Part shown: one piece after another, positions 1-48,795 of the stretch | How the letters are laid out: the number at the start of each line of letters is the position of its first letter | How positions within the stretch are numbered: position 1 is the stretch's first letter | Source of the DNA: a virus | IMG/VR virus record: IMGVR_UViG_3300021057_000015 | Length of the DNA: 48,795 bases | Reading direction: 5' to 3' (one strand) | Translations under genes and position numbers: made by a program | Notes under the pieces: model-generated | Seen by the model: the letters and a program-made list of their open reading frames with translations, nothing else | Database searches by the model: none | What the model was told of the DNA's origin: nothing

Positions 1-225
1 GATGAAGACAGGCCATTTAAGCTGGTCTACTGGGACGAAAACGATGGCTGCTGGCGAGCCGATGACCTGCTGGACTGGAAAACCGGCGAGGTCGAGGAAC
101 TGTTTGGCGGCCCCCGGTTTCTGCTGGCGGATAACGCGCCGTACTGGCGGATTGTCGCCAATATCTGGGAGCCCTGGGAAACCGTCTGGAAACGGTTAAA
201 GGAGGAAGTGTCATGCAGCAGCTGA
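1..225 (+). CDS. 3' end of an upstream gene (hypothetical, Trp/Asp/Glu-rich), frame 1, start outside the window
   Basis: Frame 1 is open from the window edge to TGA at 223-225 with GC3-rich protein-like codon usage. The ORF track misses it because it has no Met. It overlaps the next start codon, which looks operon-like. Confidence 0.4.
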   Translation, partial: DEDRPFKLVYWDENDGCWRADDLLDWKTGEVEELFGGPRFLLADNAPYWRIVANIWEPWETVWKRLKEEVSCSS

Positions 226-1829
226 GCCTGTTGGATCTTCCTGAGCTCGCCAAGCCGGAACCCGCCGCCGAAGCCGAGCCCGAAGCTACCACGATCGTGG
301 TAGCTGAGACTGAACCCGCCGCCGAGCCAATGACCCTGCCGCGCTGCCACTTCTGCAATGGGCCCATGCAGCTCATGTGGCCGGACAGGCCGGAGAAATG
401 GGAAACCTGTCAGCGCTGGTGGTTGGCGTGTGAGGATGTCCCGGTAGGCGCCGGCAGCCACGGCTGTTCCGTCTATCTCGATGAACGGCGATTGGCGTGG
501 CATAGCTACATGAACCGTGTCGCCAAGAACCACGATCAGAAATTGACCGCAGCTGAAACAGATGGCCTGCGCGCCCTGCTGCTGGCAGATTGGCGCGAGC
601 GGCAGGAACGGGTTGAGGCCCGGCGCGTGGCAGCGCAGGCAGAAGCTCAGGAGCCGAAGGCCAAGCGGACGCGCACGCCAAAGGCCAAGGCTCCAGATGA
701 GAAGTCAAAACCAGCTATCCTCTCGATGGATTGCAAGATCTGTCGTGACATGGGCGCAGATGCATCTCAGGTTGAATACAGCCATCAGGGCAGCCTGGGC
801 GATCACGTATACATCTGCAAGGCCCGCAACGGCATGCATATTTGCCGCGTGCAAGGCATCCATGAAACCTGGTCGGGCTGGGCCACGGGCCTCCCGGAGG
901 GCTGGTGGTGGGACCGGGCGCATTACTGCTGGGTTCTGACGGACGGGACGCGGCGCAAACCGGGTCTGACACGTCCCGCCGAACCGGCTATGGTAGCGCC
1001 CGATGTTTGTTCAGAACAAACATCCGAGCCCGCGCCGCCCTGCCTCTACAAAGGGTGCTCCGGCTATTATCAGGCCATTGGCCCTGAGCAGTGGGGATGC
1101 ACTCTCAACGCGGAGCACAAAGCCTGGATTGAGCCTAAAAACGCCGGCTGGTTGGACGGTAAGAAACAGCTGGCGGCTGTTCAGCTGATCCAACTGAACG
1201 GGGCGGCGGTTGAAACGGTTTTTCTGGAAGCTCCCGCTTGGGCAGCTGAGCAGCCCTTTGAAACACCCTTGGATCTTGATCTGGATTGCCCGTCTGGACC
1301 CTGTCTGTTCACCGGCTGCCAGGGAACCTATCAGCCATCAGCTGCCGATCGCTGGTCTTGCGACGCCGACCCCACGCATCGGGCCTGGCTGCATCAGCCG
1401 ACCGTGCTCGCTTACCGCTCAATCTACGGCACGACGAACATTCTGCTTGCTGATTGGCTGGCTAGCCAGGCCCAGCAGCTGCAGCCGGACCCGCCGAAAG
1501 AAAAGCCCGCGCGCAAGCCCAGGGCGAAGAAGGCCAAGCCGGCACAGCCCGATCTGACACTTTCAAACGAAACGCCTGCGGTTAGCGAATTTCAGACTTA
1601 TCCACATACAGATTGTGTAAATGTGGATAAGTCTGAAAAACCGGCTGACCGAGCGGCCTGCCGGTTCTGCGGTGAGCCCATGGAGAAGATCCCGGGCCAT
1701 CGGCTCTGGCACTGCTTGAGCGGGAAAGTTCATCGGTTCTGGGTCAAGGGCAAGCAGGGTGTGTGGATGGGGCCGACAGCGACGGATGAGGGGAATGGCG
1801 TGGTGCCGCTGCCGGCCTGGGCGAAGTAA
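213..1829 (+). CDS. Cys-rich multi-zinc-finger-like repeat protein with Lys/Pro/Ala-rich linkers, function unknown
   Basis: 538-aa ORF with a strong RBS (AAAGGAGGAAG). It has internally duplicated Cys/His/Trp motifs (two CxxGCxGxYQ...W.C...H.AW units and two CxFC...MxxxP units) and two AKxKPA-type basic low-complexity linkers. Confidence 0.6.
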   Translation: MQQLSLLDLPELAKPEPAAEAEPEATTIVVAETEPAAEPMTLPRCHFCNGPMQLMWPDRPEKWETCQRWWLACEDVPVGAGSHGCSVYLDERRLAWHSYMNRVAKNHDQKLTAAETDGLRALLLADWRERQERVEARRVAAQAEAQEPKAKRTRTPKAKAPDEKSKPAILSMDCKICRDMGADASQVEYSHQGSLGDHVYICKARNGMHICRVQGIHETWSGWATGLPEGWWWDRAHYCWVLTDGTRRKPGLTRPAEPAMVAPDVCSEQTSEPAPPCLYKGCSGYYQAIGPEQWGCTLNAEHKAWIEPKNAGWLDGKKQLAAVQLIQLNGAAVETVFLEAPAWAAEQPFETPLDLDLDCPSGPCLFTGCQGTYQPSAADRWSCDADPTHRAWLHQPTVLAYRSIYGTTNILLADWLASQAQQLQPDPPKEKPARKPRAKKAKPAQPDLTLSNETPAVSEFQTYPHTDCVNVDKSEKPADRAACRFCGEPMEKIPGHRLWHCLSGKVHRFWVKGKQGVWMGPTATDEGNGVVPLPAWAK

Positions 1830-1857
1830 AGGGCTAGAAGCCGATCAATGGTTAAAT

Positions 1858-1886
1858 TTGCTAAAAATTAGCAGTTGGGCTAAGAT
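1858..1886 (+). promoter_or_regulatory. Sigma70-like promoter TTGCTA-17-TAAGAT with an overlapping 15-bp palindrome TGCTAAaaaTTAGCA (candidate operator) upstream of the AT-rich cassette
   Basis: Hexamers and spacing read directly from the sequence. The palindrome at 1859-1873 is perfect. It lies 30 nt upstream of the 1917 start. Confidence 0.45.
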
Positions 1887-1916
1887 CGATCTCTCTAGCA
1901 GTCATCGGAGCACGCC

Positions 1917-2891
1917 ATGGACAAGACCGTATCAATTGCCCTATATGAAATCAAACTCAAAGCCCATACCGACGAAAAGAAGCCTACCAAGTGGAACGTT
2001 GTTCCCTTTTCCTATCTAAACCGCCAAGACTCTTATGCAGAGTTTATTCGGGACATTATCGATAGGACATTGAGCGATTACCAGCACATTAAGCACACTC
2101 AAGAGGTCTGCTGCCTTGCTGAGCCTATGGCCCTCAATGGGTTTGAACTGGATGGCCGACTGAGATACGGGAAGCACGGTGATGTTGCGGACATCATCAA
2201 CACGGAGAACGCCTTTCAGGAAGAATTCAAGCTTCAGGCGCATCATGCCCCAGTCATGCCATATTATTTCTATTTTTACCTTCATCCGGATGCCGATTCA
2301 GCCTATATGTGCCTTCAGCGCTATGGGAACAAGGGCGCTTACAATGTGCTAAAGACCCAGCTGGAACGAGAGTTTAAGCTTATTTTAGGGGACGATTATA
2401 ATGTCTCAATCAATAAGTTAGCGCCCTATGACTATATCAAGCAAGTCAATAATGACGCGGCCCGCCCCACTAAAATCATCTTATCTTATCCGGTCTTCAC
2501 AAAAGGTTTTGACAAGATAGATGTCGAAAGTGGTGAGAAGGAGCAAAAAGAGGTTAAGCTGAATGCCAGGCAAGTCATCGACATCTCGCCCCTTGGAACT
2601 GGGGCCAAGCTCGAGCATTTCATGCAAAAGTTCAAAAAGGACAAGCCGGCCTTTTATACCGAGATCGGCCTCAAAGAAGACACTCAAACCCGAATCGAGC
2701 GTGAGTATATTGAGGTTAAATTTGGCGGGAAAAACTTTAAGATGACCTTAAGCGAGGGAAGAGAGCTCGCTTCTTACTTTGACGTCACCGATGAGGTTAA
2801 AATCGATCAGGGGGTTCCCGTTCTTAAGGAGATCCGCGCTGCCGTCCAAACGATCATGAAGGCGGTCCTTAAAGCTGCCAGAAAGGTTTAA
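1917..2891 (+). CDS. Hypothetical cytoplasmic protein (324 aa), first gene of an AT-rich acquired cassette
   Basis: Long ORF with AT-rich codon usage (Lys/Asn/Ile/Tyr-rich) that contrasts sharply with the GC-rich surroundings. A GGAG RBS precedes it. It contains no motif I can assign. Confidence 0.7.
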   Translation: MDKTVSIALYEIKLKAHTDEKKPTKWNVVPFSYLNRQDSYAEFIRDIIDRTLSDYQHIKHTQEVCCLAEPMALNGFELDGRLRYGKHGDVADIINTENAFQEEFKLQAHHAPVMPYYFYFYLHPDADSAYMCLQRYGNKGAYNVLKTQLEREFKLILGDDYNVSINKLAPYDYIKQVNNDAARPTKIILSYPVFTKGFDKIDVESGEKEQKEVKLNARQVIDISPLGTGAKLEHFMQKFKKDKPAFYTEIGLKEDTQTRIEREYIEVKFGGKNFKMTLSEGRELASYFDVTDEVKIDQGVPVLKEIRAAVQTIMKAVLKAARKV

Positions 2892-2932
2892 ATTTTGTTC
2901 GCTGAATGCTAAAATAATACAGGAGGATACGA

Positions 2933-3559
2933 ATGTTTCCATTCTCTGTAGCCGAAAAGTTCATTCAGCAAAACCCCGTGGCGGCTTTTGTCTCGGCTGT
3001 GGTTTCGCTTTGTGCTGCCGGTGCCCTGGCCCTTCAAGGGGTCGTCTTCTTCTCGGATACTGCGATCGGCATGTTGCTTTCAGCGGTCGCGCTCTACGTA
3101 GGTACCTTTACCGCCTTTTTGGGATTGCTCTTTAATCTGGTTACCGCCCCTTTGGGGGGCATCGTCGAACCCTCCTCCTACCAGAACCGGATAGAGTGCA
3201 TTCAGCAAACCATTCGGTGCACCGCGCTTAGCGTGGTGTTCACGCTTCTGGCTGTTCCGTGCGTTATTATGGCCCAGGAGAATGCGGTTGTTCCGCTGAA
3301 AGGGGTTTGGCAGGACGCCCTGTTCTTGCCCTATAACCAGTTTGTTCAGCCGTGGTTCTTTTCGATAGCTGTGTTCTTGCTCGCCTATGCTTTTTGCCTG
3401 ACCATCGTCATCTGCAAGCAGATGCATTCGCTGGCTATGATGGCTGTAGACGACAAGCAGGATGAGATCCACAAATACAAATCCACTATCATGCCGACAG
3501 GCGCCCAATCTTCCCAGTCTGCCCCACCTCCCGCAGCAACCACAAAGACTCAGCCTTAA
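2933..3559 (+). CDS. Integral membrane protein (208 aa, about four TM helices, polar C-tail), second gene of the AT-rich cassette
   Basis: AGGAGG RBS 7 nt upstream. Four hydrophobic segments of about 20-25 aa. It lies 41 nt after the previous gene and shares its composition. Confidence 0.7.
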   Translation: MFPFSVAEKFIQQNPVAAFVSAVVSLCAAGALALQGVVFFSDTAIGMLLSAVALYVGTFTAFLGLLFNLVTAPLGGIVEPSSYQNRIECIQQTIRCTALSVVFTLLAVPCVIMAQENAVVPLKGVWQDALFLPYNQFVQPWFFSIAVFLLAYAFCLTIVICKQMHSLAMMAVDDKQDEIHKYKSTIMPTGAQSSQSAPPPAATTKTQP

Positions 3560-3573
3560 ACAGCCAGAACCAC

Positions 3574-3616
3574 AAGCCCCGATGGCCAGAAAAGACCATC
3601 GGGGCTTGTTCTTTGG
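3574..3616. terminator. Bidirectional rho-independent terminator (12-bp stem AAGCCCCGATGG/CCATCGGGGCTT, then TTCTTTGG) between convergent genes
   Basis: Perfect inverted repeat with T-rich flanks on both strands. It sits between the 3' ends of 2933-3559 (+) and 3627-4460 (-). Confidence 0.55.
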
Positions 3617-3626
3617 ATCAGATGGC

Positions 3627-4460
3627 TCAAACCGGCGGTTTTTCGAGCACGGCCAGATGATCGCCGTTGAGATGCTTGTACATCAGGCCTTCGAGCCGGG
3701 TGTTGCGCAGCAGATTGTTGAGTACATCTGCGACACTCTTGCCGCCGAGGATCGCCAGCGGCGCCATGGATTCCGCCATCCGTTCCGCCAGGGCCTTGTC
3801 GCCGAAGGCCTGCAGCGCGGCGATGAAGTCGGGGTTGATCGCCTCGGCCTTTTTGACCACGGCCTCGACTTCGGACTGGAGCGAGAGCAGGCGCTGCTCG
3901 AGCCGCTGCCTGGAGGCATCGATCTCGACCTGATTGCTGGCGCGCAGGCGGGCGAGCTCGGCGTCGTGGACGCCGGAGATCTTGTTCTGCATCTCGAGCT
4001 TGGCCACCAGCCGGGCCTCTTCGAGCGCGATTTCCGACTGGGCCTTGCCGAGCTTGACCTCGAGCTCCTTGCCGATTTCCTGCAACTGCAGCTCCAGCTC
4101 CTGCTGGCGCGTGACCGAGCGCGTGGCCGAGATCCGGCGGTTGATGTCCTCCTGCTGCTGGACGAAATCGAGCCGGCGCCGCTCGGTGGTCAATTGCAGC
4201 GTCTGTTCGACCACGCTCCGCTGGGCCTTGACGAGCATCTTCTCGACTTCCTCGTCGACGAGTTCCACTCTCAGCACTTCCACGTCATATACCCGCATGC
4301 CGTTTTCGGGAAACGTGCGGCCGCGGCGTTCGCCCTCGGCATGCAGCCCGAGAATCGTGTTGCGCAGAATGTCGATTGAGTTGGAATAGAAGGCTTCCAC
4401 GCCCAGCTGTTTGACGGCGTTGCGCACCAGCGAGCGCATATGCTCGGTCAAAAACTTCAC
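3627..4460 (-). CDS. SPFH/band-7 (flotillin-like) protein, C-terminal portion only; probably 5'-truncated by the adjacent IS element
   Basis: Heptad-rich coiled coil (EA/Q repeats) followed by a C-terminal AVVKKAEAINPDFIAALQAFGDKALAERMA...LAILGG segment typical of flotillin/band-7 tails. The N-terminal membrane/SPFH core is absent. The ORF begins with GTG at the IS boundary and stays open into the IS. Confidence 0.6.
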   Translation of the reverse strand: MKFLTEHMRSLVRNAVKQLGVEAFYSNSIDILRNTILGLHAEGERRGRTFPENGMRVYDVEVLRVELVDEEVEKMLVKAQRSVVEQTLQLTTERRRLDFVQQQEDINRRISATRSVTRQQELELQLQEIGKELEVKLGKAQSEIALEEARLVAKLEMQNKISGVHDAELARLRASNQVEIDASRQRLEQRLLSLQSEVEAVVKKAEAINPDFIAALQAFGDKALAERMAESMAPLAILGGKSVADVLNNLLRNTRLEGLMYKHLNGDHLAVLEKPPV

Positions 4461-4533
4461 ATAGTTGCTGTATTTGCGGCTTCTGCAATAATTATCACAT
4501 TCCCGCCCGATCCCCCCGGTCTATCCTGGCAGC

Positions 4534-5733
4534 ATGAAAGCCTACATCGGAATCGACGTCGCCAAGCGTCACCACTATGCCTGGATCCTCGGGGCCGTGG
4601 CCCCGCACAAAAACCCCTTCGTCTTCAGCCACAGCGAGCAGGGCTTCACCCGGCTGGCGGAATGGATCGGGAGCGCCGCCCCCGGCCAAGAGCTGATCTT
4701 CGGTGTTGAGCCGACCGAGCCGTTTTCGGGAGCCCTGTCGGCCTGGCTGCGCCAGCGCGGCTGGACCTGCCACCTGATCCCTGGCGTCTACTGCCGGCGT
4801 GGGAAATACTTCTACACCAATTCCGGCCTCAAGAACGATACCATTGATGCCCAGGTGCTGGCGATGCTGCTGCGCGATGGCCAGTTCAAGACCCATGTGC
4901 CCCAGGCCGAGGCCTTCGGCGAGCTGCGCGAGCTGAGCAATCAGTATCTTCGGCTGGCCAGCATGCGCCGGGCCTCCCTTCAGCGGATCCACAGCCTGGT
5001 CGATCACATCTGGCCTGAGTTCAGCTTGCACATCAAGCTGAGAACAAAGACGGCCCTGGCGCTGCTGCGCCGGTTTTCGCGGCCGTCAGAGGTCGCGGCC
5101 CTGGGCCAAGCCGGTTTCGAGAAATTCGTCTGGGAAGTATCCGCCGGCAAGCTGAAGCAGGAAACGGCCGTCGCGCTCTACGAATCGGCGATCGCGAGCA
5201 TCGGCCTGCCGCGCCAGAGCAATGCTGTCGAGATGCGAATCGAGCTCGAACTGCTCGACTACTTCGACGATTGCTATGCCGAAATGCAAGAGGCGATCAT
5301 TGGCTGGTGCCAGCACATCCCCTATGCGAAGAATCTCCGAACCATCCCTGGCTTCGGGCCGTTGCTGACAGGCCTGCTGCTCGGCCAGGCCGGTGATCTG
5401 AGAAATTATCCGACGCCGCGGCATCTCTACAAGGTCGCAGGCGTCAACCTCACCGAGCGCAGCAGCGGCCTCTACAAAAGCCCTGTCCGGATCTCGCGCT
5501 CTGGCAGTCCGGCCCTGCGCCGCTGCCTGTTCTCAGCAGCTGCCAGCCAGTGCGGCGGCAGCCGCGGCAAAGGAATATTTCGAGAATGGTACCTCGAGCG
5601 CAGAGAACGGAGTATTCCCCGATCCAAAACGGTGATTGCGGCAGCACGTAAGCTTCTGCGCGTCGCCCACGCCATCGCCCGGGATGGCGGCCATTTTCGA
5701 GATTGTCGTCTGCCGACGCCCGTTTGCACGTAG
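4534..5733 (+). CDS. IS110-family (DEDD-type) transposase
   Basis: The N-terminus MKAYIGIDVAKRHHYAWIL is the hallmark IS110 N-terminal domain. A C-terminal helix-rich domain follows. Length is 399 aa. Confidence 0.9.
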   Translation: MKAYIGIDVAKRHHYAWILGAVAPHKNPFVFSHSEQGFTRLAEWIGSAAPGQELIFGVEPTEPFSGALSAWLRQRGWTCHLIPGVYCRRGKYFYTNSGLKNDTIDAQVLAMLLRDGQFKTHVPQAEAFGELRELSNQYLRLASMRRASLQRIHSLVDHIWPEFSLHIKLRTKTALALLRRFSRPSEVAALGQAGFEKFVWEVSAGKLKQETAVALYESAIASIGLPRQSNAVEMRIELELLDYFDDCYAEMQEAIIGWCQHIPYAKNLRTIPGFGPLLTGLLLGQAGDLRNYPTPRHLYKVAGVNLTERSSGLYKSPVRISRSGSPALRRCLFSAAASQCGGSRGKGIFREWYLERRERSIPRSKTVIAAARKLLRVAHAIARDGGHFRDCRLPTPVCT

Positions 5734-5788
5734 TCGAGGCGTAGACCTCCGCGAGGAATTATCGGCGCGGTGGATGGCGGTAACAGAG

Positions 5789-5832
5789 GCCCCAGGTTGT
5801 GACCCCCTGGGGCTTTCTGTCTTTTCGCTGTT
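5789..5832 (+). terminator. Rho-independent terminator downstream of the transposase (stem GCCCCAGG/CCTGGGGC, then a T-rich tract)
   Basis: 8-bp GC stem followed by TTTCTGTCTTTTCGCTGTT. Confidence 0.5.
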
Positions 5833-5914
5833 GTAAGGCTTTTTGCAATGGTGTATAGGTTGAATATTGGAGGGGTCGGCCCCCAGCGCTCAAAATACCC
5901 TAAGGATAAAACCT

Positions 5915-6154
5915 ATGATCAAACTCGATCGCCGCCCCTTTTTCGATGGTCACCCGGTTCGCTTTGATGAGCAGCCGATGGAGATCATCCAGGTTCCACT
6001 CGAAGATATTCTGCCGCTGATTGAGGCGTTGGAGCTGGGTGAGAAGCTTCCTTGTTGGGAATCTGATGACAACCTGTTTTCTTCGTTCCAGAGCCAAGAA
6101 GGCGGATGGGTCAGTGTGACCTTGCCTAGGTGGATTGAGGCCACGAACGGCTAA
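5915..6154 (+). CDS. Hypothetical small protein (about 80 aa)
   Basis: ATG preceded by an AAGGA RBS. An alternative TTG start lies at 5867. Protein-like composition. Confidence 0.4.
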   Translation: MIKLDRRPFFDGHPVRFDEQPMEIIQVPLEDILPLIEALELGEKLPCWESDDNLFSSFQSQEGGWVSVTLPRWIEATNG

Positions 6155-6209
6155 GACGTTTGAACCTCACCCCTGCATACTGGATTCGCCGGAAAGTGTC
6201 ACCTGAGGC

Positions 6210-6452
6210 TCAAGGTGGATCCAGATGCTCGGGCTTGAGCTCGTCGATCAGAAATTGCTCGAGCGGGGCCAGCGCGTCGGAGAGCTCAAGCATCAGATCG
6301 TCATACTCACGGGTGAAGGTGCCGTCATTGATCTCAGGGATCGCGTCGAGCAAGAGTTTCACAGCCTCGGTCAACGCCCCCACAGCAGCCTCTTTGCTGG
6401 CGCTCAGGCTGCGGCGATTTCGGTGGGCTTGAAAGTCGATCGGATCACTCAT
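6210..6452 (-). CDS. Hypothetical small acidic protein (about 80 aa, MSDPIDFQ...)
   Basis: Internal Met of the longer ORF 6210-6557. The region upstream of Met36 is Arg-rich junk-like. Convergent with 5915-6154. Confidence 0.35.
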   Translation of the reverse strand: MSDPIDFQAHRNRRSLSASKEAAVGALTEAVKLLLDAIPEINDGTFTREYDDLMLELSDALAPLEQFLIDELKPEHLDPP

Positions 6453-6612
6453 GGCCCTAGCATACCGGCTTCGCCTCCAAGTGTCATATCGGCCAAGCCG
6501 GCTCGTGCATTGGCTAAGGGTCATGAAAAAACCGCGGTCCCAGCTTCCCTGGTGCACCGCAGCGGGCCAGAACGGAAGCCGAGGAGTTGATCCCCGGCCG
6601 GCCTACCTCACA

Positions 6613-6783
6613 TCAGAAATACCAGGCCTTATAGCCGTAATCCGATGCTTCCATGATCTTCCCGGTCCGGTAGTGCCGGTAGCGCGTCTTGAACGACTTC
6701 CGGTTTTTCCGAGAACCAGCGTTATTTCCGCCGTTGCTGCTGTTGCCAGGGGTTGGTTTCTGGCGGTTACTTGAGTTGCTCAT
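6613..6783 (-). CDS. Small, very basic Ser/Asn/Lys/Arg-rich protein (56 aa)
   Basis: Internal Met of the ORF 6613-6963. AT-rich promoter-like DNA lies upstream. Speculative. Confidence 0.3.
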   Translation of the reverse strand: MSNSSNRQKPTPGNSSNGGNNAGSRKNRKSFKTRYRHYRTGKIMEASDYGYKAWYF

Positions 6784-6963
6784 AACTTTTCTGTAAACCT
6801 TTAACAAATTTAATTTTACTTGCTTGGAATTACAGGAAAGTCTACAATGGTAGTGACTCGCTACTTTTGTAGCTTCCCTGCAACCACCTCCAAGCGGGGT
6901 GCGACACCGGGAATGCAGCCCCGGAGCGCCAACTTCGGGGTTGTCTGCTTTTTCAACAGGCAT

Positions 6964-7065
6964 TCATCGATATCTCCTTTTCCGTTTTCGTGACAGCGCC
7001 TTCACGTCGTGAAGCCATCTGCTATTGCCCTTTTCAGGACCCAAAAAATCACTTAGGCCAGCCAT
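6964..7065 (-). CDS. 33-aa basic peptide ORF (MAGLSDFLGPEKGNSRWLHDVKALSRKRKRRYR) whose start codon lies inside a 12-bp stem
   Basis: The minus strand carries tandem AGGAGA SD-like motifs 5 nt before the ATG. The start codon is part of the inverted repeat at 7055-7108. It is not in the ORF track because it is under 60 aa. Confidence 0.2.
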   Translation of the reverse strand: MAGLSDFLGPEKGNSRWLHDVKALSRKRKRRYR

Positions 7066-7108
7066 GGTCGTCTCCTAGTCTCCTAGAACAACTTCTCATG
7101 GCTGGCCT
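7055..7108. promoter_or_regulatory. Large stem-loop: perfect 12-bp inverted repeat AGGCCAGCCATG / CATGGCTGGCCT around a 30-nt loop that contains a tandem 8-bp repeat TCTCCTAG x2
   Basis: Read directly from the sequence. It lies in a roughly 300-nt ORF-poor structured segment (6960-7260) that also holds the 15-bp palindrome CTTCACGtCGTGAAG at 7000-7014. Confidence 0.4.
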
Positions 7109-7257
7109 GCATTCCAGTCAAGGATGCAGGCCAAGAACATGTCATCCACGTCCTATGCCAACGGATCCGAGACTGGCCTGGTTATCCAGTTCCTGAATCC
7201 AGGGCATGGATCCGCTTTAATTCGGCTCCTATAGTTTCACCCTGGACAGGCACTGAC

Positions 7258-7563
7258 TTATGCCAGTGGGCCTTGCGGCCTCTCTAATTTAATACTATCC
7301 AAAAGCTGCCGATAGATCAAGTGATCTACCTTAAAAATTATACAGCTTATCGAAGCCTGGGATACATACTCGATCCAAAACGTCGTAATATGATCACAAA
7401 TGACTAGATTTAATGATAATAATGTTTGGATCATTTGTGCCTGAATCCCTTGTATCATAAGGGTTTCGATGGAACTCAATTTCGAGAAGCGTTTGGGAAA
7501 ATCCTTGAATACAGGCCGTTTAATCGCCGGGCCGATGTCGGCTCCGTGGTAGCATTCCCTCAT
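7258..7563 (-). CDS. Hypothetical protein, partly in an AT-rich segment (weak call)
   Basis: Internal Met of ORF 7258-7665. Composition is mixed. Confidence 0.2.
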   Translation of the reverse strand: MRECYHGADIGPAIKRPVFKDFPKRFSKLSSIETLMIQGIQAQMIQTLLSLNLVICDHITTFWIEYVSQASISCIIFKVDHLIYRQLLDSIKLERPQGPLA

Positions 7564-7813
7564 GTGCACGCCGCGCTTCTTCGCCAGCGGCCGCCCCGTG
7601 GAGAGCGAGCCGGTTGAACCGACCTCGGGCTGGGCCCGGCTCGAGCGCCGTGAGCATGTCCGCAATGGCTTGATTGCGGGGTATTCGGTCTGGACCCTGC
7701 GCCCAGATGGCCAGCCCGTGCTGCAGGGGCGCTACTCAGCAGCGATCTGGGACGATCAGGCCGAGGCTCAGTCGAGCCTTCACTATCACCAGCTGCTGGG
7801 CCTGCTGCGCTGA
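7562..7813 (+). CDS. Hypothetical small protein (83 aa)
   Basis: GC-rich ORF that ends just before the bidirectional terminator. Confidence 0.35.
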   Translation: MCTPRFFASGRPVESEPVEPTSGWARLERREHVRNGLIAGYSVWTLRPDGQPVLQGRYSAAIWDDQAEAQSSLHYHQLLGLLR

Positions 7814-7814
7814 T

Positions 7815-7862
7815 CCAAAAACGACGAAAAAATCCCGGCCAGGGAAACAGCCCGGCCGGGCG
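7815..7862. terminator. Bidirectional rho-independent terminator (stem CCCGGCC/GGCCGGG); on the minus strand it is followed by ATTTTTTCGTCGTTTTT and ends the phage late operon
   Basis: Hairpin flanked by an A-tract on the plus strand and a T-tract on the minus strand, immediately downstream of the last late gene (7889-8074). Confidence 0.55.
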
Positions 7863-7888
7863 CTGAGTGTGAACGTGAAGAGAAAGGG

Positions 7889-8074
7889 TTATTGGCTGGC
7901 AATCACCTCGGCTGCGATCTGCTCGGCCTGAGCGATCTGCTCGGGCGTGGCGTCCGGGTGCAAAACGATTTGCCGGCCCGCCAGGGTGCCGTCGGTGTCG
8001 CGCACAGTGACAATCGGCAGGCCTTCCGCCTCGATTTCAGTATGGATTTGACGAAAAATGGCATCAATATCCAT
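7889..8074 (-). CDS. Small phage protein (61 aa), last gene of the late operon
   Basis: GGGAGGA RBS. Its start overlaps the stop of the tail-fibre gene. Confidence 0.55.
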   Translation of the reverse strand: MDIDAIFRQIHTEIEAEGLPIVTVRDTDGTLAGRQIVLHPDATPEQIAQAEQIAAEVIASQ

Positions 8075-8076
8075 GT

Positions 8077-8997
8077 TTAGAAGTATCCTCCCACAATTAA
8101 ACCAGTTTGAACAGGATTAGCGCCATTATCACCGTATATCGTGGAGGTGCCCCCCGACGAATATTCGATTGCCGAAATGAACGAAAATCCAGGTTCCAAA
8201 AATCCAGACCAGCTGGCAGACAGCACTTCACCGGCATTGCCGCCTGTGGCGTAGGCCCCAAAACCTGACCTGGCCGTCGTGGAATTGACCCCAATATTGG
8301 CCGCTCCCGCGGTGGAAGCCGCCGTGCTGATGAATGCCTGGTAGGTGGCGGTCAGGGCTTCAAGTTTTCGACCGATCACCACATTCGCCCGGTAATTTGA
8401 GCTATTGTTGGCCGCCCGCCAGGCCCCGACATTGCCATAGGTCCACGAATTCGTTGTGTCGTGAATCATGGTCGGCACAAACACCCGGTTGCTCTCGTTC
8501 CATACAAACAGATTGGCCGCCGCCGCATCGCCGCCGAAGCTGAACTCACACTGCCCGGTGACGCCAGTCGTTCGAATCGTTCCCAGATAGCGCCTGGCGG
8601 GCGCGCCTGTTTTGCACCAGACGCCATCTTGCTGGGCCAGGGCTACTGCCCTGGTTGAATCGTTCGTCCACTCCACCGCCTCAAGTGTCAGTGTGCCGCC
8701 GCTGGAGTACCCGAAGATATCGAAGTTCTTGTTGGCCGCAAACCCGCTCAAGCCCAGGCTGGCCTCGCTAAAGCTGAGCAGCTCCCAGGCACCGCCAGAG
8801 AAGAGTGCGATCTGATTGCCCTCGTGCGGCGTGTAATAGAGGGTGGTTTTGGCCGTCTGGCTGGTGGTCATGACCGGTGTGCCGCTGACCAGGGTCAGCC
8901 GGCCATTGGCTGTGCCGACCGGGACAACCGCGGCGGCAGCCGCTGCGGAGGATCCGCCCGTGCCCCAGCCCTGGCCGGGGATGTAAACCGGGCTCAT
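8077..8997 (-). CDS. Tail fibre / receptor-binding protein (Gly/Ser/Thr/Ala-rich, 306 aa)
   Basis: Fibre-like low-complexity beta-rich composition with N-terminal GQGWGTGGSSAAAAAA. Position at the distal end of the tail module. Confidence 0.65.
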   Translation of the reverse strand: MSPVYIPGQGWGTGGSSAAAAAAVVPVGTANGRLTLVSGTPVMTTSQTAKTTLYYTPHEGNQIALFSGGAWELLSFSEASLGLSGFAANKNFDIFGYSSGGTLTLEAVEWTNDSTRAVALAQQDGVWCKTGAPARRYLGTIRTTGVTGQCEFSFGGDAAAANLFVWNESNRVFVPTMIHDTTNSWTYGNVGAWRAANNSSNYRANVVIGRKLEALTATYQAFISTAASTAGAANIGVNSTTARSGFGAYATGGNAGEVLSASWSGFLEPGFSFISAIEYSSGGTSTIYGDNGANPVQTGLIVGGYF

Positions 8998-9419
8998 ACC
9001 ACGGCCACCAAGGCGCGGGTTTCGATGTCCGCGATCTCATTGGCGTAGCCGTGGCCAGGCCGAAGCGTCACCGTGCCGGTAGCGGCCCCGCCATCAGCCT
9101 TGAACCGAATCGAATTGAATTCCTCGTGCTGGGCGATTGGGAAGCTGGCGCCAGCGGCCACCTCCTCAATCCGGCTGCTGGTATTGGCCGTGTGCAGATT
9201 GCCGGCCGGCGTGTCGGCACTGCCGTCGTACTTGGTCACGTAAAAATACAGCTTCCGGTCGGTGTCGTTGACCACGTTGCAGACCTTCACGTTCAGCGGC
9301 AGCCGAAACAGGGCCTCAGTGGTGCTCGAGAACGGACAGGTATAGCGGCGATGGGCCAGCGGGATGTCGCGCTCTTCGGCAGACCGCGTATCGTCCTGGG
9401 TGATGTTTGAATAGGGCAC
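8994..9419 (-). CDS. Phage tail-associated protein (141 aa)
   Basis: Overlaps its neighbours in the late operon. No recognisable motif. Confidence 0.5.
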   Translation of the reverse strand: MPYSNITQDDTRSAEERDIPLAHRRYTCPFSSTTEALFRLPLNVKVCNVVNDTDRKLYFYVTKYDGSADTPAGNLHTANTSSRIEEVAAGASFPIAQHEEFNSIRFKADGGAATGTVTLRPGHGYANEIADIETRALVAVV

Positions 9420-9434
9420 AGGGATAGGTCCTTT

Positions 9435-9602
9435 CTACGGTCGAATCAGGGATAAGCCGGTGATGACAGCACCGCTGAGCAGAATCAGCGCTGCCAGGAA
9501 ATACAGGGCATTCCGCCACTTGTGCTCAGCGGGCCGGAGTTTCAGGATCACGAGCGTCAGCAGCGCTGCCAGGATTTTGAGAGTGACTATCACGGGTGTC
9601 AT
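9435..9602 (-). CDS. Small 2-TM membrane protein (55 aa; class II holin-like or antiholin-like)
   Basis: Not in the ORF track. ATG preceded by AAAAGGAGG. It translates to MTPVIVTLKILAALLTLVILKLRPAEHKWRNALYFLAALILLSGAVITGLSLIRP. It overlaps the 3' end of 9526-9900 out of frame. Confidence 0.4.
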   Translation of the reverse strand: MTPVIVTLKILAALLTLVILKLRPAEHKWRNALYFLAALILLSGAVITGLSLIRP

Positions 9603-9900
9603 CGAATCCAAACCTCCTTTTCATCTCCTTTTCACAATAGGCAAGGAAGCCCAGGCCCATGTAGCCGGCCATTCCCGCCAGAAAGATTTTGTAGTACATC
9701 CCGTCGAGGTGAAGCATCTGGGCCAGCGGGATCGCCATCAGGGCACAGAAGCCCGAGATGCAGGCATTGGCAGCCAGCAGCCAGATGAAGCGCCAGCCGC
9801 GGGCCCCGGTGTCGCGGTTATCGGCCACGGTGCGCGCGATGGAGCCGTAGAGCGCCACCACGGCGCAGGCGATGAGGTCGATCAGCTCTTGCTCGGTCAT
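9526..9900 (-). CDS. Membrane protein with about three TM helices (124 aa), holin-like
   Basis: Hydrophobic segments AVVALYGSIA, FIWLLAANACISGFCALMAIPLA and IFLAGMAGYMGLGFLAY. Located immediately downstream of a putative cell-wall enzyme gene. Confidence 0.5.
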   Translation of the reverse strand: MTEQELIDLIACAVVALYGSIARTVADNRDTGARGWRFIWLLAANACISGFCALMAIPLAQMLHLDGMYYKIFLAGMAGYMGLGFLAYCEKEMKRRFGFDDTRDSHSQNPGSAADARDPETPAR

Positions 9901-10388
9901 GGCCGGGCCGGGATCTTCAGGTCAGGGGGAACCTTGACGTAGCCCAGACCGTAATCGACATAGCATTTGGTGAAGGGCCCGTAGCCGATTTGCCAGCTCA
10001 CAAAGCGCTTGAGATCGTCCAGCGTGCGAAACACCAGGCAGCCGGCCGAGCCGGGCGCGGTGGCGCGGTTGCCGTCTGCGTGGAATCCGATGGCCCGGCT
10101 GCGCATGATCACCTGCCAGATCGGGCTCTTGATCTCGCGAAAAAGCCGTGTGTAATCGCCCTTTTGCCCGGCCCATTCCAGCGGCCCGAGATCAAATTCC
10201 CCTTCCGGGCAGGGCTCGAGCTGGCCGACGTGCTGGGTCGGGACCGTGCTCAGCCGCTGATGGCCCGGAGCGCCGGAATTGACGATCATGAAGCCGAGAT
10301 AATTCTTGCCCTGGAATGCATGCAGCTCGAGATCGAGCAGGCCGTTGGGGGCCATCCGGCCTTTCTTGACGACAAAGCTATTAACCAT
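9897..10388 (-). CDS. L,D-transpeptidase (YkuD)-like fold protein, candidate peptidoglycan-active lysis enzyme
   Basis: The motif HADGNRATAPGSAGCLVF has the spacing of the YkuD catalytic His...Ser-x-Gly-Cys signature. Length 163 aa. Gene order is enzyme then membrane proteins. Confidence 0.45.
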   Translation of the reverse strand: MVNSFVVKKGRMAPNGLLDLELHAFQGKNYLGFMIVNSGAPGHQRLSTVPTQHVGQLEPCPEGEFDLGPLEWAGQKGDYTRLFREIKSPIWQVIMRSRAIGFHADGNRATAPGSAGCLVFRTLDDLKRFVSWQIGYGPFTKCYVDYGLGYVKVPPDLKIPARP

Positions 10389-10725
10389 GGGGTGCCTCTT
10401 TCGTAGGGGGTTTGGGTTTGCCCTGGAACAGGCCCAGGGTGTTGAAGTGGTCTACCGCCCAGCGAATCGCCGCGGGCGCGAAGGGGATCACCAGGCCATA
10501 GGCCAGCAGATCGACCCAGGGCGGCTGATCGCCAAAGACGGTTTCGAGCTGGACATACAGCTGATTGAGGGCCCGCTGAAGCTTGGCCTCGGCAATCTGC
10601 TGCTTCTTGGGGCCCGGCGCACTCGGGTTTTCGAGCTCGGTCTTCAAGGCCGCAGCCAGGGCCAGGGTCTGCAGGGCGGACGCAGTCGGCGCATGCAGGG
10701 CTTTCAGGCCGGTCAGTTCGTCCAT
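10381..10725 (-). CDS. Hypothetical protein (about 115 aa)
   Basis: Internal Met (MDELTGLK...) of ORF 10381-10980. The upstream part of that ORF is Pro/Arg/Cys-rich off-frame junk. Its start immediately follows the stop of the metzincin gene. Confidence 0.45.
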   Translation of the reverse strand: MDELTGLKALHAPTASALQTLALAAALKTELENPSAPGPKKQQIAEAKLQRALNQLYVQLETVFGDQPPWVDLLAYGLVIPFAPAAIRWAVDHFNTLGLFQGKPKPPTKEAPHG

Positions 10726-10729
10726 GGGG

Positions 10730-11602
10730 CTACCTCTTGAGAAACGGATTGGTTGCCAGGCGGTCTTTTTCGTAAGGCACCAGCACGGCCAGCGGCGGCA
10801 TGCCGCGCTGCATGATCGCGTTCTGAATCCCGCTGGCATTGCCCATGGAGGCATCGGTGTGCTGCAGGCCCAGGCAGTGCCCGAGCTCGTGGCCAATGGC
10901 ATAGGCCACGGTCTGGGCGCGCGGGGTCGGAGCGGCCGGATCGTAGAGATTGGCCGGCAGGGTGGCAAAGCTGCTGACAAAGGTCAGCCAGCCGCCGCCG
11001 GCCGCGTCATAGTCCCAATCGGCCGTTGCGCCGCAATACTGGGTGCAGACATAGATCAGGTTGCTGTTGATGCGATTGCCGTAGAATCGCAGCAGATCGG
11101 CCTGGCAGACCTTCCAACTGTCGTACCGATCGGCTTGGTCCATATAAAGCTGCTGCCACTCGACGGCGGTTTTGTCGCTGCCAAAGAGCGTCGGGCGCAT
11201 CACGGTCAGCCGGCCGACGCCCTGGCCTTCGTACCAGTCGGCTACGCGCAGGCAGTTCTGATGGAAGGTTTCGGCCGCGCCGTTGAGCTCGGCGATCGGC
11301 CGGCTGAGGGTGTCCTTGGCGAACAGGATCACGGGCACCACCTGCCAGTCCTGGCGGTAGGGGTGGAAAAACTGCCAGCCCCATTCGTCGAAGCCGGTTT
11401 GCACCACTTGCCAGTCCGCGCCGTACTTCGCCCGGCACCAGCCTTTGAGATCCACCGGATAGCGCCGGGTGTCGCCGGGCTTTTTGGCGGCCCAGCCGTA
11501 GGCGTGGTGGGTGTCGTTGGGCCAGAGCTCGGTGGTCGGGCCATAGGCCCAGCGTGCGGCCTCGAGAATTACGGAATAGCCTATCTGAATGTAGGGTGAC
11601 AT
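10730..11602 (-). CDS. Matrixin-like zinc metalloprotease (metzincin, M10-type) within the tail module
   Basis: The motif HELGHCLGLQH is an exact match to the HExxHxxGxxH signature, and it is followed by NAIMQRG, which is Met-turn-like. 290 aa. Confidence 0.7.
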   Translation of the reverse strand: MSPYIQIGYSVILEAARWAYGPTTELWPNDTHHAYGWAAKKPGDTRRYPVDLKGWCRAKYGADWQVVQTGFDEWGWQFFHPYRQDWQVVPVILFAKDTLSRPIAELNGAAETFHQNCLRVADWYEGQGVGRLTVMRPTLFGSDKTAVEWQQLYMDQADRYDSWKVCQADLLRFYGNRINSNLIYVCTQYCGATADWDYDAAGGGWLTFVSSFATLPANLYDPAAPTPRAQTVAYAIGHELGHCLGLQHTDASMGNASGIQNAIMQRGMPPLAVLVPYEKDRLATNPFLKR

Positions 11603-11613
11603 GGGGCCTCCTT

Positions 11614-12720
11614 TTAGCCTTCAATCCAGGTCAGGCGGGCGTATCCATCGGTGCCGTTGGCGCCGTTGTTGGTGCCGCCTGCGCTGGCGCCGCCGCCGCC
11701 AGCGCCATAGCCCGTGCCGTTCGAACCGTTGGAATTTCCGGTATTGGTGCCGCTGGCGCCGCCGCCGCCGTGGTAGCCGCCCCCGCCGGGTCCTACCCCA
11801 CCGCCACCCGGCCATAGGCCATCCCCGCCGTTTTCGGTCGGGCCTGTGGCATCCGATGCGCCGCCGGCCCCGCCGTGCACGCCGGCATCCACCAGCTGGG
11901 CTGGGTCGGAAAAAATATCCCAGTCAGTCATGAACTGCCGGCCGATGTAGGTGCTCGTGGCTTGCCCGCCAGGGCTCGTGCCAACCTTGTCGCCGCCCTT
12001 GCCACCGGTCCCACCTGCAGCAGACAGCAGCGTTCCGTTGGTGCCGTCTGCGATCGTCGTGTTGCCCCCGTTGCTGGCGTTGCTGGGATTGGTACTCGCT
12101 GCCGTTCCGTTGCTTTTGGCGCCGATGGTGATGGTCAGGTTGCCCGTGATCAGCGAAACATCCAGCTCTTTGACCTGGGTGGCGCCGCCACCTCCGCCAC
12201 CCCCGCCCTGGTTGGTGCCGTTGTCGTTGCCGCCGCCACCGGCGCCGGCACCCTTGGCGCGGCCCCAGCACTTGTGCAGGGTGGCCGGCTTGGTCCAGGT
12301 ATTGGCGCCGGGGGTGGTCCAGGCCTGCGCTTTATACTTGCTCCCGGCCGCATTGATTTGGGCTTTCAGCCGCGCATAGTTTAGATCGCTGTTTCGCCAG
12401 TAGCCGTAATAGGGCTGGGTCATGACGTCTTTGAGGTTGGCGCCGATTTTGCACAGCTCCGCCGTGGCAAAGGTGCTGCCGGCAATCACGGTCAGCGCCA
12501 CCGAGCTGTTTTTGGTCTCGGTCCAGCCCAGGGCCGACCCATAGATCGCATCCAGGCTGGAGCTGTTGGAAAACAGGGCCTGGCAGGAACCAAAATCGGC
12601 CATCAGCTCGCGGAACAGTGCTCGGTTACCGATGGTGCCGAGGTAGGTTTGTAGGGTGGTGGAGGTATAGCCCCCGGCCAGCAGAGAAGCTTTCAGGCTA
12701 TTGGCGGAAGATGATGGCAT
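11614..12720 (-). CDS. Gly-rich tail fibre-like protein (about 368 aa from MPSSSANSLK)
   Basis: The C-terminal half consists of GGxGG/NGT collagen-like low-complexity repeats. The N-terminal 41 residues of the tracked ORF are judged off-frame leader and not part of the protein. Confidence 0.6.
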   Translation of the reverse strand: MPSSSANSLKASLLAGGYTSTTLQTYLGTIGNRALFRELMADFGSCQALFSNSSSLDAIYGSALGWTETKNSSVALTVIAGSTFATAELCKIGANLKDVMTQPYYGYWRNSDLNYARLKAQINAAGSKYKAQAWTTPGANTWTKPATLHKCWGRAKGAGAGGGGNDNGTNQGGGGGGGGATQVKELDVSLITGNLTITIGAKSNGTAASTNPSNASNGGNTTIADGTNGTLLSAAGGTGGKGGDKVGTSPGGQATSTYIGRQFMTDWDIFSDPAQLVDAGVHGGAGGASDATGPTENGGDGLWPGGGGVGPGGGGYHGGGGASGTNTGNSNGSNGTGYGAGGGGASAGGTNNGANGTDGYARLTWIEG

Positions 12721-12722
12721 GG

Positions 12723-13544
12723 TTAAAGACCTCTTAGGAAAGCGAGTCGAAGATGGGCCGTAAACGGCCGGGACGCCGTTGCATCCGTGTTGTACAGGCG
12801 CAGGTAGAGATAGCCGGATGGCATGTCCGCGCACCAGCCGCACAGAACCAGTTTCTGATTCAGGATCGGCAGCGACGTCAGCACGACCCCATAGGCCGAC
12901 TCCATATACGGAAGCGGCACTTTCAGAGTCGTGGCCGTGGTCGCGGCAATGATGCCAATGGTGGCTGGGATGGTTAGGTGGATTGGTTGCTTATCTTGAA
13001 GCTTTTTGATCTGATCCCGCAGCTCCAGCACCTGCAGCGCCAGCCAGGTCGTCAAGCCCTCATCACCGGCTCCGCCGGACGTCTCCTGCTTGACCCACTG
13101 CCCGGTATAGTTGCTGTTGACGATGTCCTCGCCGCCAGCGGTCAGGCTGCTGCCAGACTGCCAGCGGTAGGGGCCCACGTCCTTGACGTGGTATTTCAGG
13201 CCTTCTGGCGCGTAGGTCGTATCGATGGTGGGCAGATCGGCCACGGAATCGGCGTTGAACAGGCCCATCCCGTTAAAGAGGCGATTCGACAGCAGCACGC
13301 GCACATTCCGCACCTCGCCGGGAACGGCCGGTGCACCGCTGAGCGGTGCCGCCAGCGTGACCTGGTTGCCGCTGAGGCTGGCAATCTTACCTTCCTCGAA
13401 ATTGCTGCCGACCTTGACCAGGATCCACAGGCCCTCGGCCAGATTCGTCGCGCTCGAGACAGTGAAGATCTGATTGGTCGGCGCCGGTGATGCTGCGACC
13501 GTCAGAATCTCTGGGGCCTTGCCGAAAAAGTCTGTATAGCCCAT
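12723..13544 (-). CDS. Tail protein (273 aa)
   Basis: Contiguous with the fibre genes. Composition is beta-rich. Confidence 0.55.
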   Translation of the reverse strand: MGYTDFFGKAPEILTVAASPAPTNQIFTVSSATNLAEGLWILVKVGSNFEEGKIASLSGNQVTLAAPLSGAPAVPGEVRNVRVLLSNRLFNGMGLFNADSVADLPTIDTTYAPEGLKYHVKDVGPYRWQSGSSLTAGGEDIVNSNYTGQWVKQETSGGAGDEGLTTWLALQVLELRDQIKKLQDKQPIHLTIPATIGIIAATTATTLKVPLPYMESAYGVVLTSLPILNQKLVLCGWCADMPSGYLYLRLYNTDATASRPFTAHLRLAFLRGL

Positions 13545-14401
13545 CAGTCGAGACTCTCGCAGGCCAGGACGAAATCATAGAGCAGGCTGATGCTGCTGTC
13601 CTTCAGCTGCTCGATCGGTCGCCGGTTCATCATGGTGCCGGTGTTCGGATCGCCGGTAGCACCCCCGCCAATGAAGCAGCCAGCTTCGGAATGCAGGGCC
13701 TTGACCGGATTGGGGGAAACCGGAATGTCGCCGGCCGGGAACGCACCGGCGCCGGTCAGGGATCCTCCGGTGATGTTGGTACAGGTCAGCTGATTGCCGC
13801 CGTTGATCGCGCTGATGGTGAATTTGTAAGTTGTCGAGCCCGTTTCGACCTGAGCCCGCCCGCCAACGATGAAACCAGTCCCAGAGGCCACGGTGAGGAC
13901 GGTGCTGGTGGCGCTCGAGACGGTTGTGTTGCCAGTGGGATTGGCCTGGCTTTTTTGGATGTAGGTCGTCGCCGAGAAGGTTGAAACCGTGTCGTCGTAG
14001 AACTCGGTCGGGGTGGCGCGGTAGAGCTCGGAGCCCAGCTGTGTCTGGTTGAAGGTGGTCGCCGCGAAGTTGAGGCCTACTGCGAACTTCTCAATAAAAA
14101 GGGTCTGATTCACGCCCGGCGTAACACTCCGGCCCATCAGCCGGGCGAAAAAGTCGCTGTAGAAGCCCCGGACCAATTTGTTCTCGCCGCCGGTCCGGCC
14201 CAGCAGCTGGGTATGCCGGACCTCGCCGCGGCGGATGGCAGCCATCACCTCGTGCGTGGATGCATCGCGGTACCGGCGCTCCTGCCGGCGCAGGGTGGCC
14301 ATCAGGGCAGCCAGATCGTCCAGCTCGTCGGGCACGCGCAAGGCCGTACATTCAATGCGGCTGCTCAGGCGCAGGCCGCCGCGCACATCTGTGTGTTGCA
14401 T
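13544..14401 (-). CDS. Tail protein (about 286 aa from MQHTDVRGG...)
   Basis: The N-terminal part of the tracked 443-aa ORF is an Arg-rich off-frame artefact that overlaps the upstream gene. The chosen ATG follows the stop of 14413-16152. Confidence 0.5.
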   Translation of the reverse strand: MQHTDVRGGLRLSSRIECTALRVPDELDDLAALMATLRRQERRYRDASTHEVMAAIRRGEVRHTQLLGRTGGENKLVRGFYSDFFARLMGRSVTPGVNQTLFIEKFAVGLNFAATTFNQTQLGSELYRATPTEFYDDTVSTFSATTYIQKSQANPTGNTTVSSATSTVLTVASGTGFIVGGRAQVETGSTTYKFTISAINGGNQLTCTNITGGSLTGAGAFPAGDIPVSPNPVKALHSEAGCFIGGGATGDPNTGTMMNRRPIEQLKDSSISLLYDFVLACESLD

Positions 14402-14412
14402 CGGAATTCCTT

Positions 14413-16152
14413 TCAAACGGTGGAAAAGGCGTAGTCGAAGCGGTTCAGGCTGTAGCTCTGTTGGCTGTAGAAAAGCGGTCCTTCGGTCTCGATCCGGGCA
14501 TAGAGCGGATCGTCCAGGCTCAGGAGCTCGCTGATCGATATGGGCTCGCTCGGGTGAACGCAGTCCTTCATCACCAGCAGCTCGGGGACCTGGACACTGA
14601 TTTTGTTCAGCGTGTCGTCGAGGTTGATCTTGACCTTCTGGGCCTCGAGCATGAGCTTGCGGAACTGGGCCTGCCACTTGCTCAGCGTCGCGTCGAAGCT
14701 CAACCGGATCTTGCAGTAGGGATGGACCTGGCCATACTGGTTCAGCTCGGCGTCGACCGTACCGCCCTCGTCTTCGATGACGATCTGCTGAACGACCACA
14801 TCCCCGACGTATCGTTTCGTAGTGGGCAGATCGAAGGGCAGGACCATCCCCGCCAGCAGGGGCTGCCAGCTCCAAACCGACGTGTAGGTCGTAGCCTGGC
14901 CCTGTGGCAGCGGCCGGGCCATGGCCAGCATGGCCCCGGCGAAGCGCTTGGCCTCGGCATAGGTGAAATAGTTCTCGTCCGAGCTGACCTTGTAGACGAA
15001 GCGGCCGGAGTCCTTCCGCAAGGCACGGTACAGGCCGATCGACATCTGGTCGGTGACATAGACCGGGCTCGGCTCGTCGCTGCGCAGCTCATACGGCTGA
15101 TTCGTGCCGGCGCCGCCAGAAGTGCTCTCGGCGTAGTTGCTGCTGAGCCGCCATTCCTGGGTCGCGCCGCTGCTGTTGTTTTTTTCGGCGGTGTAGACGG
15201 CGCTGGAGTTGGCCAGCTTGAACTGCATCGGCGGCAGCAGGCCTTCCCAGTCGGTGGCCGGTGGACTGCCGTGGCCTGCGACGATGTTCGTCCCCTGGCT
15301 GACGTTGACCGTACCGGCCGTGTAGCGCGGCCGGTACCAGAACTCGATCACGTTGTGGACGAGATCGTTCTGGCGCCGGATTTTGAAGCTATCCTTGTCG
15401 AACAGGTCGTATTTGTTCGTCTCGTTGACCGTCAGATTGAAGCGGACCGCCGCATCGGTCTTGGACACCAGCTTGATTTTGCGCGTGACGGGCTCGATGA
15501 TGTAGGTCGTATCGGTCAGATTGGCGATGTGCTCGAGAATCTGGCTCGGCCGCTTCGACTTGATCGGGTAGCTGTCGACCAGGAAGCCCAGGTTCGGGTC
15601 GATGTCGCTGGGATCGAGTGTGGTGTAGTTCCAGAGGACATCCCGCAGGATGAAGCCGTGCTTTTTGCTGGTGTAGAGCTTATTGACCGATTCGCGCTCG
15701 AGTTCGCCGTAGAGATCCTTGCAGGAGACCTGGTAGCGAACGGCCTCGGTCCCGTCCGCGCGGACGCCGATGACTTCGGGATCGGCGTCGGCCAGGAAGC
15801 CGTCGAAGTAGCAGTAGGTTTCACTCAGGTTCCAGATCTGGACCCGCAGCTCCAGCGCGTCCTCGAGCCGGAAGGGAATGACCTGGTAGGGCTCGTAATC
15901 GTCGACGATACCGAAGCTGGCCGAGCCCTTTTCGCCATAGGTGCTGGTGATCCGCATCGTTTCGGGATCGTAGAACCAGCCGAGCTGATAGGCATCGTCG
16001 CCGAGAAAGACCTTGATTGACCAGGCGCTGGGCATGTCGCGTTCCGGCGGCGGCCCGGCCGGCGAGCCGTAGCCTGAACGGACGATACTGGTCGCATAGG
16101 GGTTGTTGAGGGTGCGGTAGAGCTGGCTGATATCGACGGTACAGGTGGCCAT
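14413..16152 (-). CDS. Tail tip / distal tail structural protein (579 aa)
   Basis: Large structural ORF immediately downstream of the tape-measure gene. Confidence 0.65.
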   Translation of the reverse strand: MATCTVDISQLYRTLNNPYATSIVRSGYGSPAGPPPERDMPSAWSIKVFLGDDAYQLGWFYDPETMRITSTYGEKGSASFGIVDDYEPYQVIPFRLEDALELRVQIWNLSETYCYFDGFLADADPEVIGVRADGTEAVRYQVSCKDLYGELERESVNKLYTSKKHGFILRDVLWNYTTLDPSDIDPNLGFLVDSYPIKSKRPSQILEHIANLTDTTYIIEPVTRKIKLVSKTDAAVRFNLTVNETNKYDLFDKDSFKIRRQNDLVHNVIEFWYRPRYTAGTVNVSQGTNIVAGHGSPPATDWEGLLPPMQFKLANSSAVYTAEKNNSSGATQEWRLSSNYAESTSGGAGTNQPYELRSDEPSPVYVTDQMSIGLYRALRKDSGRFVYKVSSDENYFTYAEAKRFAGAMLAMARPLPQGQATTYTSVWSWQPLLAGMVLPFDLPTTKRYVGDVVVQQIVIEDEGGTVDAELNQYGQVHPYCKIRLSFDATLSKWQAQFRKLMLEAQKVKINLDDTLNKISVQVPELLVMKDCVHPSEPISISELLSLDDPLYARIETEGPLFYSQQSYSLNRFDYAFSTV

Positions 16153-16156
16153 GCGC

Positions 16157-19100
16157 TTAGTTCAGGCTGCCCATAAAGGTGCCGTTGACCTTGGCCAGAT
16201 TGGGATCGATGCCGGCCTGGCGCAGGGTCTCGAGCACCATGCGCCGGACCTGCTCCGGGTTTTTGGCGTCGTAAATCGGAATGTTGATCTCGTAGGCCCG
16301 CTGCTGGTTGTAGACGCTGCTGGTGCCGCCGTGGTTCATGCGCCAGGCGCCTTCGATCAGCTCGGCGAACCACTTCGGAAAGACGGGCTCACCGCTGTTG
16401 AGCAGGGCCGGGAAGCGATCCCCGTCGAAGCCGGCCGGCACCACGCCGCCGCCAGCCATGCGCGGCAGGCCGGTGCTGCCCAGCATCTTCGAAACCATAT
16501 TCTGAGCGTAGGCTTCTGCCTGCGCCACGTTCAGCGATTTGCCTTCTACGCCGAGGGTATAGGCCAGATTTCCTGTGGTCTTGACGCCCAGCGCCGCAGC
16601 TTCCTTGAGCTGATGGACCAGCCCGCGGTACCAGCTGGTGATATCGGCCAGGGGCCGCTTGATCCCGTTGCGCAGCTCAGTGACCGCAACTTTCCACGGG
16701 TTATGGGCCTCAGTCAGGGCCTTGACGGACTTGTCGATTTCCTTCAGATCGCGGTCGCGCTCCTCGGTCAGCCTGGCCAGGTCGGACCGGTAGGCCTCCA
16801 GGTTCTGCTGGACCTTGGCCGCTTTCTTGTCGTTGGCGGCGATCTGGGTCTCGATATACGCCACTTCCTTCTCAGTGGCGTCTCGCATAGCTTCCAGATG
16901 CGCTTCTTTGAAGCTGGTGTAAGCCTGCGCCTGCATCTGCTGCAGCTCCAGATAGGCCCGGCTGCCTTCCTCGGCGGTCTTGAGCTGCTCGGCGGCAAAC
17001 CGGCCCTCGATCGCCGCGATCCGCTTCATCTCGTCCAGGAAAAGGGCTTTGTTCTTGGCGGGATCAGTGGAGTCAAACTGTTCGAGGTTGAATTTGTTCT
17101 CGGCTGAGAGCTTGAGCAGCGCCGCCCGCTCTTTCATGGCCTCGATGTGGGACTGGCCGGAGTAGGTTTCGGTCAGGACGCCGTCTGGATTGTGAATCGC
17201 CTTGAGGCCGGCGCGCAACTCCGCGTCGAAGTCGACGCCCGCGACGGCTTTGGCGTAGAGGCCTTGGTCTTCGCGCTCGAATTTCGCCTCATCCTGGGCC
17301 AGTAGTTCACGCTTGAGATCGATCTGTTTGCGCAGGCGCTCGTTCTGGGCTTCAATCTTGGCCAGCAGGCGCTCATGCAGGGCAATTTGCCTGTTGGTGT
17401 GCGCGGAATCCTCCTCAAACATCTCCTGCTGCGCCTCGGCCATCGCTTCGGCACGCTGCCGCAACAGGTTCTCGGCATCCTGCAGGTTCTTGTTGAGTTG
17501 CTGCTTGGCAGTGTCACTGGCCTTGTCGACCGCTGCCTGAATCTGCCGGTGAAACTCCGGCCAGAGCTTGGCCAGCCGCCTCTGAAATTCGGCTTGGACG
17601 TCTTCCGGCGGCTGCAGCCAGTTGATGTGCCGGCCGTGAAACTCCTCTTCGATTTCGGTCTGGATGTCCCGAACGGCCTCGGCATACTGATCGCCGACCT
17701 CGGCGAAGTCCACGTTCGAGGGATCCAGACCCAACCGGGCCAGAAAGTCCTTTTTCAGGGCGTCGCGCTTGGCCGGCTCGTCATAGTTCCGCTTCTGATA
17801 GGCCAGCCGGTTCTGGATTTTATCAAGCTCCCGCTGGGCCCGCTCCTGCGGGTCCGTTCCCAGCGCACCGAAGATGCCCGGCAGGATTTCGACAAAGGCC
17901 TTCTGTGCTGCCTTGATATCGTCCGACATCTGGCCCGTGTGCTGATTGACCGTGCGCGCAAGCTCGGCAAAGTCGTTTTTGACCTTGGCCTGCTTCTCAA
18001 GGGGAATGCCGTCGAGATTCAGCGTCAGGCCGTTTGGTCCCCAGGTGACGCCCTGCCGGCCAAGATTACGGTTGAAGTCGTAAATGGCGTCTGTGATATC
18101 CTTTTCGGCCCCCTTGATGGCCCGATCCACCTCAAGCTGATAGGTGGACTTGCCGTTCGCCTTCGCAGCGCGGATCTGGCGATCGAGATCATCGAGCTCC
18201 GCCGCGTCTGCGATGGCCTTGGCGCGCTCAGCTTCTTCGCGGGTTTCGCGGATCAGGCGCTGGGTGGTGGTAATCATGCCGATCACGGTGCTGAAGACGT
18301 TCAGGAAGCCCTGGATGGCCCCACCAATAAAGTCACCGCTCAGGATCCGGCCGATGGCGCCGAACGCGCCTCCCGCCACACTGACCAGATTGTGGAAGGA
18401 CTCGGCGGCATCGCGGTCGAATTCGGCGATGGCGTCGCCGATCATGCGGAAAACGCCTACGCCGGCATCTGCCACCTGGGCCAGGTTCTCCTTCGAGAAC
18501 ATGTCTTTCAGGATGTCAGAGGGCTTGACCTCAGCATAATCCTGGCTTGCTTTCTTGCTGCTGCCGCCCTTGCTTGGCTTGCCAATGGCAGCGGCGTCCG
18601 GCCGGCGATCCATGAACAGCAGTGCGAGGGGATCCGCAGCATTGGAAACGCTTTTGTCGCCGGCCTTGCCCTCAAGGATGTCCCGGGTGCGGATATACTC
18701 CTGCATGCCCTTAGTCAGCTTGCCCAACTGGCGATCCGTCAGGCCGTACTTTTTGCCCAGCTCCTCAACACTGGCCGCTCCGCCATTTACCTGGATGATG
18801 AAATCCCTCATGGCGTCGCCGTTGGCCAGTAAGCCATCGATGAAGGCCCGGCCTTTGTCGTTGGCTTCATCTAAATTAGCCAGGTACTGATCGGAGTCTT
18901 TTCCGGCCAGCGCAACCGCCTCCATGCTCAAATGGTCGGACGCAACGCTTTGGTTGCCCCACTGCGTGGGCTTGGAGCCGTAGAGTCGCTCGTACTGGAA
19001 GACAAGCCTCCGCTGGCTTCCCTCGATGTCCTTGAGCCCTTTTTCCATTTCCGCAAGCTGCTGGGCCTGCTCGGCCGACATGTCTTTGCTCATGGAACGC

Positions 19101-22100
19101 AGCAGGGCGATGGCATCGCGGTACTCGGTGGCTTGCTTAGTCAGATCCCGGATCTGCTGCTCACGGGCCTGCATATCGCCAAATACCGGATCGACTTCAG
19201 CCTCTTCCGGCAGCAGGCCGGCCTGGCGAATAGACTCCTTTAGCTGGTTGAACTGGTCTCGGCCGGCGTCGGCGGCCTGCTTGGCGCCACTGACATATGC
19301 GTCGAAAGCACTCTTGTAGAAATCCATCAAGCTCTGAATGCTCTTCTGGATTTCTGCCTGCACTTCCTTTTCGGCCTGGATCCGCTCTTTGGTCCAGTCG
19401 AGGTGATGCTGCGCGAGTTCTCTGCCGGCTTCGGCTTCACGCTCACGCAGACCACGGAGCGCGTCGGCGGCCTTTAGCTCGTCCTCGCTGCCGGCCTTGA
19501 GCTTCGAACGATAAGCCTCGACTAGCAAAATTGCCTTGTGGATGGCGGCGGCCTTTTGCTTGATCAGGCCGGTCTCTCGCTCGTGTGCGCTCATATCGGC
19601 GTCGTCCGGATGACTGAACCCATTCCCCACCAGGCGCTGCATGTTGGCGGCAATGCTGATCGGCTTACCGCCGCGCTCTCGAATCTCGAAATGCCCATGC
19701 GGGCCGGTGCTGCGGCCAGTGCTGCCAGACAGCGCGATTTGCTCGCCCTGTCGGACCACATCTCCAACTTTCTTTGCCAAGCTGCTGTTATGGGCGTACA
19801 GAGTCACCAGGCCGTTGCCGTGGTCGATCATCACGGTCTTGCCGTAATTGCCCTTCCAGCCAGACTGAATCACCGTCCCGCCCTGAGCCGCAAACACAGG
19901 GCTGCCAGCAGCCACAGGAACATCCCGCGCCTCGTAACCATGGCTGTGCGCTCCGCGCCCCATCCGGGCCATATTGGGGTACACCAGGCGCATTAGCTCT
20001 TCTTCGGAGTGGACGTGGCGCTCAGACTCCTGGGTCTGTAAACGCATCTCTTCAGTGGTGAGCTTTTCGGTTTCAAGCCGGGTCTGGGCGGTTGAGAGCC
20101 GGGAAAGCTCAGCATTGAGCGCCGCCATAATTACGTCGAGCTGATTGCTGCTGCCAGTGCCGCCGCCTGGTCCGGGATCGGGCTTGGACCGGTCTCCGCT
20201 GCCCGGCGCTTCCTTGGGACCCTGAATGGGCTTGAAATACTTGTTGTAAGCCCGCTCGCGGATACGATCCATTTTTTCCTGGTCGCCCAGGGAATTGAAT
20301 ACAGTATCAGCTACGGATTTGAAATTGTTGGCCGTGTTTTCGAACTCGGATTTGAACCAGTTCCAATCCCGCTCCCAGACCGCCCGGAGCATGCGCGTGA
20401 AGCTGCCAAAGGTCTTGAACAGCCCGCCGAAAACGTCATCAGTGAAGCCCACGAAGGTGATCAGGGTTTCAACGGCCAGCTGCTGGATGCCTTTGAAGAA
20501 CTGCCCCATCTGACTCATCGCCTGATCGAGGCCATCGGTAAGCCCTGAGAACGAGCCCAGCATCTCGTCAATGATGTCGCCGATACCAGCGAAATTGGTC
20601 TTGTAAGCCTGATAAATCAGTGCCGCTGCGCCGATGAAGGCGCCTATCGGACCGGTTACGAGCTTCATCAGCCCAGCGCCCCAGGTGCCGCCCGCGCGCT
20701 GGGCCGCCATCATGCCCTTTACCACCTTGCCATCGAGCACTTCATTCAGCAGATCGAGCGCCTTGACGCCCTGGCCTGCTAGGAAGACGATGCCGCCGGC
20801 ACCCAAGAAGACGGCGCTGGCACCAACAGCCAGCAGAGCGAGATTACCGATGACGGCCTTTATCGGGCCAGGCAGATCGTTGAAGAGTTGAACCGCTTCC
20901 TTGCCTGTGCCGATGATGAGGCGCAGGGTGGGCAGGATGGACTCGGCAAACTCGATTCGCAGATCTTCCAGGTCGTTCAGCAGCTCGCGGAATCCGAAAC
21001 CCTCGGATTGCCGCATGATTTCAAAGGTGCGCTCGGTAATTTTGTTGTGGTCGTCGATGGCCTTGGAGGTCTTTTTGAGCTTTTCTTCGGTCTGCGTGAG
21101 ATAGGTCGCAAAGGCGTTTCCGCCAGTCTCGCCAAAGATCTTTTCTGCCAGGTTGATTTGCTTTTCCCGGCTCATGCCCTCCATGGCCTTTTTCATTTCC
21201 GCAAGCGTGGTCAGCACCGGCCGAATCTCGCCGTTGGCGGCTACGATAGAGGTTCCGAGTTCAGCAAAGCCCTTCTTACCCTCTTTTGTCATGACGATCA
21301 TGCGCGTCAGCATGCTCTCGGCGGCCTCGCCGGCCACGCTGGGCGAGAGGCCGGCGTCGATCAGGGTTGCATAGAGCTTGGCGGTGTCCTCAAGGGTTTG
21401 ATTGGCCTGGGCGGCTTTGCTTGCAAGCTGCTGGAAACCTACGCCAATCTCAGAAATAGAGGCGTCGCTGGCGTTCGCTGTAGCCACCAGGATATCGATA
21501 GTATTGTCTAGTTGCTCGGTAGTGAGACCGAAAGCCCGGTTGACCGCCAGAGATACCTTTGAAACCCGGTCCATCTGCTCATTGACATCAACGGCAGCTT
21601 TGCTGAGCTTGCCGAGATGGGCTGTGACCTCTTGGGCTTCGAGGCCGGCCCGACCCAGGGCGGCGGCGGCAGTCGCCGCCGCAGTGGTACCAATGCCTTC
21701 GAGGTCTTGGGCGGTATCTACCAGCTTGCGGACATCAGCTTCGGTGGCGTTGGCCTGGGCGCGGAAAGCGGTGGTCTGGTCGGACAGGTCCATCATGGAC
21801 TTTGAAGCAGCACCAATGCCCATACTCAGCGCCAGGAAAGTCCCGGCGGCGAGCGTCCGGCCGGTGCCGGCGAGTTCCTGAGCGGTTTCGACCTGTTGCT
21901 GCTTGGCGCGGGCAATTGCGTTGGCTTGAACGGCATGTAAGCGGGCTTCTTCGGCGGCCTTGACCTGCAGCACTCTCTGCCGGCTCTTTTCGGTCAGATC
22001 GGCAATATGACGCTCGCCTTGGGCAATCTTTTCCATCAGGGCAACGCGGTCTTTTTCGGTCAGACTAGCCGCCTGCAGCTTGCCTCTGAGTACATCGACA

Positions 22101-22981
22101 TGGGCCGACGCCTTAGCGATAGCCACGCCGTAATTGTCTGCCAACTTCTGCCACTCGAACATGCCGGACTGGCGCATTGCGGCCGAAACGCTATCAATCT
22201 GGCCCTTAAGGCTGCTGTCGAGTCGGCCGGCGTCACTATTTAGGGCGCTTGCGTTGCGCTCCCGCTCCCGCTTGCCGGTGGCTAAAGAGCGCTCGGCAGC
22301 TCTGGCGGCAGCAACTGCCTGACGCTCCTGATCAGCCGCTTTCGCTGCCGCCTCGCGCTCCTGACGGAGCCTAACGGCAACCGCAACGCGCTCTTGCTCG
22401 GCCTGCTTCTGCTTTTCGGCAGCAGCGACGGCCAGCGCGGATACTTTGGCCTGCGCCTGCTGCAATCGGACGATTTGGGCTTGGGCCTTTTCAATCGTTT
22501 CGGTGATCTTGGCCCGTTGCGCTTCCGTCAGCGTGACATCCTGCAGCCGCTGCTTGAGCTGCGCCACCTGGCTCTGGGCGACCTTGATCCGGTCGGCATA
22601 GGTGTCGGCCTGCTTCTGCCACGGCGACATATCCACCTGACGGATGGCCTTTTCCAGGGCGGCGACATCGCGGGTAGCCCCCTTGAAAGCGGCCTCGGCC
22701 TGCTTGCCGAGCGCGGCCACTTCCGCAGCAACCGCTTTCGCTTCAGCCTTGAGGCGCTGCGCTGCTTGGGCAGTGTCCCCCATGCCCTTCTGCCCGGATT
22801 TTCCGACACCCGAAAGCGCCGGCATGAGCATTGAGCGCAAATCCTGCGTCAGCTGGTTGATAGCAGAGGTAACAGAGCCCAGATCGCGCTTGAAGTCGTT
22901 GAGATCGACTTCAAGCTCCCAGGACAGCCGCTTTTGAATGGTGTCGGTCACGGTTCGGCCTGCGCCTCTTCTTTCTCCCAA
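16157..22981 (-). CDS. Tail tape-measure protein (2274 aa) with embedded M23/LytM-type peptidase domain
   Basis: Extremely long alpha-helical, coiled-coil Ala/Gln/Glu-rich ORF with hydrophobic segments. It contains HSHGYEARD...GNYGKTVMIDHGNGLVTLYAHNS...STGPHGHFE, which matches the M23 motifs HxxxD and HxH. Confidence 0.85.
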   Translation of the reverse strand: MGERRGAGRTVTDTIQKRLSWELEVDLNDFKRDLGSVTSAINQLTQDLRSMLMPALSGVGKSGQKGMGDTAQAAQRLKAEAKAVAAEVAALGKQAEAAFKGATRDVAALEKAIRQVDMSPWQKQADTYADRIKVAQSQVAQLKQRLQDVTLTEAQRAKITETIEKAQAQIVRLQQAQAKVSALAVAAAEKQKQAEQERVAVAVRLRQEREAAAKAADQERQAVAAARAAERSLATGKRERERNASALNSDAGRLDSSLKGQIDSVSAAMRQSGMFEWQKLADNYGVAIAKASAHVDVLRGKLQAASLTEKDRVALMEKIAQGERHIADLTEKSRQRVLQVKAAEEARLHAVQANAIARAKQQQVETAQELAGTGRTLAAGTFLALSMGIGAASKSMMDLSDQTTAFRAQANATEADVRKLVDTAQDLEGIGTTAAATAAAALGRAGLEAQEVTAHLGKLSKAAVDVNEQMDRVSKVSLAVNRAFGLTTEQLDNTIDILVATANASDASISEIGVGFQQLASKAAQANQTLEDTAKLYATLIDAGLSPSVAGEAAESMLTRMIVMTKEGKKGFAELGTSIVAANGEIRPVLTTLAEMKKAMEGMSREKQINLAEKIFGETGGNAFATYLTQTEEKLKKTSKAIDDHNKITERTFEIMRQSEGFGFRELLNDLEDLRIEFAESILPTLRLIIGTGKEAVQLFNDLPGPIKAVIGNLALLAVGASAVFLGAGGIVFLAGQGVKALDLLNEVLDGKVVKGMMAAQRAGGTWGAGLMKLVTGPIGAFIGAAALIYQAYKTNFAGIGDIIDEMLGSFSGLTDGLDQAMSQMGQFFKGIQQLAVETLITFVGFTDDVFGGLFKTFGSFTRMLRAVWERDWNWFKSEFENTANNFKSVADTVFNSLGDQEKMDRIRERAYNKYFKPIQGPKEAPGSGDRSKPDPGPGGGTGSSNQLDVIMAALNAELSRLSTAQTRLETEKLTTEEMRLQTQESERHVHSEEELMRLVYPNMARMGRGAHSHGYEARDVPVAAGSPVFAAQGGTVIQSGWKGNYGKTVMIDHGNGLVTLYAHNSSLAKKVGDVVRQGEQIALSGSTGRSTGPHGHFEIRERGGKPISIAANMQRLVGNGFSHPDDADMSAHERETGLIKQKAAAIHKAILLVEAYRSKLKAGSEDELKAADALRGLREREAEAGRELAQHHLDWTKERIQAEKEVQAEIQKSIQSLMDFYKSAFDAYVSGAKQAADAGRDQFNQLKESIRQAGLLPEEAEVDPVFGDMQAREQQIRDLTKQATEYRDAIALLRSMSKDMSAEQAQQLAEMEKGLKDIEGSQRRLVFQYERLYGSKPTQWGNQSVASDHLSMEAVALAGKDSDQYLANLDEANDKGRAFIDGLLANGDAMRDFIIQVNGGAASVEELGKKYGLTDRQLGKLTKGMQEYIRTRDILEGKAGDKSVSNAADPLALLFMDRRPDAAAIGKPSKGGSSKKASQDYAEVKPSDILKDMFSKENLAQVADAGVGVFRMIGDAIAEFDRDAAESFHNLVSVAGGAFGAIGRILSGDFIGGAIQGFLNVFSTVIGMITTTQRLIRETREEAERAKAIADAAELDDLDRQIRAAKANGKSTYQLEVDRAIKGAEKDITDAIYDFNRNLGRQGVTWGPNGLTLNLDGIPLEKQAKVKNDFAELARTVNQHTGQMSDDIKAAQKAFVEILPGIFGALGTDPQERAQRELDKIQNRLAYQKRNYDEPAKRDALKKDFLARLGLDPSNVDFAEVGDQYAEAVRDIQTEIEEEFHGRHINWLQPPEDVQAEFQRRLAKLWPEFHRQIQAAVDKASDTAKQQLNKNLQDAENLLRQRAEAMAEAQQEMFEEDSAHTNRQIALHERLLAKIEAQNERLRKQIDLKRELLAQDEAKFEREDQGLYAKAVAGVDFDAELRAGLKAIHNPDGVLTETYSGQSHIEAMKERAALLKLSAENKFNLEQFDSTDPAKNKALFLDEMKRIAAIEGRFAAEQLKTAEEGSRAYLELQQMQAQAYTSFKEAHLEAMRDATEKEVAYIETQIAANDKKAAKVQQNLEAYRSDLARLTEERDRDLKEIDKSVKALTEAHNPWKVAVTELRNGIKRPLADITSWYRGLVHQLKEAAALGVKTTGNLAYTLGVEGKSLNVAQAEAYAQNMVSKMLGSTGLPRMAGGGVVPAGFDGDRFPALLNSGEPVFPKWFAELIEGAWRMNHGGTSSVYNQQRAYEINIPIYDAKNPEQVRRMVLETLRQAGIDPNLAKVNGTFMGSLN

Positions 22982-23349
22982 GCATCCTGCAGATGAACGT
23001 AACCAGGGTCATCCTTGAGACTGCGGTGGGTATTGTCTTTGATGGTGTCGAAAGCGGTATTGATGACCGAATTGACGGCCGCTATCAGCTCGACTTCGGT
23101 CGGGGTGGCTGAGAGAGCGCCGAAAGCGACTTCGGAAGCGTCCTCGATCACGGGAAGGGAATTGCGGACCATTGCGTGGGGCTCCATTTTGCTGGTCCCG
23201 AGTTCCGTATAAATCGCATGCTCCTTGTCATTGGAGACTGCGCCCCTGATGCGGCCTGGGAGGCGAGCGGCGGCAGCCTGAAAGCGAGATGCCACGCCAT
23301 CTACGTTCGAGCGAAGGGTTACTTTGTCATATTTGACTCGAATCGCCAC
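22948..23349 (-). CDS. Small protein immediately upstream of the tape-measure gene (tail assembly-associated?), start uncertain (GTG 23349 or ATG 23187)
   Basis: GGGAGG RBS before the GTG. It overlaps the TMP start. The rest of the tracked ORF upstream is a divergent promoter region. Confidence 0.4.
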   Translation of the reverse strand: MAIRVKYDKVTLRSNVDGVASRFQAAAARLPGRIRGAVSNDKEHAIYTELGTSKMEPHAMVRNSLPVIEDASEVAFGALSATPTEVELIAAVNSVINTAFDTIKDNTHRSLKDDPGYVHLQDAWEKEEAQAEP

Positions 23350-23388
23350 GTTGCGGCCTCCCTTGCAAGCCTCTAAAGCAAAAGCGCC

Positions 23389-23416
23389 TTGACTTCCCCT
23401 GGCTCTGGAGTATGAT
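23389..23416 (+). promoter_or_regulatory. Near-consensus sigma70 promoter TTGACT-16-TATGAT driving an opposite-strand moron inside the tail module
   Basis: Hexamers read from the sequence. An inverted repeat CCAGAaaaacTCTGG and a GGAGAAG RBS follow. Confidence 0.5.
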
Positions 23417-23440
23417 CCAGAAAAACTCTGGAGAAGCCTC

Positions 23441-23980
23441 ATGAAGAAAATTGCTGTATCCACAGCCCTACTCCTGCTAACTGCTTGGCCCGGACTGGCT
23501 GGCGGGTTAAATCTTGCTGAGTACAAGGTTAAAATCACCCAGCCCAAAGACGGCATCACCAAAGAAATGAAGATCGTCGTTTTGCTAGCGGGCGTTATCG
23601 GCGTAGGGATTGAGAATAAAGCGAAAGAGCCCATAATTGTGGACTGGAAGCTTGCGACCTTTACGAATCATTTCGGCCACACAAGCAAAGTGAAGGTGTT
23701 TCAAAACGAGGAGCCCTTTATTACCCAGGATCCAACTGTTGTACCCCCTGGAGAGAGGGTCTTAACCACCATTCTCAGCGCCGCAAACCTCAAGCCATCG
23801 AAATTTCCCGGGCTTCCCCAGATCAAGGAAATGTACCCAAAATACTGGGTTGAAGCCCAGGCTCTTGTTCCACCTACGCCAGCAGCAATACTTCTCCCAA
23901 TAAAAATCGGTGAGAAGCAAAATTTTGTGCAAGTAAAGTACACTTACGCCGTCATTCAGGGCGAGCAAGAGGACGACTGA
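23441..23980 (+). CDS. Secreted protein with N-terminal signal peptide (179 aa), moron gene
   Basis: The N-terminus MKKIAVSTALLLLTAWPGLAGG is signal-peptide-like. Lower GC than the neighbours. Orientation is opposite to the tail operon. Confidence 0.7.
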   Translation: MKKIAVSTALLLLTAWPGLAGGLNLAEYKVKITQPKDGITKEMKIVVLLAGVIGVGIENKAKEPIIVDWKLATFTNHFGHTSKVKVFQNEEPFITQDPTVVPPGERVLTTILSAANLKPSKFPGLPQIKEMYPKYWVEAQALVPPTPAAILLPIKIGEKQNFVQVKYTYAVIQGEQEDD

Positions 23981-24221
23981 TCGCCGCCCGCCCTCCGAGT
24001 TCTTCCATGACAAGCTGCAAGCCCATTAACCGCGTGTGAATGGACACAACGGACAGATCGCAGCCCGTCAAATTGACCCGCCCGGAGCGTGACAAAGCCT
24101 GGTATATCAGGGCATCTATCAGCTCAGGGGCAAGAGCCCCATAGTGCTCCTGCAGTTGCAGTAAGAGCTGGTCGTGACGCTCCCAGTTCTGCGTGTCAGT
24201 CAGCACATCAATGGTTCCCAC
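23952..24221 (-). CDS. Hypothetical small protein (89 aa)
   Basis: ORF in late-operon orientation. Its 3' end overlaps the moron convergently, so its extent is uncertain. Confidence 0.35.
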   Translation of the reverse strand: MGTIDVLTDTQNWERHDQLLLQLQEHYGALAPELIDALIYQALSRSGRVNLTGCDLSVVSIHTRLMGLQLVMEELGGRAAISRPLARPE

Positions 24222-24434
24222 CGATCGATCCTCCGTCTGTTACTCGCCCGGCGAATCCTCTGTTATCGTGCATCCACTGCCGGAAGTGAAGAACGTCCTT
24301 GAACTTCTCTGGTTGCGGAACCCACCCCGCCGGCTTACTGCTGCCCTGGCCTTCTGAGGGCATTGCCAGGTGCACCAGATAGCCCTCGATGAGCCCGTTT
24401 TGGCGAAGGGCTTCGCGCTCCTCGAAGAGGCGGC

Positions 24435-25223
24435 CTAGACTGAATCCGTTGAGATCGGAGTCTGAGAATCCACCATGTTTGCGGAGAGGGAGAAGGAAGA
24501 AGGTTGCCCACCACTGGGCGCTCCACCAGATGAAAGGGTGTCGGGTGGGCTTGGGGATGTTTCGGCGAGCCTCTTCAGCGCGTTCGTAAGCCCCGATCCC
24601 AGGATAGAGATCTTCAAGCCGATAGCTGCCCGGTACTGGGTCGGGATCTTCAGCCAGACCAGCAGGGCAGCCCGTAAAAAATCGGACTTGTTGACCTCCC
24701 AGAGCTTGTCCAGCAGGTTCGGGAACTCGTCACCCGGCAGGGAGATCAGATCTTCGGGCTCGAGCGTCAGCGTATCGGTGCTGGCCAGGTTGCCGATCTC
24801 TTCGAGCAGTGCGACGGCCCAGTCCGGATACTCGTCGCGGCCTTCGAGGGCCAGCAGCTCGTGCTTGAGCAGGCCGAAGATTCCGGCCGGGCCGGCTGCC
24901 GCCATCAGCAGATCGACATCCTCGACATCGTCGCGGCCCTGGATCACGGCCATCACGGCATTGAAGACGACTGGGAGCAGGCGCCGGAAATCGTGGGGGT
25001 TGATGCGGCGCAGCTGGTGCTTTTCTTCGAAGATTTCGACCTCGGCATCCTTCTTGAGGAACATTCGCCGCGGCTTGAGCTTGATCATACGCGGCTTGTA
25101 CTTCGCCTGCGCGTAAATGCCAGCTGAAGCCTGGGCCACGTCTCGGGGCACACCGGCCGATTCCAGCGCTTCCTCGAGCTCGTCCGCCGGCAGTGCGTGG
25201 ATTGTCTCTTGATTCACACCCAT
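24435..25223 (-). CDS. Tail assembly chaperone-like protein (262 aa, acidic, low-complexity C-tail)
   Basis: AGGAGA RBS. It lies between the major tail and tape-measure genes. Confidence 0.45.
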   Translation of the reverse strand: MGVNQETIHALPADELEEALESAGVPRDVAQASAGIYAQAKYKPRMIKLKPRRMFLKKDAEVEIFEEKHQLRRINPHDFRRLLPVVFNAVMAVIQGRDDVEDVDLLMAAAGPAGIFGLLKHELLALEGRDEYPDWAVALLEEIGNLASTDTLTLEPEDLISLPGDEFPNLLDKLWEVNKSDFLRAALLVWLKIPTQYRAAIGLKISILGSGLTNALKRLAETSPSPPDTLSSGGAPSGGQPSSFSLSANMVDSQTPISTDSV

Positions 25224-25648
25224 ACCAATTCATTCTCCTGTTTGTCCTGGTCGTAGAGGTCTTTTTCGCGGATGTAGCGCCATTCCATGGCGCGAATCAG
25301 CTGCACGCACGCGCCCTCGCGCGGCACAAAGGGCAGATGCTGATCCAGAATCATCACCTTGCCGTCGATCTGCATCACCTTGCCCATCGCCGGCTTACCG
25401 GGTGGCTCGCCGCGAAAGGGGCTCCGGCGTTCCACCAGCACGAAGCACTGGCCGTTCTTGCGCAGATGCTCGCGAAACAGACCGGAGTCCCAAACGCAAA
25501 AAAGGTCACCCTTTGGCTCAAACCTAAGGGTGACGAGGGTTTTGACAACTTCGTCCAGGACGAACCCTTCCCGGACGATGATGTCGCGCACCTGGTCGTT
25601 GTTGACCAGGCGCGCTTCTTCGAGGTTATTCGAAACCTTGACGGTCAT
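25214..25648 (-). CDS. Tail assembly chaperone-like protein (about 145 aa from MTVKVSNN...)
   Basis: Its start overlaps the stop of the major tail protein (TGATGA). The N-terminal part of the tracked ORF is off-frame. Confidence 0.5.
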   Translation of the reverse strand: MTVKVSNNLEEARLVNNDQVRDIIVREGFVLDEVVKTLVTLRFEPKGDLFCVWDSGLFREHLRKNGQCFVLVERRSPFRGEPPGKPAMGKVMQIDGKVMILDQHLPFVPREGACVQLIRAMEWRYIREKDLYDQDKQENELVWV

Positions 25649-26457
25649 CAGGCGGCGTTGGCGAACTGCAGGTATTCGGTCATCAAGACCGGCTCCCCGC
25701 TTTCCTTTGCCGAGAAGACTTCGAAGGCCAGCGTCACCTTGCCGACGTTGCCGTCCGGCAGTTCGGGATTGCCGTTGCTGACGCGGAGGTCCTTGGCATG
25801 GTGAATCATACGATCGTTGTAAAGATCGCCTGAGGCCACGAAGATAGCGGCCCACTGCTGGATGCCGCTGCCGCCCTTCTTGTAGGCGATGACTTCCACG
25901 CCTTTGATCGCGGCGCTGTCGGCCGGGGCTTCGAAGAGCGGGTAGTCCAGCGTCAGGATGTTGCCGGACTTCGAGAGAATGCGGCGATATTCGAGATAGG
26001 CCGCATTGCCGGTGCCCAGCGGGATCTCGATCATCATGCCGGCAGTGAAATTGGTGCCGGATGCCACGGTGATCGCCGTCGTGGTGCCGCCGCCGGCCGC
26101 CACCGTGGAGTTTGCCGCCGAGATGTAGGTCGCCACCGGGGCGATCTGGTTCTTGTTGGCCACTTCCAGGGAAAAGGGCGTGATGCCCTCCAGCCCGAAC
26201 TGGACAGTCATTTCCTGGCTGTTGACGTGCAGCGACACGGCCGACTTGGTCGATCCGAGCATGGTCTTGTTGGTCCCCGTGTTCAGCGGGGCACCGTAAG
26301 ACCCCGGCGTGAGCGGGCCCGGGTAGCGCCAGCCAGAGGTCGCGTTGTAAGCCAGGCCGGCCGATTTCCTGGCCAGGAAGGCGTTCATCGTGAAATTCTG
26401 GTCCTGAATGGCCAACTCCGGCGCCCGGTTAATCGCTGTGAATACTGAATCAGGCAT
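25648..26457 (-). CDS. Major tail protein (269 aa)
   Basis: Beta-rich Thr/Gly/Ala composition. Located between the head-tail joining genes and the chaperones. Confidence 0.7.
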   Translation of the reverse strand: MPDSVFTAINRAPELAIQDQNFTMNAFLARKSAGLAYNATSGWRYPGPLTPGSYGAPLNTGTNKTMLGSTKSAVSLHVNSQEMTVQFGLEGITPFSLEVANKNQIAPVATYISAANSTVAAGGGTTTAITVASGTNFTAGMMIEIPLGTGNAAYLEYRRILSKSGNILTLDYPLFEAPADSAAIKGVEVIAYKKGGSGIQQWAAIFVASGDLYNDRMIHHAKDLRVSNGNPELPDGNVGKVTLAFEVFSAKESGEPVLMTEYLQFANAA

Positions 26458-26469
26458 CGTTCGTTCTCC

Positions 26470-26985
26470 TTAAATGAAAATGAGTTTAAAATCCGCTTGC
26501 TGCCGGATCACCAGAGGCTGGCTATCCGGCCGCTCTACCCAGCTGCGGCTCACCATTTCCAACCGGCCTTGGCCGATGGTCTGGGGGCTTGCGGGGTTTG
26601 CGAAATAGTCCTTGATGTCGAGAAGGGCATACCATCCGGCCCGGCCCTGCTTGAATCCCATCTTGACCATCCAGGTATCGCGGATGAGGGTAATAAGGCG
26701 GCGCGCTTCGCTGAGGTCGCTGCTCGCCGCCTGTGTGAAGAGGTCCATCTGGACCGTGATGCCGTGCCGCTGCCGGCCCTTGAGCAGCTCGCTGGGCAGG
26801 TAGACCCAGCCGCGCATGCTCGGGAAGCTCAGGGGCTGCTTCTGGGCAAAGTAGGCAATGCTGTAGCTCGTGCCCAGGCCGTCCGGCGGGGCCGCATTGA
26901 TGGCATTCTGCGTGGCCTCAAGCTGAGCCTTGGCCTGCTTGTGGTACGAGCCCTCAAGGTTGTAACCCAAGGTCTGGAGCGTCAT
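26470..26985 (-). CDS. Tail terminator / tail completion protein (171 aa)
   Basis: Called from position and size. Confidence 0.5.
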   Translation of the reverse strand: MTLQTLGYNLEGSYHKQAKAQLEATQNAINAAPPDGLGTSYSIAYFAQKQPLSFPSMRGWVYLPSELLKGRQRHGITVQMDLFTQAASSDLSEARRLITLIRDTWMVKMGFKQGRAGWYALLDIKDYFANPASPQTIGQGRLEMVSRSWVERPDSQPLVIRQQADFKLIFI

Positions 26986-27752
26986 ACGCCCACCCGCTGG
27001 AGGTAGATGCTCCAGTCGAAGGTCACGAGCGGCGTGATGCCGTCTGGGCCCGTCATCTGATATTTTCTGGCCGTGCCCCCGTTGACGCCGACTGCGCCGA
27101 CCTCGATAAAGGCCCCGTCCGCCAGCAGGCTGTCAAGGTTCAGTCCCTCGCGGCTGACAACAATCAGGGCATCGCCGACCTTGCGCCGGCTGTTTCCCTC
27201 AAACACCCATTGCTCACGCAGATCGACCTTGCGCACCGTCAGCGTGACCGCGGCGGCCGGCGTGGTGGTAGGCGGTATGCTCAGTTCGGGATCCCCAGCC
27301 CCCGTCACCACCGGTGGCGGAATGAGGTTGACGGCATACAGGTCCGGGATCATCAGGCCATGGACCAGATCCCACAGCTCGATCTGGACGTGCGGATAGT
27401 CGGTGCCGGCATTTGCCTCGAGCAGATAGCCCTTCTTCCGGGTGAGCGGCATATCAGGGCCATCCTCGGGCAGCAACTGCTGGCTGGCGCCGGTCTGGCC
27501 GGTACCGAGCGTCTTGAGCTGAACCCGGATCGTGACCGCGGCTCCCCAGGTTGGCGCCAGGGTGACAGGATTGAGGCCCGTGAAAGGGTAGTAGGTTTTC
27601 GGAACGGCTGCCGGCGGCTCTCGGCGGGTTCTAAGGCCTGTGCCGTGGCTCCCCAGACCGGTGATGACCAGCGGCTCGCCGTCGATCAGAAATTTGTCGA
27701 GGTGCCCGAGCGTGGCGGTGCCGCCGCCGACAATAGGCGTGGTGAAGGCCAT
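26982..27752 (-). CDS. Head-tail joining / neck protein (256 aa)
   Basis: Called from position. Confidence 0.45.
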   Translation of the reverse strand: MAFTTPIVGGGTATLGHLDKFLIDGEPLVITGLGSHGTGLRTRREPPAAVPKTYYPFTGLNPVTLAPTWGAAVTIRVQLKTLGTGQTGASQQLLPEDGPDMPLTRKKGYLLEANAGTDYPHVQIELWDLVHGLMIPDLYAVNLIPPPVVTGAGDPELSIPPTTTPAAAVTLTVRKVDLREQWVFEGNSRRKVGDALIVVSREGLNLDSLLADGAFIEVGAVGVNGGTARKYQMTGPDGITPLVTFDWSIYLQRVGV

Positions 27753-27755
27753 GGC

Positions 27756-28115
27756 TCATACCGGCCCTTCTTCGATGTAAATGATCTCGCCGATCCGTTT
27801 TTCGAACTCATCGGCGAACTCCTTGGCCCGCTTGGCCTTGGCCTCATCGGAATTGGCAAATTTGTAGTGGGCATTGTCGACCTTTTCCTCGAGCAGCACG
27901 CTCGCCCCGGCAGACTGCGAGCCGGGCTTGGCCAGCGTCATCAGCTCAGCGGTTTTGTAGGCGACGAGCAGATTGTACTCGTCGCCTACAATGTCGGCGT
28001 TGACGTGCTTCTGAGCCCGGGCAATGAAGCGGTCGATCTTGTCGAGGTCCGCCTGCACAGCCGATTGAAGCTCCGGCGCAATGTCGAAGAGCTCGGTGCG
28101 GATGGCCTGCGACAT
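27756..28115 (-). CDS. Head-tail connector / adaptor protein (119 aa)
   Basis: Small helical acidic protein directly downstream of the capsid gene. Confidence 0.5.
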   Translation of the reverse strand: MSQAIRTELFDIAPELQSAVQADLDKIDRFIARAQKHVNADIVGDEYNLLVAYKTAELMTLAKPGSQSAGASVLLEEKVDNAHYKFANSDEAKAKRAKEFADEFEKRIGEIIYIEEGPV

Positions 28116-29116
28116 CAGATGCCCTGGGCGAAGATGATGCCTTTCGGGTGGCGCTTGACGACGCCGCCGTTACGGCCCCAGCAGGGCACGACGAAGTTGC
28201 CGTCATCGTTTTCCCGCATCGGGAACATCGTGAAGGGCATCGGCAGCTTGATCACAGCCACTTCCTCGTCGTAGGCATAGCAGAGCATCACGTCCTTGTT
28301 GCTGATGCTGCCTTTGGTCACGCCCTTGAGCTTGGGGCAGACCACCACGACCAGCTCGATCCCGCGCTCTTCCATGTTCTGCTTCACAGCAGAGAGGACC
28401 GAGCGGCTATCGTACTGGCTCATGTTGGTGCCGGCCAGGCGATTGTACTGGGCGATCGGCAGCGCCCACAGCGTGGCGGGGAAGGCGTTATCGGTGGTGT
28501 CGCTGGCGGTATTGAGGAAGGCGATACAGTCGTCATACATCAGCTGGCCGGTCTTGTCGACGAACTTCTTGGATGAGCCCGTGCCGGTTGTTGGAACCGT
28601 GAACTCCGTCAGCGCGGACGGATCCGAGAGCAGGCCGCCGAGGCCCACGCTGTCATCGCCGAAATGCACGGTGGAATCGAGCAGGCGCTCCCACTTGTCG
28701 CGCGCGGCCAGGGCCAGCTCGGCCTGCAGAGCGAAGCCGGCGAAGTTGGCGGCGTCCAGCTCGTCCCAGGTCCAGACGAACTTGTCGCCGAAGGACCGGT
28801 AGCGCCCGATCACTTCGTCCTGCTTCAGGCTCACCGGCGGCAGGCTGCCGGAACCCGGCTCGATGTAAGCCGCTTCGCCCATGCTGTCGATGATGTTGTA
28901 GCTGAAGAACTTCGGCCCGCGACCCTGATCGACCTGGACCGGCAGCAGCTTGCTCCAGACGATGTCCTGATACCGTTTGCGGTAGACCCGGGCCTCGACG
29001 GCCTGCAGCTGGCGCTTGAGAAAGATGGTGTTGCTGTCGTCCATGCGAATGCCGTATTGAACATCCGACCGGGCCGACAGATTGGCATAGAGGTGATCGA
29101 TGCGATCGAGCAACAT
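28115..29116 (-). CDS. Major capsid protein (333 aa)
   Basis: Called from size and position between the protease/scaffold and the connector. Confidence 0.6.
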   Translation of the reverse strand: MLLDRIDHLYANLSARSDVQYGIRMDDSNTIFLKRQLQAVEARVYRKRYQDIVWSKLLPVQVDQGRGPKFFSYNIIDSMGEAAYIEPGSGSLPPVSLKQDEVIGRYRSFGDKFVWTWDELDAANFAGFALQAELALAARDKWERLLDSTVHFGDDSVGLGGLLSDPSALTEFTVPTTGTGSSKKFVDKTGQLMYDDCIAFLNTASDTTDNAFPATLWALPIAQYNRLAGTNMSQYDSRSVLSAVKQNMEERGIELVVVVCPKLKGVTKGSISNKDVMLCYAYDEEVAVIKLPMPFTMFPMRENDDGNFVVPCWGRNGGVVKRHPKGIIFAQGI

Positions 29117-29192
29117 GAGGCGAATACTCCTTGCAAGTTTTATGAGAAAAGCCCCTGGCGCTTGCCAGGGGCTGGAAAGTCTGAGAATCGAA

Positions 29193-30005
29193 TCAGGCGG
29201 CGACGAGGTTCAGCTCGAGGTCGATGATGCCGTCCGCCGACGCGCCCGTTTCCGCCTTGATGCCACTCGGCAGGGCCAGGGCCACCACCGGGGAGGTTCC
29301 GGCGACGTCTTCGATCACGCCGCGGTGCTCGTTCGTGCCACCGCCGGCAGCAAAACGCGCATGCAGGGCGGTTTCGGTAGTGACCGTTGCGCCGGTGAGC
29401 ACCGAAACGCCGCCGCGCACCATCATGCGCAGGGTGTCGCCGGTCTCGTAGCAGTAGCCCGAATCGGTCGCTTCGTTGTCCTTCTTCGTTGCAAAGCCCA
29501 CGATCTCGTCGGCCGAGCCGGCGGTATAGGTGTAGGTCGGCTGGCCGGCGCCGCCGGTGGTGACGAAGTTGGCCGCGGACACCGCACGGTCACCGCTGGC
29601 GATGATGGTCCAGGTCCGGGCCGTGGCATCGACTGTACAGGACAGCACGCCGCTGACCGCGCGGATTTTCACGGCGATCGCTTCCATGGTGTCGGCATGG
29701 GACGTTGCAAAAACCGTCGCGGTCAAGCTGGTCGTGGTGGCCGAACCGCCCAGCGGGGTGATCGTGATGTCACCGACCGTGCTGTTAGAGGCGACGAGGT
29801 CCACGCTGGCCTTGACCACGAATTTGGTCTGCATAGGCTTGCGGACCTTGGTCTTGTCGCGGGGATAACCCGAGTAGACCAGCGCCACATCGGGCTCGAG
29901 GTTCTCGACGGCCTTCACGCTCTTGAGGAAATTGGAATGGTTGATCTGGCCGCGCTTGCGGGTCGCGGGCGAGCTGCCGTAAGTCGTCTGAATTTCAGTG
30001 GCCAT
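29193..30005 (-). CDS. Head structural / decoration-like protein (270 aa, Thr/Ala/Gly/Val-rich beta protein)
   Basis: Called from composition and from its position between the protease-scaffold gene and the capsid gene. Confidence 0.45.
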   Translation of the reverse strand: MATEIQTTYGSSPATRKRGQINHSNFLKSVKAVENLEPDVALVYSGYPRDKTKVRKPMQTKFVVKASVDLVASNSTVGDITITPLGGSATTTSLTATVFATSHADTMEAIAVKIRAVSGVLSCTVDATARTWTIIASGDRAVSAANFVTTGGAGQPTYTYTAGSADEIVGFATKKDNEATDSGYCYETGDTLRMMVRGGVSVLTGATVTTETALHARFAAGGGTNEHRGVIEDVAGTSPVVALALPSGIKAETGASADGIIDLELNLVAA

Positions 30006-31219
30006 CAGTTTTTACCTCCCACCGGCTGCATGCCGGGATACATGGATTGATAGGCAGCCAGGCCGGGATCCTCGGCCTGGTCGTTGCGATCGCCGGCGCC
30101 ATCGGTGCGCTGGCCAGCCTTGCTTGCCGGCGCGCCAGCAGCAGGCGCCAGCTTATTGGTGACGCCCTGCTGGAAGGCGGCACTGGACTGGGTCTTGGTG
30201 GCGACGGACTTGGCTTCGAGCATGTCGAAGCGTCCGCGGATGTGGTCGTCGCTTTTGCCGGTCAGGTTCTGATCCGGATAGGCGGCCTGCAGCGCAGCGC
30301 GCATCACATCGACAGGGCTCTTGGCCTCGTCCATCTTGAAATCCTTGGGCAGGTAGGCGTTGGCCTTGGTGGTCACGTCGGCCCATTCCTTGGCGGCGGC
30401 CTTCAGATCGACGCTTTCGAAGGCGTCCACCTTGGTCTTGAGCTCGGTGACGTTGGTCTGCAGCTGGTCGCGCTCGCCTTCGACCTTGTCGAAGTTGGTT
30501 TTGAGCGTGTCGTAGCGGCCTTTGAGCTGGGCAATATGCGCGTTGACGGCTACTGCGAGGGCATCATCTGCCTCCAGAGCAGCGTCATCCAGTCGGATCG
30601 TTCCCATTTTCTTGTCCTTCCTTTGCTGGGGTTCTTCTGGTAACTCGTATGCGTCGAAGCGCGCTTCGGCCGGCGCCTCGCTGTCGTCGGCTCTGACCGA
30701 GCAATCTGGCCCCATGCGGCCCCGGCGGACCAGGCTGCAATGGTTGTACCGAATCCTTTTCTGGGCGGCGTCATATTCGCCATAGACCGGGTGAACGCCG
30801 GGCGTTTCATCCAGCTTGCAGGTGTAGCCCATCGAGACGTCCCGCTTGCCGCTCTCGTAGTCGAGGATGGTCGATTCATCGGTGATCAGCAGGCTGCTGG
30901 CCAGATAGGCGTTATCGACCTTCTCGACCTCGCCGTAAAAGAAGCCGGCCTGGTGCTGGCGGGTGTTCTTGGCGGTGAGCATGACCGGCGGGTGGTCGTT
31001 GGTAAAGGGCCGGTGCCGGGCGCTTGCAACGCTCTCGGGTTCTGAAACATCCGCCCAGTCGCGCAATTCGCGGCGGATCTTGCCGGTCTTGCTGTCGTAG
31101 TAGGAGAAGACGCCGGCCTTGGTGAACAGCGCTCGAGCATCAAGATAACCGGTCCCGTCATCCGTGCGTCGCCTGGCGCCATCGAGCCGAACCACTGTCG
31201 TCCGTGTGCAAGTCGTCAT
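30005..31219 (-). CDS. Prohead protease fused to a C-terminal coiled-coil scaffold-like region (about 405 aa from MTTCTRTT...)
   Basis: The N-terminal part of the tracked ORF is off-frame. The chosen ATG overlaps the portal stop (ATGA). The C-terminal half is a heptad coiled coil followed by an Ala/Gly-rich tail. Confidence 0.5.
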   Translation of the reverse strand: MTTCTRTTVVRLDGARRRTDDGTGYLDARALFTKAGVFSYYDSKTGKIRRELRDWADVSEPESVASARHRPFTNDHPPVMLTAKNTRQHQAGFFYGEVEKVDNAYLASSLLITDESTILDYESGKRDVSMGYTCKLDETPGVHPVYGEYDAAQKRIRYNHCSLVRRGRMGPDCSVRADDSEAPAEARFDAYELPEEPQQRKDKKMGTIRLDDAALEADDALAVAVNAHIAQLKGRYDTLKTNFDKVEGERDQLQTNVTELKTKVDAFESVDLKAAAKEWADVTTKANAYLPKDFKMDEAKSPVDVMRAALQAAYPDQNLTGKSDDHIRGRFDMLEAKSVATKTQSSAAFQQGVTNKLAPAAGAPASKAGQRTDGAGDRNDQAEDPGLAAYQSMYPGMQPVGGKN

Positions 31220-32610
31220 GCTTCCTCGTCCGGTTTTTGATTGGGGGTCTTGAAGCCCAGCGGCCGGGCCTGAGCCTTCTCCTGCTGGCGCTTCTCTTTC
31301 TCGGCCTTGGCCAGGTCGGCCGGGTCGATGGCGATGTCCTGCTGAAAGCCATCGGGCGTGAAGCGCTTGTAGAACGTGGCATTCGGGACGCCGAGCCTGG
31401 AATAGATGGCATCCCCGGTAGCGGTCTCGCGGTAGATCTGGGCTTTCTCCCTGGGCGTCAGCTGCCAGAGCGAGCGGAAGGTGAAGCCGGGCGGCGGTTG
31501 GTTCAGCTCGGCTGCTTTGTAGGTCAGCAGGCGGCGGACGGGCTTGGACAGGCGCTTGCGCTGCAGCGAGCTCCGGACCATGTTGTAGAAGGCCCGGGAC
31601 TGGTAGGCCCCGCTCTCGCCCAGGCTGGCGCCGGGGGATTCGCCAAAGAGCTCGGAATGAGGGATCCAGGTCTGCGCGCACAAGAAATCCTTGCCCAGCT
31701 CGATCAGCTCTTTGGCGCCCGTCACGTTGCGGTTGACGAACATGAACTCTTCTTCTTTGTCGAGCAGGATGGCCTGTACCGCCGAGGCCATCCGCCGGCG
31801 GGCCCGGGCCGACTTGAGCGCATACTTGCCGCCGTTTTTCTTGACGTTGCTGGCGAAGTTTGGCTCTTTGAAGACCATCACGCTCTGATCCTTGAGCAGG
31901 CTCGAGCCGATGCTGTAATCAGTCCCGTAATTCTGCAGCGGCCGGTTAATGATGTCGTACTGGCTTTCGCCCCAGCCGTAATTGCTTTGCCGGTTTTCCA
32001 TCCCGCAGTCAATGCCGTCGAAGATCAGAATGCGGGACTCGTGGATCAGGATGTTGTCGCCGGTCAGTAGTCGGTAATACTCAACGGGCGTCCAGGGATC
32101 AACATACTGAGGCTGAAGGTAGCGCGCATCCACGATGTAGCGCGGGTAGACGCTGCGGATTCCGCGCTCATTTACGGGTGCTTCGACCGACTGGCGATCG
32201 TCGACATCCAGCACCACGCCGGCACCGCGGTAGGCGCTCGACCAGGCCAGGCCCGTCATGCACAGCAGGTCCGCGTCGATCTCGTTCAGAGCGGTATTGA
32301 GCTTGTCGGCCTGGGCCTTATCAGCCTGAATGGAAATCCATTCGCGCGTCGCCTCGTAAGCCGGGTGGTCGATGACGCGCTTGCCGACACCGTTGCTACG
32401 ATAGAGCGCGTCGATCTGCTGGTAGCTCAGCCGGCACTCAGCCGAGAAGACCCAATCCCCGAAGGCCTTGTCTTCGCTGGTACCGTAGCCCAGGCCTTCA
32501 GAGAGGTACTGATCCATCCGGCGGCTGATGTCGAGCTCGTCGCGCAGCGCCTGCAGCTCAGCCTGGCTGACGCCATCGGAGCGGAACCAGGACAGGGGGT
32601 TAAAAGGCAT
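31216..32610 (-). CDS. Portal protein (464 aa)
   Basis: Called from size and position downstream of the large terminase. It has a basic/acidic C-tail. Confidence 0.8.
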   Translation of the reverse strand: MPFNPLSWFRSDGVSQAELQALRDELDISRRMDQYLSEGLGYGTSEDKAFGDWVFSAECRLSYQQIDALYRSNGVGKRVIDHPAYEATREWISIQADKAQADKLNTALNEIDADLLCMTGLAWSSAYRGAGVVLDVDDRQSVEAPVNERGIRSVYPRYIVDARYLQPQYVDPWTPVEYYRLLTGDNILIHESRILIFDGIDCGMENRQSNYGWGESQYDIINRPLQNYGTDYSIGSSLLKDQSVMVFKEPNFASNVKKNGGKYALKSARARRRMASAVQAILLDKEEEFMFVNRNVTGAKELIELGKDFLCAQTWIPHSELFGESPGASLGESGAYQSRAFYNMVRSSLQRKRLSKPVRRLLTYKAAELNQPPPGFTFRSLWQLTPREKAQIYRETATGDAIYSRLGVPNATFYKRFTPDGFQQDIAIDPADLAKAEKEKRQQEKAQARPLGFKTPNQKPDEEA

Positions 32611-33961
32611 CAGCGATCATCTCCCAGGCTTTGCCTACATTTGTTCGTTTGCGGCGCGTGTAGAGCCCGTAGCGCGCCATGTCCATCGCGTGGTCGTTTT
32701 TCTTCAGCGGCTTGTCCAGGCCCAGCGCCTGCGCTTTGGGGTCCCAGACATAGGTGCCGATTTCGTCGTGAAAGCGCTTCACCCGATCGCAGACCACGAC
32801 TTCGCCGCGCCAGAGCTTGCCGTCCATGAACTTGATGCCGGGCTCGACATCGTTTTCGGCGTCCGTGACCTTGATGTTGAGGTTCCGCCAGGCGCGGTGC
32901 GCCTCGTCATCCATCTCGTCGTCCAGCAGATCGGCCTTGAAGCTGGCGGCGCTGGGGTCGATAATCAACTCGTCAATCGGCAGGCCATAGAAGCGGCTGT
33001 ATTCGCTTAGAAACTTGGCTGACTCCTCCAGGTATTGGCCGTTGGTCCTGTGGCCATCGGAAGCGCCGTCGTGGTCGTAAGCATCGATCAGCCAGCTTTT
33101 GCCCTGCGCTTCTCCCCAGAGCCCCAGGACAAAGGCATTGGTGGTGCCATAGTCCAGGCTGCTCCAGAGCTCGTCAAAGTGCGCCGGCAGCTCGCCGGCG
33201 CGGCACTTGTTGCGCGCTTCGTCATAGACTGCAGCGTAGATGGCGCCTTCGGCCATGGCCCAGATGCCATCAATCATCCTCTGATACCAGAGGCTGCCGG
33301 GCTTGAACTGCCTGCGCAGTTCATCGCGCTTGGCTTCGGTCAGGGAAGGGTTCGAATAGAAGTTGAAGAGCTGGGCGAAGAGATCGCCAGACGCCAGCAG
33401 ATCCGGATTGTTGATGACGTTCTTCCACAGCCAGTGCAGCAGGCTGGCGGGATTGGTGTCCCCGAAGAGCATGCTGTAAGCGTCTGGACCTTCATCGATC
33501 GAGAGGCGGGCGATCAGCTGCCGATGAAAATCCTCGTGGCAGTAAATGCCTTCGGTGAGGTAGGCCAGGCCAATGGTAGCGCCGCTGATGGCCTCGTGAC
33601 TGTCGGCATCAGAGTACCCGAAGCAGAAGAACTCGCGGCTAAAGCGCCCGCCATTCTTCCACTTGAGCGAGATTGTGCCTTTGCCCTTGCTCTTGTCATA
33701 GGTGTAATTGCCCTTGCCGAGCCAGGAAAAGAGGTCACGCAGGAAGATGCGGTAGACCGTATCCTTGGTCTTGCCGCCGAAGTAAACGTCCGAGTCCTCA
33801 TTGCCTTTGGGATAGTGTCCCAGAGCCTCGGAGAAACGGATATTGAGCGAGTAGTTCTTGCCCGATCGGACCGGCCCGTGCGCCCAGTTCTGTCGAGCCT
33901 TCGAGCGGAGGATAAAGGCAATCTGCTCAGGGCTTGGGCGGAGAAGAGTTTTCGAGATCAC
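32600..33961 (-). CDS. Terminase large subunit (453 aa)
   Basis: N-terminal Walker-A-like GPVRSGKN, a C-terminal acidic nuclease region (DAYDHDGASDG... DEMDDEAH) and the canonical position. Confidence 0.85.
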   Translation of the reverse strand: MISKTLLRPSPEQIAFILRSKARQNWAHGPVRSGKNYSLNIRFSEALGHYPKGNEDSDVYFGGKTKDTVYRIFLRDLFSWLGKGNYTYDKSKGKGTISLKWKNGGRFSREFFCFGYSDADSHEAISGATIGLAYLTEGIYCHEDFHRQLIARLSIDEGPDAYSMLFGDTNPASLLHWLWKNVINNPDLLASGDLFAQLFNFYSNPSLTEAKRDELRRQFKPGSLWYQRMIDGIWAMAEGAIYAAVYDEARNKCRAGELPAHFDELWSSLDYGTTNAFVLGLWGEAQGKSWLIDAYDHDGASDGHRTNGQYLEESAKFLSEYSRFYGLPIDELIIDPSAASFKADLLDDEMDDEAHRAWRNLNIKVTDAENDVEPGIKFMDGKLWRGEVVVCDRVKRFHDEIGTYVWDPKAQALGLDKPLKKNDHAMDMARYGLYTRRKRTNVGKAWEMIADAF

Positions 33962-34496
33962 GCTTTTGCTGGTCCTCTTGGCGCATCAGCTCGAGAAGGT
34001 CATGCAGATCATTCAGGCGCTCGGCCGCTTCGTCACCCTTGCCGCTGCCGAGCTGGTAGAGGCCGAGCAGCTCGGCTTCGTCCTTGACGGCCTTGAGATA
34101 GTTGCGCATGTGGCCAGGATTGCCAGATTGGCCAGCCACCATCTTGGTCTGCTCGTTGCTGTTCCTTGCTCCGTCGTCGCCGCCGGATTGGGTGCTGTGC
34201 CTGACCGTGACCCGGACTTCCTCTTCGAGACTGAGAAGCCATGCCTGATGGGCCTGAATCTGGGCATAGCGGAATTTAGCGACGGATTCGGCCTTGGCTT
34301 TCTCAAGGTCGGCCTTGGCTGCGTCGATCAGCTGCTCATCGATAAAGGCCAGATCGAGCCGGACCTGCTTCGCGTCCAAACCGACCTCCTTGGCAATTTC
34401 CCGAAAGGTTTTTCCTTCGGCTCTGAGCTTGGCTTCGCGCTTGTAATCACGGGATTTTTGGTGCTTATTCCGCTTCGGGCCGCGCTTCTTTGCCAT
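33927..34496 (-). CDS. Terminase small subunit (189 aa)
   Basis: Basic N-terminus, an HTH-like GKTFREIAKEVGLDAKQV and an acidic C-terminus. It overlaps the start of the large terminase. Confidence 0.7.
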   Translation of the reverse strand: MAKKRGPKRNKHQKSRDYKREAKLRAEGKTFREIAKEVGLDAKQVRLDLAFIDEQLIDAAKADLEKAKAESVAKFRYAQIQAHQAWLLSLEEEVRVTVRHSTQSGGDDGARNSNEQTKMVAGQSGNPGHMRNYLKAVKDEAELLGLYQLGSGKGDEAAERLNDLHDLLELMRQEDQQKRDLENSSPPKP

Positions 34497-34536
34497 GGGG
34501 AAATCCTGTGGGGAAATTACGCCAGCCTAAACCGGG

Positions 34537-35211
34537 TCAGGCTTTGAGTTTTAGCCTTTCCGGTCGGCGAATGAGCTTCGGCGCCAGGGCCTTGTAGACC
34601 TGGCGCAGCACATCCTCTTTCTGCCGGGCTGTGGTTTTCGGTGGCGGGACCGGGATCGGCATCGACGTGATCCGGAGCGCGAGCGGCGATTTACTGCCGA
34701 GCCCGACCCAGTCCATCATCACGTGCTCGTCGGCTTCGTTGAGGCCCTGGGCAATCTCGCGGACATCGGCCCAGCTGAGCCATTGAATCAGGGTTTCGTT
34801 GGTGCTGGGGTTCGGCTTGGTGCGGATGCTGACGCTTTTCTCGTAGCCCATGCCGTCGAAGTCGCTGCGGTCGAGCACTTCAAGATTATGCCAGGGCTCG
34901 CGGTAGTAGGTGCTGAAGAGGTGGCGGACTTCGGACAGGGGCAGCGAGACATCCAGCTCGGCGCGGACTTTCTTGCCGCGCTTGTGCTCGGCGCGGGCGA
35001 TCTCCAGCTCGGCCTCAAGCTCGGCCTTGACGGTGGGGTGGGCCTCATTGATCCAGCGGCGGATCTGCTTGGCCGAGTAGCCGCCGAGCAGCTTGCCGAG
35101 AATCTGCAGATTGCCGCCGGCCTTTCGAAACCACTCCGGCAGCTCGCGGAGCTTCGGGCGGTGTTTGACGATCGGCGTCTCTGCACACGTCGGCATCTTA
35201 AGACCCATCAT
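34537..35211 (-). CDS. Hypothetical phage protein (224 aa) preceding the terminase genes
   Basis: ORF with protein-like composition. An alternative start lies at 35196. Confidence 0.5.
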   Translation of the reverse strand: MMGLKMPTCAETPIVKHRPKLRELPEWFRKAGGNLQILGKLLGGYSAKQIRRWINEAHPTVKAELEAELEIARAEHKRGKKVRAELDVSLPLSEVRHLFSTYYREPWHNLEVLDRSDFDGMGYEKSVSIRTKPNPSTNETLIQWLSWADVREIAQGLNEADEHVMMDWVGLGSKSPLALRITSMPIPVPPPKTTARQKEDVLRQVYKALAPKLIRRPERLKLKA

Positions 35212-35273
35212 GCATGATTTTTTGTCAAGCGTGGGACATTTTTCTCAAACTGTCGTAAGGGTTAACGACAATT

Positions 35274-35552
35274 TCAGAGCGACCTCAGCGCTTTGATGAT
35301 GGCCTGGCGCTGGGCGATCTCCTGGCGCAGCCGCTGCTCAACGCGGGCGCGGGCATTCACGACCAGATCGCGCGGGATCGGTCGCCGGCCGAGCTCGAAG
35401 AGCGAGATCAGGTCCTGGCTGTACCCGACCACCTCACCGAAGCGGGCCTGGCTCCAGCCGGTGAGGGCTCGCAGCGCGATCAACTGCGCCGGCGTCAGTT
35501 CGTCTGGCTCGGTGGTGGGGGTGGTCACAGGGCGCTCGAGCAGAGCCGTCAT
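35274..35552 (-). CDS. XRE-family HTH transcriptional regulator (92 aa)
   Basis: It contains LTGWSQARFGEVVGYSQDLISLFELGRRPIP, a typical helix-turn-helix. Confidence 0.65.
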   Translation of the reverse strand: MTALLERPVTTPTTEPDELTPAQLIALRALTGWSQARFGEVVGYSQDLISLFELGRRPIPRDLVVNARARVEQRLRQEIAQRQAIIKALRSL

Positions 35553-35719
35553 GCAATCCCGCCATCGATGGGCGGTCCGAAGCGGATAACGGTCTTGGAG
35601 CGCTGGCGCTTGGCCTGGCGCTCCTGCTTGCGTCGCTCGGTGCGGCTAATGTCAGTCAGGGCCTCGTTCGGCGCGTCAGCAGGTTTAGCTTGCGCGCGCC
35701 CAGGCTGGGCGTGGTCCAT
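35549..35719 (-). CDS. Small basic protein (56 aa)
   Basis: Not in the track. ATG at 35719. Its stop overlaps the HTH gene start (ATGA). Confidence 0.3.
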   Translation of the reverse strand: MDHAQPGRAQAKPADAPNEALTDISRTERRKQERQAKRQRSKTVIRFGPPIDGGIA

Positions 35720-35755
35720 GGTCTTTGTCTCTGCCTCTGGGGTGACGGGTTTAGA

Positions 35756-36082
35756 TCAGGCGGTAAGGGCGGCGAGCTTTTCGCGTAGCTCGAGGTCCAG
35801 GTTGTGCAGCGTGATCCGGGTGTTGGAGTCCATCCGAATCGTTTCGTGAATGGCTCTGCTTACCTGGTCTAGCGCAGCTTTTGCCTCGGCGGGTGTGCTG
35901 GCGGCCTGGGCGGCCCTGATGACTGCTTCGATGTCCACCAGCGACGCATCTGCAGGCTCTGCATCAGCAGGCGGAAGGGCTACGGACCCTTCGGGATAGG
36001 CAGACGGATCGATTTCCGGCAGCAGGCCCGCGCTGCCATCGTGCTCTCGAGATTCGAGGGCAAATGATTCGGATTCTGTCAT
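35756..36082 (-). CDS. Small acidic protein (108 aa)
   Basis: ORF in operon orientation. Confidence 0.5.
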   Translation of the reverse strand: MTESESFALESREHDGSAGLLPEIDPSAYPEGSVALPPADAEPADASLVDIEAVIRAAQAASTPAEAKAALDQVSRAIHETIRMDSNTRITLHNLDLELREKLAALTA

Positions 36083-36152
36083 GGTTCAAACCTGCCTTAT
36101 GTCTCAGTTTCAATAATTGTGATTATGGAAAAATCGAACTCAAAGCCAGCAA

Positions 36153-36194
36153 TAACGGTGTCAGTGATAATCACACCTATCACCGCACGGTGGG
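36153..36194. promoter_or_regulatory. Lambda-type operator-like motifs: TATCACCGCACGGTGGG (36178-36194) and an inverted GTGATA half-site (36164-36169) in an intergenic AT-rich region
   Basis: TATCACCGC is identical to the consensus lambdoid cI/Cro operator half-site. A second half-site lies 8 bp away in inverted orientation. The region sits between operon segments. Confidence 0.4.
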
Positions 36195-36247
36195 CTCTCG
36201 TAAAGAAGGGTCATCGGTCACAAAAAAACCGGAGATTTAACCGAAGT

Positions 36248-36484
36248 TTAAGCCACGAAGGGCATCGCTGCCGGCGCGTCCGAGGCGGCATCGTGCCGGC
36301 TCTTCTTGGCGAGCTTGCGGGCCCGGATAGACACGCGGGAAATCGCGTGCGCCAGCTGGTGGCTGTCTTCGACGAGGGTGAGATCCAGGCCCGGGCACCA
36401 GGCGCAGGCGCGCCAGCTGTAGCCGGTAAACTCAGCACTCACCTGAAAGACCTGGCCATCGCAGCACAGCGGCGGCAGATTCAC
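36248..36484 (-). CDS. Small Cys-rich protein (78 aa)
   Basis: ORF 36248-36484 contains a CCDG...C.WC cluster. Confidence 0.4.
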   Translation of the reverse strand: MNLPPLCCDGQVFQVSAEFTGYSWRACAWCPGLDLTLVEDSHQLAHAISRVSIRARKLAKKSRHDAASDAPAAMPFVA

Positions 36485-36684
36485 AGCCGGCCGGCCCGGA
36501 GGTCCCTGCAGATGTGGCAGGCGCAGTTTCGCTTATGGCCTTCGCGCTCGATCTTCCAGAGCGCGTCTCGGCGCGAGGTGGACTCGGCTTCGCGGCTGGC
36601 CTGGTAATCTTGGTTCGCCGCGAGCCTGGCGGCCCGGGCCTTTTCAAACTCGGCAATCACGTCGGTATAGGGTGGGTGACCCAT
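36481..36684 (-). CDS. Small protein with C-terminal CxCHxC motif (about 67 aa from MGHPPYTD)
   Basis: Internal Met of ORF 36481-36717. Confidence 0.4.
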   Translation of the reverse strand: MGHPPYTDVIAEFEKARAARLAANQDYQASREAESTSRRDALWKIEREGHKRNCACHICRDLRAGRL

Positions 36685-36770
36685 GATCGTTTCTCCTTTG
36701 TCGTTACTTCGTTTCAAGTGCGAGGGTACCGAGCAGGGCCAGCAGGACCATAATCAAGATCAGCACGGCA

Positions 36771-37355
36771 TCAGAAGGGAGGTTCATCGTCTTCGTCTCC
36801 GAGGCCTTGAGAGGTGGGATCCGGCTGCCTGGCCGTGCCCGGCCGCGGGCCCTGCTGCGGCAGCGTCGGCCGGCTCTGGCGGCGAGCCTGGGCGCGGGCA
36901 CGGCGGTAGGCCAGCAGCTTGATGCCGTAGGGGCTGTAGCGGATGGCCACGCCGAAGAACTCGGCAAAGCGCTTGGCCTTCTGCGGCCGCTCCTTGTCGC
37001 CGATGTCGCCGGGATGGCAGTCGCAGGCGATCCAGGTGTCGCCCCCGGTCGAGCGCACGGGCGGCCCGCAGTTGGGCAGCGGCTGGTCAGCATAGGGCGT
37101 GATGTCGAAGTCTGCCGGCAGGCCGGTCAGGATCCACTCGATCGCCACCAGGACATAATGCCGGTCGTTGCAGTAGGGACAGCCAACGGGCTTGTCAGCT
37201 TGCTGCCCCTGCGGCTTGGGCTTGTTGCGGGCTTTGTAGGCCGCGATCCGCTGGTCCAGCGGCAGCGCCGTATCCCGATAGTCCACCTGGTCGGCCCCGG
37301 GCCGGGGGCCGGTGATCTTGATGGCCTGGTCCGGAGAAAATCTGGTCATCGTCAT
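36771..37355 (-). CDS. Cys-rich protein (194 aa) downstream of the replication initiator
   Basis: Motifs GCPYCNDRHY and WIACDCHPG. Its start overlaps the initiator stop. Confidence 0.5.
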   Translation of the reverse strand: MTMTRFSPDQAIKITGPRPGADQVDYRDTALPLDQRIAAYKARNKPKPQGQQADKPVGCPYCNDRHYVLVAIEWILTGLPADFDITPYADQPLPNCGPPVRSTGGDTWIACDCHPGDIGDKERPQKAKRFAEFFGVAIRYSPYGIKLLAYRRARAQARRQSRPTLPQQGPRPGTARQPDPTSQGLGDEDDEPPF

Positions 37356-38548
37356 GCGCTTTCCTCGCTTTCAAGCTCTGAGAGATCCCAAATCAGCTCG
37401 GCGGCCTTGAGCATGGGCATCAGGCTGACGAGCTCCTGGTCGCGGACCCGCCGCACCACGGTCAGCATCTCGGCATCCCAGTCGATATCCCGGATCTCGA
37501 CCTCGCCGAAGGGCAAGCCATCAGTGAGCTGGCGGCAGCCGTTCCGGAGCGCTTCCCTGAGCTGCGGCAGCCGGGCATCCCGCCAGCGGTTGAACTGGGC
37601 CACGGGATTGTTTTCCTCGAACTCCCGCCGTCGCTTTTCGGCCTCGAGGTGCGCCAAATACTCTGCCGGCAGCTCGCGATCGTTGGCGATGGCCCAGGCC
37701 AGGAACGAGCCCGGGGCTTTGACGTTGGTCTGGAAGGGCAGGGCGTCCAGCTGAGCGCGGCAGGCCTCAACGCCCTTGGCCTGCACCAGCTCACGGGCCC
37801 GCTCTTCCTTGATCCGCTTTCGAACCAGCTCCTGAACCATCGCCTCCTCCGCCTCGCGCGGGCACGCGCTGGGTGGGGGGGCTTCTTTGGTTCCTGGTGG
37901 TAAAGAGTGTTCCTTATATCTGAATGGGCGTTGCCCATTTACAGAAGTGGGCGATCCCCATTCACAGAGATTGGCCCTCTCCGTTTCCTGTGAATGGGCA
38001 GGGTCCATTTCCAGTGAATGGGCGTTGCCCGTTTCCTGTGAATGGGGATCACCTATTTCTAGAGACTGGCCCTGCCCATTTCCAGCGAATGGGTCCTCAC
38101 CATCTGCCTGTTCGGCCGGATCATCGTCTTCCTCAGCAGCCAAATCGAGCTCGGACAGCTTGCGATCCATCAGCTCGTGATTGCGTAGGTAGTAGGTCAG
38201 GCTCTCGCTGCGATCGACGTAGCTGCAGTAGTAGGCCTGGTTGTCGGGCCCGAAGAGCTGGTCCGCCTCTTTTGCCTTGAGCATGTCGCTCTTGGACTTG
38301 TGGCGAATGCCGAAGCGATCGAAAGCTGTCCGCTGCTCGTCGACCGTCATCCCGGTTTCTTCTTCCCAGCTGTCGCCAGGCCGATACAGCGAGTGTTTGG
38401 CTGCGGGCTTCTGGAATTTGTAAAAGCCGTCAGGATGGTATTTGAACCAGTGCTCGAGCCGGCTCATCAGGATCATGCCGGGCGTCCCTTTGGCCAGATC
38501 GCGGAGCTCGGGACGGTACTTGAAGCTCATGCCGGGCAGCCTCGCCAT
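37352..38548 (-). CDS. Replication initiator (lambda O-like organisation) with an origin-like iteron array embedded in its linker-coding region
   Basis: 398-aa ORF. An acidic linker (AAEEDDDPAEQADGEDP...) is encoded by four or more direct repeats of about 23 bp. The repeated peptide HSQETGNA/HSLEMDPA/HSQETERA is a by-product of the DNA repeats. Confidence 0.5.
   Translation of the reverse strand: MARLPGMSFKYRPELRDLAKGTPGMILMSRLEHWFKYHPDGFYKFQKPAAKHSLYRPGDSWEEETGMTVDEQRTAFDRFGIRHKSKSDMLKAKEADQLFGPDNQAYYCSYVDRSESLTYYLRNHELMDRKLSELDLAAEEDDDPAEQADGEDPFAGNGQGQSLEIGDPHSQETGNAHSLEMDPAHSQETERANLCEWGSPTSVNGQRPFRYKEHSLPPGTKEAPPPSACPREAEEAMVQELVRKRIKEERARELVQAKGVEACRAQLDALPFQTNVKAPGSFLAWAIANDRELPAEYLAHLEAEKRRREFEENNPVAQFNRWRDARLPQLREALRNGCRQLTDGLPFGEVEIRDIDWDAEMLTVVRRVRDQELVSLMPMLKAAELIWDLSELESEESA
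37921..38100. repeat. Iteron array: at least four direct about 23-bp repeats CC(A/G)TTTCC(A/T)G(T/C)GAATGGG plus two related inverted copies, with a modestly AT-rich segment (37893-37920) on the downstream side
   Basis: Copies read at about 37981, 38004, 38028 and 38078, with related copies at 37921-37975. This is typical of a phage or plasmid replication origin. Confidence 0.65.
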
Positions 38549-38706
38549 TTGCCGGTACCGCCGCCAAACTCCCAGGCCAGGGCCTGCAGCTTCTTTCGCT
38601 CGAGCGTGGCGCGATCGAGCTTGGCCCAGGTGCTGCGGAGCCAGGCCGCGTCTTTCTCCAGTCGCTTCTGTGCGGCTTCGCGTAGGACATTCAGGTATTT
38701 CGACAT
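38527..38706 (-). CDS. Small protein (59 aa) just upstream of the initiator
   Basis: Not in the track. ATG at 38706 with GAGAGG upstream. It overlaps the initiator start. Confidence 0.3.
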   Translation of the reverse strand: MSKYLNVLREAAQKRLEKDAAWLRSTWAKLDRATLERKKLQALAWEFGGGTGKWRGCPA

Positions 38707-38796
38707 CCGGGTGTACCTCTCGTGGTGTGGTGAAGAAAAAGGGCCGGCCGGAGGACCGGCCCCTGGATAGAAGTAACTGTCAGAAACTCTGACGTT

Positions 38797-39096
38797 TCAC
38801 ATAGGCTCCGGCTCAGCGCTGCGCCAGACCACGCGCGGCTCATGGCCGAAGTACCAGCCTGTCGACTCGCACACCGGGCAGCGCACGGCCTGCGCCGACT
38901 TGCGCGGCAACAGGTCGAAGCGCTGGCAGCAGTCGAGGCAGTAGTAGGGCTTGGTGTACCGCCAGGGCTTGAAGGGGCTGTCCCGCTCGGCCTGGCGTCG
39001 CGGTGCGGTTACCTTCTCCCAGGTCAGCGCCTGCTGCAGCAGCTCGCGGGCCTCGGGGAGGGTGGCGGCTTGGCCGCAATCCGAAAAGGAGCTCAT
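38797..39096 (-). CDS. Zinc-ribbon protein (99 aa)
   Basis: Motif C.DCC...(15)...CPVC. Confidence 0.5.
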   Translation of the reverse strand: MSSFSDCGQAATLPEARELLQQALTWEKVTAPRRQAERDSPFKPWRYTKPYYCLDCCQRFDLLPRKSAQAVRCPVCESTGWYFGHEPRVVWRSAEPEPM

Positions 39097-39287
39097 TGGC
39101 CAGACCTGACAAGCACGGCTTGAGAGCGGGTGAGCCGGGCCGCCAGCTGAAGTGCATGGCTCAACATCGAGGCTTCCCAGGCTTTGACGTCGATCAGTTC
39201 GCCATTACAGGGGCTCTGACAGCGGCCGTTGACCGTTCGCGCATCGTGGCCCCGGTGGCAGTTGCAGCAGAGATAGGGCTGTTTCAT
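39093..39287 (-). CDS. Small Cys-rich protein (about 65 aa from MKQPYLCCNCHRG)
   Basis: Internal Met of ORF 39093-39503. Its start overlaps the stop of the HTH regulator gene. Confidence 0.4.
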   Translation of the reverse strand: MKQPYLCCNCHRGHDARTVNGRCQSPCNGELIDVKAWEASMLSHALQLAARLTRSQAVLVRSGQ

Positions 39288-40249
39288 ACCGCTACCCCCG
39301 GCAGCATCGGCTGATAGGCCGGAAGGATGACGCTGTAGATCTTGGCTTCCTTCTGCAGCCAGGCGATGGCCCGGTCTGCCTGCTCGGTGGCCTGGATCTC
39401 GTCGAGCTTGCTCACACCAGCAGCCTGGTGGACATTCTTCCAGAGCCGGCCATACCAGACATCGTGCGAGCCCGGCAGGCGGTCCACCAAGATTCCGACG
39501 CACTCCTTGATGTAGGCCCGGCGCCGGGCCATCTCGGCGCGGGCCTGCTCCTCGGCCTGAAGCCGGGCATCGACCAAGGCGCCGCCGTCGCGCTCGAGCT
39601 GCTCGACGCGGGCCAGCAGCTCGGCGTTGATGCGCTGGACCTCGGCCAGGCCGCCGCCGAAGCGCTCCAGCAGCGCCAGCAGCGCCGCCCAGACCGCGCC
39701 TTTGGTCACGTCCAGGGCCAGGCCGGTTGCCACCGGCAGAGCCGGGAGGGAAGCGGGAGCGCAGGGCGCGGGCTGGGGTGCCGGTGAGCTGGCGCCGGCC
39801 TGGATATCGAAGGGATCAGCTGTCGGCGGTTGCTCGGCCGGGCTCTCAGCAGCGGCTACCTGGGCCGGCAGTTCGCCGCGGCGCTCCATCAGCTTGAGCT
39901 GGATCTGATAGCCCGTGCGCTGCGTGACCGGATCGTCGCCGCGCTCCAGGTGCCCCCAGTGGCTGGGATCGAGCCCGCAGGCGCGCGCCGTGTCGGCGAT
40001 GCTCATGCCCAGCTCCTCGCGGATGGCCACCAGATCGGCCGGCCTCAGCTCAGGCTTGAGCTCGTGGTGCCGGCCCGTCTCGACCAGATCGATGATCTGG
40101 GAAAAAAACCAGGCTTCGGCCTCCGTCATGACCTGCTTGCGCCGGCCCTTGACGATGTTGCCGAGATGCGACTGGCTGATACCGAACAGGGGCGCGGCCT
40201 TGACGAATTTGAGCTTGCGCCGCTGAATGAAGTCCGCCAATTTTTGCAT
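39284..40249 (-). CDS. Regulator with two HTH domains and a coiled-coil C-terminal region (321 aa), first gene of the leftward operon
   Basis: HTH 1 is LFGISQSHLGNIVKGRRKQ and HTH 2 is LGMSIADTARACGLDPSHWGHLERG. GAGAGG RBS. Confidence 0.6.
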   Translation of the reverse strand: MQKLADFIQRRKLKFVKAAPLFGISQSHLGNIVKGRRKQVMTEAEAWFFSQIIDLVETGRHHELKPELRPADLVAIREELGMSIADTARACGLDPSHWGHLERGDDPVTQRTGYQIQLKLMERRGELPAQVAAAESPAEQPPTADPFDIQAGASSPAPQPAPCAPASLPALPVATGLALDVTKGAVWAALLALLERFGGGLAEVQRINAELLARVEQLERDGGALVDARLQAEEQARAEMARRRAYIKECVGILVDRLPGSHDVWYGRLWKNVHQAAGVSKLDEIQATEQADRAIAWLQKEAKIYSVILPAYQPMLPGVAV

Positions 40250-40299
40250 AATGGATTCACCTCTCAGGTTAATGTTGTTTCCTGCGTCCGAACCCCGAA

Positions 40300-40324
40300 G
40301 GGCGGGCGGGGAGCGACCCCGCCC
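40300..40324. terminator. Strong GC hairpin GGGCGGGG-agcga-CCCCGCCC (terminator-like or structural) in the leader of the leftward operon
   Basis: 8-bp perfect stem. A second small CCCttcgGGG hairpin is adjacent on the minus strand. Confidence 0.35.
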
Positions 40325-40500
40325 TACATCACCAAGAGAGGCGGCATACAGCCCGATCAGGTAAAATCGGGACAGTATATCGAGTGGTGGCCGGACTGTC
40401 GGCCGCCTTTCTTGTGTCTGCCGGATGCAGGTTTGATGGCTGCTGGGGCGAAACAGCTATCAAATCTGAACCCAGCCGGGAACGCATCCCGGCCGACTGA

Positions 40501-40782
40501 TTAGCTCAGTGCCGCCCTGACGCCCGCGTCCTTGCTTTCGAGCAGCTTGCGCAGCGCGACTGTCTTTTCTGCACTGCCAGGGATCGTGGCCTCGATCCAC
40601 TCGGCCAGCTCGCAGAAGGGTTTGCTGATCTCCTGCAAGTGCAGTGGAAGGTGGCTGTAGGCAAAGAATTTCATGATGGGCGTGGGTGGCGGGGCAGGAG
40701 GAGCAGCCGGTGCCTCGGCAGTCTCGCTGTCCCGGTCGTTGTCGTCAGGATCGTTCGATGTTCCTAAGAAGGCTGAGTTCAT
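40501..40782 (-). CDS. Hypothetical protein (93 aa) with an acidic disordered N-terminus
   Basis: GAGG RBS. Followed on the minus strand by the hairpin GCCGGGA/TCCCGGC. Confidence 0.45.
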   Translation of the reverse strand: MNSAFLGTSNDPDDNDRDSETAEAPAAPPAPPPTPIMKFFAYSHLPLHLQEISKPFCELAEWIEATIPGSAEKTVALRKLLESKDAGVRAALS

Positions 40783-40808
40783 GGTGTGACCTCGTTTTCT
40801 TGATGATT

Positions 40809-40845
40809 GAATAAAGGCCGGGGCCGAAGCCCCGGCCGTCTTTAC
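40809..40845. terminator. Hairpin GGCCGGGGC-cgaa-GCCCCGGCC flanked by AAA/TTT (bidirectional terminator-like)
   Basis: 9-bp GC stem with a GNRA-like loop and T-rich flanks on both strands. Confidence 0.5.
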
Positions 40846-41429
40846 CAGAGTTGCGAACGCTGCAGCTTGGCCGCAGCTGGGGATCCACCGTCACTTGCCA
40901 CATGAGGATCGAACCTCGGACTTGTGTGTCGCAAGCTGCCGTAAGGCATTCTGATGGACCCTCAGCTAGGGCCTGAGCCGTTGCTGGCCTTCCAGCTGCT
41001 GCAGCAGCTGGCTGGACTTCCCCGTTTTGGCCGGGGTAGGCCGCACAGCCTGGGCTCGATTGCCCAGGGCTCCAGACAAGCCAGAGCCACTTTCCGCTGA
41101 GCAAAACAGGGCCGAACCATGGCCCTGCGCCGTGTTGATGAGAGGAGAGTGCCGGGCTCGAACCGGCCATCACCTGGAGCCCGGGGATAGGTGATGTTGG
41201 CCTCTGTGCTCCCCTGGTGCCGGGATGCGTCCCCGGCGAACGGCTCGTTTTTACCTCCCCGCTGGTTGCAGCTGGCCGCTTTCAAACGGTGCCCAACGCC
41301 AGCAGGCGCATGGCTAAGTACGAGGCCGACTCCCCATGCCCTCCTTTCGCCCTTCGATATCAAAACCGGCCCGAAGGCCGGGCGCCGGGAGTCAGCCGGC
41401 AAACCACCCACTCAAGGCTTTTTCTAAAG

Positions 41430-41457
41430 TTGACTGTCAGGCAGAGGCTGGTAAGAT
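41430..41457 (+). promoter_or_regulatory. Near-consensus sigma70 promoter TTGACT-16-TAAGAT for the membrane-protein moron
   Basis: Read from the sequence. A GAGGTGA RBS precedes the ATG at 41486. Confidence 0.5.
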
Positions 41458-41485
41458 CGATCCAGCTTGAATTTGAGGTGATGGC

Positions 41486-42385
41486 ATGGGCAAAGGCAAA
41501 GAGATTGATCTGGGTATTTCGACGGTATTTTGGATGCTGGCTATGGTTGGTGGATTCTTGATGCTGAGCGGCGGCCTGCCGTTTTTCATCATGTTCATTC
41601 TGGCTATTGGCGGCGGCGTCCTGTTTCTGCCGCGAACACAGCGCATGCTGGAAGAGAAAGAGGGCCATAGTTTTGTTAAGACCATGAATTTTGTCGGCAT
41701 GCCTCTGCTGGTGCTGTTGTCGCTGGGATCTTGCATGGTAGGCGTCAGCCTGCTTTCCAACAAAGAAAGGACCACATTAACCCGAGCCGAGGAAGCGCAA
41801 CGTGCGGCTGTAGCGAAGGCATCGGCCAAACCGACTGCCAAACCCACCATCAAGCCGACTTTGACCCCCGCTCAGAAGAAGCAGCAGGCAGAGAAGGAGC
41901 GGATAGAAAAGGCGAAACTGGCAGCGCTTCTGAAGCAGAAGGAAGAGGCCGTGCGGAAGCAGAAGGCTGCGCTAGCTGCTGAGCAAGCCAAGGCGGATGA
42001 AGCCCGCGCCGTGCGTCAGAGGCAGATTGCCGACGAAGCCGCCGCAATCCGGGCCAGCCAACCGATCGAGAAAGGGCCGGGCGAATGGTACGAGAATGGA
42101 AACCTTCACAAGGCCATTCCTTCGGAATGGAACCGGGGCACCCAGGCCAATAAGATCGCCACGTTGGCGGACTTCATTTCCGGTCATTACAATGACGGGA
42201 ACCTGAACAAGCCGGTCAGCAACCTGGATGACATCCGAGCCCTGGCCGTTGAGCTGGACAGCTGCGTGTCTGGCGCGCTGGGCGGGCTGAAAAACCCGCC
42301 TGATCAACCCCATCTGTACGACAATCAAACCGTCAACAGTGTGGCGGCTTACTGTCTGATTACAATGGGTTGGATTAAGAGTTAA
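41486..42385 (+). CDS. TolA-like membrane protein (299 aa): N-terminal TM helices, Lys/Ala/Glu-rich helical spacer, C-terminal globular domain; candidate moron or superinfection-exclusion gene
   Basis: The hydrophobic N-terminal 100 aa are followed by AKPTAKPTIKPT and a QKKQQAEKERIEKAKLAALLKQKEEAVRKQKAALAAEQAKADEARA segment. It has its own promoter and a weak downstream hairpin. Confidence 0.65.
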   Translation: MGKGKEIDLGISTVFWMLAMVGGFLMLSGGLPFFIMFILAIGGGVLFLPRTQRMLEEKEGHSFVKTMNFVGMPLLVLLSLGSCMVGVSLLSNKERTTLTRAEEAQRAAVAKASAKPTAKPTIKPTLTPAQKKQQAEKERIEKAKLAALLKQKEEAVRKQKAALAAEQAKADEARAVRQRQIADEAAAIRASQPIEKGPGEWYENGNLHKAIPSEWNRGTQANKIATLADFISGHYNDGNLNKPVSNLDDIRALAVELDSCVSGALGGLKNPPDQPHLYDNQTVNSVAAYCLITMGWIKS

Positions 42386-42610
42386 GGCTTCATCTAGCCT
42401 CTGACTCCCCGGGCTACTCGTCGCCCCCTTTCGCCCGGGCTCTGACGGCCTTGCGGCCTGATTTTCAAGGTTCATAGCTGCTGAACGCAGCAATCAAGGC
42501 CCTCAAAGGCCCTGGTTGCTAGGTTCGGGCAATGCTGTAGCGCGCCCTCCCTTTCTCGGTGCTATGATGGATCCGATTGGCTGATTTTCAGGTTTTCTCT
42601 GGAGGCCGGC

Positions 42611-43126
42611 ATGTTTGAACCTGATCCGTTGACAGAGATTCAGCGCGCTGTCTCGCTGGGCGTTTTGGACGCTGAGCAGAAGGAGGCGGCGGTCTGCCTG
42701 CTCGCCTTCGGAATGTCGGCGCACCGGGCGATCGAGATCACCTTGCTGCATCGGCCGGAGGTCATTCGCGAGCAAGCACGCAAGATGATGCCGGCCCGTC
42801 GTGCCGTCGGCGCGTCGCTGGTTCTCGAGCGCCTGATTGACCGCGCCGAGCGCCAGGATGAGCAGTTCGCCAAGCGTGCTGCGGAACGCTTCTTCGAAGA
42901 CATGGAGCAGCGTCAGAGCGATGCGGAGTTCGTGAGCTGGGTGACGAGCGGCAGGGTTCTGCTGAAGGCGCCGCACGGCGGCATCTACCGAGCGACGGGA
43001 ACGATCGACTTCAACGGCGAGACCCAGCTGATGATCGAGTCGCAAGAGGGCGTCAGCTGCCAGGTCCCGATAGCCCATGTCAGGCGCTACGAAGTGATCA
43101 GCTACCCTGAGCGCGGCGTTAATTGA
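42611..43126 (+). CDS. Hypothetical protein (171 aa)
   Basis: GGAGG RBS. Co-oriented with the membrane-protein moron. Confidence 0.55.
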   Translation: MFEPDPLTEIQRAVSLGVLDAEQKEAAVCLLAFGMSAHRAIEITLLHRPEVIREQARKMMPARRAVGASLVLERLIDRAERQDEQFAKRAAERFFEDMEQRQSDAEFVSWVTSGRVLLKAPHGGIYRATGTIDFNGETQLMIESQEGVSCQVPIAHVRRYEVISYPERGVN

Positions 43127-43367
43127 CACTGGGAAACCCCCTGTAAACGCCGTCCTCGCCGATCTGGCTCTTCAGAACCTCGGCAAACGAAGCCAGGGTG
43201 TAGCTTTCCGATTGGATAAAGCCCGAGGCGCAGGGGATAAGGCTAGCCGCCCCGGTATCAGGGAAGACGGAGAAGCAAATGAACTCCTCTTCGAGCATGA
43301 GATAGCAGAGGATGAGATGCCCACGAAAGCGGACCAGGATCTGATGCTCGGTAGCAGCGACGGGCAT
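43119..43367 (-). CDS. Hypothetical small protein downstream of the repressor (weak call)
   Basis: ORF with mixed composition. Confidence 0.2.
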   Translation of the reverse strand: MPVAATEHQILVRFRGHLILCYLMLEEEFICFSVFPDTGAASLIPCASGFIQSESYTLASFAEVLKSQIGEDGVYRGFPSVN

Positions 43368-43464
43368 GACATGACCTCACAACGCCTCTCGGCGGTATTA
43401 GGTCACAAGGGATGTGATAGGATTCTAGTACACCTCCGGGTGGTTCCCGGCGGTAGTGAGGTAC

Positions 43465-43794
43465 TTACACCCCGTCTTGCTTGAGATCAGGCAAGGCGGG
43501 GTGTCTCAGTTTGGGGTCTGGGCTGAAGTACAGCTCTGTGTTGTACAGGACGCACATCTTAGCCAGCACCCAAGACTGAGGTATTGAGGGCTTTTTCTTG
43601 CTCTCGTACTTCTTGACGGCAGATTCTGTAACCCCAAGGTATTTGGCCAACTCTTTCTGAGTCATTCCAATACCACCAGTGTAGGGGTTCAGGCAGCCTT
43701 CCCGAAGCTCTCTTAGCTTCTCGGGCAAAATCGGTACAGCCAAAGGATCAAGCTCCTCAATATTGGTTTTCTCGATTTGATCGACTGCCGTCAT
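43465..43794 (-). CDS. cI-like HTH (XRE-family) repressor, 109 aa, no peptidase domain
   Basis: HTH MTQKELAKYLGVTESAVKKYE. It is divergent from the early operon across an AT-rich operator-bearing region. Confidence 0.7.
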   Translation of the reverse strand: MTAVDQIEKTNIEELDPLAVPILPEKLRELREGCLNPYTGGIGMTQKELAKYLGVTESAVKKYESKKKPSIPQSWVLAKMCVLYNTELYFSPDPKLRHPALPDLKQDGV

Positions 43795-43979
43795 AATACC
43801 AGCTTTCCTATCACGGCCTTATGACCGTTATCATGGATAGTGTAAATCATTTCCACCTTTTTGTGCAAGAGACAGGCCTGGGATATTGCTTTTTGTTTTT
43901 GTGCATGGTACAAATAATTTGTACCTACATTACCGCGCCGGCCTAACCAGCCGAAACCACTCAAAAGGAGATCCCGACC
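43795..43979. promoter_or_regulatory. Divergent promoter/operator region: perfect 17-bp palindrome GTACAAATAATTTGTAC (43908-43924), TATCACGGC and TATCA repeats (43809-43840), repeated TGTGCA boxes
   Basis: AT-rich 185-bp intergenic segment between the repressor gene and the early operon. Palindromes read directly from the sequence. Confidence 0.55.
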
Positions 43980-44330
43980 ATGACCATCGATATCGCCCCC
44001 AGCCCCACCACCGCCGGCCTGTGGTGCGTCACCGCGCACACCGAGGCCGGCGACTGCCACGACTTCTTCAGCTCGAAGGAAGAGGCCGTGGCCTTCGCCC
44101 AGAGCTTCTACGGCGGCCAGCTCGTCGCCGTCCAGGCCATCCCCGCCACCACCGACGAGCGCTGCGATTACTACGGCGCCACCGAGCGCGGCTGCGGCTG
44201 CCCGGACGCCGAGCAGCGCGACGGCGGCAGCTACCTGATGGAAGACGGCACGCGGGCCTGCAAGCACCGGGCTCACCGCATCGCCCAGGCCAAGGCCGCC
44301 ACCAAGCAGACTCAGAAAGCGTGCGCCTGA
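43980..44330 (+). CDS. Early protein, Cys-rich (116 aa)
   Basis: AAGGAG RBS. Contains CxxxC...CGC and is rich in Ala/Gln/Lys. Confidence 0.55.
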   Translation: MTIDIAPSPTTAGLWCVTAHTEAGDCHDFFSSKEEAVAFAQSFYGGQLVAVQAIPATTDERCDYYGATERGCGCPDAEQRDGGSYLMEDGTRACKHRAHRIAQAKAATKQTQKACA

Positions 44331-44333
44331 GCC

Positions 44334-44597
44334 ATGACGACCCCGACCACCCTCACGCCCGACGCCCACGAAACTGCCATCAACGTCCTGCATTCGGCCG
44401 ACCTGGGGACCTGGAAGCCTTACGGCTGGGTCCCGGGCTGGCTGGGCCGGCAGGACATCCTCAGCCGGATCGAAGACCAGCGCCTCGACCCGCCCGAGTG
44501 CGGAGCCGACTGGGCCGACGACTTCAGCGACCTCGATCCTGATGACCTCGGCGCGGCCTACGACGCCCTCCTCGACGCGGACGGTTTTCTGACCTAA
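44334..44597 (+). CDS. Early protein, strongly acidic (87 aa, net charge about -15); DNA-mimic / anti-restriction candidate
   Basis: Asp/Glu-rich C-terminal half (DWADDFSDLDPDDLGAAYDALLDADGF). A hairpin terminator follows. Confidence 0.55.
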   Translation: MTTPTTLTPDAHETAINVLHSADLGTWKPYGWVPGWLGRQDILSRIEDQRLDPPECGADWADDFSDLDPDDLGAAYDALLDADGFLT

Positions 44598-44610
44598 GCG
44601 CATCGTAACT

Positions 44611-44650
44611 GGCCGGGCAAGTTGTCGCCCGGCCCACCTCCTCAATCTTC
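44611..44650 (+). terminator. Hairpin GGCCGGGC-aagttgtc-GCCCGGCC with a downstream T-containing tract, ending the first two-gene early transcription unit
   Basis: 8-bp perfect stem right after the stop at 44597. It is followed by an AT-rich segment (about 44650-44800) that could hold an internal promoter. Confidence 0.4.
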
Positions 44651-45404
44651 TATCTCGATCGTAAAACTCATATCCGAAAGAGGCAATCCTAAAATGTGCA
44701 ATTTAAACGAAAATTCACAATATTCCGCAATTATCTTGCCTGATTCAAGCTATTTCGTCCCCGTTTCAGCTCGGAAAAATTCGGGATATCCCCCGGATCG
44801 AGCTCCCGAAAAAACAGCCGCCAGCGCAGATGCCGCAAGCGTTTCGGCAGCTTCCCCCGATCAGGCCAAAACCGCCCAGCCGGACGAAAAGCAGGACCCC
44901 GCCATCGGGCAGATCGTCACTCCCGCTGAGCCCGCTTACCCGATTTTCTTTCCGACCTATACCCCCGTCGACACCGGCTATCGGCGGGATTGGTGGTGGT
45001 ACGACCCGAGCCTGAGCCCCGAGGATGTAGGCTCCTTCGCCAGCCGGGCCGAGGCCGTTGCGGACTGGGCGTTTACGCACTTCGAAGCCCAGATGCAATC
45101 CGACCTGAAAGCCCTGGATATCGCGCTCGGCTCGCCGCTGCTGGCCGCTCCCGAGCCTGACCCGGCCTATCTGGTCCAGCAGCTCGACGCCCTCGACGTG
45201 GCAGCCTTCGAGCCCAAGACGGAATCCGGCCGCGCCCTGCTGGCGCTCAACCTGGCCGAGCGGGTCTTGCAAAAGCACCTGGACGAGGGCTTCGCGGCCG
45301 TGGCCGTGCTCAGCCAGGCCAGCGCCGAGAACCGGGGCCTGTTGGGCGATCTGCTGACGGGTGAGCGCCGGATGGGCGGGCTGGTGCTGGGAGGTCAGGC
45401 ATGA
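44622..45404 (+). CDS. Hypothetical early protein; start uncertain (the tracked ATG lies inside the terminator hairpin, and the first third is AT-rich and probably non-coding)
   Basis: The distal two-thirds have GC-rich protein-like codon usage and contain WWWYDP. The true start is probably downstream of about 44800. Confidence 0.35.
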   Translation: MSPGPPPQSSISIVKLISERGNPKMCNLNENSQYSAIILPDSSYFVPVSARKNSGYPPDRAPEKTAASADAASVSAASPDQAKTAQPDEKQDPAIGQIVTPAEPAYPIFFPTYTPVDTGYRRDWWWYDPSLSPEDVGSFASRAEAVADWAFTHFEAQMQSDLKALDIALGSPLLAAPEPDPAYLVQQLDALDVAAFEPKTESGRALLALNLAERVLQKHLDEGFAAVAVLSQASAENRGLLGDLLTGERRMGGLVLGGQA

Positions 45405-45739
45405 AGTACGACCTTAAGCAGCCTTGCGCTAATTGTCCGTTTCGGACGGACATCCCACCCTTTCTGACACCTGGAAGGGCCAAGGACATCTTGGATACGC
45501 TGACGCGCCAGCAGGGAACCTTCACCTGTCACAAAACGGCGCATTCCCTGGTTGGTAAGGGCGGGCAGGAACAGCATTGCGCCGGAGCGATGATTCTCCT
45601 TGAGAAGATTGGTAGGCCCAATCAGATGATGCGAATTGCTGAGCGGCTGCGCATGTACGACCATCGCCAGCTCAATATGGACGCGCCTGTCTTCGATTCA
45701 CCCGCCGACATGCTCGCAGCCATGAAGGGAGGCCGCTGA
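45401..45739 (+). CDS. Cys/His-rich early protein (112 aa)
   Basis: Motifs CANCPF, FTCHKTAH and HCAGAM. Its start overlaps the previous stop. Confidence 0.55.
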   Translation: MKYDLKQPCANCPFRTDIPPFLTPGRAKDILDTLTRQQGTFTCHKTAHSLVGKGGQEQHCAGAMILLEKIGRPNQMMRIAERLRMYDHRQLNMDAPVFDSPADMLAAMKGGR

Positions 45740-45951
45740 TGCCTGTCTATCGAGCCATCACGAACCCGCAGAACAAAACCTTCTTCATGGGTGAGGTCGA
45801 TAACCGCACCTACGAACTGAACCATCGCGGCGGCGGGGTCAGCCGCACCGTCAGCAAACCCCGGCTCTTTCTCCGAATCATGGACAGCATCGGCTATCAG
45901 CTGGTGGAAGACCTGTCTGACTACGTTCTGCCGACCAAGGAGGCCCGCTGA
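45739..45951 (+). CDS. Hypothetical early protein (70 aa)
   Basis: Overlapping stop and start with its neighbour. Confidence 0.5.
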   Translation: MPVYRAITNPQNKTFFMGEVDNRTYELNHRGGGVSRTVSKPRLFLRIMDSIGYQLVEDLSDYVLPTKEAR

Positions 45952-46157
45952 TGTTCTTCCACCTACTGATTGCAGCCCTGGCCTTTCTGGCCATCGTTTC
46001 CCGCCGGCCCCGGCCGAGCCGCTCCTTGGTCATCGTGGCCCGGCCGCGCGACCTGGGCGAACTTCCGCCGGCCGGGCTGGCCCTTCCCTCGTTCGTCGAT
46101 CCCGATCGCTACCAACCCTATCGTGTGGAGGTTCCCCGTGGCCAATCTCGTAATTAG
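45951..46157 (+). CDS. Small protein with N-terminal TM helix (68 aa)
   Basis: AAGGAGG RBS. N-terminus MFFHLLIAALAFLAIV. Confidence 0.45.
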   Translation: MFFHLLIAALAFLAIVSRRPRPSRSLVIVARPRDLGELPPAGLALPSFVDPDRYQPYRVEVPRGQSRN

Positions 46158-46353
46158 CTGCCTGCTCTCGATCAATCTTCTGGCTCTGATCGCCCTGCTG
46201 CTGCATCTGCTGGGCCTGCGCCTGGTCCCTGCGGATCCCTTCGCCCTGGCCGGCGGTGGCATGGCCTATCACCCGCAGCTGCTGGTCGAGCTGCAGCGCC
46301 TGGTCAATTCGCGGCGATCTGTCGCGTACTGGTCGGGGGTGCGGCATGGCTAA
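46138..46353 (+). CDS. Small membrane protein (about 71 aa, GTG start)
   Basis: GGAGG before the GTG. Contains LVISCLLSINLLALIALLLHLLGL. It is the tail end of the tracked ORF 45970-46353. Confidence 0.35.
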   Translation: MANLVISCLLSINLLALIALLLHLLGLRLVPADPFALAGGGMAYHPQLLVELQRLVNSRRSVAYWSGVRHG

Positions 46354-46786
46354 TCTGACACTCTATCTTGAGCCTGAAGATGTGCCGCAGCGGCGCCAGC
46401 TGGACGCCACCGTGCTTCAAGACGTGCTGAATGAGCGAATCCGGCAGGACCGGAAATTTGGCCCGCAAAGCCATCCCAACGGCACGGGCGGCCGGGGAAC
46501 CGATGCCCTGGTCCGCATTGCGCGAGAGGAATGCAATCAGGCTTTCGCAGAGGGCCAAGGGACCTGGAAGCATATTCTTGATGAGGAGTTCTGCGAGGCG
46601 CTTGCGGAATCTGACCCTGCGAAACTCCGTAAGGAGCTGATTCAGATTGCTGCAGTTGCCGTCGCCTGGGCCGGTGACCTTGACGCGAAACAAGCCGGCC
46701 TGAACCTGGGCCCAACCGAAGAGGATCGTGCTCATCATCGCGCATTGGCGCAAGCAGAGCTCAAGGAGGGCATGGCTAATGGCTGA
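46346..46786 (+). CDS. Hypothetical early protein (about 146 aa from MANLTLY)
   Basis: Internal Met of ORF 46256-46786. Its ATG overlaps the previous stop. Confidence 0.5.
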   Translation: MANLTLYLEPEDVPQRRQLDATVLQDVLNERIRQDRKFGPQSHPNGTGGRGTDALVRIAREECNQAFAEGQGTWKHILDEEFCEALAESDPAKLRKELIQIAAVAVAWAGDLDAKQAGLNLGPTEEDRAHHRALAQAELKEGMANG

Positions 46787-47588
46787 AGTCACTGACGATA
46801 CCCTGAAAGCCCTGGCCACTGCCCGGCCGGCTTACAAGTGGAAGGTCCAGGAAGCCAAGCAGAACGGCTGTACCTGCGTGGCCTATGTCGATGCCCGGCA
46901 GGTCATGAGCCTGCTGGATGAGGTGGTCGGCCCGGCCAACTGGCAGGACCATTACCGCGAAGTGGCAGGCAATGTCTACTGTGACCTGTCGATCCGCGTC
47001 GGCGACAGCTGGGTGACCAAATCGGATTGCGGCACCGAAAGCAATTTCGAGGCCGAAAAAGGCCAGGCCAGCGATGCCTTCAAGCGGGCTGCCGTCAAAT
47101 GGGGCATCTGTCGCTTCCTGTACGAACTGCCGATCATTCGCATTAAAGAGGTTGTCGAGGCAGGCAAGGACAGCAAGGGCAAGCCGCGCTTTGCGCCAGC
47201 CCACAATGGCCAGCGGATCTGGGACCTGACCGACCATATCCGCAAGCACAAGCTGGATCGCTCAGGCCAGCAGGCCGCCGACAAGCCCACACAGCCGGCG
47301 CAGACTGGAGACAAGAGCCACTTGGCCCGGCCCCTGCCGGCGGCGACCAATCAGCGCGACAACATCCAGGAGCTGTGCGGACAGCTAAATATGGACGGCA
47401 AGGCCTTGCAGGAATGGCTGCGCGGTTACGGCTGGACCTGGAAGGGACTGACCCAGGAGCAGGCTGTTCAGGCCATCGATATGCTGCAGGGGCTGGTCGA
47501 TGCGGATGTTCCGACCGACAGCCCGCTTGGGCAGCAGCTCAGCGCCGAGTTCGAGGCGGACCGCGCAGCCGGGAAGGTGCCGGTATGA
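46779..47588 (+). CDS. Rad52/Sak-family single-strand annealing protein (recombinase)
   Basis: Motifs VAYVDARQVMSLLDEVVGPANWQ and KGQASDAFKRAAVKWGICRFLY resemble the conserved Rad52-like annealing-protein core. About 269 aa from MAEVTDD. Confidence 0.6.
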   Translation: MAEVTDDTLKALATARPAYKWKVQEAKQNGCTCVAYVDARQVMSLLDEVVGPANWQDHYREVAGNVYCDLSIRVGDSWVTKSDCGTESNFEAEKGQASDAFKRAAVKWGICRFLYELPIIRIKEVVEAGKDSKGKPRFAPAHNGQRIWDLTDHIRKHKLDRSGQQAADKPTQPAQTGDKSHLARPLPAATNQRDNIQELCGQLNMDGKALQEWLRGYGWTWKGLTQEQAVQAIDMLQGLVDADVPTDSPLGQQLSAEFEADRAAGKVPV

Positions 47589-47791
47589 CGAGCAGCGGCG
47601 ATGAAACCCTTTATGAGCTGATCGGCCGGCTCCATGATCTGGGCATCGGTCCCCAGACGGTCAACAGCCTGCTGATCAAGGTCAGCGGCCGGGACATGGG
47701 CCGGCTTTACGGCCTGCGCTTTCGCCAGGTTCTGGCCCTGCGGCGCGAGCTGCAGCAGTGGATCACCGCACTCGAGCGGGCCCGGCCATGA
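47585..47791 (+). CDS. Hypothetical early protein (68 aa)
   Basis: Internal Met of ORF 47375-47791. ATGA overlap with the Rad52-like gene. Confidence 0.45.
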   Translation: MTSSGDETLYELIGRLHDLGIGPQTVNSLLIKVSGRDMGRLYGLRFRQVLALRRELQQWITALERARP

Positions 47792-48153
47792 GCCAGCAGT
47801 TGGAGCTGATTTACAGCGTGCCGTGCCTGTTCTGCCAGGGAACGGTTTCGCCGGCTGGCGAGGCCTGGGCCTGCGACCGGGATCAACGGCATACCATGCG
47901 GCCAACGTCGGCCGGGGTCGCTGTCTGGACGGATGGCCTCTGGACCCTGCCGCAGCCCTCCCCGCTGCCGGTCACGGTGACCCGGCCATGCCTGTTCTGT
48001 GGCGGCAACATGGTGCCGACCCGCGACGGCTGGACCTGCAGCCAGGATTTCCGGCATCAGCTCCAGGTCTGGGGCGATCTCGGGCACTGGCGCAGCGGCT
48101 ATCTCCCTCCCATCGAATCCGCCGCCCCGGCCTGGCCGATAGGAGCGCCCTGA
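47788..48153 (+). CDS. Zinc-ribbon protein (121 aa)
   Basis: Two CxFCxG...WxC units (CLFCQG...WACDRD and CLFCGG...WTCSQD). Confidence 0.5.
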   Translation: MSQQLELIYSVPCLFCQGTVSPAGEAWACDRDQRHTMRPTSAGVAVWTDGLWTLPQPSPLPVTVTRPCLFCGGNMVPTRDGWTCSQDFRHQLQVWGDLGHWRSGYLPPIESAAPAWPIGAP

Positions 48154-48154
48154 G

Positions 48155-48795
48155 ATGGCCCGCTGCAAGTCCTGCCAGGCTGAGATCACCTGGATCGCCA
48201 CGATGAGAGGCAAGAAAATGCCCGTCGATGGCGCTGTGACTGAGGCGATTTTCGACGCCGAGAATCATGTCAGCCACTGGGATACCTGCCCTGATGCTGC
48301 CAGCTGGCGCGGCACGGCCAACCCCAAGCCCGGCTTCCGCGAGATCACCCCGGCCAATCCGGTCGAGCCCAAGCCGCTGCGGCTGGATTTCGGCAGCGGC
48401 AAGCCGCCGAGCCCCGAGCAGCTGGCCCTCTGGGCGGCCCGGGCCGCGGCCCATCAGACGCCGGTCGAGATCCTCGAGCGCGTTGGCCGGATCCGCATTG
48501 CCGCGCGCCTGCTGCTGCGGGACGGCTGGCCCAAGGAAGAGTTGCAGGCCATGTTTGGACCTGACGTGCGGTTCCGCGTTACCGACGAGGGCACGGGGAA
48601 AGATTTTCTTGAAAAGCTGAATGTTTTTGACTTTCAGCCTGACGCGCACGGGATCTATACCCTGCGGCCCGAGGTATCCAAAACAAAGATTGTCAAAGGT
48701 CGAGGCTCGTCGTATCGGGGTTCCTGGGGTGATAAAAGTGGGGATCGCATTGTCGAGAGGCCCCCGTCAGAATATCCGCAAAACCTTATCTTGCG
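48155..48795 (+). CDS. Early protein with N-terminal CxxC zinc-binding motif; 3' end outside the window
   Basis: Frame open from ATG 48155 to the window end with no stop (MARCKSCQAEITWIATMRGKKMPVDG...). Not in the track because it is unterminated. Confidence 0.5.
   Translation, partial: MARCKSCQAEITWIATMRGKKMPVDGAVTEAIFDAENHVSHWDTCPDAASWRGTANPKPGFREITPANPVEPKPLRLDFGSGKPPSPEQLALWAARAAAHQTPVEILERVGRIRIAARLLLRDGWPKEELQAMFGPDVRFRVTDEGTGKDFLEKLNVFDFQPDAHGIYTLRPEVSKTKIVKGRGSSYRGSWGDKSGDRIVERPPSEYPQNLIL

Follow-up and report, generated by a model that had tools for sequence, protein, structure and literature searches.

A probable RexAB-type phage-exclusion gene pair among the accessory genes of a siphovirus-like phage or prophage

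The two-gene cassette at positions 1858–3616 of the window, by which we mean the whole 48,795-nucleotide stretch of viral DNA analysed here (IMG/VR record IMGVR_UViG_3300021057_000015), probably represents a two-component module of the RexAB type for phage exclusion (abortive infection), part of the accessory gene content of a siphovirus-like phage or prophage. Its two genes, A and B, are tightly linked, share a terminator, are conserved as a pair and reside in mobile elements and in a slot used by defence systems. Judging from the gene layout and the structure predicted for the first gene product, the pair is most probably a highly divergent relative of phage lambda RexA/RexB, an addition to a type of prophage-borne defence that is already known rather than a new kind. 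The initial annotation had proposed a horizontally acquired combination of a soluble sensor and a multi-transmembrane (TM) effector serving in defence or abortive infection, and the predicted fold of A, the conserved pairing and the genomic contexts of the relatives all point in that direction. The accompanying suggestion that the module is of a novel type has to be abandoned, because A has a predicted RexA/RdgC fold and the layout of the pair is that of lambda rexA–rexB.

The cassette and its surroundings

Both genes lie on the plus strand, in the order A then B, separated by 41 nt and followed by one terminator. The features discussed below are:

1858–1886, plus strand: putative sigma-70-like promoter TTGCTA-17-TAAGAT, 8 of 12 consensus positions; status uncertain
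1859–1873: inverted repeat TGCTAA-AAA-TTAGCA, 6-bp arms and a 3-nt spacer, overlapping the putative promoter
1907–1910, plus strand: ribosome-binding site of A, GGAG, 6 nt 5' of the ATG, read from the sequence
1917–2891, plus strand: gene A, 324 aa, 37.4 kDa, pI 7.1, cytoplasmic, predicted RexA/RdgC-type two-domain fold; proposed sensor and DNA-binding component
2887–2915, plus strand: promoter-like site TTTAAA-17-TAAAAT with TG extension at the A–B junction; scanner call, 9 of 12 matches
2921–2926, plus strand: ribosome-binding site of B, AGGAGG, 6 nt 5' of the ATG, read from the sequence
2933–3559, plus strand: gene B, 208-aa inner-membrane protein with four TM helices, from the open reading frame (ORF) and hydropathy; proposed membrane effector
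3572–3609, plus strand: terminator-like hairpin with a perfect 14-bp stem (3572–3585/3596–3609) and a 10-nt loop

The gene structure annotated initially, a 324-aa protein followed by a 208-aa four-TM protein, each preceded by a ribosome-binding site, is borne out by the ORFs, by the two purine-rich motifs listed above and by four hydrophobic peaks in the hydropathy profile of B (at about residues 16, 48, 96 and 142). The distribution of positive charges predicts that both termini of B are cytoplasmic; a KQMH motif stands right behind TM4 and is followed by a 45-aa hydrophilic C-terminal tail. The two-gene unit ends at the hairpin, which is located between convergent genes, has a UUCUUU tail on its 3' side and folds with −32.1 kcal/mol (z = −5.5), a value that none of 200 shuffles attained; the shared terminator is stronger than the 12-bp stem originally claimed for it. 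The low GC content of the cassette was likewise confirmed: 48.9%, where the window averages 60.5% (sd 3.1% among equal-length stretches), the second-lowest value among 941 stretches of equal size, and we count this near-minimum as support for horizontal acquisition. At 49% GC, the cassette is ‘AT-rich’ in a relative sense only.

The promoter and operator attributed to the cassette fared less well. The sigma-70-like site is weak, the promoter scanner made no call at it, and both the site and the overlapping palindrome are absent 5' of the closest homologue, in locus L002, in which only a 45-nt gap separates the preceding gene from the A homologue. What had been described as a perfect 15-bp palindrome consists of two short arms and a spacer, and inverted repeats of this type number 23 in the window versus about 12 expected by chance; it was rejected as an operator, being at chance level and not conserved. 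Positions 1845–1916 are unstructured (z = +0.17), with no terminator between A and the preceding gene (end at 1829), so that read-through into A from upstream is also possible. The second promoter-like site, at the A–B junction, where GC content is 34%, might allow separate expression of B or might equally have arisen by chance in AT-rich DNA.

The window is phage DNA, with genes for terminase, head protease, major capsid protein, tail fibre, holin and a 2274-aa tape measure protein on the minus strand and for an Erf recombinase on the plus strand. The genes ahead of the cassette on the plus strand are possibly part of the early region, in which the Erf recombinase gene also lies. Beyond the cassette lie, as annotated, a 5'-truncated gene (3627–4460, minus strand), which matches positions 50–118 only of the Pfam MVP_shoulder profile, and an IS110-family transposase gene (4534–5733). 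Pfam searches with ten flanking or early ORFs, an Rfam search of positions 1–9000 and a blastn comparison of positions 1–8000 with phages gave no match, and no tRNAs were found. Of the prophage proposed initially, only the phage part is supported: the 48.8-kb contig yielded neither an integrase nor an attachment site nor a host gene. When the window was searched with integrase and cI-like repressor proteins of other loci, it yielded only an HTH_3-like ORF at 43465–43794, about 7 kb from the pair if the contig is circularized; unlike lambda rexAB, the pair is not adjacent to a repressor-like gene here.

Fold of A and sequence searches

By sequence, neither A nor B matched anything in Pfam, PADLOC, NCBIfam or the PDB, and 60 family members likewise drew a blank in Pfam, PADLOC and NCBIfam. 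The alignment-based AlphaFold model of A has pLDDT values above 90 for residues 1–170 and 290–320, so that the C-terminal helix is modelled as confidently as the N-terminal domain, and of only 52–65 for the middle alpha/beta domain; the single-sequence prediction reached a pLDDT of 31. In a Foldseek search of the PDB, the significant matches of A were to RdgC only (E values of 2.5e-5 to 2.5e-4), and the predicted structure displays the two-domain fold of RexA and RdgC. Read against the RexA structure (PMC11077077), the layout of A would be compatible with a globular domain that is split and a separate dimerization domain, as judged from the secondary-structure string and pLDDT alone and not from helix-to-domain packing. 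We regard this predicted fold, together with the predicted topology of B, as established. Fold is all that A has in common with RdgC (PDB 2OWL/2OWY), a stand-alone housekeeping or phage recombination protein without a membrane partner, whereas A is always paired with one.

The positions conserved in the A family are mostly glycines, prolines and aromatic residues plus a few basic residues, a pattern from which a binding protein is expected, not an enzyme; an enzymatic role of A was rejected, since no catalytic-type residues are conserved. The A protein of the window departs from the family consensus at several conserved positions, among them F274, where 95% of the members carry lysine or arginine, and L106, where 84% do, and is accordingly without two of the conserved basic positions.

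Searches aimed at known families were uniformly negative. No RexA, DUF4747 or PADLOC Rex signature was detected with A at E ≤ 1 or with 60 family members at E ≤ 0.01, and hhalign gave probabilities of 0.3%–0.6% for the family against lambda RexA or a four-sequence RexA alignment and of 0.3% for the B family against lambda RexB. There was no Pfam RexB match, and the B-family HMM gave the RexB family no score. Neither A nor the family members matched Pfam RdgC, and there was no match to Pfam DUF4868 or to PADLOC Kwa models. In the absence of a link to RexA, DUF4747, RdgC or RexB at the sequence level, the relationship rests on predicted structure and gene layout.

The same results dispose of the comparison with Kiwa (KwaA/KwaB), of which the pair might be a version with inverted gene order. 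The two genes of Kiwa encode proteins of similar sizes, one with four TM helices and the other, of about 315 aa, binding DNA, and Kiwa is found in the same slot of Pf phages as relatives of the pair described below; KwaB, however, is Rossmann-like with DUF4868, and KwaA is encoded first. With no HMM match, a RexA/RdgC-like predicted fold and the opposite gene order, this extremely improbable assignment was rejected.

Word-index homology searches with A and with B returned the query itself only, and the same kind of search with the family alignment as query returned only five proteins. A tblastn search with A found nothing among phages and a chance-level match only among plasmids, and no close relatives of the window clade were found in metagenome or viral collections. 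An exhaustive search, by contrast, placed A in a family that comprises, at 50% identity, 237 clusters or more; all its NCBI copies seen are labelled ‘hypothetical protein’ and the matched PHROGs families are of unknown function. B scored 18.7 bits (E value of 1e-5) against an HMM of 17 partner proteins from other loci, compared with 9.3 bits for the best of 200 shuffles.

Conserved pairing and contexts of the relatives

A B-like four-TM ORF directly follows the A homologue in all 21 loci with downstream sequence, so that the co-occurrence of the two genes in other genomes, on which the initial annotation had staked its proposal, extends to every locus inspected. The partners are 167–212 aa long, with gaps of −67 to +159 nt to the A homologue (16 loci measured), and the B family shares a conserved N-terminal segment and a K-R-M/I-H motif after TM4.

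The pair occurs in mobile elements of several kinds. In the Pf phage PfAC16, it stands beside the repressor gene, in a slot that is occupied by a retron in PfAC01a and by Kiwa plus ShosTA in PfAC02a; the describers of PfAC16 did not count the two genes (ORF1/ORF2) as a defence system. Two Vibrio relatives (L015 and L016) are promoter-bearing two-gene integron cassettes flanked by attC-like repeats, with no phage around, and the family is also present in a Vibrio cholerae filamentous prophage beside rtxA and in siphovirus genomes. A Mu-like phage carries the pair within its structural operon, inserted in reverse orientation, and in other loci it adjoins an integrase or a resolvase gene, the resolvase case being a small chromosomal stretch. 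In L002, the pair lies directly beside an HTH_3 repressor-like gene, to which the HTH_3-like gene of the window is 70% identical. Between related phages, the position of the pair differs.

These contexts weigh on the possibility, in our view distinctly unlikely, that the pair serves the life cycle of the carrying phage and not defence. A might then bias the lysis–lysogeny switch in the manner of RexA or modulate recombination or replication in the manner of RdgC, whereas B might modulate A or, as RexB does, shield proteins from host proteases. Such roles have precedents, as lambda RexA stabilizes the lytic state without the help of RexB, which for its part inhibits proteolysis by ClpXP/ClpAP, and the proximity of the pair to a repressor gene in L002 and Pf phages, as well as its place after the putative early genes of the window, would agree with them. 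The Vibrio integron cassettes and the resolvase-side chromosomal stretch argue otherwise, because there is no phage switch to regulate at these sites, as do the variable position of the pair between related phages and its residence in a defence slot of Pf phages.

Very unlikely, too, is a toxin–antitoxin or addiction pair, with B as a membrane toxin and A as its neutralizer, or a lysogenic-conversion membrane function unrelated to exclusion. Two tightly linked genes in a mobile unit, one of them for a small membrane protein, are what an addiction pair would look like, and integron arrays and Pf phages also carry such cassettes. A, however, is large (324 aa) and has a predicted DNA-clamp fold, no antitoxin is among its structure-search matches, and no toxin–antitoxin family of PADLOC, Pfam or NCBIfam matches A or B. 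Furthermore, the B protein of RexABpp, a Rex-like system of Pseudomonas putida, is silent alone and is activated by over-expression of its A protein, the opposite of what an antitoxin does (PMC12894663). Nothing supports either the toxin–immunity or the lysogenic-conversion alternative raised initially.

Rex-like systems and a proposed mechanism

Only five Rex-like systems had been described as of 2026 (PMC12894663). Lambda RexA/RexB (PDB 8TWQ; Adams et al., 2024, PMC11077077) has the same order of a soluble gene followed by a four-TM gene and no detectable sequence similarity to A or B; A is 45 aa longer than lambda RexA (324 versus 279 aa), and B, with its hydrophilic tail, is 64 aa longer than lambda RexB (208 versus 144 aa). 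Similar in size is RexABpp of the P. putida prophage P1 (PP_5643/PP_5644; Rosendahl et al., 2026, PMC12894663), of which the 37.5-kDa tagged RexA and the RexB of at least 181 aa resemble the A/B family (37 kDa and 170–210 aa). PP_5643 is tied to lambda RexA by HHpred (98%), whereas the A family is not tied to it by hhalign. The termini of PP_5643, as deduced from published primers, matched none of the 154 proteins compared, and scans for the exact DNA patterns came back empty.

Sucellos (SclA/SclB), from the V. cholerae chromosomal integron, is described as structurally RexAB-like and missed by Pfam domains; its two genes, both of them required, form an integron cassette that has a promoter of its own, and it also occurs in prophages and includes in SclB a predicted TM pore (bioRxiv 10.1101/2024.07.02.601686). 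Cassettes of two genes between attC-like repeats are also the form in which the Vibrio relatives of A/B occur, and the A/B pair shares with Sucellos and RexABpp a RexAB-like (here predicted) structure, the lack of a Pfam Rex domain and the form of a two-gene mobile unit. The 90%-identity clusters of Vibrio-type A proteins contain only three V. cholerae entries, and these relatives are therefore not the N16961 protein itself. In the actinobacteriophages, Sbash gp30/gp31, CarolAnn gp44/gp43 and Butters gp30/gp31 combine, like A/B, a cytoplasmic RexA-like protein with a four-TM partner; these pairs are expressed from prophages and exclude unrelated phages, and according to a prediction by Gentile et al. 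the family so organized is much larger. They differ from the A/B family in their Actinobacteria hosts, in the recognizable DUF4747 motif of Sbash gp30, which the A family is without, and, in Butters, in the reversed roles of the two proteins.

It is possible, if on balance doubtful, that the A/B family forms a separate unnamed branch of systems combining an RdgC fold with a four-TM protein, distinct from lambda RexAB, RexABpp and Sucellos, the latter two having been compared by description and not by sequence. Such a family may work otherwise than the classical model, for instance if the clamp acted as effector on the DNA that enters and the membrane protein served as sensor, and would constitute an abortive-infection or exclusion system not yet recognized in inoviruses.

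Under the preferred reading of a RexAB-type exclusion module, we infer dimerization, DNA binding, contact between A and B, channel formation, the trigger and the phenotype by analogy with the described systems. Like lambda RexA and P. putida RexApp, A would dimerize, clamp DNA non-specifically and sense infection, the trigger presumably being an event in the superinfecting phage, either an intermediate of its replication or recombination or one of its proteins. Activated A would engage the cytoplasmic face of B, probably at the conserved N-terminal segment, the TM2–TM3 loop and the K-R-M/I-H motif, and B, the putative effector by analogy with RexB, Sbash gp31 and RexBpp, might oligomerize or open as a channel or pore. 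The ensuing collapse of membrane potential and ATP would stop growth and abort the infection. Besides the lack of a sequence-level link, the low confidence of the middle domain, the departures of A from its family consensus and the distance from the repressor-like gene, other points count against the RexAB reading: four-TM topology is common, roles outside defence are known for Rex-type proteins, and the model assumes that a resident prophage expresses the pair, no lysogeny genes having been found in the window.

The direction of signalling differs between the described Rex-like systems (PMC12894663), and the polarity might be reversed here as well, as in Butters and Kiwa, with B as a sensor or anchor holding A at the membrane and with A as the effector which, once freed or activated, would bind incoming phage DNA and block its replication or recombination without membrane damage. 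We consider this unlikely. In its favour, the predicted fold of A is that of RdgC, which binds DNA as a ring and interferes with RecA, the A family has conserved basic positions, the four-TM sensor of Kiwa activates a DNA-binding partner, and the effector role in Butters falls to the RexA-like gp30, which the membrane protein gp31 merely sequesters (PMC12894663). Yet the membrane protein is the effector in four of the five described Rex-like systems (PMC12894663), and two of the conserved basic positions are lost in the A protein of the window.

Rex is the oldest known phage-exclusion system, and its mechanism is still unclear. No new principle is revealed by the pair described here; rather, a pair that is orphan by sequence, from a metagenomic phage, turns out to be part of a family of some size, always paired and with a predicted RexA fold. 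The presence of this family in Pf phages of P. aeruginosa, Vibrio integrons and Mu-like phages would provide more Rex-type systems for comparative and mechanistic work and draws attention to accessory genes that have gone unannotated in Pf prophages of clinical relevance.

Architecture of the cassette and its phage surroundings

The low-GC cassette at 1858-3616 holds, as the initial annotation described, two genes, each with a ribosome-binding site, encoding a 324-aa soluble protein (A) and a 208-aa four-TM protein (B):

1917-2891, + strand: ORF A, 324 aa
6 nt 5' of the A start codon, + strand: ribosome-binding site GGAG (sequence inspection)
2933-3559, + strand: ORF B, 208 aa
6 nt 5' of the B start codon, + strand: ribosome-binding site AGGAGG (sequence inspection)
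3572-3585 / 3596-3609: terminator-like hairpin, perfect 14-bp stem, -32 kcal/mol, z = -5.5, UUCUUU tail
3627-4460, - strand: 5'-truncated MVP_shoulder gene (277-aa ORF), adjoining the cassette
4534-5733, + strand: IS110-family transposase gene, abutting the truncated ORF

With a GC content of 48.9%, against a mean of 60.5% (sd 3.1%) for equal-length stretches, the cassette is essentially the GC minimum of the 48.8-kb window, in agreement with the composition first reported. The hairpin at 3572-3609, placed between B and the convergent gene, closes the A/B unit; the shared terminator had been described with a 12-bp stem. The signals proposed 5' of A are weaker than described: the promoter TTGCTA-17-TAAGAT matches the consensus at only 8 of 12 positions and was not called by the promoter scanner, while repeats such as the ‘perfect 15-bp palindrome’ (TGCTAA-AAA-TTAGCA) number 23 in the window, versus about 12 by chance. 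Both are absent 5' of the A homologue in the closest homologue locus, where the gap to the preceding ORF is only 45 nt. Since there is neither significant structure in the leader of A nor a terminator ahead of it, A may also be transcribed by read-through from the upstream 538-aa gene. The product of this gene (213-1829, + strand, directly 5' of the cassette) contains five repeated Cys-rich, zinc-ribbon-like CxxC...C/H units with linkers rich in lysine/proline, and has no match in Pfam, PADLOC, PHROGs or NCBIfam. A promoter-like site at the A-B junction (2887-2915, + strand; TTTAAA-17-TAAAAT, preceded by TG as in an extended -10) resembles the arrangement in lambda, where rexB has a separate promoter, P_LIT; it may also be a chance product of the 34% GC junction.

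The window is a tailed-phage genome, as the following genes attest:

9526-9900, - strand: holin
11614-12843, - strand: tail-fibre protein
16157-22981, - strand: tape measure, 2274 aa
28115-29116, - strand: major capsid
30005-31681, - strand: head protease
32600-33961, - strand: terminase
46728-47588, + strand: Erf-type recombinase

Residues ~1010-1230 of the tape measure form an embedded peptidase/endolysin-like segment matching PHROGs metallo-endopeptidase and endolysin families. The earlier view of the cassette as prophage cargo is borne out for the phage genes, but not for the integrated state: searches of the window turned up neither a tRNA nor an integrase, attachment site or host gene, so that prophage status is no more than plausible. 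The contig, from metagenome run SRR7004167, has no terminal overlap, and Rfam detected no RNA family over positions 1-9000. The IS110 element and the broken gene were found where expected; the 277-aa ORF covers only profile positions 50-118, the C-terminal part of Pfam MVP_shoulder (major vault protein shoulder), and the missing 5' half is not visible beyond the IS110 element. In the ~2 kb between IS110 and the lysis genes (5750-8000), which include a second GC trough at 6600-7500 (~41-49%), all ORFs are short and their coding signal is poor; this stretch may represent decayed cargo or regulatory DNA.

Conservation and mobility of the gene pair

Neither A nor B matched sequence profiles of Pfam, PADLOC, PHROGs or NCBIfam, and in word-index homology searches each recovered only itself. 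An exhaustive HMMER search with A retrieved 237 cluster representatives at E<=1e-3, nearly all of which measure 300-330 aa and align with A over their full length. The two closest, at 46% and 34% identity to A, are the only ones above 30%; by this measure, the window clade is rare. None of 60 aligned members matches Pfam, PADLOC or NCBIfam families or PDB sequences; two PHROGs annotated as unknown function take 34 and 18 of the 60, respectively, and the Vibrio-type copies at NCBI are annotated ‘hypothetical protein’ throughout.

Loci were fetched from metagenomes, two Pf phages and genomes of Vibrio, Pseudoalteromonas, Psychromonas, Yersinia, Pseudomonas, Alteromonas and others. In all 21 loci with sequence extending past A, the homologue is followed by a same-strand partner ORF, and a truncated 22nd locus agrees with this order. 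Measured in 16 loci, the distance between the stop codon of A and the start of the partner ranges from -67 to +159 nt; the partners encode 167-212 aa with four hydrophobic peaks (three, at the threshold used, in the Mu-like phage contig L022) and mostly carry a [KR][RQ][MIV]H motif 3' of TM4. Scored with an HMM of 17 partner proteins from other clades, B of the window reached 18.7 bits (E 1e-5), compared with 9.3 bits for the best of 200 shuffles. Given this score and a partner in every extended locus, the two genes do co-occur, a point on which the initial proposal of a module depended.

The relatives reside in diverse mobile elements:

L013, Pseudomonas phage PfAC16 (OR863247), 412-1883: A/B-like pair, 311 + 179 aa
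L014, second P. aeruginosa Pf prophage (OQ658363), 2524-3995: A/B-like pair, 311 + 179 aa
L004, V. cholerae GCA_045018675.1, 8001-9498: pair just 3' of zot in a filamentous prophage beside rtxA
L015, Vibrio sp. WZ-1, 739-2236: A/B-like pair
L016, V. cincinnatiensis, 1405-2902: A/B-like pair
L022, Mu-like phage contig (SRR14610221), 6001-7551: second-closest relative of the pair

The position after zot in V. cholerae is presumably the cargo slot held by ctxAB in CTXphi. In the Pf phages, the pair occupies the left end and converges with the adjoining repressor gene, and the equivalent slot in sister phages holds a retron (PfAC01a) or Kiwa + ShosTA (PfAC02a); the authors of the PfAC16 genome counted only TA and PfsE among its defences, leaving out the A/B-like pair. 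In L015 and L016, attC/VCR-like repeats (TAACAAAC...GGGCGTTA) border the pair at either end, and a spacer containing TATAAT lies ahead of it; both pairs therefore constitute two-gene chromosomal-integron cassettes. In L022, the pair is reverse-oriented within the structural block, between Mu-like protease/scaffold and tail-S/MuF genes, a typical moron arrangement; judging from tblastx, the start of its A-like ORF may lie 5' of the 276-aa gene as called. Elsewhere, the pair is found 3' of an integrase in one element and beside a resolvase in another. In the closest relative (L002), a convergent HTH_3/HTH_31 gene directly follows the pair; its 70%-identical counterpart in the window (43465-43794, - strand, a 109-aa repressor-like ORF; tblastn E 1e-41, 71% DNA identity over 440 nt) would, on a circularised contig, be ~7 kb away from the cassette, indicating that the cassette position varies among related phages. 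These contexts are characteristic of a mobile accessory gene unit, or moron, swapped with known defence systems.

Predicted structures and the proposed RexAB-type reading

The AlphaFold model of A, based on a 60-sequence alignment (mean pLDDT 79.9, pTM 0.76), suggests a beta-rich N-terminal domain (residues 1-170, pLDDT >90), a lower-confidence alpha/beta middle domain (52-65) and a C-terminal helix (about 290-320) as confident as the N-terminal domain. Judged from secondary structure and pLDDT, this layout would fit the split globular and dimerisation domains of lambda RexA (PMC11077077). With Foldseek as an independent method, RdgC was the sole significant PDB match (E 2.5e-5 to 2.5e-4), and BFVD yielded uncharacterised phage proteins of ~280-320 aa and phage RdgC proteins. 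Sequence-level comparison linked neither the A family to RexA nor B to RexB. Conserved positions of A are mainly Gly, Pro and aromatic (G80, G85, G88, P115, F118, G140, G299, P301), together with a few basic residues, and include no catalytic-looking set; the window's A departs from the family consensus at several conserved positions. The four hydrophobic segments of B have their centres near residues 16, 48, 96 and 142, and its C-terminal tail is hydrophilic; because positive charges are mostly C-terminal to TM4, both termini are predicted to be cytoplasmic. Kiwa, to which the cassette had been likened, is rejected as its family: none of the KwaA, KwaB and DUF4868 profiles matches, the predicted fold of A is a different one, and the two genes come in the reverse order.

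The gene structure, the conservation of the pair and the mobile and defence-associated contexts of its relatives, together with the predicted fold of A and the topology of B suggested by hydropathy and charge, point to a module for exclusion or abortive infection of the RexAB type, in which A would be a RexA-like sensor and DNA clamp and B a RexB-like membrane effector; we regard this assignment as reasonably probable. By analogy with lambda RexAB, P. putida RexABpp and Sbash gp30/31, A would dimerise, bind DNA as a clamp, act as the sensor and contact B, which would form a membrane pore; the trigger and the exclusion phenotype would likewise follow these models. In RexABpp, both genes are required, RexApp binds DNA, and its over-expression causes membrane permeabilisation dependent on RexBpp (PMC12894663). 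The main mechanistic rival retains the same parts with swapped roles, as known from Butters or Kiwa: A would be the effector on DNA and B the sensor or anchor. Regulation of the life cycle of the carrying phage, or a toxin-antitoxin function, is less likely, given that the pair occurs as a stand-alone integron cassette and given the predicted fold of A.

Relation to known Rex-like systems

Sucellos (SclA/SclB), from a V. cholerae integron, and RexABpp (PP_5643/PP_5644) are RexAB-like by structure, not by Pfam (bioRxiv 10.1101/2024.07.02.601686; PMC12894663), and DefenseFinder now calls Sucellos in Salmonella as well as in a Nitrosospira phage. Compared by published descriptions, the A/B family shares the defining properties of both, and its Vibrio members are, like Sucellos, two-gene integron cassettes; the Vibrio-type clusters include only three V. 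cholerae entries and hence do not represent the N16961 protein itself. Of the novel module first proposed, the two-gene defence or abortive-infection reading is the best supported, but the system is most likely RexAB-like rather than of a new kind. Whatever its relation to SclAB or PP_5643/5644, the cassette would be a very divergent addition to the known RexAB-like systems. Another Rex-like pair would not surprise a specialist; the new points are how large the unannotated A/B family is and that it occurs in filamentous phages (Pf and Vibrio), integrons and Mu-like phages.

Follow-up and report, generated by a model that had tools for sequence, protein, structure and literature searches.

The window analysed here, a 48,795-nucleotide stretch of virus DNA (IMG/VR record IMGVR_UViG_3300021057_000015), comes from an uncultured phage whose host lineage is probably cyanobacterial, and a DNA search of positions 8000-13000 against phage records returned zero matches. 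The features named in an earlier note on this DNA were found where it had placed them, on the minus strand. A Gly-rich tail-fibre/adhesin protein (11614..12843; Pfam Gly_rich_2, E 2.7e-10; PHROG 863 'tail fiber assembly', E 1e-25), the true start of which is probably internal, near 12720, is the upstream neighbour of a 290-aa ORF with an HExxH zinc motif and a Met-turn (10730..11602), referred to below as the metzincin, and the same gene order is repeated in two related loci (L027 and L028). There follow a 114-aa ORF (10381..10725), a gene for a 163-aa YkuD-fold protein that is the predicted endolysin (9897..10388), a gene for a predicted 124-aa LydA-type holin (9526..9900) and a gene for a 55-aa two-TM protein, the putative holin partner (9435..9602). 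Because the 114-aa ORF intervenes, the YkuD gene does not lie immediately downstream of the metzincin as had been described. A 141-aa protein matching no Pfam or PHROG family (8994..9419) travels with the downstream gene for a 306-aa tail-spike-like protein (8077..8997; the 'distal fibre' of the earlier note), and homologues of the former lie 5' of a spike-like gene in L012-L014 and L027, with homologues of the latter present in L013 and L014. A tblastn search aligned 84% of the 306-aa protein, at 32% identity, with the C-terminal half of gp18 of Pseudanabaena phage Pam5, which carries the annotation 'tail spike protein'. The late operon is closed, 3' of a 61-aa ORF at 7889-8074, by an intrinsic-terminator-like hairpin on the same strand (7834..7860; 10 pairs, 9 of them G-C, then a T-run), and no comparable site was seen between the fibre genes and this hairpin.

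The zinc site of the 290-aa protein had been called matrixin/metzincin, of which the metzincin part is borne out. HELGHCLGLQH occupies residues 238-248 and is followed by NAIMQRG, containing Met264; among 71 aligned relatives H238, E239, H242 and H248 were invariant and G245 and M264 at least 90% conserved, and the full extended motif HExxHxxGxxH/D was present in 108 of the 154 proteins retrieved. The ORF has the fold of a metzincin catalytic domain. Protease homology, the absence of which the earlier note had named as grounds for abandoning its reading, was found in a profile match to AMUC_1438, the best match in the PDB (E 8.9e-8), which is limited to 36 residues but spans HExxH to the Met-turn, M264 aligning with the Met-turn region of AMUC_1438. 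These data support the identification of a genuine metzincin-fold protease with predicted activity. The matrixin part did not hold. Matrixins carry a Ser after the third zinc His and a pro-peptide with the PRCGxPD cysteine switch; here the sequence reads HTD, with no Ser after the third His and no PRCG, and no matrixin profile (MEROPS M10A, Pfam PF00413) matched over the catalytic domain. Against Reprolysin-type Pfam the protein scored 17.7 bits, below the cutoff of 27; Reprolysin_5 was matched at E < 1e-3 by 42 of the 71 family members (best 1e-11), and the L009 homologue exceeded the cutoffs for both Reprolysin_4 and Reprolysin_3. Residues ~8-85 form a tandem repeat with a unit of ~38 aa and residues ~85-290 the catalytic domain. 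The signal-peptide check proposed earlier was negative for the metzincin, in which no tail-attachment domain was recognisable, and no metzincin-fibre fusion was present among its relatives.

Both by profile and by fold the phage metzincin resembles OgpA (AMUC_1119) and AMUC_1438, metzincin-type O-glycopeptidases of Akkermansia muciniphila, with which it shares fold beyond the generic metzincin core at a sequence identity of 16-20%, the likeness being judged on overall fold. These enzymes and the present family alike give only short PF12044/Reprolysin-type Pfam matches around the motif, and AMUC_1438 and bacterial members of the family both bear carbohydrate-binding modules. Unlike OgpA and AMUC_1438, the phage protein has a different N-terminal module, the tandem repeat, and lacks a signal peptide, and its substrate would be bacterial whereas theirs is mucin. 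The order HExxHxxGxxH then Met-turn is shared with adamalysins/reprolysins (MEROPS M12B; Reprolysin_2 to Reprolysin_5; e.g. ADAM17 and atrolysin C), from which the phage metzincin differs in having Thr instead of Asp after the third His and no disintegrin or pro-domain architecture. Action as a peptidoglycan peptidase was considered and is unlikely, as all strong structural neighbours are protein or glycoprotein endopeptidases; the closest relatives of solved structure are O-glycoprotein-cleaving enzymes. In bacterial relatives signal peptides occur together with CBM6, CBM35, lectin or fn3 modules, suggesting that the family acts extracellularly on glycan-bearing material, and the whole architecture of repeats plus catalytic domain is common to secreted bacterial enzymes. 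One distant homologue (~22% identity) lies beside a secreted trypsin-like protease, apart from tail and lysis genes. Among 50,697 phage records tblastn detected no metzincin homologue, PHROGs held no family for it, and a BFVD fold search gave weak matches to eukaryotic-virus MMPs alone (TM <=0.41). Scans of metagenomes and of IMG/VR for loci of this type yielded one locus each, and in a scan of genome contigs the generic HExGH pattern saturated the output, leaving only the marginal loci L019-L022.

The YkuD-like H...SxGC motif reported for the ORF at 9897-10388 is present, as FHADGNRATAPGSAGC, and is conserved. Across 27 relatives H103, S114, G116 and C117 were invariant, and the protein has the YkuD beta-sandwich fold and the H-x(13-17)-[ST]-x-G-C motif, with S114-A-G-C117; the His before Gly-Cys in the usual [ST]HGC motif is replaced by Ala, the window motif reading SAGC-L-V-F. 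Its score against Pfam PF03734 was 14.1 bits, below the threshold of 23.4, and 21 of the 27 relatives were likewise sub-threshold (best E 1.4e-4); judged by sequence, these proteins are a divergent YkuD subfamily. No signal peptide was found. Both L,D-carboxypeptidases and L,D-endopeptidases are known among YkuD enzymes, and the top structural matches of the window protein are hydrolytic L,D-carboxypeptidases; given the sub-threshold Pfam score and the Ala in the [ST]HGC motif, we infer hydrolysis from these structural neighbours only. Csd6 of H. pylori, Pgp2 of C. jejuni, DpaA and the T6SS effector Tlde1 share the His...Cys catalytic pair and are YkuD members that hydrolyse and do not form cross-links; the Pfam Tlde1_dom profile was also matched by three of the 27 relatives. 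Identity to this group is 12-15%, and the window protein differs from its members in being a single 163-aa domain without NTF2-like or other accessory domains and in being phage-encoded and holin-coupled.

Homology to the window YkuD protein was also found in the C-terminal ~150 aa of endolysins of cyanophage S-2L (S2L_53) and Nodularia phages (e.g. vB_NpeS-2AV2 gp071), at 30-34% identity and a profile E of ~1e-29, H...[ST]AGC being conserved both in these and in the L017 homologue. The S-2L and Nodularia proteins bear the annotation lysozyme or endolysin, the gene in S-2L lying 3' of tail-fibre genes, and have two domains, the N-terminal one being GH24 Phage_lysozyme, whereas the window protein consists of the YkuD-like domain alone. 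In L017 the domain is joined to an M23 domain in a 1275-aa protein. Stand-alone YkuD-type versions adjoin small membrane-protein ORFs in siphovirus-like and myovirus-like loci. A 307-320-aa PG_binding_1 protein in the lysin position of L001, L003, L006 and L027, with an IH...SAGC motif, gave an hhalign probability of 2.6% against YkuD and no PDB match. Among lysin domain classes YkuD is accepted but uncommon, accounting for 10 of the thousands of PhaLP entries, and no biochemistry on YkuD-fold lysins was found in the literature.

The YkuD gene joins the next gene through an ATGA overlap, and the earlier expectation of a holin-like membrane gene after the enzyme was supported. The 124-aa product matched Pfam PF16083 (Phage_holin_3_3; E 1e-5) at 26.0 bits, 2.4 short of the cutoff of 28.4, and PHROG 6384, 785 and 6854, all 'holin' (best 4.5e-8). 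Kyte-Doolittle hydropathy showed strong hydrophobic segments at residues 7-25 and 39-57, and the third of the TM segments attributed to this protein is only a weaker, Gly-rich stretch at ~69-88. The sub-threshold profile match, multi-TM topology, charged C-terminal tail and following accessory gene recall the LydA-type holins of phage P1 (PF16083, holin superfamily III), although the partner, unlike that of P1, is a small two-TM protein encoded partly within the holin 3' end. The small ORF (9435-9611) is preceded by AAAAGGAGG. Its two TM segments (KD peaks 2.48 and 2.40) and RBS are as previously reported, the start being revised to what is most likely ATG 9602, 10 nt after GGAGG, giving a 55-aa protein whose ORF overlaps the holin 3' end by 77 nt in another frame. 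This protein is predicted to be an antiholin or second holin component. A homologue occurs in L003-L005 (E 3e-6), where the overlap is 95 nt, and small two-TM ORFs of analogous kind extend over the holin end in L006/L018, L009, L023, L026 and L027, all loci in which holin homologues lie 3' of the metzincin.

The 114-aa ORF has an AAGAGG RBS and runs 8 nt into the start of the YkuD gene. Homologues lie directly 5' of a YkuD-type lysin in L012-L015 and L010/L011, and also within the L001 lysis cassette, and no Pfam or PHROG match was obtained. A role as a membrane protein or spanin was considered on account of one moderate hydrophobic stretch (KD ~1.6) but rejected, as charged residues occur there in the L001 and L013 homologues, and the protein is probably soluble.

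A predicted peptidoglycan-directed enzyme is encoded beside a holin-like gene, an arrangement repeated in relatives, and a Pfam scan of the 58 other window ORFs detected no lysozyme or amidase, in agreement with the earlier statement that a canonical endolysin is not seen elsewhere in the late region. The sole wall-hydrolase match was Peptidase_M23 inside the tape-measure protein, and a PHROG 'endolysin' match, phrog_6700, considered as a separate lysin, proved to be this same M23 domain. The window contained no recognisable spanin-like gene. Since the only other wall hydrolase is the tape-measure M23 domain, the region reads as a lysis cassette set among fibre and spike genes, as the earlier note had proposed, with the Gly_rich_2 fibre upstream and the Pam5-spike-like protein downstream; that this position is unusual is not supported, as at least eight related loci have the same layout. 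The lysis unit would comprise 9435-10725. Having no signal peptide, the 163-aa YkuD-fold enzyme would build up in the cytoplasm until the inner membrane is breached by the LydA-type holin, which the overlapping 55-aa protein would regulate or assist. Peptidoglycan stem peptides would then be attacked by the enzyme at the L-centre of the diamino acid through L,D-carboxy/endopeptidase chemistry, Cys117 serving as nucleophile and His103 as base, so that cross-links are cut; the conserved 114-aa protein would be an accessory.

Most YkuD enzymes are transpeptidases, and the window protein could instead be a non-lytic wall-binding or remodelling module of this kind, or could detach outer-membrane proteins from peptidoglycan in the manner of DpaA, lysis then depending on an unrecognised enzyme or the tape-measure M23 domain. 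Its score below the Pfam threshold would fit such a role, as would the pairing of the domain with a lysozyme in S-2L and Nodularia phages, which implies that it need not suffice alone. We nevertheless regard a non-lytic function as improbable: this is the only wall-directed enzyme adjoining the holin, to which it is translationally coupled, its best structural matches are hydrolytic, the catalytic His and Cys are invariant even in fused lysins, and stand-alone versions recur beside small membrane-protein ORFs in loci of both tail types.

Two mosaic exchanges separate the metzincin from these lysis genes. The sequences flanking an exchanged segment on either side are 94.5% identical between L009 and L008; in this segment the fibre body and metzincin of L009 correspond in L008 to another fibre and a beta-propeller protein, the genes from the holin onward being unchanged. 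Conversely, L001 and L006 keep their tail genes, metzincin and next ORF (72% identity) while their holin modules are unrelated. These exchanges indicate that the metzincin belongs with the fibre and not with the lysis genes, and by this comparative evidence it is evolutionarily part of the tail-fibre (host-range) cassette; lysis genes aside, it has fibre or spike genes on either side. With moderate confidence we therefore read the region as two adjacent units on one late transcript, a holin-dependent lysis cassette and a catalytically intact, fibre-linked metzincin. Folds, motif conservation, gene order, translational coupling and mosaic boundaries are the observed basis of this reading, from which the enzymatic activities, the substrates and the route of the metzincin to its substrate are inferred. 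Joint exchange with the fibre body, a position right after the fibre gene, which is the usual site of fibre assembly factors, and the match of the upstream protein to a PHROG named 'tail fiber assembly' would also suit a protease that matures or assembles the neighbouring fibre, for example by trimming a chaperone segment, and has no host target. This is very unlikely, as the fibres 5' of the metzincin differ from locus to locus (Gly_rich_2, 295-aa, 421-aa and 529-aa proteins), L008 has a beta-propeller protein and no protease in the metzincin slot, and the close structural relatives and CBM-bearing, signal-peptide bacterial homologues imply extracellular substrates.

Fibre linkage of the metzincin is compatible with a virion-borne surface protease, but the metzincin also abuts lysis genes in at least eight loci, with which a role at exit is equally compatible. 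The metzincin would then be a soluble late enzyme, released with the lysin through the holin lesion, that either weakens the outer envelope (S-layer or outer-membrane-tethering proteins) in place of a spanin or keeps progeny from being trapped by destroying the fibre's receptor on debris and neighbouring cells. Like the lysin it is without a signal peptide, its gene directly precedes holin/lysis genes in the window, L003-L005, L006/L018, L009, L023, L026 and L027, it lacks a virion-anchoring domain and has the architecture of free secreted bacterial enzymes, and no spanin was recognised in the window; the receptor-destroying version also accounts for its co-exchange with the fibre. A precedent is the phage-remnant metzincin Mtz of Listeria monocytogenes, encoded with a TIMP-like partner, Tim; when the metzincin is expressed, cells become more sensitive to phage lysins and more virions are released (PMC8235301). 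Mtz, likewise a metzincin of phage origin, is compared here on its described properties; unlike the window protein it has a signal peptide for secretion and a TIMP-like lipoprotein partner, and Mtz/Tim are under a CI/Cro switch on a Gram-positive chromosome. Action at exit appears somewhat doubtful in view of the signal peptide of Mtz, of the occurrence of the same lysin and holin types without a metzincin in L007, L008 and L010-L014, and of the independent swapping of the holin module.

The favoured reading is that the metzincin acts at adsorption, held at or near the fibre tip. As a protein of the OgpA/adamalysin structural type with an N-terminal tandem-repeat module, it would most likely target a host outer-surface protein or glycoprotein (S-layer, pilus or outer-membrane glycoprotein), the surface being that recognised by the fibre. 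We tentatively propose as a possibility that it is a protein or glycoprotein 'depolymerase' matched to the fibre receptor, either shaving glycosylated S-layer, pilin or outer-membrane protein from the fibre tip or released at lysis to destroy the receptor and free progeny.

YkuD-fold lysins are a barely explored class, and a stand-alone protein of 163 aa would be about the smallest cysteine L,D-peptidase lysin, from a family hitherto hidden within cyanophage 'lysozyme' annotations. The phage enzymes known to open a way to the cell surface are mostly polysaccharide-cleaving. If the metzincin acts on the host surface, this repertoire would be extended to proteins, and the family would be the first phage host-surface protease family described with the O-glycopeptidase/adamalysin fold and a possible source of new glycoprotein-cleaving reagents, and would provide an experimental handle on phage entry and exit in S-layer-bearing hosts such as cyanobacteria.

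Starting with the tape measure and ending at about 7.8 kb, the genes all lie tightly packed on the minus strand of the window. After the Gly-rich protein at 11614-12843, a fibre or adhesin (Pfam Gly_rich_2, PHROG 863), come a 290-aa HExxH protein, the metzincin (10730-11602), a 114-aa ORF overlooked by the earlier note (10381-10725), a 163-aa YkuD-fold protein with an H...SAGC motif (9897-10388), a 124-aa membrane protein, the predicted holin (9526-9900), and a small two-TM ORF (9435-9611, start most likely the ATG at 9602). Beyond these lie a 141-aa ORF (8994-9419), a 306-aa protein (8077-8997), a 61-aa ORF (7889-8074) and a strong terminator-like hairpin (7860-7834), all on the same strand. 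A distance of 4 nt separates the metzincin stop from the start of the next gene, the 114-aa ORF overlaps the YkuD gene by 8 nt (ATGGTTAA), the YkuD and holin genes overlap at ATGA, and the two-TM ORF starts in another frame 77 nt inside the holin 3' end, 10 nt after AAAAGGAGG; these spacings suggest translational coupling. The successive metzincin (11602), 114-aa (10725) and YkuD (10388) genes share the start context CCCCATG, a few bases 3' of a purine-rich ribosome-binding site.

The 163-aa protein has a YkuD fold. Its structure model is confident (pLDDT 91.5) and H103, S114, G116 and C117 are invariant in 27 homologues, confirming the YkuD-like motif reported earlier. The protein and its homologues each score below the Pfam cutoff, with 21 of the 27 matching YkuD and three matching Tlde1_dom. 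The YkuD family takes in L,D-carboxypeptidases and L,D-endopeptidases cutting the meso-DAP to D-Ala bond, and YkuD is listed in PhaLP as a rare lysin domain class (10 entries). When 50,697 phage records were searched with tblastn, this domain turned up in Cyanophage S-2L and in nine Nodularia phage records, where it makes up the C-terminal half of the protein annotated as lysozyme or endolysin. These proteins keep H...[ST]AGC and carry an N-terminal GH24 Phage_lysozyme domain. The 163-aa protein is the candidate lysin. In the related locus L017 a Peptidase_M23 domain (residues 647-741) and a YkuD-like domain (827-975, H...SAGC intact) stand together in one 1275-aa ORF (3424-7251), suggesting that a large tail-associated wall hydrolase employs the YkuD-like domain too. 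In a Pfam scan of 58 further window ORFs, 15 families reached E < 1e-4, of which the sole wall hydrolase was Peptidase_M23 (E 1.3e-28; about 19289-19951, minus strand), in agreement with the previous claim that no canonical endolysin is seen elsewhere in the late region. This domain occupies residues about 1010-1230 of the 2274-aa tape measure (16157-22981, minus strand) and is presumably a wall-piercing enzyme for entry, not lysis. A proteome-wide PHROG 'endolysin' match maps onto the same region and was ruled out as a separate lysin. In several metzincin-bearing relatives (L001 10310-11254, L006 4432-5376, L003 2603-3526, L027 7481-8443) the lysin position is filled by a 307-320-aa protein with a near-threshold PG_binding_1 match; its uncharacterised C-terminal domain keeps C208, H223, H264 and S276-A-G-C279 invariant. 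This protein gave no link to the YkuD-like family in hhalign (2.6%) and may be another, unclassified cysteine-peptidase lysin.

The 124-aa protein, described earlier as a holin-like three-TM protein, resembles LydA-type holins (Pfam PF16083, E 1e-5, 26.0 bits against a cutoff of 28.4) and PHROG holin families (E down to 4.5e-8), with two strong hydrophobic segments, a weaker third and a charged tail. The two-TM ORF encodes 55 aa with two very hydrophobic segments. A homologue (E 3e-6) overlaps the holin gene in the equivalent way in the Sericytochromatia-MAG loci L003-5 (95 nt; L003 2410-2504), and in L006/L018, L009, L023, L026 and L027 the holin stop lies within the reach of comparable small two-TM ORFs that overlap it; the 55-aa protein is thus a genuine, conserved partner of the holin. 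Dual coding in the holin 3' end (window 9526-9602, minus strand, 77 nt; L003-5, 95 nt) is conserved between these distant relatives, and in others the overlap is only 14-20 nt. The 114-aa ORF matched no database family. Its homologues lie directly upstream of YkuD-type lysins in L012-L015 and L010/L011, whose tail backgrounds are unrelated, and one lies inside the L001 lysis cassette; the protein may be a conserved lysis-cassette accessory. By eye, it shares a P-x-[WPY]-[VI]-D...[VI]-I-P stretch with 92-94-aa ORFs of L026 and L027.

The metzincin alone gave sub-threshold Pfam matches around the motif only (Reprolysin_5 17.7 bits, Peptidase_M10 16.0 bits). Close relatives are very rare, forming six clusters among 5.8 billion proteins, and a profile built from these clusters retrieved 190 cluster representatives at E < 1e-3, of which 107 scored E < 1e-10. 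Across 71 aligned members H238, E239, H242 and H248 are invariant, and G245 and the Met-turn M264 are conserved in at least 90%. The profile also matched AMUC_1438 (E 8.9e-8) over the HExxH-to-Met-turn stretch. AMUC_1438 and OgpA are metzincin-type O-glycopeptidases of Akkermansia muciniphila, poorly classified by existing families save for a short PF12044 match, and the window family is likewise caught by short matches only. The earlier assignment as a matrixin-like metzincin therefore stands for metzincin and is rejected for matrixin, as 42 of the 71 members match Reprolysin_5 and only three Peptidase_M10, the residue after the third zinc His is Thr, and no PRCG switch was found in the sequence. 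Residues about 8-85 form a tandem repeat of about 38 aa per unit (ID.xxAAxxQYGxxAxxxxxGxHxYDWKA; short form xxAAxxQYGxxAxxxxxGxHxYxW), obvious in distant members and common to phage and signal-peptide-bearing bacterial homologues, some of which have CBM6, CBM35, lectin or fn3 modules. The phage protein lacks a hydrophobic N-terminus. No Pfam family spans this repeat, which is undescribed; further examples are P0047, P0048, P0046 and P0057, and some bacterial members have Cys pairs. Several full-length members without HExxH (P0065, P0071, P0073, P0084, P0094), some with an N-terminal TM segment, look like catalytically dead, membrane-anchored derivatives. In L030/L031 (7001-8517), from a larger phage-like contig, a distant homologue (about 22% identity) precedes a Trypsin_2 serine protease whose N-terminus resembles a signal peptide; the pair is surrounded by genes for RNase T, RecJ and ribonucleotide reductase and lies outside the tail and lysis modules.

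The position of the metzincin gene alone is ambiguous because the last fibre gene precedes it and the lysis genes follow it in the window, L001/L002, L006/L018, L003-5, L009, L023, L026 (31% identity) and L027/L028 (27% identity, once more immediately downstream of a Gly_rich_2 protein). Two mosaics resolve this ambiguity. In the first, L009 and L008 match at about 94.5% identity to either side of an exchanged segment, in which the fibre body and metzincin of L009 (4048-6175) are replaced in L008 by a different fibre and a 341-aa beta-propeller-like protein, with homology restarting at the holin. L001 and L006 share tail genes, metzincin, the next 157/159-aa ORF and the downstream lysin at about 72% identity, and have unrelated holin modules in the segment between that ORF and the lysin. 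The holin pair precedes the 159-aa-type ORF in L009, L023 and L027 and follows it in L006, indicating that lysis units move relative to neighbouring ORFs. The window's lysin type is not accompanied by a metzincin in L007, L008 and L010-L014. Together these comparisons argue that the metzincin belongs to the fibre module. In the window, as in L013/L014 and L027, spike-type genes lie downstream of the lysis genes, which are thus small mobile units within a fibre and spike module. In the myovirus-like L014 the metzincin's slot holds a 198-aa ORF (5060-5656) with no Pfam match, whose CDCDDFA...H pattern, seen by eye, recalls transglutaminase-like cysteine peptidases.

Isolate-phage relatives of the lysin domain and of the 306-aa spike-like protein are only cyanophages (S-2L, Nodularia phages, Pseudanabaena phage Pam5), and one metzincin relative lies next to a host IMPDH in a Sericytochromatia MAG; the host is likely cyanobacterial or a related diderm. 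The window also encodes a Rad52/Erf-type annealing protein, HTH regulators and, as one of the 58 further ORFs, an IS110-family transposase (DEDD_Tnp_IS110 2.2e-23, Transposase_20 7.8e-16), indicating an insertion sequence in a phage-like contig.

From family knowledge, the YkuD enzyme, without a signal, would accumulate in the cytoplasm until the holin and its two-TM partner permeabilise the membrane; it would then attack the L-centre carbonyl of the diamino acid to give a thio-acyl intermediate, whose hydrolysis would break cross-links. The metzincin would be a zinc endopeptidase against a host surface protein or glycoprotein matching the fibre specificity. The evidence above ties its gene to the fibre, the place of the protein itself being a separate matter, and it could act at adsorption or, released at lysis, as an exit or receptor-destroying enzyme; action at adsorption has a modest lead over this second version. 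The lysis cassette adds one more member to a rare but known kind. For the fibre-linked metzincin neither a PHROG family nor, by tblastn, a homologue among sequenced phages was found, and BFVD gave nothing convincing. With its predicted activity and location, this OgpA/adamalysin-like enzyme would be a variation on the general theme of phage enzymes directed against the host surface.
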